From the NCBI GenBank assembly GCA_016748015.1, contig JAAOMT010000280.1, positions 22,183-86,182 on the forward strand: 64,000 bases of DNA, written 5' to 3'. The DNA comes from Geosiphon pyriformis uo1. Its lineage: Eukaryota; Fungi; Glomeromycota. A program made the translations under genes and the position numbers. Shown one piece after another: positions 1-64,000 of this stretch (positions are counted from its first letter, which is position 1; each line of letters opens with the position of its first letter). Below the pieces are notes generated by a model that saw only the letters and a program-made list of their open reading frames with translations, made no database searches and was not told where the DNA came from.

Positions 1-2199
1 ATTTATTAATTAATCAAAAAATGAATCTTTGATTAAAATTAAATTTGTAACTAATAAGTAAAAACATATAATAAAAAAAGAAAAAAAGAGCTTTGAATTA
101 AATATTGTAAATTATTCAATAAAAGAAATAAATAGAATTTAGAATAATAAGAAAGACATTTGGAAATTTTAAACTATTTTAATTATATTTTTCTAAAAAA
201 GTTTAAACAACTCAGTCAATAATCAAGTTAGTAATTTGTTTTTAAACTAAAATATTATTCTGTATAACTAATATATAGTAGCTGAATAAAAAATTAACTA
301 TAATATTAATATTGGCCAATTATTGTTAACAAATCTAAGAAGTTTGGTAAAAAAATTGATTTTCAATAAAACTTAAAGTGCAAAATATTATGCTACAAGA
401 TCATTTTAAATAAGAAATAATTGGCAATTTTTACATTCATATAATAATAATTATTTTATAAATTTGCAGTAATAACATATTCTTAATTAAAAGTAAAGTA
501 TTGGATTGTTTATTTTTAAAAGAATTATAAACAAGATCTTAAAATCAAAAAACTTTATTAATTTTAACAAAAAAATCTTTTTATAAAACAATATCTTTAA
601 ACAAATAAATATTTTATAAGAATCTTGCTAAGATTTTTTTGTTTTTTAAATGTATTTTGTATTTTAACAAAAACTTTAATTAAATTTTTTCAAAAGAAAT
701 TTTTTTTTATATCTAATCTAAAACTTAAAATCTTAGATTTCTTATACAATTTCTTTTTAAAACAATAAATATTAAGTTTCTGTAATTTCAAAAAAATCAA
801 AGTAATATTTGTATATATTATAAGTTGAAACAAGATTTAAGTTAATTCAGAATCAATTTAAGTTGATTTGAAATTCTAATTCAAATTGAATTAATTCTGA
901 ATCATTAATTTAATTTCGAATTAACTTAACCAATTATATTATTTGGTCAATTGGCCAATAAAAAGTTTTTCTTTTATTAATCAATTAAAAAAATCAAAGT
1001 TTTAATATTTGACACATTTTTTTATGGCTTTTAATACTATTTATTATTAATAAATTATAAATAACTTACTTAAAAAACATTTTCTGACTTTTTTGAAAGC
1101 TATTTATTAACTAAAAGTAAAAAAAAACAAGCCAAAACTTTGTTTTTTTAAGATTACATAAACCAATATATTAAGATATTAAAAAATATTTCTAAAAGAA
1201 AAAACTTTGATTCTAAATTGAAGTATTAAATACACTCTACTTTTTATATTACACAAGTTGGAAAACAAAATATATTTTATCTTAAAAAAACAAAAAAACT
1301 AATCTGTTTAAAAAAAAATTATATAAAAAACCATGTAAATTTTATTTAAAAATAAGACATAAAAAAATAAATAAACTTATAATATAATATATAATATTAA
1401 TTTAATTTTATATATAAATAGATACTAATAATTTTTTATTTATAAATTAAAAATAAATATATTTAAGTACTTAAAAATTTAGTAAAACAGTTTTGTTTTT
1501 ACTATATTAGATATATTAAATAATAATCTTTAATTTAATCAATAGCTACAAATTTGATTTTAACAAAAAATTTTATGTATTATTTATAAGTAAATTTGGT
1601 TAATATATAAAATTAACCAAATAATTCTTACAAATATATTTATTATGTTTGGAATTATTTTACAAATTTTTTTTTCTAAAGAAGCAAAAAAAGTTACAAG
1701 TTTTTTTTTAACTTTTTATTATATTCAAATCTCCAATTATCTTTTAAATCAATAATAAAAAAGAGTTTATAGCTAAAATAATCAAAAAATTAACAGAAAT
1801 ATAGCCAACTATTTATATTATAAATAGATATCTAAAATATACTTAATTTTAAAGATTAATTAAATGAGCAAATAATATATTTTAACAAAAACTTTCAAAA
1901 TAAATAGAAAATAAAAAAACTAATAATTAGTTGTATAGTTTATATTAAGTAATATGTAAAAAATATTATTTTTATATTGTTTAAATTATTTAAACAATTA
2001 TTAATTTATTTTTATGTTTAAATATAATAAACACAAAAGTTTTTGTAGTTATTGGTTTTTTATCTTATTAAAAAATATTTAAACAAAAACTTTACATGAA
2101 TTATTTTCTTTTTGAATTCTTTTTTGCACAATTGATTATACAAGAAAAAATTTTTTTAATAACTTGAATATAGAGCCAACTAATAAAAAACCAATTTAA

Positions 2200-2814
2200 C
2201 AAAAAATCAAAAATAATAGTAATTAACAAAAAAACAAATTGCAGCAACAAAATAACTAGTAATAACAGCAAAATAACTAATGACAAAATAATTAACAACA
2301 ACAAAAACAGCAAGATAATAGGTAACAAAATAATCAGTGGTAACAACAAAATAATATACAACAAGATAATTAACAGTAACAACAAAATAATAGATAATAA
2401 GATAACTAATAATAATAGTAAGATAATAAGTAATAAGATAATTAACAATAATAATAAAATAATATATAACAAAATAATTAATAGTAACAATAAAATAATA
2501 AGTAACAAAATAACTAACAACAACAAAAACAAAATATTTAGCAACAGTAATAAGATAATATGTAACAAAATAATTAACAGTAACAACAAAATAATATGTA
2601 ACAAAATAATAAACAATAAAATAATAAACAGCTATAACAAAATAATAAACAACAAAATAACTAACAGTAATAATAAAATAATATGTAACAAAATAACTAG
2701 CAGCAACAAAATAATAAATAACAAAATAACTAGCAATAACAATAAAATAATTAATAACAAGATAATCAATAATAACAACAAAATAATACATACAAGATAA
2801 CTAGTAGCAGCAAA
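2200..2814. repeat. Degenerate 36-bp (21+15) tandem repeat array, left part
   Basis: Recurring unit ~aacaaaataattaacagtaacaacaaaataatatgt. It explains the spurious Leu/Ile-rich and YFVV ORFs. Confidence 0.9.
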
Positions 2815-5800
2815 TAAGATTCTGATTGAATTGAATCAAACTGAACCAATTTTTCAAAATAAATTCAGTTCAAATTTGGTATTAAATCTTTTTGACAAGT
2901 CTGAATTTGGTTCAAGTCTGGTTTAAAGTTTACAAATTTGTTCAAATTTAATAAAATTAAAAAAATTTACTTATATTATTTGTTTATCAATCATTATTTT
3001 GTTTAATTACTATAATTAGTTAAAGAAATATATAAAACTATATATAATAAATTTATTGTTAGGATTATTCAATGTTACTAAATATTTAAAATTTAAAATA
3101 ACAGAATTTAATAACTCAAATAGTCCAAATATTAATATATTTGATAAGTGTAGTTTTCAAAGTGAAATATGTGACTATTTTGATAAGTTTAAGTAGATAA
3201 AAGAAAAAAAACAGCTAAATGTACAGTCTTAAAATGTGTGTATAAACCATTTTTTTGTGAAATTACAAATACTATTAAGTTTTTATGATATTATTTAGAA
3301 ACTTTCTATTAAACAATATATATTACAATGAAAAAATATCATAAGAAAAGACAAAATGTTTAAAAACATTGTAAATTAATTTAAAAAATGTTTCAACAAG
3401 TAAAATTACTATTTTTTTTTTATGATTTTTGGCCAATTTAATTAAAAAACTGCTTTAGTTTTTTGTAATAACCACTTTTAATATTAATAATAAAAAACTT
3501 TATAATATAATTACTATTTGGCATATTAACTATTAGTAATCACTTCATATAGTAGAAGACTTAATATTAATCAAAATATTTTAATATTTGAATCACATTT
3601 CTCAATCTGTTTGTGCTAATACAATTAAAAATAGAGTCATAAAATTTTATGTTTTGGGTAGACAAAAATTAAGAATAAGTACTACTTTTATTATAAAATG
3701 TTTTTTTTCTTTTATCTATAATTATAATATAATAAATATACTTAAATACTATTAAGTTCAAAATTTTTTTACATCAGATCTCTAAACATCTTCCAATAAC
3801 AAAGTTTTTGTTTTTATTACTACTCATTATATTAATAGCAATTGGAATTTTTAATAAACAATAATTGATTTTGAATTAATAAATAAACAACATAATAAAA
3901 TAAACATTATGAATAGATTTTTTAAAGTATTAAAAAATTATAGAATTACATCAAAGATATATATGTATATTTTTGCATAAATTTGGATTAGTTAATAGCC
4001 AATAATAAAATTGACATATCATACAGCATATTAATATCATCTGAGACTCAGAGTTATCATAGTATTTATATTATTAAAAATTATATTTTCTTAATATTGG
4101 CTTAAGTTGGTTTTTATTATTGCTTCAGAGCTGAATTTTTGGCATTAATATTATCTAAAATTCAAAATTATTACAGTGCTCATATTATTAAAAACTGCAT
4201 TTTCTTAATGTTAATTTAAGTGGTTTTTATTATTGTTTTAAGCCAAATTTTTAGCCAAAAAAATTAAGAAAGAAGTTTAAGAAAAAATTATATTTATTCT
4301 TTTTTTATACAAGTTTATCATTAATTTTATTAGTTATAACCTAATTTTTTTTAACAGCTTTTTACTATTACTCTTGATAATATTGCAAATAATAATACTT
4401 ATATAAGAAAATTAGCAAAAAAATTAGAAAAAAAAAACTTTTAATAAAACTCAAAAAACTTTTAATTTTGATACTTTGATTATATTTTAAACTTGGCAGT
4501 ACAAATAGTTTTAGATAAAATAAAAGATAATGTTTCTAAAATATTTGTTAAAAACTCAAACTAAATATATTTACTTAAAATTTTTTTGATATAAACTTTG
4601 TATAAATTAAAGATTAAAGAACTTAACTTTGTAATTTGTATCTTGCTCCAATAGTTTAAGTTTCTTAAACATGCCTGTAATATATGTTAAATTAAATACT
4701 GTAAACTTATTTTGAATTGTTTTATCTGGTAAAATTTTACTTATGAAATAGTCAAGAATAAATTATCTCTTAAATTGACAAATTATTTATTTTTGATTTT
4801 GTATATTTTGAATAAAAAAATTTTAACTATAAATTTATAAGCATTAAATATTCTTATTAATATGCTATTTTACATAATTAATGGGCTGTTTTCAATAAAA
4901 TTGCTAAATTTTTTGAACTATTTTAGAATATTACAGTCAAAATATCAGTCAGTTCAAATAATATTGCCTCCTTGATTATTATTTTTTTTAATATTATTCT
5001 TAATCATGTTAAAAACAAAGTTAATGATAATAAATCTGGTAAAGTATTATAATCTCAATTGTATTTATTTAGTTATTTATTTAACATATTTAATATTAGA
5101 TTCATTACTTATTATAATAGCTAAAACAATAAGAGAAAAGTTAATTGAATATTACTTTAAAACAAATACAACTGTAATGCTCTGTACTATATTGAATCCA
5201 AGAAAAAAATCCAATTATTTTACAAAATACGAATTTTTGGATAATAATATTAATAAAATAAAAAAATTATAAGTTATTAATTTATTTAAATAATTTTATT
5301 TTTCAATTCTCACATAATAAATAAATCTTTAAAATATATACTCTCTTTAAAATAAAGTACACACTAAATATTATACCAACATCAAATAATAGTTTTTTGT
5401 TAAATAGCAATTTTAATAATACTATAGCATCAGTCATACAATTCATATTAGAAACAAACTTTAACAATAATAAAAAAAAACTTGACAAAATTGATCATTA
5501 TATCTTTAAAAAAGTGGCCACTAAAGAAATAAATATAATAATATGATAAAAGATATATTACAAAAAATATTTATTTAAATTAACATTTTATTAATAATTT
5601 AATATTTAAGTATATTAAACACAATTTTTTTGTCTTATATATATAATTTGTAATTATTTAGTAATCTAAGAATCATCTATTGTTTTTAAATTTACTTTTT
5701 CTGCAAATGAAAATATAATTACAGATATAAAGTCTTGTTTAGTGTCTAAAATTATAAGAGCAATACAGTGTTTTTAATTATAAATACAAGGACTATTAAA

Positions 5801-6044
5801 AAAAAATTAAATAATAATATAGTATAATATAATGTTTTTAATAGTTAAATCTGAACATGTTTATAAACTTTAAATTAAACTTGAATGAAACTTGTTGCAT
5901 GTATTTGGATTTAGTTCAAGTTTAATAATTTTAAGTCTGATTCAAGTTTAAGTTCAAAATTTTGCCAAATCTTTTATTTGAGTTTGGTTTAGTTGGGTGA
6001 TTCAATCAAACTTAAACCAAACTAAACTGAACATCAAAATTTTA
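2815..6044 (+). mobile_element. Degenerate hAT (Ac/ZBED-like) DNA transposon
   Basis: 12-bp imperfect TIRs (taagattctgat / atcaaaatttta), imperfect 8-bp TSD (gcagcaaa 2807-2814 / gcagaaac 6045-6052) and subterminal gttcaa/gaacc repeats. Relic motifs in order: BED finger ~3160-3240, FTSDL*TS..ITTHYINSNW ~3765-3850, TITLDNIANN ~4365, YILNLAVQ ~4480, KLIEYY..TILNPRK 5140-5205, and the dimerization domain (FS..NIITD..S.L..KIIRAIQC) ~5655-5775. Confidence 0.85.
4025..4250. repeat. ~115-bp tandem duplication inside the hAT transposase
   Basis: 4025-4140 and 4141-4250 align (attaatatcatctgagactcagag… vs attaatattatctaaaattcaaaa…), differing mostly by transitions. Confidence 0.75.
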
Positions 6045-6520
6045 GCAGAAACAAAATAATAAGTAACAAAATAACTAAAAACAACAATAAAATAATATAT
6101 AATAAAATAATTAATAGCAATAATAAAATAATTAGCAATAACAATAAAATAATATATGACAAAATAATTAACAATAACAATAAAATAATATGTAATAAAA
6201 TAATTAGCAACAATAACAAAATAATAAACAACAAAATAATTAGTAACAACAACAAAATAATAAACAACAAAATAATCAACAATAGCAAAATAATAAGTAA
6301 TAAGATAACTAGTAATAATAATAAGATAATTAATAACAAAATAATCAGCAGCAACAACAAAATAATATATAATAAGAGAACTAACAATAATAAAATAATA
6401 GACAATAACAACAAAATAATTAGTAATTAAATAATTAAATAATTAATATAATAACAAAACAATAAACAATAAAATGACTAATAACAACAAAATATTCAAT
6501 AGTTGTAGCAAAATAATTAG
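6045..6520. repeat. 36-bp tandem repeat array, right part
   Basis: Same unit and orientation as 2200-2814; resumes directly after the hAT right TIR. Confidence 0.9.
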
Positions 6521-9305
6521 AAATAATAATAATAACTACTAAATTAACAGTATTATTAATGGTTTTTGTTACTATTGAGAACATTTTTTAGCTTAGCTGG
6601 TAATACATATTACTATAATTATAACTATAAACTATAATATATTATGAGTGTATAGACTATTTTAATAATTAGAAAAGCAAAAAAGATGTATGATAAAGTT
6701 ATTAAAAGTAAAAAAAAGTATTGTTGTTATTATTTAGTTTTAAACAAAAATTAGCTTAATATATTTTAAAAGAGAAAAAAAAGTCACATATTTTTATATA
6801 TATTGAATACACAATTAGCAACAAAAAAAACCAAACTATTCTAATAAATATATAACCAGAATTTTTTTAATTAGTTATAAAAAAAATGTAGTATTCAAAT
6901 ATTTAACTTTGAAAACAAATTTATAAGAATAATAAAAAAAGTTATAAAAAAAAAACATAATTAAAATAAATTTTTAATTAAAGTTTTATTGTTAAGATTA
7001 TTCTTTAACAACATAATACTTTTATTACTTAATTAATTTTTAATAACTTGTTCAATAAAACAAGACATAATATAAAATAATAATAACACATAATTTAAAA
7101 AACAAAAGTAATAGAAAAACTTGAAATAATAATAACAAATATGTAAGAGTTTATAAACAATGTAATTTTAAATAGTAATAAAAAATATAAAAAAATATAC
7201 TTAAAATTGTGATAATAAGTATTTAGAACATAGAAAAAAAAATAAAAAGAGCAATATATAGAAAAAAAACTAACTGTTTACTATAAAACTATAGCAAAAA
7301 GTTGGTTTAATATTAAACTAATACTTTTTTGAGCTAACAAAAAGACTCTATATATAGCTAAATTACATCAAATTTACATATTATATTAAGACTATTTAAT
7401 TTAATCAATTTATAATAAACTTACTTAGCATATTATTTTTCTAAGAATTAATAATTTTAGATGATCAGATTTAGATAGTTGGATCTAGAATATTGTTTGT
7501 AAATTAATAATACTAATTGTAATTATAATTAACATAATTAGAAGTAAATCAATTAATTATATTTTTTAATAACTATTTTTAATTATTAATTGCAAATCTG
7601 GAATGTTAAATTGTTTTAATAAAGACATATAAAAATTTTAGAGCATAATAAAGTCTGTTGTTATTAGATTATATATATTAATTATTTATTTTTATTAATG
7701 TTTTTTAGTTTGCCAAGATTTTTTTGTATTTAATTTAGTTAAACTGTTAGATTATATTATATCTTTTTGTTGTAATTGAATTAATTACTAATTATTTATT
7801 TTTAGATTGTTGGTTAATTTTGTTGATTAAATGCAATAATATAGGCTTTTTTGTATAATTTTAATGCTAATTTTTATTGTATATGTTGTAATTTTTATAT
7901 TAAAAAGTGTAAAAATCTATTGGTAATAATAGTAATAATATAACATAATAAATAATATTAAAAAAAATTGAGTTATAAGTAAAAAAACCAAATATTTCTT
8001 AAAAAATATTAGTACTTATTCTAATAACTTTTATGTTTTTTTTATTATAATCTTAAAAAACAAAGTAATGTTTTTTATTATTTGTACTTTTTAATATTAT
8101 TCTGTATTAATTTTATATTTTTTAATAGAATAATAATAACCAAAACAATATATTATATAATATTAGTAATTTATCTATTAGTCATTATAAAAGATGCCAA
8201 ATTATTTACAATCAATATGTTAATAATACCAAAATAATGCAAAAAAATGCCTGATAAAAATACAAAACAGAAAATATTTTATAAGATTAAAGATTTTATG
8301 CAAATTAAAATTCCAAAAATTAATTATTTAGATATTAATAAAAAGTTTTTTATTTGCAAAATAATTAGAACTATTAATAAAAAATTATATAAACTAGGAT
8401 ACAAGTCAGAAATATTAAAAAATTCTTACTATATAACAAAATTAATGTTTATTAAGACTACTGATTTTCCAGAATTACAAAAAAACCAAACACTTTTATT
8501 TCTTTACATAAAAGCAATCTTATACTAAAGTCGAAAAAAAATGACAGATTATTAATGCAATTGTAAAGGGAGCTATAGAACTAATTATGGTAATTACAAA
8601 AAAACCAGAATTTTATGTGGTACATAATATTATAGTGATAGTAGTAATGCTTGTAAGAATCAATACAATTATTAGAATTATTAAATATGGTAATAAAAAA
8701 ACGCATCAAATATTAAAACTTTGATTTTTTTGATTGGCTAATGAAAGGGAAACTTTTTACTGGCCAATTAACCAAATAATGTAATTGGTTGAGTTGATTC
8801 GAAATCAACACAGTGTTGAATTAAGGATTCCGAATTAACTCAAGTTAAAGAAGAAAAACTTAGAATTTTTGACCTGATTAAAATAATCATTGGGTCGTCA
8901 TCAACTAAAAGCTCTTTTTCGACATTTAACGTTCGTTGAGTTTTTAATAAAGACCAAATATGATTCGCCTTTCGAAAATCGATTTTCAATAAAAAGATTT
9001 AGAAATAAAAAATGGTGGTTTTCAGATTAGAATTTGCCAAAAGAACAGTGAGCGAATCAAGATTAAATCTTTTAAATAAAATGGATAATAAATTAAGTAT
9101 TAAACAAATTGCACAAAATTTTATTTTACTGACTTTTCAGGCAAATAGACAAACTATATTTTAAAATATTGTTTATAGAGTAAAATAAAAAAGAAAGTGT
9201 GGCATATACATAAATTTATTCAGCTAAAAAGGTTATCACTTATAAATTAAATGAATTAACCTTCGATTATTTTCAAAAGCAAGACTACTTTCATAGAACC
9301 CTTCC

Positions 9306-9347
9306 NNNNNNNNNNNNNNNNNNNNCCCCCCCCCCCCCCCCCCCCCC
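9306..9347. other. Assembly gap (20 N) next to a poly-C tract
   Basis: Ns at 9306-9325 followed by ~22 C. Confidence 0.98.
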
Positions 9348-9807
9348 TGAATGAATCATTCTTGAAGCTTTTGTTGGCTTGTTTCTTCTGTTTATCTGAT
9401 TTCAAAATAAGGTTATATGGACTGTAAATTTCATACTCGCATATTTCAGCATTTTGTTTTATCCGCCATTTGAAAAATCATTGTAAAAAATAATATTTGC
9501 TATACTGTGCAATAGCTATTTGGTTTTAATTTATATTAAAAATAGTTTTTTGTATTTAAAAATAAAAATAAATTATTGTTACTTGAGATTTTTATTAAAA
9601 AAAATTTCAATATTAAATTTTATTAAACCTTTAACATAATAATAAAAATCAAAAATACATAAATTCAAACAAATTCTGCTCATCCTAATATGGATTATAG
9701 CATACATGACATTAACACAGTCACGGGCGATCAATTTGGAACCATGAACATCTGCTACTTTATTTTAACTGGTTTTTCTAGGGGCATGGTTCATTGACTA
9801 TTGCTGG

Positions 9808-12800
9808 TCAGACCAACCGCTATAAAGAAAATTATCGATTAAGTTCATTAAACCGTTTCGTGGTGCCATACCACTTCACTTTCTACGTCAGGCCACGAAT
9901 CTTGATCCTCAACCCAAATCTTCACATTATCTATCGAACCCAAATTCTGGAGTTTGCTGATGTCGAATTCTAGTTCAATAATATCGTAAAACGCTTGATA
10001 GGATTCTATAATATGATTCTACAGGGATTTCAAGTTCAGCAAGAGGTGGTTATACAAAAATGAAAATCATAGGATTGATTATGTGTGAATAAGTGTATTA
10101 TTATATGTAGAAATAAACGTCTTTACTTACTCGCAACGGTCTAAGCAACACAGTTTCTGTTTTTCGATCATCAAGGTATTGTGATAACTTGGAGGAGATG
10201 AATTGAAGTTTTGATTGGACCAAACTGCGAAAATTCTTGTATACTTCCAAGATATTTACTATCCACAATGATGAGATAGTGGGTTTATGGATACTTAAAA
10301 TATTCATAAGGCCTGATAAAAAAAAGCCAATATTGAGAAGCCGGTCAAATACCTGTTTGAGCAAAACTTTGATGTTTCAAGGGGGTTTGTTGATGAGTGG
10401 GCTTCATGTCGTTTCTTAACCGAAATGCTGATACCTAAAGCAGAGAAGAATACCAAATATAAAAGAATAAAGTTGGAGATCAACCAATTGAAAAAACCCT
10501 AGCAGGGATACCTTCAATAAGAATGAAGATAATGATTCCACAGCTTCTTTGGCGTTGCCCAGGATAAACTCTTCACATATTTGTTTCAATTTCTTGTCGA
10601 CTTCCTAAATTTGGGTTAGTATCGAAGTAATCTCGAGATTGATCTAATATAACAGCAAATATTCAATTGAAATTACCAATTTCGCATCAACCCGATGTCC
10701 CACCACTTTCGGCATACCCTTTTGGGCCAAGCCGATTAATGTATTGGGACTGAGAATTGAATATTTATTCTGCAAGATTTCATTCAAGGCATCTATAAAA
10801 TTTGAATAATTTTTAGTCACATTAAAAAACTACCATAACCAGACGAATCGAGCTAAAAATCGATAAGTAGATTGTATTTAGGGGTACCCGTCATCTCGGA
10901 AAAATCTAAATCTTTTTCCTCATGAACGAATTGTGTTTCAAACGATGCAGTGCGCTCTTTTAGAATTAATAAATGCTTGATCAAAAAAAGTTGACCATCT
11001 ATTTTATTCTAAAATATTACGTAAAAATGATTAGTTCTAAACGAATTATATAAATTGAGCATCAAGTACCCAGTCACCTTTTTTGTGATATTCTCACTAG
11101 CTTCCAATAAAGAATTCAAACATATTAGAACCACATCTTGGGCGATATCATCAAAGATGGAAGTCTATTTGGCAGAGTTGATTTTATAGAAAAAAGTTAA
11201 AGAAAAGGGATGTCTGCCAGTGAAATCTGAAATGATGGTTAGGCTTACATTAACACATCGATAAAGTTTTGAAAGAATCCATAACGTTCGTTGCAACGTG
11301 GTAAAACAGTTGCGATATTCTTCACTAGTATCTGACACATTGAAAAATGATAAAGGTGTCATCGGTCTATCGCTATCGTTATCTTGTTGGACAGCTAACA
11401 ATGCCGGGCCAAATGATGAAGTAGACGGGTGATCGAGCTCAATTTCAGGGTTCAGAACCCGCGTTGTTGGTTCTTGCGTAACTAAAATAGAACAATGCAG
11501 TTAATAATTAGAATCAAGGACCGAGATTTTTTTTCAAAAAACCTTTCAATCTATCTGGATAATCGAGGTCTGAGGGTTCAGGAACAAATTTCTTGATATT
11601 GTTATCAATATAAGTTTGTGCGCGAAACACAAGTCGTTGTTGGGTATCTTGAAGAACGTTTTTGATAAGATAACTGAATTGCAAGCCTGGTTCTCCTTTT
11701 TCTAAGAGAAAAAAATCTAAAATTTAGAGCAAAAGTAAACCCGGTCAAGGCAAACAAAATCAGGATATCCAAAGGTTCACCTGTGTGAGTCTTTTCTTGC
11801 GCAGCATAGTCTTGCAATATGGTGCACATTTCTGACAAGGTATCAATATGTGCTTCGTGGATAATTCGCGGGCGAAGCTCATCATAGAGATAGCTACATA
11901 GCAAATCTAGATTTCCACTAGTTTATTTCAAATTGATTAAATTTTTTTTCTGGATAAAAGCAATGTCCTTAGTTAACGACATTCATACTATAAGTCATCT
12001 TCCCCAGTGGTAAAAAATTCATAGAATAAAGAATATTCCTCCAAGCATAGATTCTTCATGTACCCGTATCCGTTACGTGTCTTTAATCATATAATAAAAA
12101 ATGAAGGAATAATTAGAAAATACCCAGATGATCTGAAATGCATCTGATGCAAAAAAATAGAAAATAAAATCAAAAAAAGTACTCACAAAAGTTAATATAT
12201 CCTGAGTTCCAGGACTTAAGTCTTGTATCTGGGCAACAATAACAGGAATCAAGAGCTGCTGACGAACCGAAAAATATGCGTTATAACAATCGCTTAATAA
12301 AGAAGCATATCTGCTTACAAGAAAGAATGGGAGGTGAATTGAGGTATTTTGATGAATCACGAATTTATGTGAAGAAAAAACGTTTGCCTACTCTCGATGC
12401 GCCGGGCATCTTTTTTCGATTTCATTGACACGAATTTTAAGTTTTGGGGCAAGTGATAGAAATTTTCCGTAGAACAAAGCTTTCTGGGAAATAGTACTTA
12501 AGGTCTTGTGAAGAAAAGGGCTTTCGATTATTTAAAAGAAAAAAATCTCTTGAATTCACCTTCATCCCCCACTAATCAAATCTAACCTGATTGGTTTTTT
12601 TAGATATCTCCATACCAAGCCCTTTTATGATCCAAATAAAATTAATTTTTATTAAGGTCATTCCTCGAGTCATACATTGACGAAAACGTAATAAATAAAG
12701 CTCAGAGTCTCGATATCTCAACTATATAAAGCGAAAAAATTAATACTGAGAATCAAAATAAAAAAATAGGCTATACTTTATCGTAAAACGGATGAAAGGA

Positions 12801-14169
12801 TCTAAAAATTAAAGTGCTAGTCTTCTTCCAGAACGTCCCACCGAGATATCGCAATGGAAGTTAAAATTTAAGGGGAAGTCTTCCAAGAAAAAAACGATAC
12901 CTCAACCGGGATAAATCTCGATAGCATAAGATAACTGGATCCGTTTATTATTGTATAATACTTTCAATGTATGGGCAGAAGCTTGAGATCATTTACATTA
13001 TGGCTGGGGAAGTTATATCATCCCAAGTTTTTGCCGGACGGTGTCAAAATAACCGGAGACCGAAAGGTTGGGCCAGTGACTTTCTCAATTTACCATTGCT
13101 CATCGTTTGAGGTTTTTGATAGTATAGCTCTTTCGATTATGGTACCGTAAAAAAAGGGAATAAAAAGTTGCTGAAAATAAGAATAAAGCAATTACATTTC
13201 CCTGCATATACTCCAAACATTCGTCGAGCCTAGCTAAGGTAGGCACGAATTCATCTTTTTCACATATATTTTCTCCAAGGGAATTAAAGAGACTGGTGAT
13301 GGATTCCAATTCGTTGTAATAAGAAAGCTTCGAAGACATAAGATCTGCTAGAGCTTCCAGATGATTCTAAATTGGAGCTATTAATTTGAGACTCGGTCTG
13401 ATTTTCAGAAAAAAAGTGTAAAAACTTCATCTAACCTGCTCTTCCAACAGTTTTTCACATGCAGTCTGTAATGCCTTGGTGCGTTCTTCGACAAATCGGA
13501 AGTTGTCATCAAGATCATGGAAAAGCTTGACAGTAAAACCGATCTGATTCAAAAAGTTATCACAAGCCTGACGGTACATTGTGACAGTCGCTAGGAAATT
13601 TCTATAAATAGATATCGATTAAAGTGCCTTAAGTTCTTTTTGATAATGTCTAAAAAGCAAATTACAGACCTGTATACATCTTCTTGATCTTTCTCCATAT
13701 CAGTTTCCATCTTTGCAAACCAATCAAAAAATTGTTGTGTAGTTTCAATAGGATGAGGAATTCCAAGGGAGGCATCTGTCGAAGAAACTACAGTCGCCTC
13801 AGCTGCTAACTCTACCAGCAGGTTAGTGGTTGAACGTGAACGCGGTAAAGGAGAGGGGATAAGCCGGGGATACGGAGAAGTTCGAAGGTTTTCTTTCAAA
13901 CTAGGGGATGCAACTAGCTGTGGAGTGGTTGTTCCTACATCATTTGCATACTAAATCACCAGATCCACAAGAGGTTGGCGTAGGGTGACTTTTATAAAGG
14001 TAAGTATCCTAACTTTTATTCAAATTTTACATACACCTTCAGGCAAGGGTAATTCAGAACAAAGATCTTGTAGATCTAATATACTTTGTTTTTGTGTTTC
14101 ACTAAGTTGTGTTTTTGATTCCCATTCCTCAAGAGTTATAAATTTATTTCGCTGTGTATTAGTATTCAT
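9808..14169 (-). CDS. COG3: Conserved oligomeric Golgi complex subunit 3 (Sec34), multi-exon
   Basis: Exons encode LEEWESKT..QKQSILDLQ..ELPLP, IETTQQFFDWF, KLSYYNELE..LDECLEYM, YLLRFRQCMTR, YLYDELRPRIIHE, LVFRAQ and LQRTLWILSKLYRCV. The start (14169 vs 14283) and last exon are approximate. Confidence 0.93.
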
Positions 14170-14604
14170 GGAGGAAAAAAGTTTGGGTAGCGCCAGTGGT
14201 TTTTTCAAGGGCAACCTGAGACTGGGAATTACAATGGCATATATATTGATTTTAGGATCTTTATTCAGATCAAAGCAGTCCATTAATATAAAGTTTGCTT
14301 TTATGACTTTATAAAGTTGTACTGTCGTACATCTCTCTCAAATGTGTGGCAGTGGAAATTTGCAATGTGGCTTGAGTAGCCAAGCTCCAAGACAACGCTT
14401 GGCTTAGATTTTTAGGAAATTGGTTATTCTTTTAGTTAACCATATTTGCCCTTTTTTAAATAGTTAAGAGTAGTTTCAAACGCTCCTTAACCCAAAAGTT
14501 AATTTAATAAATTCTCGTTCCTCCTTTAAGTCTTTCAAATTAAATCATAAAGAAGCCTTTATTGCAACCTTATTAAATACTTCAAAACCCACAAACGCGA
14601 TAAT

Positions 14605-15525
14605 ATGGGCGATAACGACAAGTTAGAAATTCCCATTACGAAGTTACAATGGGGGCTACGAGGCTCACAGATATTATTTGCCTTCTTAGCAATGTGCACT
14701 ATTTCCGCGGTTATTTCTTTCGATAATAAACACACGTCCAGTAGAATTTTGGATAATATAGATTTATTCGTGTTAATTTTATCAATGTTATTTTCTGGTG
14801 CGATAGTTGGGATTCCATACGCGTATTTACAATATGGAAAACTTAAAACGGTTGCCAAAGCACTGCGACACCTACGGATAGAATTTGTACTATCCGCAAT
14901 CTGGGCGTCATTATTATTTTTGTGTACTGCTGGCATAACAATTGAGTTCGCTTTGAGAAAATGTTCAGTTTCCGACTACAGTCAAGCAGAACTCAATAAC
15001 ACCGCCGAAAACCGAACTCATGGTGAACACAGTTTTGAAAAGGGAATCGGACGTACGTGTAGCACTGGACGTGCAAGTGCAGTGCTTGGATGGCTAGCAC
15101 TTCTGGCTTGGCTTGGATCAATGCTTCTTATTACCAAAGAATGGTATGATAACAGACGTCAACCTCTACCATTCAAACATGAGTACCATCCACATGAAGT
15201 TACCATGCATTCAAATTCTACGAGATCATCTTTGGAGCAAGGGTTACCTCCTACGCAGGAATTTAGTCAATACAAGGATCAAGTTCAAATGGATAATCTT
15301 CAACAACAATTGCCATCACCAGCTCTTCCACAAGTACCCAGCTATCAGCCACCGCCATCTAATCCGCAAGTAGGATTTTCTTCACCGCCACTAGGACCTT
15401 CTTCATACCCTCCCCCAATACCTGCTCCACACGCATCTCCGATGATCAATCCCCATTCTATTCAAATTCCAGAGCCTCAAATCCCACATAGTGGGATCGT
15501 TTTTCCAGAACCAAAGCATTTCTAG
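14605..15525 (+). CDS. MARVEL-domain four-TM membrane protein with proline-rich C-terminal tail (intronless)
   Basis: 306-aa ORF with LRGSQILFAF…, IEFVLSAIWASL.., C..GRASAVLGWLALLAWLGS, then a P/Q-rich tail. Confidence 0.8.
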   Translation: MGDNDKLEIPITKLQWGLRGSQILFAFLAMCTISAVISFDNKHTSSRILDNIDLFVLILSMLFSGAIVGIPYAYLQYGKLKTVAKALRHLRIEFVLSAIWASLLFLCTAGITIEFALRKCSVSDYSQAELNNTAENRTHGEHSFEKGIGRTCSTGRASAVLGWLALLAWLGSMLLITKEWYDNRRQPLPFKHEYHPHEVTMHSNSTRSSLEQGLPPTQEFSQYKDQVQMDNLQQQLPSPALPQVPSYQPPPSNPQVGFSSPPLGPSSYPPPIPAPHASPMINPHSIQIPEPQIPHSGIVFPEPKHF

Positions 15526-15800
15526 AAATATTTTCAGATCGGATTTTGATATGCCCTTCCCACTTTAAATTACTTTGTAAAAAGCCCTTGATTTGGTTAA
15601 AGGAAACAGCCTATTATATGCAACGATATATTTAAATTCAAATAATAAATATATTTAATAAAATTCTGCATTCCTACAGCTGTAAGTTTGTATAAATACT
15701 TTTCGAATCACCTCAATTCTTATTTCTTATTGGAATTATTTTCTTGTAGCATACAAGAAAGTATATAGTAAATTTGGATAAAAAACGAAATTGAGAAATA

Positions 15801-16700
15801 CTAAATAAGTAAGCTCCATTGAAGATTTTCTTGTAGCCAAGTATTTACAACTTTTCCCAAAGCTTTTTTTTCTTCATCTGTCACCCATTTGTGTGTTGCC
15901 CCATCAATGATAGTAAGTCGATGGTGAGGTTCTGGGCCGAGCAATTGGTCATATTTATAGGCACCTTGTACTGGGCACGTCTCATCTTCAGATCCATGCA
16001 CAGTAAGCACCCTGACCTTTGCCTTATTAATATTGCGTGTAACCGACATATCCAAAGCTGCTCGTTTTTTCAGGTCTTCCTGTCTTATGACATACTCGCG
16101 ATCTTTGTTCTGTCCATACATACCCCAGACAAATGAACCTTTTTCTTGCAATTCTTTCAGTTGCTCATTAGTGAACCGAGAAAGTGAGGCTTGGGCATGG
16201 TCATAACGCGCCGATATATTGATTACCAATGGGACATCTTGATAGCGAGACGCGTACAAAAGAACTACTGCAGCACCTTTACTATGTCCTACTATACTAA
16301 TAACATTTAATTGCAAGATTTTACGCGTGTACGAAATAATGTTTTGTAAGTTCGATACTTCTTCGAAGTAGTTTCCATAATCTTATGTAAGTGTGATAGA
16401 ATATAGCGTAATATGTAGAAAGCATGACAAAAATTGAATAAAAGAGCAAGTTAATATCAGGATCATACTAGTTGTTCCTCCGCTTTCGCCGTTTCCCTGA
16501 AAATCGAAAACAATTGTGTGATAGGGAAGCCTTTCAGTGAGGGCACGAAGCGTTTGAGACTCTTTATTATTTTTCAGACCATGACAAAGAATGATAGCCC
16601 CTTCGTTCTGAGGTTGTTTTTTTATTTGAAGCACTCCACAAAGAGAGAACCCATTTTCCGTGTCAAATTCAAATTTCTTGGTTGACAAAATTGTCATCAT
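15801..16700 (-). CDS. Alpha/beta hydrolase, two exons
   Basis: ILCHG, FDFQGNGESGG, nucleophile elbow GHSKG, LTVHGSED, IIDGATH. An intron at ~16382-16467 (gtatga…taag) restores GGTTNYGNY. Confidence 0.92.
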
Positions 16701-17023
16701 TAATTATTTCATTTGGTTAAACAGTGCGATGGGGATATTTTGAGTTGATCCAGCCAATTAGATTGCGACAGGATTACATTCAAGCTCAAGAATATAGGGC
16801 ATAATGACTCAAGAAAATCTTATGATTGATACAACGTGTCCAAATATCAACGGTAAACTGTTAAGCTGCACTTTAAAAATATATTGATTCTCAGCAAACT
16901 TTGAAAATTCTCGCTCTACCTTGAAAACCTCTTTTTTAGTTTGTTACGCTTTTTGGGTGACCTTTAACAAACCCTACAAGTAAGCCATAATTTTGGAAAA
17001 TAAATTACGACGTCTAGACAAAA

Positions 17024-17968
17024 ATGGATCAGGTTAAACAATACACGTCGCATTTCGAAGATTTCCTCGAGAAATTCTCTCAACCTTTGAAGCCTTATAT
17101 TCCTGCAATTGCTCGTTTTTTAATTGTCGTCACATTTCTTGAAGATTCTTTGAGGATCATTTTTCAATGGGAAGATCAACTTTGGTACCTTGAAAAACAC
17201 CGTAACTTCCCTTGGGGAGGTTCTCACCTTTTTTTGGCCATCAATGTTATTGTAGGTTTATAGTAATTTTTTGAAATTGATGGGAATAATTAATTTCTCG
17301 AGGGCTAAACATCTAGAAGCTATTAATTATGCTGATACTCATCCCTCTTCATTCATCAATTAATTGTTTTTTCACTATAGATAATGCTTGGATGTTCTTT
17401 CTTAATTATCCGGCGCAAATATCCTGAATATGCTGTCAGTGGTTTGTTTGTAGTGGTGATTGCACAATCTATTGGCTATGGGCTCATCTTTGACTTGAAC
17501 TTTTTCTTGCGCAATCTCTCTGTGATTGGTGGTTTATTGATGGTTTTATCTGACGCCTTCTCCAAAAAAAAATCTTTGTTCCCTGGTTTGCCCCAATTAT
17601 CAGAAACAGATCGAAAAACTTATTTTCAACTGGCTGGTCGCGTTCTCTTGATTTTCCTGTTCCTTGGTTTTATTTTTAATGGGGAATGGACGTTGACTCG
17701 CTTGGGTGTATCTGTCATCGGTTTCATCGCCTGTATAATGGTGGTGGTCGGATTTAAGGCAAAATGGTCGGCCACCTTCTTGGTTTTATTCCTGTCAATT
17801 TTCAATGTCTTTATCAATAATTGGTGGTCGGTTCATCATACACACCCACAACGTGACTTTTTGAAATATGATTTTTTCCAGACCTTGAGTATTATGGGTG
17901 GATTACTATTGTTGGTTAACATGGGTCCTGGTGGAATTTCTCTAGATGAGAAGAAAAAGGTGTATTAG
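17024..17968 (+). CDS. ERV29: SURF4/Erv29 ER-Golgi cargo receptor, two exons
   Basis: ARFLIVVTFLEDSLRI, FFLRNLSVIGGLL, DFLKYDFFQTLSIMGGLL and C-terminal DEKKKVY; intron ~17252-17380. Confidence 0.96.
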
Positions 17969-18541
17969 ATATATTTTCTTTTGGGCGGTTGCACAAGGTC
18001 GAATTGCTTCTTTTTTGTCCTTGCTCAATTTTATTTTAAATACTACAAGACATTCCCGTCTCTTCCCCCAATTTCATATAATATTCCTTTTACATCGATT
18101 CTTTGTTTAATTGTATAGCACCATTATTATTTCCTTGGGTGCGAATAAATAATACTAACGATAAATATGTACAGGACATTTGAAATTTAGATAGTATTGC
18201 AAAAAAAAGTATACAAGCTCATTCAGGATATCGGTTCTATAGTCAATAGGCAAAATATTTTTAAAGAATTTTTCAATTAGTATCAGTCTATAAATGACAT
18301 TAGATGTCAGCTGGAAATGGCTTATGTTGTTAGTACCACTCTCACTTTTCCTCAGAATTAGGAGGGTAGTTTTACGTTCTCTATATCAATAAAATGATCT
18401 GGTGTAAGACTTGAATCGCTGTCTTTTGTCTTGCAAAAAAAATGACTCAAATTACCAGCGTATTTTTTCGCTTAGACGATAATGATTATACAAACTTAAT
18501 TACATTTGCATAATACCTGACCTAAATGAACAGGCTTTTTG

Positions 18542-19573
18542 TCAGTCCCAATCATCATCATCTTCATGTTGCTTATCAGAATAGCCAAATATTGTTTTCC
18601 GTTGCTCTTCTTTTTTAGGCTCATCGGATTTTGTTATTACACCTATAAATGAGAGGAAAGATATTCATAAAGTTTAATTTTAAATAAATAAAAATCATCC
18701 ACATACCACTGGTAGATAGTCGAAGTTCTAGGAGAGTGGTGCTAAAAGAATCGGTATTGCCTAGTTCGTCAAACCCAATAATTCTAAAAATAGTTTAATG
18801 TTATCAATATCTTACAAAATTGGGAAATTCTCAGAATATATTTCTCACTTGTCTGTTGAAATGCCATCCACAAAGCAGATGACACATGGAAGGATTTGGA
18901 TACCAAGTCGTTCGACGAGGAAAGGAGCATTTTCCACATTAATTTTCACAAATTTGGTTTTAAAATGTTTTCGTGCAATAGTCTAGATAATAAAATGAAT
19001 AAATAAATATTTTTCAACAATAACAAATAAGATATCTTCGATAGAAACTTACTGTCAAATGTTTATCCATTATTTGACAACGCCGAAACTCTTTATGGAA
19101 AAAATGAACTACACAGTGTTTTGTTGAGGTCGTAATATTTAGCACTTCTTTTTCTGAGCTAATTTCTGTTAAGGTTCCATGATCGTGTTGTTGCATTTCT
19201 TGTAGTTTACCCATTCTCAAAACAAATTTATTATGAGTGGAGTCGAAATTGAGCCCAAAGCGAGAAAAGCATTGAAAACCGCTTATTGACAATCATCTTA
19301 CTCTGTTTTTAACTGGTTCAATCTTTGTTCTCGAAAATTTGCCATTGCTAAGTCATCATTTTCCAAATCTTCAAACATTTCATCTTCACTTAAGGGTTCT
19401 TTCTCACTTTCATCTGTGGTTGAAACTCTTGCTTTATCCAGCACATTCTGAACGCGTGCATCCAGTTTTTCTTCCAATCTTTATAGTGTGAAAAACAACT
19501 TGAAAACTTAGAAATAACAGGTTTGGAAGGAAAGACGGAAAATTGCTTACTGGTCTACTTCGTTATTATCCAT
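18542..19573 (-). CDS. PLP1: Phosducin-like thioredoxin-fold protein (Plp1/TXNDC9 type), multi-exon
   Basis: HGTLTEI..EKEVL, CVVHFFHKEFRRCQIMDKHL, KFVKINVENAPFLVERLGIQILPCV, IIGFDELGN.D.F, and an acidic end DDDDWD*. Confidence 0.9.
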
Positions 19574-19826
19574 AATGTCAAAAATAAAAGTGCGGCAAAG
19601 TTGAAATTTGATAAATGTTTGAATCAATTTCTGATCAAAGTACAAACTAATGAAACATTGTAGCCAGACTTAGCCGGCTTCAAGATCAGTTATGAGTGCT
19701 ATTAACACTATTATTCGAATTCCTCTTCGCCATCTCAGGCTTCCCTCTCATGATATTTGTCATTTCCAAAGAGTTTTATTTGTTCTTTACACATCTTTTA
19801 GCCTTAATAAGTCACATTAGCTCATA

Positions 19827-22746
19827 ATGCCCGGGCTAGGTACTCATGTAACTCACATTTTGCTCGCTGAGTTTGATATAGATAAAGGTGCCTCGTTAAC
19901 GCACCAATATCCTCAGATCATTGGGACAGATGAGCAGTAAGAGTCAACGGATTTCAAATTCAAAAACTTAATTCCCAAACTTGTAAAGAAATTTATGTAA
20001 TGTAGTCTCCATTGGTAATTTTTGTCAATTGTTGCTTCTCCAAGTTTATTAGCTGAACTTATGCTTCCCGATGGTGCCCATCTTCGTCCTGAAGATTGGA
20101 CCGTTTTCTTTCTTAATCAAAGCATTCCAGATCCAGATGATATCTCTATTAACGGTGATAATAATTCAAGTGATCAGGAGGAAAATCGACCTCCTTTGTT
20201 ATATGCTCTAAATTTGGTGCGTACCAAACACGATAAAGAGGCAAGGAGGTCAGTAAAAATTAAATTAAATTTAATCATACAAGAATTCTTAATATTATTT
20301 ATATATTTAATAGAGGTGCTGTAGTCAAAGCCATGGCAATATGCACCAAGCATCAATTCTTACATATCTATAAGGTGAAGATGATCTGGTTCAGTTTTTT
20401 AATATAAATTTTGCTCTCTTGAGATTAATAATTTTATTTGATTTTTCTTGCAGCCTATTTTGCTTTTAGCTCTTGAAAATTATTTTCGAAATCCATCAAT
20501 TGATTGCCTCGCGTCATTATACGAAGCTGTCAATACCATGGACGTATCATTCATGCCTCGTTTTTCCCCACAGGAGAAGGTTATTCTCCGCGCATCAGAA
20601 TCAAAGGACTTGTTTGAGGAAAAGTTCGAAGAATTCGAGAAAAATAAACAAGAAAATCAAAACAATCGCTCAAATCAGCCAACTACATCGGTCGCTGAGA
20701 TTAGTTCAAAAGGGTTAGGAATTTCAAATAGTGCATCAGATATTGATATTAATTTAAATATAGAGATTTCCGAAGAAGAACGTTTGGCTAGATTAAAACG
20801 TGGAACTTATATTGATTTGTCATCTCGTGAATTATTATCAAACCTCAGCAATGTGCACAAAGATCGGCATTTTTATGAGACCAAAGTGCATTATAATGGA
20901 ATAAATTTACCAATTCGGGTTCCATTGACTATTAATCCGGAAGAAGTCGGTGATGTATGTATATTTCTATAATGTTAACAATAATTTATTAATTATCCCG
21001 ATAAAAATGTGCATTATTTTTGACCCTACTTATCTCAACCATCTGCATTATATCAAATGATGCTATACTTGGCTTAATCAAATATTATTAATATACGTCA
21101 TTCCATCAAGTTTTCACTTATTAAACTTATAACAACATTTTCTCCTGCCTCTCCATCACCTAATACACATCCATTTCACCCTCACCTCGATACCAGTGGA
21201 AACCAAACCCATCCAATTATTCTTTTGCTTAACGCATTGTTGACACAAAAACGAATTATATTTTTGGGTCAAGGTCACCCATCAGGTGATGTTGCCAATT
21301 ACGTTCTAGCTGCCTGTGCAATGGGTAGTGGTAGTGGGGGTGTATTACGAGGGTTTTCAGAACGTGCATTTCCATATACTAACTTAAAACAGTTAGACGA
21401 TCTTTTAAAAGTGTAAGTGATTTTTAAGGTTATTCTTGATAATCTCAAATTGCCGTTACAAGCCTTATACTCCTATGTTTATATCTTTTATTAATTCCCA
21501 CATAGACCAGGTTTTATAGCTGGGGTGACAAACCGGATATTCGAAGATCACAGTTCATGGTGGGATGTTCTTTGTAATATTGACACTGGAAAGATTAGTG
21601 TGAGTAAGGACATCCTTACTCCATCATATGGGACTAAACAAGATGATCGCTCTGAAGAAGGCTCTAAATCCCCTTCTTCTAGTAAAAATGAGCCTTGGGG
21701 AAGGGAAAAATGGGATACAGCTGATCATGAGTTTATGGCTGAGGTATGCATCTTTTTTTACTAATGGGAAATTAACTGAATTTATTTACCTCAACTGATT
21801 CAAAATAAAAGGTCATGCACGCCATAAATCACCATTATGGAGAGACTGCTATCCGTGGAAAATTTCAAGAATACGTTCAAAGATTTACGCGTCTTACTGC
21901 TTTATATGAAATTGAGACTTTTGGTGCTACAAAGATTGGGATAACCCCGGCGGACACTGATACTGATAGAATTTTGGGTACAGGATTAGCCTTTCCTGAT
22001 GAGAATGCAAAACTGCGTGAAGTTGCAGCCAACATGAATAGGATTGAAGGCTGGCGACAGACAATTTCTTACAAATATTATCAATTGGTTGGAGATTATG
22101 ATAATATTGATTTATTTGTTGTTCCTTAGAATCTCTTTAGAGCTCTAATTTTGTCGCTTATTGTTGATCCATTACCAGGACTTTCAACATTATCTTAAAA
22201 CACGAAGCATCAAATCATTTGATGTCTATTTTCAAATCGCAAAGCTTAAAACATTGAAGAACATGCCAGAAAAAGAGGTGGAGACCCTGTTTAAAGCATT
22301 CGCGGAGAGCGTCCTCACTGATGACCAGATTATCGAGGTATTTATTTGAAAAAATCGAAACAAGAAATTATCTTTAATAACCAATGGTGACATTTCTTTG
22401 GATTTCTAGTTTCTATCTTATTTGCCCCAGAATCAAGGGGGTCTGTTTCCTGTAGGACTTGGATTGTTCTATCACCTCAAATCAGTACGCAATTATACAG
22501 TTGAACTTTTCAATAGAATTAATGAACACATGGTAAATGATTTTATTCTTTTAATATTCCTTCTAAATTTGCTTATGAATGCTCACTTTCGATTATATAT
22601 TCCAGACTGGAAGTAAATTTGTTCAAAGTCTCAATTACTTTCAAAAGTTCGCTTATGAGAGACAACTTGAAATTCAACGAGAAAATCAGCATTTAAATAA
22701 GAATAACAAACTTTCCCAACCACAAGATATGTTCCTTGGGGCATGA
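19827..22746 (+). CDS. AFI1: Afi1/MesA-like DENN-related polarity protein, multi-exon
   Basis: [96 protein letters not shown]. Confidence 0.9.
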
Positions 22747-23036
22747 TAGATCCTCCCTTTTACCTGTAACACGTTGCATGACAAATAGTGATTTAATTTT
22801 TAAATACTCTAATGGTTATGCCCTCATTTATAGAAATTAATTTAAAAGTATAGTTAAAGTAGACTCTTTTCCCCTTGAAGGTTTAATATACAATTATCAG
22901 TAGAAAATGATCCCATCTCTTCAAAGAGCTGCTTAGTGAAAAATATCAATGATCCTTTAGAACTATGAGAAAAGTGTATCTAAAACAACGTATAAATTAT
23001 TATTGCATATATAGGAACCAGGTCGAAATTTTAATT

Positions 23037-25849
23037 TTATAAAAGTCCAAAACCTAAAACAACCGGATTTGTAGTTATAAGATTCAAAACATTATTCCTG
23101 AGATTCTTTGTCTCCTCAGGGCTCAATTGCAAAATTGCCGATATCACGGGTATAAGAGGCTAGAAATTCGCGCAAGAATTTCATTATGTGGCTAGAAAGA
23201 TACATGATTCGATGAATATTGCAATTACCTCCCGATCCTCAGGTGTTGTTTCTAAAAACCTCAAAACTACATTCTTGAGATATTCTACATTCAAATCTTG
23301 GCGCTTTTCCAGACGATCCATTTTTCGTATTTCTTCTTTCAAAACCTTTGAGATTTGGGAGATATTGAGTTTCAAGGAATATTAATTAAAGAGGCCATAA
23401 TTACCTTTTCTTGCTCTTCAAGACGTTTAACTTGTGCCTCACTTTCGTTTAACAATTCACCCATGTGCTGCATCTTAAAAGTAAACTCCTTTTCCTTGTC
23501 GTATGAAAGCGCAACATTTGATAAATTTAATCTTCGATCATCAACATCAGTCAAAAGATCTGATAATGTAGCTAAAGTTTGATAAATAGTAAGTAAAAGA
23601 ATGAAAAGGAGGCAGATAAAAGTTTGTTTACTTTACTAGATGATCCGCTAAAACGGCCTGTAGTTGATATAGGAGATGAGGATCGGCTACCTTCTGGTCT
23701 TCTCAAATTTAATTTTTCTTCTGTTTTACTGTTAGATGGAGGACCAAGGGCCCGACTTCGCGATGTTGATGAATTTTCCATCATCTCCTTTTGTATCTCG
23801 TCCAACTGTTTTAATTTTTCTGATAATTCGGCGCGAACTTGTGACAATTCTTCGCTGAGATGCTAATAGAAGTTAGCGGATTAATATTACTGATGTTTTA
23901 GTATATTAAAATAGAGCAAGCTAAACACCCCCATAATCCAATAAACATCCCAGATCGAATACTATTACACTAATAAAGGCAGGGAATCAGATTTCTAATC
24001 TGTTCACTGCTTTTATTAGTAGGCATTTTATATCACCGTCGAAAATGACCTTTTATTATTAAGCTTCTCGTCTAGAGTAAAAAGACGCACAGGGCGATTT
24101 TACCATATGCTCGCAAAGGTAAATCCCCTTCGAGCTGTAATTTTTCCTTAGACAACAAAATGTAACAGCCACCCTGGGGTTTTTATTATTCCATAAAAAC
24201 TCCAGGTGTTGTCAGTAGAATTTTTGGCATAGGATAAGAAATAGAATGAAAATTTTTCAAGTACCTCAGATATTCGTTGTAATTCTTCATTTTCTTCCTG
24301 CTTTTTGTTGAGATTTTTTTGAATGGATTCAGTCGAGTTGTCGAGCTGTTTTTTTAAATCTTGCACGGAAGCATTATGTAAGTTTTGAATTTTGCTAAGT
24401 TCTATTATGAATAATACAAATTAATGAGGACTTAAATATAGACGGAAGAATTCCTGGTAATACCTTCTTTTAGATTCTGGTTTTCATTTTGAGCGATTAA
24501 CAATGCTTGCTGGGTATCTTGTGCGACTTTGGCGTTCTGTCGAGCATTTTGTTGTGCCTTAAGCAATTCTTTTTCCACTTGGGCCTTAAGCTCAAAGGCT
24601 TGACCCCGATCCTTTTCGGCATTATGTAATTTTTCATTTAAAAGTTTCATATTCAATGACAATGAGCTATCATAAATTATGAAGATAAAAATTTAGTTTT
24701 ATGCCATAACTCGATTGTAACAGTTGATTATTATTTAACAAAAACCTGATCTCTTCCAGTCTTTTTTTTGAATATTCTGATTGAGAATCTTTTGATTCAT
24801 AAATGGTATCATTATTTGTCACTTTATCAGTTTTTTCTTGCAATAACGCATGGGCCCTTTGTTTGTATTGTTGAAATTCCGTCTTAACTTGAGCAAATTG
24901 TTGGTTTGATTGCTTAAGTCTAGATTCCTAAAATATAATCGAAATATTTTAGAATAACTTCAGAATTGAAATGCAATTTTCTGTAATCCCCTTTACCAAT
25001 TGTTCAATTTTTGAAGTATAAAGAGCAGCCTGACTAAGTAATTCGGTACTGAGTCGGCTAGCAGATTCTAAAATTTATTTCATTAATTTAAATTAATTTT
25101 TGGAAAATAAATAAAAGATTTCGTTTGCCAGTGCTTACTTTCAATTTCATCTACGGTGGATTTTGCTTGCTCTTCTTTCTCTTTGAACTTTTGTAGAGAT
25201 TCCTTTAGCTCTGCGATTTCCGCTTCCTTAGAGGCAACAGTTTGGCGCAAGTCAGTCAAGTTTTTGTTCGCACCAATTAAAATATCTACATATAAAAAAA
25301 GATGATTAGCTGTACATATAAGATAGGATAAATACCAAAGAGGATTATTACTTCTCATTTTCTTCATTTTTTCATAATAGTCTGCTTTCGCTTGTTCGAG
25401 TTCGACTATAAAATCAACGAAGATAGTTTGTTTAATTTCAATTATGCATTTACGATTTTAATATAAAAATTATTTAGAATGCTTTATCCCACCTGTTCTT
25501 TTGTTCAATAATTCTTGTGCTTTTGCGATTTCGTTTTGCCTTCCATTCAATTGTATCCGAAGATCCTTGACCTGGGTTTTGAAAGTGAAAGATTGTTATC
25601 AAAAAGGGTGATATAAGTTTAAGATTCAAAGTCTACCTCTTCCTCTAGAGTGAAATTCCTATTTTCAAGTTCCTCTACATGACTGTGGGTGCTGCCTGTA
25701 GGACTCTTTAAATTCAAGCAAATCAAAACCTAGTGAGCACGCACTTAAAAGAGGAGCATACACCAAAATACCCCTGCTTTCAGCCGTGTTTTTGGGAAAT
25801 CCGTTTCCGGTTTTAACCTTTCTTCAAGTGGATGGCGAAGCTCCTCCAT
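23037..25849 (-). CDS. GRIP-domain coiled-coil golgin (GCC/Imh1-like), multi-exon
   Basis: Coiled-coil exons ending in the GRIP motif LKEEIRKMDR…NVEYLKNVVLRFLE…PLIPVISAILQLSPEE. Confidence 0.88.
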
Positions 25850-26006
25850 GGATTCAAAAATTTATTGTCCTCTCAGGTTTATTTTACTGTGCTTCGAGAT
25901 TATTATTTTGATTACCATGTGACAATCAGTCACCCTTTATGGAGATAGTCTCGAAACTTTTGTACATAAATTTTTAAGTTTGAAATTAATTCAAATTGCC
26001 TCCGCG

Positions 26007-28288
26007 ATGGGTTCGTTAACCACATTTTTCTTTAATGTTTCTCAGAGACTTAATATCCCACTAACGTCTGAGAAATTACAATTACAAAAGAAACTTCTTC
26101 ACATCCTTTGGACTCTGAGGTTACTGTAGCCGAGATTGACGGAAAATTATGTGAGTGCAGTGGGTAAAAAATGAACGATATAGGGGTTTTAACACTTTAT
26201 AAATGGAAATAATTTCATTGTGTATAATGCCTCTTTTAGTGCACTTAAGTGATGCTCATGATCCAAGAATAGAGCTTTACGCTAAAGCCGAGGTAAGTTG
26301 TCTTTCCATCGGTGTATATTTAATATTTTTGGAATCGTCTATCTAAAATGGCTTTACATACCTTTTAGGGGGTTCTATACCCAAACTTAACAATCCCAAA
26401 TGACATTCCCATTCGTGAGATCCCCAAGCCCCCACTAAATCTTAGAAAGAGACCAGCAGGGCCTTCCTTGACCGAGAAAATTGGAGAGTGGAAGTCAGAA
26501 ACTGAGTATGCGCTTAGTTTATTCATTTTATTTCAATGTTATGAAAAGAGTCATACTATTAATCCGAATAGATGCTTTCTTCGAGATTCAATTCAAAATG
26601 TCGCCTCTACCTTGCCCGTATCATTGGGTAATCTCATTTATGATTTAGCAGCAAATAATTTTATTGCGTCATTGCAGAAGGATCGAGAAAAGTTTCCAGC
26701 TATGGCTTTAGCGTGGCATCCGTATAATTCACTGTTTGCCGTAGTGCATAGATTGGATGCCATATTTTTATACGACTTACGTGTTGATTGTATGTAAATC
26801 ACGTTTTACCAAGTTATTGGCATTCTTAAAGACACCTCTCAATATTAACCTACAAAATTTATCATAGCATGGTTCCCCGAAGCTTTAGAGACCGATTTAC
26901 AAAAAGAAATAACAAGCCTAGCTTGGAAACCATTAGGGGGCAATATTTTGGCTGTAGGCTGTCGGTATGTTGATCTTATTAGTAAGCCCTTGAATATCCT
27001 TTTTTCAATTTTTTGATCAAATTGAATACAAAGCCGCGGAATATGCCTATGGGAGATACCACTTCGTAAGGACGCAACCTTATCATCCGACACAAGCGTT
27101 TCGTTTAGTACAACGGCTCCGGCTTGGATGCATTATATGAATTACCCCGGGCATGAAAATATTGTCACAATAGCTTGGCAACCAAATGGAAAATATCCTT
27201 ATAAATATCCTTACGGAATTTGTGATCCACTTACTTCTTTGACTTAAAATTACATTTTTAGCAACAGGATCAGTTGATGGATCAATTGTTATTTGGGACA
27301 CAACAGCTCAAACTGGTCAGATATTGACGACAAACTATCAGCCTACAATATTGAGCTGGAGCCCCGAGGGTGCGATATTATTGTCTGGGACGTTGTAAGT
27401 ACAATGTCTTGCCTTTAAACCCATCCCAATGCCGAACACATCTTAACTTTATTTTCTGGCAGGCAGGGAAATATCATAATATGGGAAACTAGAGGGTGGA
27501 CATGCAAAATAATTAAAGGCAATGTTCCGTCCCCTATAAAAGTATTTTTGATGTTCTATGTTGTCATGTTTGATTTTTAAGACTTCCTATTAACATATAC
27601 TATTCGAATTTCTGAGAGTGCTTGTTGGACGCCCAATGGGAAATTTGTGTTCTTGGCACATTCAGGTGATTCGAACATTTCAACATTGGCCATAGTTTCC
27701 GGACTGAATTATAAATGGCTAGTGGTTCAAGATTTATTAGCTTTCCCTGGAATTTTAACTAACGAAGAGTAGGTAGGTTAAACTTATTTTCTGATAAATA
27801 TTATACTACATAATACAATATCATATTAATTTTTATGTCATTATTGGTTTGTAGCATCGGAGGCTCTGTTCGGGAATTATCAATAGATCCCACCGGTCAA
27901 AGACTAATTGTATGTTTTCAAGAAACCAAATTGCTGGCATTGTTTCACGTAAACCAATCAACTGGTGCTTCAAACCTATTGACACGGATGACCTTCATGA
28001 GAGGCCCATCTTGGAATCAATTGCAAGGGCCTGGACAAGTTGTTTTGCCGTCACCACCTAAGGCAGTGGCGATCAGCTTTGCTAAACAGTTCATGCGAGG
28101 TGGTTTACTTAGTGTGGTCTGTTCAACAATGAAGCTTTTCGGTTTCGGTTTTAGCAATCATTAATCCTTTCCAAAAATCTTATCATAGCATTCTTTTTAT
28201 TTTCTAGATCTGGGAAGATGGAAAAATCTCGTTTATTCCATTAGTATACTCCAAGTCCAAAACAGACTTCGAGTTATACAAAACATGA
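26007..28288 (+). CDS. AAAS: Aladin (AAAS) WD40 nucleoporin, multi-exon
   Basis: N-terminal EVTVAEIDGKL, ALAWHP..FAV, QKEITSLAWKP..LAVGCR.GICLW, WQPNGKFLATGS, WSPEG, IWETRGW, IDPTGQRL.V.F, FMRG, LLSVIWEDGKISFIPL. Confidence 0.85.
27193..27253 (+). other. U12-type (minor spliceosome) AT-AC intron in the Aladin gene
   Basis: 5' ATATCCTT, branch-like TTCTTTGAC ~10 nt from the 3' end, terminal AC. Removal gives in-frame WQPNGK|FLATGS. Confidence 0.9.
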
Positions 28289-28941
28289 AGGAAATTAGTT
28301 CGGTCTCCCTACATGCCATCCCAATCGGTTGAAAAATTTGTGGGTAAGAAGTAATATCAGAAACTTTATACAAATATAAAGATCTCAAAGTTGGATTTTG
28401 ACAAATCCCGCTGACATGAATTCCTAACCTCAAATTGATCAACAAGGATTTGCGAGTATGATTAGTTCAAAAACTTACATTCATTGTGTAAATAATTTGC
28501 GATATTTGCTGTGAGTAATTCTATTTGTTTTTGAAATAAATTCAAGTTGATAAAATTTGAAAGTTTATTGCTTTAAGTATTAACATCAATAATAATTACA
28601 TTCATTTTCGAAATATTTTGTCTATGAAACAAAGTTTTATTAAGCTACAACTTTTTTTTTATTGGACAATGAACTTTGACTCAAAAAATAACCAAATTGT
28701 CAAATTTGCAATAGGCTTGTATATATTTTTATTAAACCATTTTATATATTTAATGATTCAGATCTTTCTTAAACTGGATGATCCACCCAATAATAACAAC
28801 ACACGTTTTTAAACATAAGAACAAAACCACGTTTTTTTCAAATTCGGAGACAGGAAGCGTTTTTCTCTGAACCATTCTCGTAATTTATTTCTATATTTAT
28901 TATACATAATATACGCATAAATTATTTTCACTTGCAACAGT

Positions 28942-33023
<4,082 letters not shown>

Positions 33024-33499
33024 AGATCAAGGTTATTAAAAATAGGTCGGGCTTTTTGCCAGAGCTTTTTATGTTGGTCTCTCCTCAGTAAAACGACCAA
33101 ATCCAAAAAGACCCTTAAGAAACTATCATAGATCTTGCGATATCTTGTGCTTACATCAAATAATTTCTTGAAAAAAAAAGGGTGGAGAAAAAGTTTGGAT
33201 TTGTTAACTTTGGATCGAAAAATTAACTTGTACAAAAGACACCTTAGTTTTTAGAGTATTACAGTTTCTCAAGCTGAATAACAATATTCTCTCGCGAAGT
33301 TAAATAAATGCGCGACCCTTGTAAATGTTCACATGAACCATACATTAGATTGGAGGTTTATTAAATCGAAGAACAAAGAATTATATTAACTGTTTAGAAA
33401 TTCATAATGCTTTAATAAAGTTTGGATTGAAATTAGGATTCTATTTCAATGTGTAAGTAATTTAATATTAAATATAAATTCACACTTTGGAAATTCAGA

Positions 33500-35220
33500 A
33501 AAAATTGTAATTTTTTGATTGTAATTAAAAAATAGTTACAATTTACAATTATTACTTACAGGCATGACAATATTTAATTTATATATTACAATTAATTGAA
33601 ATATATATTAATTTTAATGTAAAATAAAATAAAAAATAAAAGTAATAAATCAAAGTTATTTTTAAACTATTTTATTAATTATCAAACATAATAAAATTAA
33701 ATTATTAATATAATATATTTAAATTTAAAATAGTTCATTATCGTAATAATAACATAAAATTTGATTAAATAACCAATAAAAATTATGCATATTTTAATAA
33801 AACAAAATATTTAATTTTAATTAAACTTGTTTTTAATCTATAAAATTATATTTTATTTTTAATTTATCTGTTGTTTTTTTTAAAATATATTATAAGCTTG
33901 TTTTGTTTAAAATTAATTCAAGTTTAAAACTAAACATTAATATATATATTTTTAAAATTTTTTATGTATTAAAAGATTATTTATATATTTAAGTAATAAG
34001 TTAATAAATAACTATAATAACTATTAAAAATAATTGAAATAATTAAGATAAATTAAATTTGTAAAAATTTATTATATATTATCAATTTTAAAACCACAAT
34101 TATTTGAAAATTTAAAGATAAAAAAATAGTTTATAATTGTTAACAAAATAATATTACTGTTATTATCTTATGTTTTATTTTAATAATTCTTAAAATTAAT
34201 AAATATTATTATATTTTTTAATTATACTTTTATTTAATAAATTATAAAAGCAAGCAAATAACTTTTTAGACTAATTTTAATAATACAAATAAAAAATAAA
34301 AAAAATAAAATTTGTAAAAATCAAAAATAAAAATAAATAATAAAATTTAATAAAATTTAATTAATAATTATTATTTTTTATTATTTTAATCTAAACTTAA
34401 ATTTTGATATTTGATTGTTTTGTTTTACAACTAAAAAATTCATTGTTTATATAATTGTTAAGAAAATTAATAATTAAGTTAATAATTAAATTAATATTTT
34501 TATTTAAAATAAGATAGTTAATTATTTAATATTAAGTAATTAATACATATAATAAAAATTATAAGTTTTAATCATAACAATATTTTATATATTAATATTT
34601 TGTTAATTATTAAAAAAAATATCTATTTTTTTTATAATAATTAAACCTATTTTTATTTATTTAAATATTAAAAACTAATTTGTTTGTAGTTTTAAAAAAA
34701 GTTTTTTTGTATTTTTTAAATTACAAATTTTGTGTTTGGTTTTTTACTTAATATTAATTTTTTTTTTAATTTAAATTTAAATTAATACAGATTATACTTG
34801 TTTTATTTTTATTTTTCTAATTTTGCTTAATAATTATAATATATTATTATTATTTCTGGTTTAAAAACTAATCTGAATATTTTTATTGCTAAAATTAGTA
34901 TATTAAAAAAGTATTATATTTGATAAAAAACTTTTAAGTATTAATATTGCTTTAAATATTAAAATACAAATTATTTGGCTGTGAATTATAAAGTGTTTTT
35001 TTTTAAGTTTTTATCTAAATTTGTAGTTTTTTTCAAGATTTTTGAATTTTATTATATTAAATCTATAGTAAAATTTTTGTCTTGCTAATTTTTTTTATTA
35101 TGATTTTTTTGATTATTTTTGCTGTTTTTAATCTTTTTATTGGTTTTTATTTGGTTTTTTTAAAGTTTAAATTGGTTATTTTAATTTTATTAATTAGATT
35201 TATTATTAAATTAATTAATG
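33500..35220. other. Ultra-AT-rich non-coding block (probable eroded repeat DNA)
   Basis: Very few G/C, CpG nearly absent, no ORFs in the track. Confidence 0.7.
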
Positions 35221-38200
35221 TTTTTTTTTTTATTAAAACAATTTAATGAGTGAAGCCCAACTGCTACCTAGTACATAGAACCAAACTAAGTGGTTCAAAC
35301 TAAGTGCAATTCACACACTCTCTACATGTGGCTAGCCACTCGGGCCAGACAAGGCAACACTACACACCTAAAACAACACGCAGATTACCATTCAAACCAG
35401 AAAAAAAAGGACAAGACCTGCAATGGCCAAAACTTACAGCAAAAGACTCTACAATACCAAGCAATCTGACCACTCCATCTAAAAGCATAGAAAACTCACA
35501 ACAAGAAAGATCCACCACCAAACCATCATCACCAACCAAGCCTGCCCTTTTCATATCCACTCTAAATTTAGATCTTGTTAACCACACCTTGAATCAATGC
35601 AACTCAACCAAATACCTTACAAAGTTAACCACCACACTAGTTGTACTCTTAACATTACCAAAAATGCCAACCACCTTTGCACACCAATCCTTAAGCACAA
35701 ACTCTTTACACATGACAGAGTACAAGCTAATATCTGAATGACAAAGATCAAAAGTCCTTAAGACAGAGGAAAAAAATAAGTCACAAGCACCAGCCAGAGA
35801 AATTCAATGAGCAGACGCCTCCGACAAAATGTTCTCCCAAATATAAACATCCCATGAATAAATAAAAACGTGGTCCAGCAATTCCACCTCACCACACAAC
35901 AAACACTGCACGGCAGGATAATTTTTATCATATAACCTTTTGCAGACAGCCACTGGCAGTCTTCTGTGTAAAGCTTTCATCAAGTATGTGCGAAGAATCG
36001 CAGACTTACAGTTGGTAAACCCAGCAAGCATGTGCAAGTTGGGATGCCAAATCTGTGCAGAAGCAATCCAATCAAAACTCTGCAATGAAGCAACTGAAAC
36101 CACATCATAATCTGGACCAGCCTCATAATAAGCATGACAAATAGATCTATAAACATCTCTAATAAAGTAACAAGCATTACCCAAAATTGCAGTACCCTTG
36201 GCCACCAAAAAACACTCACAAACCCCAGCTGGCAAAGAAAAAGAAGAGCCAGCAGTCTCACCAGCCAGCATATCTGTTCTATCATTACCAGGGACCCCAG
36301 AATGACTTTTGACCTTAACTCAACTCACAGTAAGATCTTTATCCTTAATCAAATTGGCAATATATTTTCTCTTGATCCAACAATAATTGTGAAAATCAGG
36401 AACAGCAAAAGCTAATTCGGACACACATGCATTAATGGCAGCTTGGCTGTTGAGATGCAAAACCACTGCACAGGAGGAAGGAACACATTTCAAAGCAAGA
36501 GCCACAGCCTGCAATTCTGATAAAGTTGAAGATAAAAGCCCATGAACACCAATACCAACTCCTGAATCCAAAGCAGGAAAATAAGCAGTGGTCCTGCTAA
36601 TTACACTGGGGAAGCCAACAAATTTCAATGAACCATCAGTATAAACATTAAAGAAGCCAGACCAAACTTCGAGCAGACTATTATACACAAAAGCAAACTG
36701 TTCAGAATTCAAAATGCTACAGCCTGAAAAACCACCAGTTTTAACAACAGCAAGTGGCACTGAACTTCTATTTAGCAAAAACCTTGATGTGACATTAAAC
36801 CAGTGAGACACAGGACTCCTGGGATCAAAGTCTCTTCCAACGACAAAAAGTTTTCCAATTCATTACAGTACCTTTTTTGTCAAGGAGTCTGTCACTAAAG
36901 GCAACTCCAAAATGCTTCAAAGAGCAAACACAACTAAGAAACAAGAATTTCCCCAAAATCTCAGACATAGAAAAATTACCAGGGTCCCTAAATGCACTAG
37001 GTAGAAAGCCTGCCAAAAACAGCTCACAATCCAAAAAAATTCTGACCACACCAGCTAAAAAATTGTTCATAGAACTAATGAGCAGCTTAACTGGAAATTG
37101 CAACAGATTCAAAGGTGTCTATCCAAGAACCTGCAAATCCAAGAAGTGATAAAGAAACAACCGAGCAAGAATGCCCAGAGCATTTGAAAAAGATATCACT
37201 GCAGCCATCTTACTCTCAGATTGTACCTGGTCAAAAGGCTTCAAGCCATAAAGAGAAGAATAATATAAAGTCTCATTTGGGAAGTCACAAGGCAAGCATG
37301 CCTTAGACCTGAGGTCTTTTCTAACCAAAACGTCCTACTTGTAGCATACACCAGAAGAAACAAAACTAAACTGCATTCTGTAGCTAACAATTGGCTGCAA
37401 AACAGCAGAGACCAAATAAGAATACTGCTTGTCTGTGATAGTCTTTTTAAGTACAACATTGACAAAGAAATGAACATCCAAATGCACCTTGGCCAAACTA
37501 GGTTTGGACAACCCCTTAGTTAACAAAAAGATTCCCAGGTATCTGTGAGCCTTGCCCTTCTTTGCTATAGAGATTGGCTGACCACTAATACTCAAAAAAA
37601 CAATCTTGACACCCTGATTGATTGGAATAGCCACTGTTTTTTTATTGTTAATAGAAATATTATTGATTGAAAAATATTCACTGGCAATATTAAGAGCATA
37701 CTGCATGGAAGTCTGGCAATCTCCCACCCAAATTGTATCATCCACAAAAGCACCAGTAGCAAAAAAGAATGACATCCCATCACTATTCTCAATTCTGCCA
37801 GTTTTCGCCACAAAATTAGTATTAATCCTGTATCCACACAAATGTTCATGCCTCTTAACCTCACACAAGAGTAGATCATAGAAGATTCTCCAGAAAAGGA
37901 GGAAGAAAACCTCACCTTGATCCAAACTATCATGTACACAATAGCCATCTGACAGACCAAAATCCGTCATAACTTTATTAATTCTATCATTATGTATGCC
38001 TTTGAAAAAACTAATAAATTTGCTGCATATCTTAATGTATTTCAAGCTCACTTTTAAGTAATGCCACCCAACCAAGTCATATGCTTTATGCATATCTTGT
38101 AACACCAGCCAAAGTTCACAATTCTTCTCCAAAGCATCCTCAACCACTAAGCCAACAGCAAAAACTGGAGACTGTATAGACGTACCCTTTAAAACAGAGA

Positions 38201-39628
38201 AATTATCACCATAAAGAATACTAAACTTGCTACAAGCAAACAAAATTTTATTAGAGAGAATCTTTCTGGCAGTCTCAATTAACGCAATAGGCCAAGTATT
38301 TGTAAAAACCTCATCCCAGTCATAAGGCTTTGGAATCATTGACACTCATGCCCTTCTCTATAAAGTAGGCACCTTACCAACAATTATACATGTATTCAAC
38401 AGCTCCAGAAGACAACCCAATACCACATCACTACCACATTTCCACAATTCATTAGGAATGCCAGACAAGCCAGCAGCCTTGCCATTAAGAAAATCATTAA
38501 CCACTGAGAGCAGCTCATCCAAACTAATATCACACATTATCCCAGAAAAAGTATCATTCTACACATAATCTAAAAATGCATATTGGCGAGTCCAGAAATC
38601 AAACATCACCATAAGTATTACCTGATTCCTTGTTCATTCCATCATGACCTTATCCACTTTAGACTTCACCTCTTCAGATTCCAGAAGTAAGCCTCTATCA
38701 ACCACCAAATAATCAAGTATCATCTTGCAAAAAAGCCAGTCCAAAATACTTCTAATTATGTCTTCTTTATTAGAAGTGAAACTCTCTATGCATTTTTCTA
38801 TAGCTTTTCTAACAGAAGTCTCTTCTGTTAGCTTCAATTCAAACATTTTTAATTTTCTGTATTCCTTGCAAAATGAAGACAGATGCTTAAGAAGAACCCC
38901 ACTATTTTTACTCAATCTAACCAAATTAGAGAACGTGCAAGCTTTGTTTTCATTCAAAGTAAACCATTTTTTTATGAGACAGACAACTTTAAACATGTCG
39001 CCAGAGTGGATTACACCAAAAATTTTTACAACAAGCAACTCCAACCCAAAGAACTTTGAAGAATGTTTGTTCCTAGAGCAACAAAATTCACTAAACCACA
39101 GTCTGAAAAAAATCTCATCAGCAGACTCAATCATCTCTTTTTTCAAAATTGCCCACATAGTATCCAAATCACCACTAGCTTTGGCATTAGCAAAGATGCC
39201 TTTGATCAACAGAAGCCTTGCTGAAACACAATCCTTAAACTTATCTCACTTAAACATATCTGCATCTTTAATCTTGAACTTCCAATGATCTTTATTAGTC
39301 TGTCTGTGCAAGCTATTCAACTAAACATTCAAAAGCCCACCCAGACCAACCAACACCATAACAGCACTATGATTTATGTCAAAAAAATCCAAAACTGACT
39401 TGACTCAATGCTTGGCAACAGCAGATGACAGACTCTTACTAACTAAAATATAATTAATAGTTTTTTCAATCCCTTTCGAGTTGTACCACATAGGAGCCAA
39501 TGCCAACTGATGGCTGGCAAATGAATTGACCAGACCAAGACCCAGGCAAAACCTGAAACTTACACTCCTCTCAGACCTATTTTCATTAAAATCACCACTC
39601 AAAACAACAAAATTGCTAGTATTAACAG
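35221..39628 (-). mobile_element. Non-LTR (LINE) retrotransposon, 3' part: endonuclease C-terminus, RT, RNase H, CCHC, poly(A); pseudogenised
   Basis: VLSGDFNE, PIALIETARK, LQDMHKAYD, QGE, FVDDT, YRYLG-like HRYLG, RNase H YTDGS…SELQAV, CLLCGEVELLDHVF; T-run at 35221-35231 is the poly(A) tail. Confidence 0.92.
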
Positions 39629-40608
39629 TATTACTGGAGGTTTTTGGTCTTTTTTTTTAAATGTTGTTGATGCCTGTTTGCTGTAAATTTATGTTTTCTG
39701 GATGTGGTTGAACCTCCAGTAACTGAATTTATCTTCAAATTATCTCCTATAATTTGAACTGCTGGGCTTATAAGTAGAATGACCAATTTTTTGCCAGTTA
39801 CTTTATGTAGTTATATTGTAGTAAATGTCAACTCTTTCCTAGGAATTGCTTGTTTGGAAGCTCACTAAAAATGTGTAATTACTTTGCTGTGAAAGTCAAC
39901 TCTTCTACAGGAATCTTGTCTATAGGCTACCCTAATGACTGTAATCAGAAAATAAAAGAAAAACAAAAGAAATGTAAAAAAAATAGAATTCTGTCAAGGG
40001 AAACGTTTTTTATCCAGGCCTGGAGTCACTAACAGTTTACTGAAATTGGTAGCTAATCAATTTCGAAATGTTAGTTGGGTTTTTGGGGATTTTCCAAGTA
40101 CAATAATTAAAGAATTTGGTTTTTTGAATTATTTGATATTTATTTCTTTTTGTGTGTGTAGGAATTGTTTTAAGAGATAAATCTAAAGTAAAATATATTT
40201 TCTCGAAGAGAGAAGCTCTTCTTTTATACAACTTGTTGTAACACTATTCTATGAACTTGAACTTTGCTATTTTCTATAATTTTGCTAAACTAAAAATACA
40301 TTTTGGTAAACTACAAGTTATTTCTGTGAACTATATTTTGGCAAACTATCAATTATTTTGGCAAATTTCTTACAAATTTTGGCAAACTTTTTGAATGTTA
40401 CATAGTTCGGGGTATTGTATAATTGATTATCACAATTAGGTTACATTTGTGTTATGTATAAATTGGATTATTAATTAAATGATAATTTCGGATATATTTT
40501 GCTAATGTAATAAGTGATAATTTGAAATGATAATATATGCTAATTTAATGATAAGATTTATAAGGGTAATTTCATGCTAAACAATATCTCTAATTTTGTT
40601 TGGTAACA
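39629..40608 (-). repeat. 3' LTR (980 bp)
   Basis: TATTAC…GGTAACA; direct repeat of 48518-49497; adjacent to the polypurine tract gaggaggagg (minus strand, 40612-40621). Confidence 0.95.
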
Positions 40609-41296
40609 TAACCTCCTCCTCAAGACTGAGCTCCATCGAAGTCCAAGTACTGTCTGTAATTTCCAGATAATAATCCAAAATTATTGAAGAAATTTGGTCT
40701 GAAAATTGTTGAAATTTCAGTTCTGTGAGCTTTCCGATGTATTGAATCTTCAAAGGTTGTAAAATTGGGTTTTGTAGGATGTTTTCACAGGTGTGAAATA
40801 AGTCATAAAATCTAAGAGCAGCTCTTAATTTATAGTGACTGTTTGTAGATCCAGCTGTTGTTTTGAATTCATTGTGAAGTTGTTTTTGAATAGCTTCTTT
40901 TGTGAGATTTACTGCTGTAAGCTCCTGTTTTTGTTCATGAAGTGTTTTTCTAATGTAGAAATATCTATATATTGGAGTATAGTCGTGGTTTTCTTTATTA
41001 AGACACAGTTGAAGTTTTTGTTGAATAGTAGCATTTGGTGGAATACTAATAGGAGTAAACATTAAATTTTCTCTTAAAGCAAGCTTTAAAAGTTCTGGCA
41101 GGTGAATTCCAGAATAATTTCTTGTGTTCTTCTTATATGGGTGATATTTTCGTGAATTTGGGGCTAAATTTGTGATTATTTCTGTTTGGGTATAATTAAT
41201 GTGGTTTCCAGTAACAGTAATAGATAATTTGGGTATTGTTTTTAAAGCTAATATTAATTTTTGGGATAATTGTTGAATGTTTTGAGGAATAGTCAT
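40577..41296 (-). CDS. Additional ORF3 of the Gypsy element, unknown function (239 aa)
   Basis: Uninterrupted ATG-initiated ORF between integrase and the 3' LTR, reading through the PPT into the LTR. Confidence 0.65.
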   Translation of the reverse strand: MTIPQNIQQLSQKLILALKTIPKLSITVTGNHINYTQTEIITNLAPNSRKYHPYKKNTRNYSGIHLPELLKLALRENLMFTPISIPPNATIQQKLQLCLNKENHDYTPIYRYFYIRKTLHEQKQELTAVNLTKEAIQKQLHNEFKTTAGSTNSHYKLRAALRFYDLFHTCENILQNPILQPLKIQYIGKLTELKFQQFSDQISSIILDYYLEITDSTWTSMELSLEEEVMLPNKIRDIV

Positions 41297-41559
41297 TATA
41301 AGAAATTTGAAAATAAAAGAAAATTATTTTTGGTGTATGAGTTTTTATGTTATTTTTGTTTTGTTTTTGTGAGATTGTTTCTAAATTATAAGAAGATAAC
41401 TATAATAATAAATTTAATTTAAGTGTTCAAGTTGGGAGGTTGTTCAATAACAACTATTGGTTCTAAATTCTGGAGAATATCTTCGGGATTGATTAAAGGG
41501 AAATGTGTGCCAATTTGTGGAATTAATGATTCAGGATTGTTTCTGGAATTATAGTGTTT

Positions 41560-42620
41560 CAAACAATCTCTATGTGCAACTTTTGCTAGGATTTTGTCAT
41601 CAAATCTTAGGTTGTATGATCTGTTGTCTAGAATTTCATGAATAAAAAATGGTCCATCCCATTTATTTTCAAATTTTCCACTCTATTGTTTTTCAGCTTT
41701 AGTTTTGTGTAAGAGAACTTTATTTCCAACTTTAAATTCGTTGATAATAAGTGGTAATTTGTTGTCATGTTTTTCTTTTTGTTGAGCTTAAGAATGTTCA
41801 ATATGAGTTGCTGCTATTTGTTGTTTTCCTTCCAATGTGCTAAGCAGAGTGTAGGCTTTTTATTGTAGTGTTTCCTGGAAATTGTTTTTATCAATTGGTT
41901 GTGCTGGGTATGTTTCCACTGTGAAACTAATTGGTAATGTTGCTGTCCTTCCATAAGTTAAATCAAATGGAATGTGTTTTGTGGTATCTTGTTTTAGTGT
42001 TCTATATGCTAGTAATACTGATAGAATAAAGATATCCCACTCTTGCTTAAAATCAGTTGAGACTTTGGCTAATGACTCACACAATGTTCTGTTAAATGTT
42101 CTACAAGTCCATTTGTTTGTGGATGGTAGGGTGAAGACAGAGGTCTTTTGACATTGAATCATTCGCAAATTTCTTGTATTAGGTTGTTCACAAAGTGTGT
42201 TTCTTGATCAGATAAAAGTTCTATTGGGCATCTATGTTTACAAATAATGTTTTTATAGATGAAGTTTGCTACTGATTTCGCATCTGCTCATTGAATGGCT
42301 CTGGCTTTAGGCCATTTGGTGAAATAGTCTACAGCTACTGCAATATAACGGTTTCCTTGGTTTGTAATAGAGAGTAGTCTGACTAAATTGATACCAACTT
42401 GGTCAAAAGGCTGTCCAACTTTGATTGGGTTTAATGGTTCAGTAGGGTGTGTTCCTCCTCTTTTTTGACAACTATCACAAGATTCAACATATTCGTGAAT
42501 GTCTTTTCTCATTCGAGGCCAAAAGTAGTATTCTAGTGTTCTTTAAGTGGTGCTGTTTTTTCCGAAGTGTGTTGATAAAGGATCTGAGTGCATGTTGTAT
42601 AATATAGTCTCTTTTTCTTG
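41560..42620 (-). pseudogene. Gypsy integrase
   Basis: H..HFG, YFWPRMRKDI..YVESCDSCQ, PFDQVGINL, AVDYFTKW, LLAYRT, PFDLTYGR, KWDGPF; stops and frameshifts. Confidence 0.92.
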
Positions 42621-42959
42621 TTTTTGTATTAATCTGAGTAATTTGTCTGGGTTTTTAAAATTTCAATGATAAATAATGTTGTTGTGTAGAAAATATTGTT
42701 TGGTTTGTTGTTGTAGTTAATGTTTTTCATCTGGAGACCAATCTGTTGGGATTGTTAATGTTTCCAAATATTGTTTGAGATTGTTGTAGTTTTCCGAATT
42801 CATTGTTTGTTGGCTGTTTTGGTTGATTAAGTTGAGTGTTGGTTTTTGTGTTTTCTAATCTTGTCTCATTCTGAAGAGACAGTCAACATTGGTGTGGAGT
42901 TTTCCTGATTTGTGATGTACTATGTATCAATAGTTTGCTAGAAATCTTGTCCATCGGGT

Positions 42960-44150
42960 TTGTTTTGTGTTCAGCTAAGTATTTTTGTTCTGAAGCTATT
43001 TGAGTTCAATATTATCAGTAATAATATTGAATTCCTTTGGCCGAAGATAAAGGTTGAAATGATGTAGGGCCCAAATTACAGTTGCTGTTTCCAATTCAGT
43101 GGCAGGATAATTTTTTTCAGCTGGTTTTAATGTTCTGCTAGCATAAGCAATTACTCGCTCATTTCTATTGTCATCCAATTGTGATAGGATAGCACCAAAG
43201 GCAGTATAAGAGGCATCTGTTGCTAATCAGAATTGGTTGCCAAAATCTGGGTAGGCAAGAATTAGAGCTGTCGTTAGTTTTTCTTTGAGGATTTTAAATG
43301 CATTTCGGCATTCAGCAGTCCATTTGTATTTGACATTTTTGGTGGTAAGCTGGTTGAGAGGTTTTGCAATTTCTGAGAATCCTTTGATAAACTTCTGATA
43401 GTAGGAGGCTAACCCTATGAATCCTCTTAGTTCTGTAGTGTTTCGAGAAATTTTGAAGTTTTTAACAACACTGATTTTTCCAAGATCTGGTTTGATTCCA
43501 TCTTTACTAACAATATGACCAAGGAAGGCCAAGCTTGTTTTTTCAAAGTAGCATTTTTTGATGTTGAGTTTTAGTTCTGCTTTTTATAATTGTTAAAAAA
43601 CTTCTCGCAGATGTTTTAAGTGTAATTTGAACGATGGAGAATAAACATCAGTATTGTCAAGATAAACAACTACTGATTTCCAAAGGAGTCCTTGGTACAC
43701 AACATCCATTAATCTCTGAAACATTGCTGGTGTATTGCATAATCCGAAAGGCATTACATTAAACTTGTAATTTTTGTCTTGGGTGGTGAATGCTGTTTTG
43801 GGGCAATCTTTGGGATCCATAGCAACTTGCCAGTAACAGCTTTCTAAATCTAGTGTTGAAAAGTATTTGGATTTTCCAAGGGCATCTAACATGTCATCAA
43901 TTCGGGAAAGGAGATAGGCATCTCCAATTGTAACACTGTTAAGTTGTCAATAGTCAACACAAAATTGTATCTTTCCATTTTTCTTTTTAACTAGCACTAC
44001 AAGTGAAGCCCAAGGACTCATGAAGGGTTGGATGAACTCGTTTTTAAGCATTTGTTGTACTTCTTCTCAGATGAATTGGTGGCTTTTTGGAGCAACTCGG
44101 TAGGCTTGTTGTCACTTTGGTTTGGCATCTCTTGTGTAGATTTAATGTTA
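42960..44150 (-). pseudogene. Gypsy reverse transcriptase and RNase H
   Basis: SPWASLVVLV.KKNG, FCVDY*QLN, YFSTLDL..YWQ, KTAFTT, MPFGLCN, YLDN (from YLDD), FLGHIVS, ATDAS, VIAYASR, ELE. Confidence 0.95.
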
Positions 44151-44689
44151 AACCAAATTGGTTCTTCTTAAGTCATTGTTGTTTTTGGCAAAAATATCAG
44201 CAAATTCTGCAATTAGCTCTTTGAGCTGGTTTTGTTGTTGTGGTTTAAGTTGTCCCATGTTGATTCGAGATAATTTTTCTATGACAACATGGTAATTTTC
44301 AGAGCTGGGGTTTGGGTTGATTTTTGGTAGTGAATGTTCAATAATTTCAGAGAAATCGGAGACTGTTTGGGGTAATTCTTGTTGAAATATATTACTGTAA
44401 ATAACTCCAATTTCTAAATTATTTAATAAAACTATGGGGTAATTGTTGGGATTGTAAAAAGTAACTTGGACTTTCTTTGTTCCTTCTGGAATATAAATGT
44501 TTAGGATCGAAATATTATGTTTCAAGCAGACTTGTTCATTGGACTCAAAAATTTGTTGTGTGGTTGTTGGCTTTGGACAGATGTAGATTTCTGGATGTTT
44601 TCCAAAGGGTGAGATGGTAATTGGTTGTGGAAGTCTGAGAATCTAGTGGGATTCATTCTGTGTGTTAAGAGCTATATTAACTGGAACTG

Positions 44690-45110
44690 TGAATCGTCCA
44701 GTTGAACCAAAACCTTGGGTTTTTCTATCACTTTTTCCTAATTGTTCTCTTTGATTGACTAGTTGCAAACCCGAAATGTTGATTAGGGGTAGGTAAATAG
44801 CTTGGGCAATTTTTTCAGCATGTTTGATCTTGAATGGTTTGTCAGTTTTATTTTGAAGCATTACTGTAATGTCTCCAGTATATCTAGCATCGATTATTCC
44901 TTCTCTAATATTGATTCCTTTACTTGCCAGAGAGAACCAGAAGGCAATTTGAACCATTGCTCCTGGCGGAATTTCGAGTGCAATTTTGAAGTTGATTTTT
45001 GTAAAAGATTTGGGTTTGAGAACAAGAGTATCTTTGTCTGGATATCTTAGGTCATATCCAGCATCAATTTTGTGTGCTTTTTTGGGTTTTATTCTTTGTC
45101 CGTTGTTGTT
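44690..45110 (-). pseudogene. dUTPase domain within the Gypsy pol, upstream of RT
   Basis: All five dUTPase motifs are recognisable: DAGYDL, SLASKG, GIIDARYTGDI, KIAQAI and RKTQGFGSTG. Confidence 0.92.
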
Positions 45111-46099
45111 GAAGTATTTGAGTTATAAGGCAGGCTGATTTTTGATAAGGTAGATGGGTGTTGTTTCAATTTCTTCTGTTGCTTCAGGTTCTCCAAATTC
45201 AATTTCTTTCTCATCACTTTCACTGGACAAGGGAATACTAAGAGTGTAGCATTCAGGACACCATTGTTTATCACAAGGCATAATGCATTTTTTACATAGC
45301 CTAATGTTCATTTGTTCTGATTGTTGAATTTGAGCTTCTTGGGTTGGGTAGGTGTGACTTGCAATTTGGTGGTAGACTTCTACTTCATCTTCGTAATCGA
45401 ATCCAGCTAATTCCATGGTGTATTCAATGTATTCTGCTTTCTTCATTTGACGGACATCTTCTTTGGTAGCTCTATTAATTAATGCCATTGCTAAGTTGAA
45501 AATCATCTTGGCATCATGGAGGTAGTAATAAAGTTTGTTGAGAGCACTATTATATGCCACATTAAAAAGTGTTCCTCTTTTTACTTTTTTGAAATTGATA
45601 AAGCATATTGGCAGATCTGATTGCAGACTCCTCCTCTCATTGCTACATTAATCCAATTGCATTCTTCTGGTAACATATCTTCACAAGTCAAACAAGGGAT
45701 GTTGTCCCATTTTCCACTTTTTTTTATTAGATGGCCCCATCGTTCTCTGTGGCAAGCCTTGCAGTAATAACAAGTATGATTTTTATATTTTTCTTCAGGT
45801 GAAATGCAGGCTCCCATTGATGAGAGTTTTTTGTGGCAATCCTTGCATTTAAGTAGAATGTAAGGGTGTTGTTTTCGTGGTTCTGGTTTTGAATAGGGGA
45901 CATTCCATCTGGTTGTCACTGGTTTTTTTGTTTCAAAAGAATTATTTGTTGAAAAGTACTGTTGTTCAGTTTCATCAGCCCAATTGGAGGTTGATTCAAG
46001 TGCCATAAATGTTTCAATGATGGGTTTTTCCTCTTCCAGTTCAAATTCAAAAGCCAGAGCTTTCTCAGAGCATTTGTTAAATGTACTACAAGTAGCAGG

Positions 46100-46500
46100 T
46101 ACTCAGGTATGTTGTTCTTGATAGGAGAGTTGTAATTCTTGGGTTTCTCAGTCTAATTTTACATTGGCTTTTTGGAGCCAATCATTTCTGACAAGGGCTT
46201 GATACTGGGGTGCATCCATTACAAAAACTTTGACTGGAATAGTGATTTCATCAAGAGTAAATAGAAAATTGTCAATTTCTCCTACTGGGGTCTTTTTCAT
46301 GCCATCGGCAGTTACAATTACTGTTTGAACTGGTTGGTTGACATTTCTTTTCAACTGTTGCATTAACTGGTAGGTGATAATGCTTCCAGTAGATCCACTG
46401 TCTAGGATCAAGTGAATTGTCTTTCCTTCAATTTTTGCTTCAGTGTACATAGCCATGATTGCTTTTTGTTTGTTGGCGGCTGCATTGCTAAGCAGGAATG
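46100..46500 (-). pseudogene. Retroviral-type aspartic protease
   Basis: LILDSGSTGSII…TADG…ALVRNDWL. Confidence 0.9.
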
Positions 46501-46799
46501 GTGACTCATTTGCTTTGAACTCAAAAGAGAATATATCTAAAAGATTGGTGTTTTTAGCAATTCTGGCTGGTGGAATTGTGATGAGAGTATAGGAAGAGTT
46601 TTGTTGTTGTGCTGCAGCTCTACCTTCCAAATGTGCAGTATGGTAAAAATTCTGTTCTTTTGGCATTGTTAGATAACTGGGTTGAGTGTGATAGTGGTTG
46701 GGTCTTGGTTAAGTGGAATTTTGGGAAACCAATTGGTTGTTCAAACTGATTCTATTGTTGTTTACTTGGTATTGGTTTTGTGGTATGAATTGATTTTGT

Positions 46800-48500
46800 G
46801 TAATCAGTCTTTGAGCAGGTACTTGATAATATTGGTATTGCTGTTGGATTGGCTGTGGGGTGGGCTGATAATAGTTATTTTGGTATTGGGGTCTTGGTGG
46901 ATAGTGAGCTGGTGGTGGTGGTTGATAATAAGATTGCTGTGGTGGAGAGTAATATTGATTACTCCTATTTTGTTGGTCTCATTATAGCTTTTTGCAATCT
47001 CTTTTCCAGTGGCCAGAGATTCCACAGTAATGGCAATTCTGAGGCTGGTTATTAGAAAGTGGTGCAAAGTTATTTTGATTTCATCTTTGGAGTGGTTGAT
47101 ATCTTTGGGGTTGCTATTGTTGTTGATTGGTAAAATAGTTTTCAACTTTCTTTGCGAGTTGGTCAATTTTCTCTTTAGCTGCTAAGTTGGTTTCTCCAAT
47201 GACTAAGTTCATGAGTTTTGTACAATTGGCTTCTTCCATGGCCATTTCATATCTCTTTACATGCTGAATGGCAGAGTTTAAATCTTCTGGGGCATGTGGG
47301 CAAACCTTTTTAATCAGTTTATTTTTTAAACCAGCGATAAATTGATCTAAGATTTGAGCATTGGAATAATAATTGTTTGTTTCGAGTTGGCAAATTTGTC
47401 TGAGAAGTTTGTTGAATTTCCCAATATAAGTCATAACAGATTTGGAGAATTCTTGTTTGATATTGTAAAACCGATTTCAAAGGGTAATGGAGGTATTATT
47501 GTCAGTGAACTGTTCAAGGAAGGCTGCTTTGAAAGTGTTCCAATCATTGAATGGAATGGCCAAGTTTTCAAACAATTCTCCTGCTGTTCCTTTGAGAAAG
47601 TAGAGAATTGTTCTTAACATTCTGGCAGCATTCCATTCATTTGCATCTCTAGCTTTAGTAACTTGATCGAGCCATTCTTGGGAACTGGTCTCAATGTTTT
47701 CTCCATTAAATTCAGGGATTTTTGTGATGTATGCTGTCATTTTGTCTTTTTCATTTTCACTGTCTATTGATTTTTCTTCAGTTATTTCAGAGTTGTTTTC
47801 TTTATTTGCTGCTGTCTCAGAGTGTTCACTTTGATTTTCAGCTAGAAAATCAAAAAAATTGGAACTAGTTTGAAGGAGTTCTTGCTGTCTGATGGGACTT
47901 CTGAGTGATGTAAAATTTTCTGGTCTCACAAATCAATTTAAAGGTGAATTAGGTGTTTGTGCTTGTGCAAATGAAGCTGGAAAAAGTGTGATGGTGAGTG
48001 GAAGTTTTGAACTTGTTTCTTGTTCAGGTGTTTGTAAGTGTTTGGCAGTTGTTTTTGGTAGTATTGGAGTATTTGGGGTGGTTTTTGAGTATTGCTTCAA
48101 TTTGTGTTTGCTTTTGTTGCTTGTTTCTGTTTCCAATTTAAAATCAATAGAGTATTGAGACTGCACTGGATATGTTTCTTCACAGTACTTGATAATGTTA
48201 AAATTAAGTTCTTGAAAGTAAGTGGCAAGTGTTTCACTGTTAAGGTCTTCAGTTTCTAACTGTGAATAGTGTGCTAAATTATTATAAAGGTTGCTTCTAA
48301 CTTCTGAGATATTGTAATTTCCAAAAAGATAATTGTTGATGCGGTTTTCAATATATTGGTATACTGATTTCTTGACAACTTCAATTCCATCTGAAATGTT
48401 GAATCTTTGCTTGTAGTGGATGTAAATTGACTGGTAGTACTCTAGAGTTGTTGCGTCTGGTGTGGTCACCACTTTGAATTTGTTTTTGCTGTGTTGTTTC
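46800..48500 (-). pseudogene. Gag with CCHC zinc knuckle
   Basis: IPEFNGE, LKGTA, W..FKAAFLEQF, FIAGL and CHYCGISGHWKRDC (~46995-47037); interrupted by stops. Confidence 0.88.
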
Positions 48501-48517
48501 CATGAGAGAGCACTAAA

Positions 48518-49497
48518 TGTTACCAGAGGTTTTTGGTCTCTTTTCTTAAATGTTGTTGATGCCTGTTTGCTGTAAATTCACGTTTTCTGGATGTGGTTGA
48601 ACCTTCAGTAACTGAATTTATCTTCAAATTATCTCCTATAATTTGAACTGCTGGACTTATAAGTAGAATGACCAATTCCTTACCAGTTACTTTATGTAGT
48701 TATATTGTAGTAAACGTCAACTCTTTCCTAGGAATTGCTTGTTTGGAAGCTCACTAAAAATGTGTAATTACTTTGCTATGAAAGTCAACTCTTCTACAGG
48801 AATCTTGTCTATAGGCTACCCTAATGACTGTAATCAGAAAATAAAAGAAAAACAAAAGAAATGTAAAAAAAATAGAATTCTGTCAAGGGAAACGTTTTCT
48901 ATTCAGGCCTGGAGTCACTAACAGTTTACTGAAATTGGTAGCTAATCAATTTCAAAATGTTAGTTGGGTTTTTGGGGATTTTCCAAGTACAATAATTAAA
49001 GAATTTGGTTTTTTGAATTATTTGATATTTATTTCTTTTTGTGTGTATAGGAATTGTTTTAAGAGATAAATCTAAAGTAAAATATATTTTCTCGAAGAGA
49101 GAAGCTCTTCTTTTATACAACTTGTTGTAACACTATTCTATGAACTTGAACTTTGCTATTTTCTATAATTTTGCTAAACTAAAAATACATTTTGGTAAAC
49201 TACAAGTTATTTCTGTGAACTATATTTTGACAAACTATCAATTATTTTGGCAAATTTCTTACAAATTTTGGCAAACTTTTTGAATGTTACATAGTTCGGG
49301 GTATTGTATAATTGATCATCACAATTAGGTTACATTTGTGTTATGTATAAATTGGATTATTAATTAAATGATAATTTCAGATATATTTTGCTAATGTAAT
49401 AAGTGATAATTTGAAATGATAATATATGCTAATTTAATGATAAGATTTATAAGGATAATTTCATGCTAAACAATATCTCTAATTTCATCTAGTAACA
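48518..49497 (-). repeat. 5' LTR (980 bp)
   Basis: TGTTACC…AGTAACA; followed on the minus strand by a PBS-like tttagtgctctctc (probably eroded TGGTGCTCTC; primer tRNA not identified). Confidence 0.95.
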
Positions 49498-51860
49498 ACA
49501 GCCTTAACAATAAGCCCAAAACAAATGCCAGAAAAGGCACCAGCATACAAACCAAGCACAGTCACCAAAAGCTTGCCTTTGAACAGAAGATGTATTGAGA
49601 TAACATGACCAGAGACCATCTCAACCTTAAAAACATGGCAAGCCAAAGAATTGTTCATAATCACAGCAATACCAGCACCAAAATAACCAACATCCAAACC
49701 AGAAGTAAAGATCCAAACCCTCTCAAATTTATCCTTGATCCATGGCCCAGAGAAAGGCCTCAACTTCATTTCAGTAACAAAAAAAACCATACTCTCAGAG
49801 CTTACATGCCAATAAACAATGTCTGCCTGTTTGGCTGGAACATTGAGACCCCAAACATTACACATAGTAAACTTCCAAACTAGGTCATTTATTTGGAGAA
49901 AGAATGCAAAGAAGCACTCGAACTAAAGCACAAGCCATCCAAATGTGCTAACACCGAACCAATAGAAGCCTCCAAAGATGCCAACTTAGACTTCAAGCCA
50001 CCCACTTTGTTAGTGAAAATCCTGAAGCTACTAGAACTGAGAACATGCACACCAACATCAACAGTAGAAGAAGAGGAAGCAGACAGTATCGAAGTGCCAT
50101 CCAAAATCATATCTGAGCCTGAACCTGAAGCCAAAGATACAGAAGCATCAAGAGGAGAGACAAAAGAGGAAGGCACCAAAGATACCAGTTCAGCATTATC
50201 AAGACATCTAACAATAGTGGACACTTGGTCAGAAAGAAGCTCAAATGAGCATTCCAAAAAAGCCAAGCATTCATTCAAAGAAGAAACATTACCAATGTCA
50301 TGATAAGAAGAAGAAAGAAAATTTGAGCTGGGACCAGCAGAAAAACCACGAGAGAGAGGGGAAGCCACTGAGACCACTTGGGCTCAGGACTTTCCACCAA
50401 AGGCAACAGGGTGAAAGATAGGAACCTCCTTCTTTTTATATAACTTGACCAGCTGAAAACACCTCTTCTCAGAAACAAAACCTTTAAAAGACTTAACTGA
50501 AGATGACAATAACATAGAACCAACTGGAGCATCACACTCAAGAGCTAAATGCCCAAAACATCCACACTTCCCACACCGAACCAAATTTAATCTAGCCCAT
50601 GAGAGCCACATACCACCAAAAACAGGCTCAGTGCAAAATGCTAAATCCAAATCCTTCTCAGATTCAAAGCCAACCACAGCACAACAAAACCTATTGCCAG
50701 TGTTCAAAGATCTATTAATGATACAAGTCTTACTGCCAGCCCTATCCAAAAGAGTACCAAGATCATGTGCAGTTGTTTCTACTGGCAAGGTAAACAGAAG
50801 TGCCCTAAAATGGTCTCTTGATGTCCAGATATTATAATCTCTCACAGCTTTTACCACACGCATTGAGTTTTTCCTGATTAGGAATGACCATCTCGACACC
50901 AACAGATTGGCTTGACTCAATTTGGCAAATTCCACCACAGCTTTCTGCCATATACCAATTAACTAAATCTTGATTGATTTAATATTACCAAATTCGGTGA
51001 CTACAGTAACAATCATTTTCTTTGGTGTATCTATAGGAATTTTTTTGATTACTATGGCCCGATCTGAATGCACTCCTGATTTTTTGAGATTAGTGTTTAT
51101 GACAATCCCTTTTTCCCTGACCAAAGACGCAGCCATATTCATGCTTTTTTCAAAAGTGAAGATAAATCAGATGATCCCTTCAAATTTTGAGGGAGTAGTG
51201 GCCTCCCCAAAACCATTGACTGATGAAAAATTTTTTCTAATTAACTAAGTTTTTGCCATTGTCGAAATCCCTTCTACAGCACTAAGATTAATATTAAGAA
51301 CAAAAGATTTTTTGACAGACACCTCAATCTGAGTCTTAACAATTTTAGGGTCAATCTATTTCTTTTCTAGAGAGATAGAAAGACGAGAAGGAAGAGAGAC
51401 ATCTTCATTATCATCCATGACAAAATTAGGAGAACCAAGAGGTGAACTGAAAATGGCACCAGTATTGATACACTTGGCTTTAGGAGTATTGGTGGCTGAA
51501 TCCAGAAGAGACCCAACATTAATGCTGGTCATATTAGTGCTTTCCTTATTACTAGACACACTATCCACATCAGAAAACACACTATTACCAAGCTCAGACC
51601 TGTCCAGAGAAATATCCTTTTTATCACCTAAGTATTTGACATTCCCAAGCACAACTCTTTTCTTTTACGAGAAGGAACCACCAGTAGGATCATAAAAAGC
51701 ATTCTTTGGTGTTTTTTTTTTAGACATGTTGCTACTAGAGGCAGTCTTCAGGTCCACGAAAAAGAGGTTATTAAAAAGAGAAATTGTGAAATACTAACAA
51801 GAAAAAATAAAAAACTTCTTTATTAGAAAAATACTTTTTGAGGGTTTATGGAAGTAAAAG
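49498..51860 (-). mobile_element. LINE 5' part: ORF1 (CCHC knuckle) and start of the ORF2 endonuclease
   Basis: ORF1 from MSKKKTPK (51727) with CGKCGCFGHLALEC; ORF2 CNVWGLN…VTEMKL…GIAVI. Joining across the Gypsy restores IVKAVNTSNFVVLSGDFN. The 5' end is approximate. Confidence 0.9.
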
Positions 51861-51899
51861 AGAAAGAAGTTTTAGAATTTTTTTTAATATTTTGATTAC

Positions 51900-54800
51900 T
51901 TTAATTATTATATTACTTAATATTTTTATGCTTTACATAATAAACTTAAAAATATGATTCTAATTGTTTTAAATAAAATAATCATAATATTGTTAAAGTT
52001 AAATTAAAATAAAATATTAATATTAATAATATAGATATTTTTGATAATATTATTAATAAAAATATATTTTTTAGTTAATAATTCTTTGAAAACTTTGGTT
52101 ATTTAATGTTAAGTATAAATAAAATTATTAAATAAATAAATAATATAATTATTAATAGTAATATATTAGTTATATATATATAATATTTTTTTAGAATAGG
52201 TTTTTTTTAAATTTAATATAATTTAATTTGAATTGAGTTTATGTCTAATTATATGTAAAAAACATATAAATTTTATTTAATTTAGATTATTTATATTGAT
52301 TTATTATATTAATATATATTAATATTAAGTTATATTATTTAATATTTTTTTAAAATTATTTTTTATTCTAATTTAAGTTTTAATATCTAAATTTTACTAA
52401 CTTTACTAATATTTAAAAATTAATTAACAGTTATTAAAAAAATCATAAATAAGAAAATATTTTAAATATTAATATTATTATAATTTTAAATTATTTGGTT
52501 TTAATTTATATAACTACTTTTTTTAATTTAAATAATAATGTTATTAAATTATTTTAATTGTTTAAAATTTGTTCTATTTTGTTAAAAAATTTAATATTAA
52601 ATTAAAAAAATAATGTTAATTATAACTACTTAGTTTTTTTTATAATAAAAAGTTAATAACAAATATATTAATAAAACATATAAATTTTAATTTTAAGAAT
52701 AATTTAATTAAGTTTATCAAAAAAAATTATTAAAACTTAATAAAATATTTTAAAATAAAAAAGTATAAATAAAATATTTTTGAACAATTAATTATATGTA
52801 ATATAAAATAAAAAACTATTTTTTTTGGATATTTTTCAAAATATTTTTTTAATTTAAAATTTGTTTTTTTTGTAAAAAATAAAATCTTGATTTTTTTGAT
52901 TTTTTTTAATGTTTTTATTAATTTTTTTGGCTATTAACAATAATTTTTTTGTTTTAAATAATACCAATAATAATATATTTGTTAAAATTTGTTCAAATTA
53001 ATATGTAATTATATTATTTAATATATTAAAATTTAGTTAGCTTTAAAAGCAAAACAAATTATATTTTTATAAATAATTTTAATTAATAATAATATTAAAT
53101 TACTTAATTACAAAAATTGAATTAATAAAATAAAAATTAAAGCATTTTTTTTGTTTTGTAAAAACATTATTGTTTTTATTAATATTTAAAACTCATTTAT
53201 TAATCATTAAAAATTTTGTAAATAAATACTTTTATTTAGATGTTTAATATTATTATAAAAATTAAAATAATTTATTTTAAAATTAGAATTAAAGTTGGTT
53301 TCTAAAAACAATATTAAATTTTTTTTGTATAAAATTTACATTTTAAATTGTTTTAAATGTTATTATTAAAATTAAACTATAATATAAGTATTTTAAAAAT
53401 ATCTAATACTTTAAAATATAAAAACTTTATAAATAAAACATATTAATAATAAAAAATGCATTATTAAATAATTTTTAATAGATTTATAAACTAATTTATT
53501 TTTTATAAAAAATGATTTAAAAATTTATTATGTAATTAGATTTTTTTGTAAATACTTAAAATAAAATTTAAAAATTTAAAAAATTTATATTAATAATAAT
53601 ATTAATTTATTATTTTATTTATTATTTAATTAATATAAGATTAAATAATTGGTTTAAAAAAAAATATAATGATAAAAATAAAGAATTAAAACAATTCAAA
53701 TTTTAAAATATTGAATAATTTGTTCATGAAATAATATTCTTTATAATTTTTATATTTATTGTATATATACTAACTTTCAATAAATATGTTAGAATTTTTA
53801 ACAAAAAAAATTGCAATTATTTGTAAAAAAAATCAGAAAAAGATAAACTTTATTATATCTATTTTTTTTATTAAAAAATAACTATTATTATTTTTTAAAA
53901 GTCGAACAGATTATATATTTGTTAATTTAAATAAAGAATTAAAAAGTTTCAATTAATTTTTTAAATACAGTAATAATATATTTATCTATATATTATATAA
54001 AAATTAATAATATATTATAAAACACATAATTTTTTGGTATATACAACTTGAATTAAAAAATAATAGTTTACAATTAATACAAAAAATAAAAAATTTTTTT
54101 ACTATCATATAGCAAAAAATACAAATACAAATTTGTAATAAAAATTGCTTAAAAAAAATTTAATAATTTAATAATATAAATAATATATTATTGCTTATAA
54201 CTTTTATTGATTGTTTTTAAATTAAGCTAACAAATATATACATATCTTTAATTAATATTTGATAATAAAAACAAATTTCAAAAATTATTAAAATCTTTAT
54301 AAAAGTTACTAATTATATAATTAAATCTTATTAAATTACATATTTTACCAAAAATATATATATATATACAATAAATATATTTTGTAATCTATATTATAAC
54401 AAATAATTTATTAAAACAAGAAATTTGTTTATTTAATAAGTGTAAAAATGAATACAGAAAACATAAAAGTTAAAAAAAAATTTAATACATAAAATATATA
54501 AGTAAAAATTTATTATTTTAATATTATATAAGATAAAAATAATTATACACAAATTGTATGTTTTTTAAAAAACAATAAAATTAACATATAAATTATCTAT
54601 ATATAGAAAATAGAAAATACAATAATTTTATTAAATATAAAAAAAAATAATGCTTTAAGTTTTTTTTAAAATTAAGTAAAAAATATTTTTAATAATCTAA
54701 TTAAAACAATAAATAATAATAAAATAACTATTAGTTAACATCTTAAAAAAAATATTTTAATATATTAAGCACTTATTTAAAAAATAGTAAAAATTACTTG

Positions 54801-57800
54801 ATAATATATAATATAATATTATGTATTTATAATAACATAAAACAAATATTATAATAAAAAACCAAAATATTATTACGAAATTTTTTTCAAAAATTATATT
54901 AAAATTATAAACTATTAAGTTTTGGTAAAAAATTAATTACATTATTTAATTGTTTATGTTTTTGTTAATTAAAATAAGTTATAAATTAGTTTATTATAAT
55001 TTTATTATAGATTAAAACTAATAGCATGTTAAAATTATTAAAATATAATATATTTTATAAATTATAATACTAATTAATACTATATATTTAAATCATGTAA
55101 ATATGTTAATTTTATATTACAAATATAAATTAAAATCAATAAATATTATTTATTTTAGTCAAAAAAATTAATTTAAAAAACTTAAATTTATTTTAATAAA
55201 TATAAATAAAAACTTTAATTAATAATTATATTAATATTTTTGTTAATAAAAATAAGTTTAAAAAACTAATATAGTTTAATATTAAATTAATATTAAATTA
55301 ACTAAAATTATAAAACAGAAAAAAAATACAATATATATTAAATAATAGATTAAATAAATTTATAATTATTACTATTTATTTTAATAATAAAAAAATATAA
55401 AAATTTATTTTTATATAGATTATCAATAATATTAAATATAACAACAGCTATTTAACTTTTATTATTCAAAATTGTTTAATATTTTTAAAGAAAAAAATAG
55501 TTTTTAATATTAAATTTAAATAATATTATCAAAAATTTTCTATTCTTTTCTTGATATTGTTAATGCTGTTTTAATATTAATTTTGCTATTAATAAAAATT
55601 GGTAACTCTTCAATAAGCTAATTTTTTTTTATATTTTAGATTATATATACTGTTGAGTTTATAATGAAATAACCAATTTTATGCCAATTACTTATATAAT
55701 TACTTTGTGGTAAAGTCAATTTTTTTTACAAAAAAATCTTATTTGTAAGCTTTTTAATTTAATATGTAGTTACTTTGCTATAAAAATTAATATTTCTATA
55801 GAAAATTTTGACTATAAATTATTTAATAATATAAAAAGAAAATAAAAGAAATTAAACTCAAAAAATATTAAGAAAGTTATTTCAAATTCAGGTCTAAAGA
55901 TTATTAACAGTTGCTAAAATTAGTAGTTAATCAATTTCAAAATATTAGTATAAAATAATTAATTTCGAAGCAATAATAATTAAAAAATTTATGTTTTTCG
56001 AGTGAGTTTTAGTGGAGTTAATTTGCAAAAAAAAATTTTAAGAAAAAATATCTGGTAAAAATTTTTTTTTTTGAAGAAAAAAGCATTTTTTTTATATAAT
56101 TTATTATAATATTATTTTATAATTTAGCACTTTTTTTTTCTAATATTTTGGTAAATTAAAAATACATTTTGTCAAATTACAAGTTATTTCTGTGAACTGT
56201 GAACTATTTTGGTAAACTGTTAAATATTTTGTCAAATTATTAAATATTTTTACAAATTTCGAATATTATATAATTCAGTATATTACATGATCTGATCATT
56301 ACAATTTGGTTACATTTGTATTCTATACAAATTGGATTATTAATTGGATGAAAATTTGGTTAATTTAATAAAATAATAAGTAATAAATTGAAATAATAAT
56401 ATATGCTAATTAATAAGAATTATAAAAATAATTTTATGCTAATTAATATCTTAATTTTTAATTGGTAACAACAATATTAAAAAATTATAATAAATCCAAA
56501 AAATTAAGAAAAAACAATATTTATTACCAAAAAAAAATCATAAATTTAAAATAATAAATATTTCAATTATTTTTTAATAATTAATAAAAATAATTTATTT
56601 AAAAATACTATAAAAATTAATAATTGTATATTTAAATAATACTAAAATGTTTTTTAATACTTTTAATAAAAATTTATACTATTTGTAATAAGTTTTTAAA
56701 TAATTATAATTACCCAAATTAAAACTTAATATTAATAAATATTTTTTTAAAAAAACAAAACTTTAAATTTTAAACCATATTATTAAAAATAATAATTAAC
56801 AATTAGAAAACAAACATACCAAATAAAATATTATATTATTATTATAAAAAACATAATAATATTAATAATTTATTATAAATAATAAATATAAAAGTCATAA
56901 TTAATCTTAAAAAATAATATAAATAATCAAATATATTAATAATTATATTAATATGTATTTAAATTTTATTATTAAATATTTTTATTATAAAAAAATAATA
57001 AAACAAACCAAAAAACTATATTATTAATTTAATACATACAAAATTATAATGTTTTTTAAAAAAAGATAAAACAAAACTAATTAAATCAATTAAAGTTAGA
57101 TAATTATTTAAGAAGATTAAAATTAACTGAATTAAATTATTATTATTAATTATCAAAAATAACAAATATATTAAAATTATTATAAATTATTTAATTAAAT
57201 AACTAAAAACAAAAGCTATTTAAAAAGCAAATACCAAATTAATAACTAAACTTATATATTAAAATTTAATATATTAACATAAAAATTGTTATTAAATTAA
57301 AAAACAAAATTTGTAAATAATATTTTAATAAAATTAAGTTAAAAATTTAAAATAAAAAATCATTATTATTTATTATATTATTTATAAATAAATAACTTAA
57401 TCAATAGATTATTATATAAAACATTAAATAAAATTAGACAAAAAAATCATAAAAAATAAAATTTATTTATATTATTAATATTATTTACATATCAAACAAT
57501 AAAGCAAAATACAACTTAAATAATATTATTTAAATTAATATACAAAAAAACAATAATATTATTGATTAAAATAAAAATAAAAATATATTTAATTAAATTA
57601 ATAATAGAAAAAACATTTTAAAAACATGTTAAAAAGAATATATAACTTAATAAAAATACAAAAAAACAAAATTTGAAAATATTAAAATTTACAAAAAAAC
57701 AAAAAAAAAACTAATAATAAGTTATTAAATAAATCAGTTAAATACAAAATTAAAAACAAAATATTATTATATTATATTAAAACAGAAAAACAAAGAATAA

Positions 57801-59000
57801 AAATTTAATCTTAAATAAAACAATTAATTTTACATTTATTAAATACTTAAAAATAAAGCTTATAAATTACAATAAAAAAAGTTTTAAAAAAAACAGCATA
57901 TAATAATTAACTAAAATTGTATTATATCAATTTATTATTATAATTATTATTTATATTATAGTTAAATATATAATAAATACTAATTAAACCAGATAAAATT
58001 CGATAAGATTTAATATTAATTATTATTATTAGATGTAATTTATATTATAATTAATTAGCAAAAAAGTATATAAGTATTAAAAAATACATAATAACAACAA
58101 AAAAATAAAAATTATTAACAATATTAACTTTATTATCTAACTATTGTTTTAAATATTATAATATAAAAAATCAAATATAAAAATAATAATTAGAAATAAA
58201 AAAATCAAATATAAAAACATTTAAATATTTAAAAAAAAAGCAATAAAATATTTCAAACAAAAAAAAATCAAAAAAATATTATTGGATAATAAAACAAATA
58301 GACAATTATATTAAAAGAAAATAAAAAAGACTTTAAACAATTCAATAACAATTAATTAACCCAGAAAATTAATAATTAAAAACCAAAAAAGTTAGAAAAA
58401 ACAATTTTTGTTAACTTATTATTACTATTACTTAGAATAATAGCTAAATATTTAAAACTTGTATTTAAACAACTTCAAAAAAATGTTTAACAAATCAATT
58501 ATATGTTAAATAAAACAATTTTATAATACATTTTAAAACCATCTATTAATTATTTGTAATCTTCTAAAAATACAGTAAAATATTGTTATATTTAGTAATA
58601 CAAGTATTAATAATTAACCAACTGAAAAAAATAACAATTTAACAATTTAAAACATTAAAAAAAGAAATCACTATAATTATAATAGAAAAAAAAGTAATAA
58701 TAAAGCTTAATTCTATAATAAAAATTTAAAATATTTATAAAATTTTGATAATAACATAAAAAAGTTTCAAGAAAACTTTATTAAAATTCTGTCAGTTTTA
58801 ACATTATTTTCACTTTTTTAACAAATACATTAATAGACAAATAAACAATTATTGTAATAATAATTTGTTTAAACAACAAATATAATTAACTGTAGCCAAT
58901 TTTGCCAAAAATATTAACAGTTGAACATAAAATCTCGTAATATTATTTCAGATAATATGTTAAATGAGACTAGTATTTAAAATCTTGTACAAAAATATTT
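51900..59000. other. Ultra-AT-rich block (probable eroded transposons)
   Basis: About 7 kb with very few G/C and no ORFs; contains a recognisable solo LTR. Confidence 0.75.
55524..56470 (-). mobile_element. Eroded solo LTR related to the Gypsy LTRs
   Basis: Colinear with 48518-49497 (aaaatacatttt, tacaagttatttctgtgaact, ggttacatttg, aaattggattattaatt, aatatatgctaatt, ends ggtaaca); flanks ataa/acaa fit a 4-bp TSD with one C>T. Confidence 0.85.
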
Positions 59001-60848
59001 TGATCAAAACAGTTTTTTTGAAATAAAAAAGTTTTAAATAACTGTCAAATTTTTGAATTTATTCGAAATTATAATGTTAAATCTCATAGGTCTGAAAAAT
59101 ATAAAACTAATTTTGATGATTTAAATATTTTACTTACAATAACCAAGAAAAGTGTTTTAAAAATTTGGCAAAAATTTGTTAAAAAAATCGATAATATCAA
59201 TATCTGTAATTTTTTTGGTGTATATATAAAGCAGTTATTAATAGTATAAACTAAAATTTACAAACAAATTGTCAAGTATTATTTGTGCCATTTACTTGTA
59301 TTACAACTATTTAGATAATAACTGTTTACTATAAAGATTTTGAATAATTTTGAATTTTTTAAAATCCATGGCGAAATAAGTGAATGTTGTAAAATTTTCT
59401 TTTAGCCAAAAAAATTTTTTGGTTTAAAAATAAAAACTTGTGATTTGAATTGTTTGTTTATTAAAAAAAAAACAAAGACAATAACTATGTATTTGGTGTA
59501 TTTGCAATTTTTTTTGGACTTATTACCATTTCAGTATTGTTACATAAAAGACCCAATTATCTTGAATAAAAAAAAACCACACTTTGGTGAAGAGCAAAAC
59601 AATAATAAAGTGGGAAATTAGACATTAATGAACATGATCAGAAAACTGTATCCAATAAGAAGTTAAGTAGACCAAACTGATGTTCAACTACCTTCTATCA
59701 AGATTGTATTTACAGAAAGCTCAAGTTGAACGATGTTGCAACATATCAAAAAAGATGTTTGAAGCTTCAGATGAGATATCATTGAGATTGGCAAATGGAA
59801 ACCGAAAAAGCACAAAAAAGTTTAAAGAACTCAAAAAAAGGCAAAAGACTTTAGAACCCTTGCTATAGAAAAAAAAAATTTTTCGGGTTTTCCTTGCTGA
59901 CGAGTTTCAGACAAGCTGGTAGTGCTCACATTTTTAGGAAGAGGGCACCAAGTGCAAAAAGTTTCATGTTTAGCTGAATAAAAAAAACGATAGCAAGAGA
60001 AGTTTCTGACTAGTAAATGATTTTTTCCTGTGCCAACAGTGCACGCCTGACATGTGATACAATCGCAAGACACTACCAGAGGTAAACAGTGTTGTTACAT
60101 CAACATTAAATACTCAGAATTTACACAGGACCAAAAGTGCTCTGGTAAAATGCCAAGAGATATTTGAAATTCTAACGGTGTCCATACAGATAACTAAAAC
60201 ATTCATGATCTGAAAACAAAACATGTCTTTATTTCTAAATAATTTTTATTGAAAAACAAATTTTCGGAAGGTAAATCATCATCATCATCATCTTCTTCTT
60301 CATTATCATCACCATCATAATCATCATATTGTTTAACAACTTGTTCTTTCCTTGGGGGTAATAAGATAAGATATAAAAACCAGGATATTAATTGTTTTTG
60401 ATAGAGCCTGGTTTTAAAATGTCACATTTTTTTCAACAACCAAAAATTAAAAAGCATAGATTTCTCAGCTGGGGAGGATCTAAACATAATTATTCTAGTT
60501 TTTAATCTTTTATTTGTACTCAATCTATTAATTTTAAATTAAAATAAACTGGCGATATATGTTATCATTAATTATGATAGAAGCTTCGATTCAAATTATC
60601 AGTCTTAAATTGGAGTCTTTAACAGGAAAGTATGAATCACTAGAGTAACTTTTCAAAAGTTCCTAGAACGATATGGAAAGTGGGAGATTTTAACTTTGCC
60701 TATTTGAGATGACGTGGAAATTTTAGAATTCTTAGGAAAACGGTTAAATTTCTTGTTTCTAAAATTGTTAATTTTTTTGAATTGTGCCCAGTCACTTGTT
60801 AACCACGTAAAGTCTGGGTGCTAGGAATCAAGAAATAAAAAATTTCAA

Positions 60849-60855
60849 TATAAAT
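60849..60855 (+). promoter_or_regulatory. Putative TATA box of the peptide gene
   Basis: TATAAAT ~150 bp upstream of ATG 61005; weak evidence in AT-rich DNA. Confidence 0.35.
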
Positions 60856-61004
60856 AAGAGACATTTGAAAGAACCTCTTCATCAATTAATTTTTTTGTAT
60901 TTGGTCTTCTTAAGTCACTACAAAAGAAAATAAAAAAACAATTTCTCTTTATTAAAAACTCAACGAAAACATCAATTACTCTTTATTAATTCAAAACTTT
61001 CAAA

Positions 61005-61500
61005 ATGAAAACCTTTGTTTATACCTCCTTATTGGTCGTTTTTCTTGTTTGCAATATTTTGACTGCAACACTGGTGAACGGTAAATATTGAAAAAGTTGA
61101 ACTTTTATTTAATTACTATCTAATATAAAAAAATTTTTTCTATTCATTAATCAGGTCAAAGATGCACAAGTAAGTTTTTCTCTTCTTCTTCTTCTTCTTC
61201 TTCTTCTTCTTCTTCTTCTTCTTCTTCTTCTTCTTCTTCTTCTTCTGTTTCTTCTTCAACCACTAATACTTTAGGATAAATAAAATTTTATTAATAATGT
61301 TGAAATTTTGAATTTCTTTCCATTTATGACGGTAATTCGGATTTTTTTATATACAGCCAATAGTTGTGAACGTAAGTTTTTCACTGAATAAAATTTGTAA
61401 ATTGACTTAATGATATTTCTTTTAAAACAATATTTATTTATTTATTTATTTTTTAATAGCTTGTCGAGTTTCTTGCGAAGGGGGCCAATGCACTTGTTAA
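61005..61500 (+). CDS. Small secreted cysteine-rich peptide, 48-aa precursor MKTFVYTSLLVVFLVCNILTATLVNG-QRCTTNSCEPCRVSCEGGQCTC; exons 61005-61080, 61155-61169, 61357-61371, 61460-61500
   Basis: Three canonical phase-1 introns (GTAAAT..CAG, GTAAGT..CAG, GTAAGT..TAG) give a 147-nt open frame: hydrophobic signal peptide with V-N-G cleavage site, six Cys, then TAA. Confidence 0.88.
61181..61246. repeat. (TTC)n microsatellite in intron 2 of the peptide gene
   Basis: About 21 uninterrupted TTC units. Confidence 0.97.
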
Positions 61501-62399
61501 GTATTCAAAGAGATACTCTGCTTTAAATCTTATCCTTTATACAAAAAATGTAAATATAGGATATAAAAGTTTATAAAGCATTTAATAACCCATTTTTTGA
61601 GGTAAATACTCGAATGAAATATTACTTTATATATATTTATTAATTAGTTATTTATCTAGAAATATCATTTTAATTAAGTTCAAACTTTATTGTATTTCAT
61701 AAAATTATTTATTATTAATAATTAAACAAATAGATTTCGAGATTATAAATTTAAAAAGTAAAATCAATTATCACATTAGAAATAAAAAAATTTCAATTGT
61801 ATTTTTGATTAGAAAAAAAAATATTAAGGGAATAAAAGTATAAAAGTAAGAAGACCATTAGTTAATACCAAAAAAATTTTACTCTGAAGATTAAAAAAAA
61901 TTACTTCAACAGGAGGTATATCTCGTTTCTATTTTTGAAATAATAAAAGTTTCCAAGAAAATGTTACAAATTGATTTGAACTTCATATTTTCAATCGAAT
62001 AAAATGATCCTTTTAAGATTAATCCAAGATAATATCAAAAGAATATTTATTGTTTTTAAACATAACATAAAAAAGAATTTTCTATGGATTCTAGATTGAC
62101 CCTTAACCTTAATTAAAGTCATAATTCAATATTACCCAATTGGATGACTTGATATAGATAATTTTGTTGTTATTAAATCTAGAAAAGTGAAATGAAAAAT
62201 TTTCAAATCTTTATTTTTGGGTTATTTGGATGGAATCGTAGAAAAAATATTTGTATCAAACTCGCTACGTATGTTAAAGAATTTCAAATTTTTTTTTAAG
62301 TGTTTAAAGAATTTTGTTGAAATATGGTGCAAACCATTTATAATCATCAAAAATGTAGATCAGTCCGAAATTTTAAATGATAATTTTCACGTGTTTTTA

Positions 62400-64000
62400 T
62401 TTATATAATTAAATTTTATTGGTTAATATACATGTGGTTTTAATATATTATTTATAATAAAAAATAAAATTTTATTAAATTTTATATAGTATAAAACCAA
62501 ATACAGTATTACAAAGTTTGAATATTATTTAATTTGTCTAATTCTTCAAGAATATTATCTGGAATTTTTTTATGAAATTTATACTTTTTTATAGCATATT
62601 CTACTAATTTTCTATTAAAATCTTTTCTATAAAAATCTATATAACACCAACATTTTCTTGAAAATCATCTAATAGTTATTAAAGATACTGATTCAAGACT
62701 TTTAAGCACTGTTTTTTGTAATTTTTTTCATGAATAATTGTATTTGTTATGTATATATCTTTTAGCAACTTCTCAATATCTTTTAATAAAATTTAATTCA
62801 CAATAAAATTTTGGAAAAAAATGCACTTATGTTCCATACTTTTGAATAATTCTTCAATTGCATTTTTTTGAACAAGAAAATTGGATTCCAAAGATATTAC
62901 TTGACATGCACAACAAAAAACTTTTAAAGAAACTTTGATTTTTTTTTTGCATTTTTAGCATTCTAATACTAATTTTTTAATGACCATTTTTCTCATTCTA
63001 TTAATATTTGTTTAATTTCTTTAGACAATCTTTAAAGTTTTTCATCTAAATATATTTCTGAGAAGATCATTGATTATAATTAATTATCTAATCTAAAAAA
63101 ATATCTTGTATTAATAATTGCTTTTTACTTGGACTTAAATTTATCCTGTTTACAATTAAAGCATTTTTACAAAATGTTGCATGATTAAAACTATTATTAT
63201 AAACAAATATGGCTGTACAATTCAGATATAATTTCTCAAAAATTGGAATTGTTTTACATTTAATTTGTTTAAGAAAATGGTCTGCTGTCTAATAACTATC
63301 TTGATTTATATCAAATTGCAAATAACATTGTGTTTTTTCTGGTATATTAAAATATTTTCTATATCATTTTGTTGTAAACATAAATGTTTATTAATTTTAG
63401 TTAGAAATTCACTAATCATAATTAATCTTCTATTTCTTTTTTTTCTTAGCAGCAAATTTTTATGCTTAGCTTATATGTCATACTTGCCATTATTTGAATA
63501 AAAAATGCATTTATTATGAATTACAAAAACTTTTTTTTCTTTTTATTAAGTAAGTTAGAATCTATTTGATCCATAAATTTATTTTTATACTTTGATATAT
63601 ACTTTTTATGCTCATATATTTTTTCTAAATATTCTTTTTAAGATTACAAGACATTATTTTTTTATGTCAATTATAATATAAGTCTTAATGATGTTGTTGA
63701 AATAAATAACCAAGAATTTAGAGTCATTTTATTACAATTATAAAACTAATAGTTTTTTTTTTTATTATTATTCTAATATTAGGAAACAATTCATGCTCAA
63801 TAAATTTTTTAAATGTAGCTAAAATAGCATTGAAGTTTTGGTTTCTAATCCAAATATGACATTTTTTTACAATGTTTTCATTATCAATTATTTTAATTGT
63901 TTTTTGATGTTTTCTATATTTTGATGTTGAAAATTTATTATTAAACAATTAATATTTTGCAAGATATCAAATTTTTTGTGCTTTTTAGATACTACCATTA
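62400..64000. other. AT-rich, CpG-depleted block, probably an eroded transposon
   Basis: Composition resembles the other eroded blocks; no motif identified. Confidence 0.4.

Follow-up and report, generated by a model that had tools for sequence, protein, structure and literature searches.

Structure of the predicted gene

In the window (the whole stretch of 64,000 nucleotides analysed here), a four-exon gene model can be read from the sequence of the plus strand at positions 61005-61500. Its exons, 76, 15, 15, and 41 nt in length, join into a single frame of 48 codons plus a stop. This model was proposed in an earlier note on the same DNA; all of its coordinates and letters were found in the sequence, and the model is arithmetically exact. 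The description of the gene as invisible to ORF finders was also borne out, because a 28-aa ORF is the only one listed at the locus and the other strand contains nothing meaningful.

Exon 1 (61005-61080, 76 nt) starts with the ATG and comprises 25 signal-like codons, with one further base that opens the Gly26 codon. It is followed by intron 1 (61081-61154, 74 nt, GTAAAT...CAG, 15% GC), which contains a CTAAT sequence approximately 30 nt 5' of the acceptor, and by exon 2 (61155-61169, 15 nt, 40% GC), a micro-exon carrying the first cysteine codon. Intron 2 (61170-61356, 187 nt, GTAAGT...CAG) has a GC content of 27%, which is due to a microsatellite (TCT/CTT) of approximately 26 units at 61181-61257 (77 nt). 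The second cysteine codon lies in another micro-exon, exon 3 (61357-61371, 15 nt, 40% GC). Intron 3 (61372-61459, 88 nt, GTAAGT...TAG, 14% GC) contains a T-rich tract 5' of its acceptor, and exon 4 (61460-61500, 41 nt) encodes Cys 3-6 and ends with a TAA stop codon (61498-61500). Exon 4 is the GC peak of the locus (49%). In the model, the exons are joined through consensus donors and acceptors, as had been claimed, and they have GC contents of 36-49%, whereas those of introns 1 and 3 are 14-15%.

Phase 1 applies to every intron, and intron 1 coincides with the predicted signal cleavage site. Phase-1 introns, with the first one at the signal cleavage site, are the usual layout of genes for secreted peptides. 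Exons 2 and 3, each of 15 nt and bordered by phase-1 introns on both sides, are symmetric, every combination of exons remains in frame, and the two micro-exons make up 30 of the 147 coding nucleotides (20%). Internal exons of 15 nt are rare in fungi; intron-definition splicing, which tolerates tiny exons, is usual in these organisms. An origin of the two micro-exons by duplication was also considered. The exon 2 and exon 3 regions are 46% alike and have only their splice signals in common, so that a duplication is unsupported.

The region upstream of the start codon (60712-61004, plus strand) is an ATG-free leader that may contain the 5' UTR and the promoter; it is unique in the genome and ends in the start context tcaaaATGa. 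The nearest upstream ATG, at 60709, is the sole one within 300 nt of the start codon. The resulting ATG-free leader is 296 nt in length, and a gap of such length is found in 4.6% of the background gaps. A TATA-like box, TATAAATA, is present at 60849-60856 on the plus strand, approximately 155 nt 5' of the ATG, and represents a putative core promoter; this motif is frequent by chance in AT-rich DNA and is by itself weak support for a promoter. Together, the ATG-free leader and the TATA-like box add mild support for the presence of a gene.

Predicted peptide

The product of exon 1 contains one Lys near the N-terminus, a hydrophobic stretch of approximately 21 residues, and then the sequence V-N-G, which fits the -3/-1 rule with Val at -3 and Gly at -1 (cut after Gly26). 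A second site that fits this rule is located after Ala21. The signal-like exon 1 passed a strict rule-based heuristic; the hydrophobic stretch is long for a signal peptide, and the call is that of this heuristic. Cleavage after Gly26 would leave a mature peptide of 22 residues with the cysteine pattern C-x4-C-x2-C-x3-C-x4-C-x-C, which is exactly the tail given in the earlier note and forms the end of the joined frame. In exon 4, the order is CxxxC, four residues including Gly-Gly, and then CxC. The predicted mature peptide contains six Cys residues (27%), is rich in Gly, Ser, and Thr, and has no aromatic residue; its sole aliphatic residue is one Val. Its computed pI is 6.1, the charge is approximately -0.3, and the mass is 2365.6 Da in the reduced and unmodified form; three disulfides would lower this mass by approximately 6 Da and an N-terminal pyroglutamate by approximately 17 Da. 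The precursor, with 48 residues and no pro-region, is unusually short. In its small size, its richness in Cys residues, their even number, and the lack of a Pfam match for the exon pieces, the peptide agrees with the small secreted Cys-rich proteins.

Genomic context

The locus is situated in gene-poor and very AT-rich DNA: the GC content ranges from 8 to 26% between 52 kb and the end of the window, and in the next 10 kb past the window, it is 9-28%, and no ORF is longer than 77 aa. The gene had been described as isolated among repeats, which is only loosely right. The flanks consist of unique AT-rich DNA apart from microsatellites, and the nearest transposon remnant lies approximately 9.5 kb upstream. 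The gene-poor, AT-rich character of the setting holds, and this setting also carries other small secreted Cys-rich genes, as described below.

Several other features were observed upstream of the locus. Positions 36000-51700 of the window, 9.5-25 kb upstream, contain what looks like one or more degraded LTR retroelements on the minus strand, with broken ORFs and a strong GC skew; a reverse transcriptase (weak), a retrotransposon-type aspartyl protease, and a weak zinc knuckle were detected there. Between the retroelement and the peptide gene, positions 52000-58000 have a GC content of 8-11% and consist mostly of low-complexity tandem repeats. Just upstream of the peptide gene, at 59550-60270, lies a unique block of approximately 700 nt with approximately 38% GC and no ORF over 80 aa. 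This block has no second copy elsewhere in the genome and no Pfam-testable frame, and it might represent a set of decayed exons or give a non-coding transcript. An (ATC)n microsatellite comes next, at 60275-60327. More distantly, a SURF4/ERV29 cargo-receptor gene identical to NCBI G9A89_005413 is encoded on the plus strand at 17024-17965. It has a single phase-0 intron (17252-17380, 129 nt, GTAGGT...TAG, 29% GC), and its 194-aa ORF at 17384-17968 is 86% identical to that of Ambispora leptoticha and 100% identical to G9A89_005413.

Comparison with chance expectation

The splice signals of the locus were compared with a background of 34 kb of AT-rich flank. GTAAGT occurs there at 0.18/kb per strand, whereas two copies are present within 200 nt at this locus, both on the plus strand. 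The first donor, GTAAAT, is weak and frequent by chance (0.78/kb in the same AT-rich background).

Complete gene models were then evaluated with an enumerator. It required that the first exon be signal-like and end at a consensus donor, accepted only YAG as acceptors, and set the intron length to 50-250 nt and the minimum exon length to 9 nt. From the ATG at 61005, eight models were obtained in all, and the one described here contains the most Cys residues. No signal-like first exon with a donor was found in 68 kb-strands of real AT-rich flank. Six were found in 4 Mb of order-3 Markov sequence, none of which led to more than one Cys. When exon 1 and its donor were kept and the next 720 nt were dinucleotide-shuffled in 181,734 trials, a consensus-spliced six-Cys model appeared in one of the 181,734 trials and models with five or more Cys residues in seven. 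Shuffling within exons 2-4 with fixed borders (200,000 trials) yielded an open frame with at least six Cys residues at a frequency of 1e-5.

As a control with real DNA, both strands of the whole 145-kb contig and of 200 kb of another contig, C653, were searched (345 kb). Under the strict rules, this locus alone was returned; relaxing the rules added long Cys-poor junk models and two genuine-looking genes in the neighbourhood. Signal-like first exons at a consensus donor occur at approximately 10 per Mb per strand in real DNA. Combined with the rate in the shuffles, this density gives an expectation of approximately 0.01 chance models in the whole 128-Mb genome (approximately 2,600 signal-like first exons x 5.5e-6). 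Therefore, judged by the shuffles and the real-DNA control, the central claim of the earlier note appears to be well founded far beyond chance: the sequence looks like that of a hidden, spliced gene whose product would be a secreted peptide of very small size with six Cys residues.

Other secreted cysteine-rich genes on the contig

The two further small secreted-type Cys-rich genes returned by the enumerator are located on the same strand of the same contig (designated C564, in whose coordinates the window is 22183-86182). One is located 12.5 kb beyond the six-Cys locus, outside the window (C564:96178-96563, corresponding to L133:1679-2064, plus strand). It is preceded by TATAAATA at L133:1480 and has the start context caccATGa; its first exon (97 nt), which is signal-like, has a phase-1 GTATGT donor at its end. 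With a TAG acceptor at 1894 (L133), the mature part would consist of approximately 55 residues with seven Cys residues, and with an AAG acceptor at 1912 (L133), of 50 residues with six. No counterpart of the 88-residue product was found in a collection of 5.8 billion proteins, and the gene is therefore apparently unannotated. The other gene, G9A89_005425 (P0121, 91 aa; C564:128369-128832, corresponding to L131:2187-2650, plus strand), is a hypothetical protein gene at NCBI. It has an additional small exon encoding a Lys-rich tail, and its annotated junction between the signal exon and the phase-1 intron is the same as that picked independently by the enumerator. No relatives of G9A89_005425 were found outside Geosiphon.

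The mature parts of these two neighbours are paralogous, being 44% identical over 34 residues with a pairwise E of 8e-9, and share the motif IGCF-[DE]-GC; as judged from their sequences, they are a small Geosiphon-specific family of predicted secreted six-Cys peptides. The family resembles the six-Cys gene in its contig and strand, in the arrangement of a signal-peptide exon followed by a phase-1 intron, in the presence of six or seven Cys residues, and in the lack of relatives outside Geosiphon. It differs, however, in having mature parts of 50-55 residues, another Cys spacing, and two or three exons with no micro-exon. The signal peptide of the six-Cys gene showed no similarity to that of the gene at C564:96178-96563, and the mature parts were compared by Cys spacing alone. 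This context raises the prior of the six-Cys locus being a real gene and indicates that short secreted genes have been missed in this genome.

Search for homologous sequences

The earlier note had proposed a possibly undescribed family of peptides. This part of the proposal was not supported by exon-wise queries, which identified the gene as single-copy: searches of its own genome with the exon 1 DNA, the exon 1 protein, and the exon 4 DNA returned the locus itself only, as did a search in which the last eight residues were represented by degenerate codons and no more than two mismatches were allowed. Looser Cys-framework patterns matched hundreds to thousands of TGT-rich repeats in the genome and no look-alike. 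Thus, neither the exon 1 and exon 4 queries nor the Cys-pattern search revealed a paralogue in the same genome, and no relative was found elsewhere with the exon-wise queries.

In public metagenome contigs, the exon-4 pattern of Cys residues, Gly-Gly, and stop occurred at at least 120 loci; among the matches listed, none was accompanied by a fitting frame upstream or by a signal peptide, and these are apparently chance matches. The same scan also caught a recurrent family of short, bacterial-looking ORFs on contigs L010, L014, L028, L080, L092, and L093, with a Lys/Thr-rich N-terminus and a C-terminal Cys cluster ending in CCGGVC-x-C and a stop. These ORFs may encode a ribosomal peptide precursor and are unrelated to the six-Cys peptide gene.

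The 33-aa frame of exon 1 gave no match among 1.84 billion representative proteins, which is a weak test with so short a query; on this result, the four-exon gene is probably not annotated. Searches of Pfam and PDB with the exon pieces (the exon-4 frame of 24 aa, a very short piece, with E up to 10) yielded no match, and no description of such a peptide or of secreted peptides of Geosiphon was found in the literature. From these searches, it seems likely that the gene is single-copy and lineage-restricted in Geosiphon pyriformis.

Comparison with known peptide groups

The peptide had been compared with CS-alpha-beta defensins, and a mini-defensin had been named as one possibility besides a toxin or an effector. 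Members of this fold follow the order C...CxxxC...GxC...CxC, with a beta-hairpin of at least approximately 9 residues after the helix and mature lengths of approximately 34-50 residues. With the fungal (plectasin type), insect, and plant representatives, the predicted peptide shares the number of six Cys residues, a CxxxC with a later CxC, a Gly placed two positions ahead of a Cys, and, as far as predicted, signal-peptide-mediated secretion. CxxxC (mature residues 11-15) and CxC (20-22) are present, but the full order of the spacing rule is not. The mini-defensin assignment itself was not supported. Only two Cys residues follow the CxxxC and the other two precede it, the gap between CxxxC and CxC has only 4 residues instead of the 9 or more between helix and hairpin, the mature peptide has 22 residues in all as opposed to approximately 34-50, and its net charge is approximately neutral, whereas that of defensins is positive.

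A closer resemblance was found to the small secreted Cys-rich proteins and candidate effectors known from fungi, among them arbuscular-mycorrhizal species. Like the predicted product here, these proteins have a signal peptide, a small size, a high Cys content, and no known domain, and they are lineage-restricted and encoded in gene-poor AT-rich DNA near transposon remnants. However, they usually have 50-300 aa, as compared with 22 mature residues and no pro-region here, and the present gene has no further copies, in contrast to an expanded family, and has its coding sequence split by two 15-nt exons.

Two groups from other organisms were also considered. The nodule-specific NCR peptides of legumes have 20-50 aa with four or six Cys residues, are encoded with the signal peptide in exon 1, and include cationic, anionic, and neutral members (PMC9515463). 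The likeness to them lies in a host of intracellular nitrogen-fixing bacteria, in very short secreted Cys peptides, and in a mature part encoded after an intron. In contrast to the single four-exon fungal gene described here, NCR genes form a plant family with hundreds of members, usually with two exons and nodule-specific expression. Since the genome analysed is that of a fungus, membership in the NCR family was rejected, and the likeness is one of analogy, not homology. In the micro-exon genes (MEGs) of schistosomes, 10-20 symmetric micro-exons form most of the coding sequence (bioRxiv 10.1101/2023.06.21.545858). Like the present gene, MEGs have a signal-peptide exon followed by symmetric micro-exons, for which 15 bp is the commonest size, retain the frame when exons are skipped, and are hard for annotation pipelines. 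They differ in having introns of up to 5 kb (74-187 nt here), in being restricted to Schistosomatidae, and in not being Cys-knotted. An assignment to this type was also rejected because the locus has two micro-exons amounting to 20% of the coding sequence. As far as can be judged from sequence, the gene is best filed as an orphan among the fungal small secreted Cys-rich peptides, one that is extremely short and unusual in being built with micro-exons.

Interpretation of the locus

The features described above point to a real and expressed four-exon gene that probably gives essentially the 22-residue six-Cys peptide. A different main product of a real gene is conceivable and rather unlikely. 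Skipping of both micro-exons would leave a four-Cys peptide of approximately 13 residues, and skipping of one a five-Cys form, all in frame; very short internal exons are generally often skipped, and cleavage after Ala21, the other site that fits the -3/-1 rule, would release a 27-residue product without an N-terminal Gln. However, the single-skip forms would have an odd number of Cys residues, both micro-exons are flanked by strong GTAAGT donors and YAG acceptors, and the Cys codons of the micro-exons contribute to the improbability found in the within-exon shuffle, which argues for their use. A metallothionein-like, metal-binding peptide instead of a disulfide-knotted ligand appears highly improbable. 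The CxC, CxxC, and CxxxC spacings, the Cys content of 27%, the absence of aromatic residues, and the richness in Gly, Ser, and Thr would suit such a peptide, and fungal copper metallothioneins have 25-26 residues; yet metallothioneins are cytosolic proteins without a signal peptide, whereas a signal-like exon precedes the Cys-rich part here, and thiols would oxidise in the secretory path.

The locus might also be a look-alike produced by chance, that is, a Cys-rich frame threaded through the abundant GT/AG pairs of AT-rich DNA, with nothing transcribed or spliced in this way. The searches with the exons found no homologue, this DNA is rich in GTAAAT, TATA boxes, and branch-like motifs, and the genome was read in >2000 windows. 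Nevertheless, we consider this explanation unlikely in view of the expected genome-wide count of approximately 0.01, the frequency of 1e-5 in the within-exon shuffle, the absence of anything comparable in the real-DNA control, and the GC contrast between exons and introns, which is independent of the frame. Another explanation, which we regard as improbable, is a dying or newly born gene with an intact frame at a silent or barely expressed locus, either a relic of a larger family or a functionless de novo frame. The absence of other copies and of relatives, the position beside transposon debris in very AT-rich DNA with few genes, and the 77-nt microsatellite in intron 2 would be in line with it. 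On the other hand, the splice signals are all intact, as are the start context and the stop, and six Cys codons in 22 would be expected to decay fast if unselected under strong AT pressure. Even taken jointly, a chance origin and a silent locus are not a likely explanation.

For the expressed gene that we favour, we infer transcription from a TATA-type promoter. Intron-definition splicing would remove the three short phase-1 introns, giving a 48-residue pre-peptide whose hydrophobic N-terminus would direct its entry into the ER. For so short a chain, translation ends before the signal leaves the ribosome; because the chain would be complete before the signal emerges, ER import would probably be post-translational. 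Signal peptidase would most likely cut after Gly26 or, alternatively, after Ala21. The 22-residue product would then oxidise to form three disulfides, for which the CxxxC/CxC motif suggests the pairs Cys3-Cys5, Cys4-Cys6, and Cys1-Cys2, and be secreted, and its N-terminal Gln may cyclise. Given that 27% of its residues are Cys, that it has no aromatic and a single aliphatic residue, and that its charge is approximately zero, a rigid extracellular ligand or effector of a protein target (a receptor, channel, or enzyme) is more likely than a cationic, amphipathic, membrane-breaking antimicrobial.

Geosiphon belongs to Glomeromycotina and hosts Nostoc inside its cells; no other fungus is known to house a cyanobacterium in this manner. 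By analogy, an ultra-short, neutral, triple-disulfide peptide might be delivered to the symbiosome and control the growth or differentiation of Nostoc, a role for which we see only a slim chance. In Geosiphon, the peptide would then have a role like that of NCR peptides in legumes and of symbiotic Cys-rich peptides in some insects, and the symmetric micro-exons would allow both four-Cys and six-Cys isoforms. If this were true, the control of an intracellular nitrogen fixer by peptides of its host would have been invented independently in a fungus.

If the locus is not transcribed, it will be useful for calibrating the prediction of micro-exon genes in AT-rich genomes. If it is transcribed as modelled, the precursor of 48 residues would be among the shortest secretory precursors, and its product among the shortest triple-disulfide peptides, known from a fungus, built with two 15-nt exons that standard annotation misses. 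The peptide would be easily synthesised and would be relevant to the way in which Geosiphon manages an endosymbiosis that is unique. In addition, the secretome of early-diverging symbiotic fungi would have been under-counted, and the neighbouring 88-residue gene is another one that has apparently escaped annotation.
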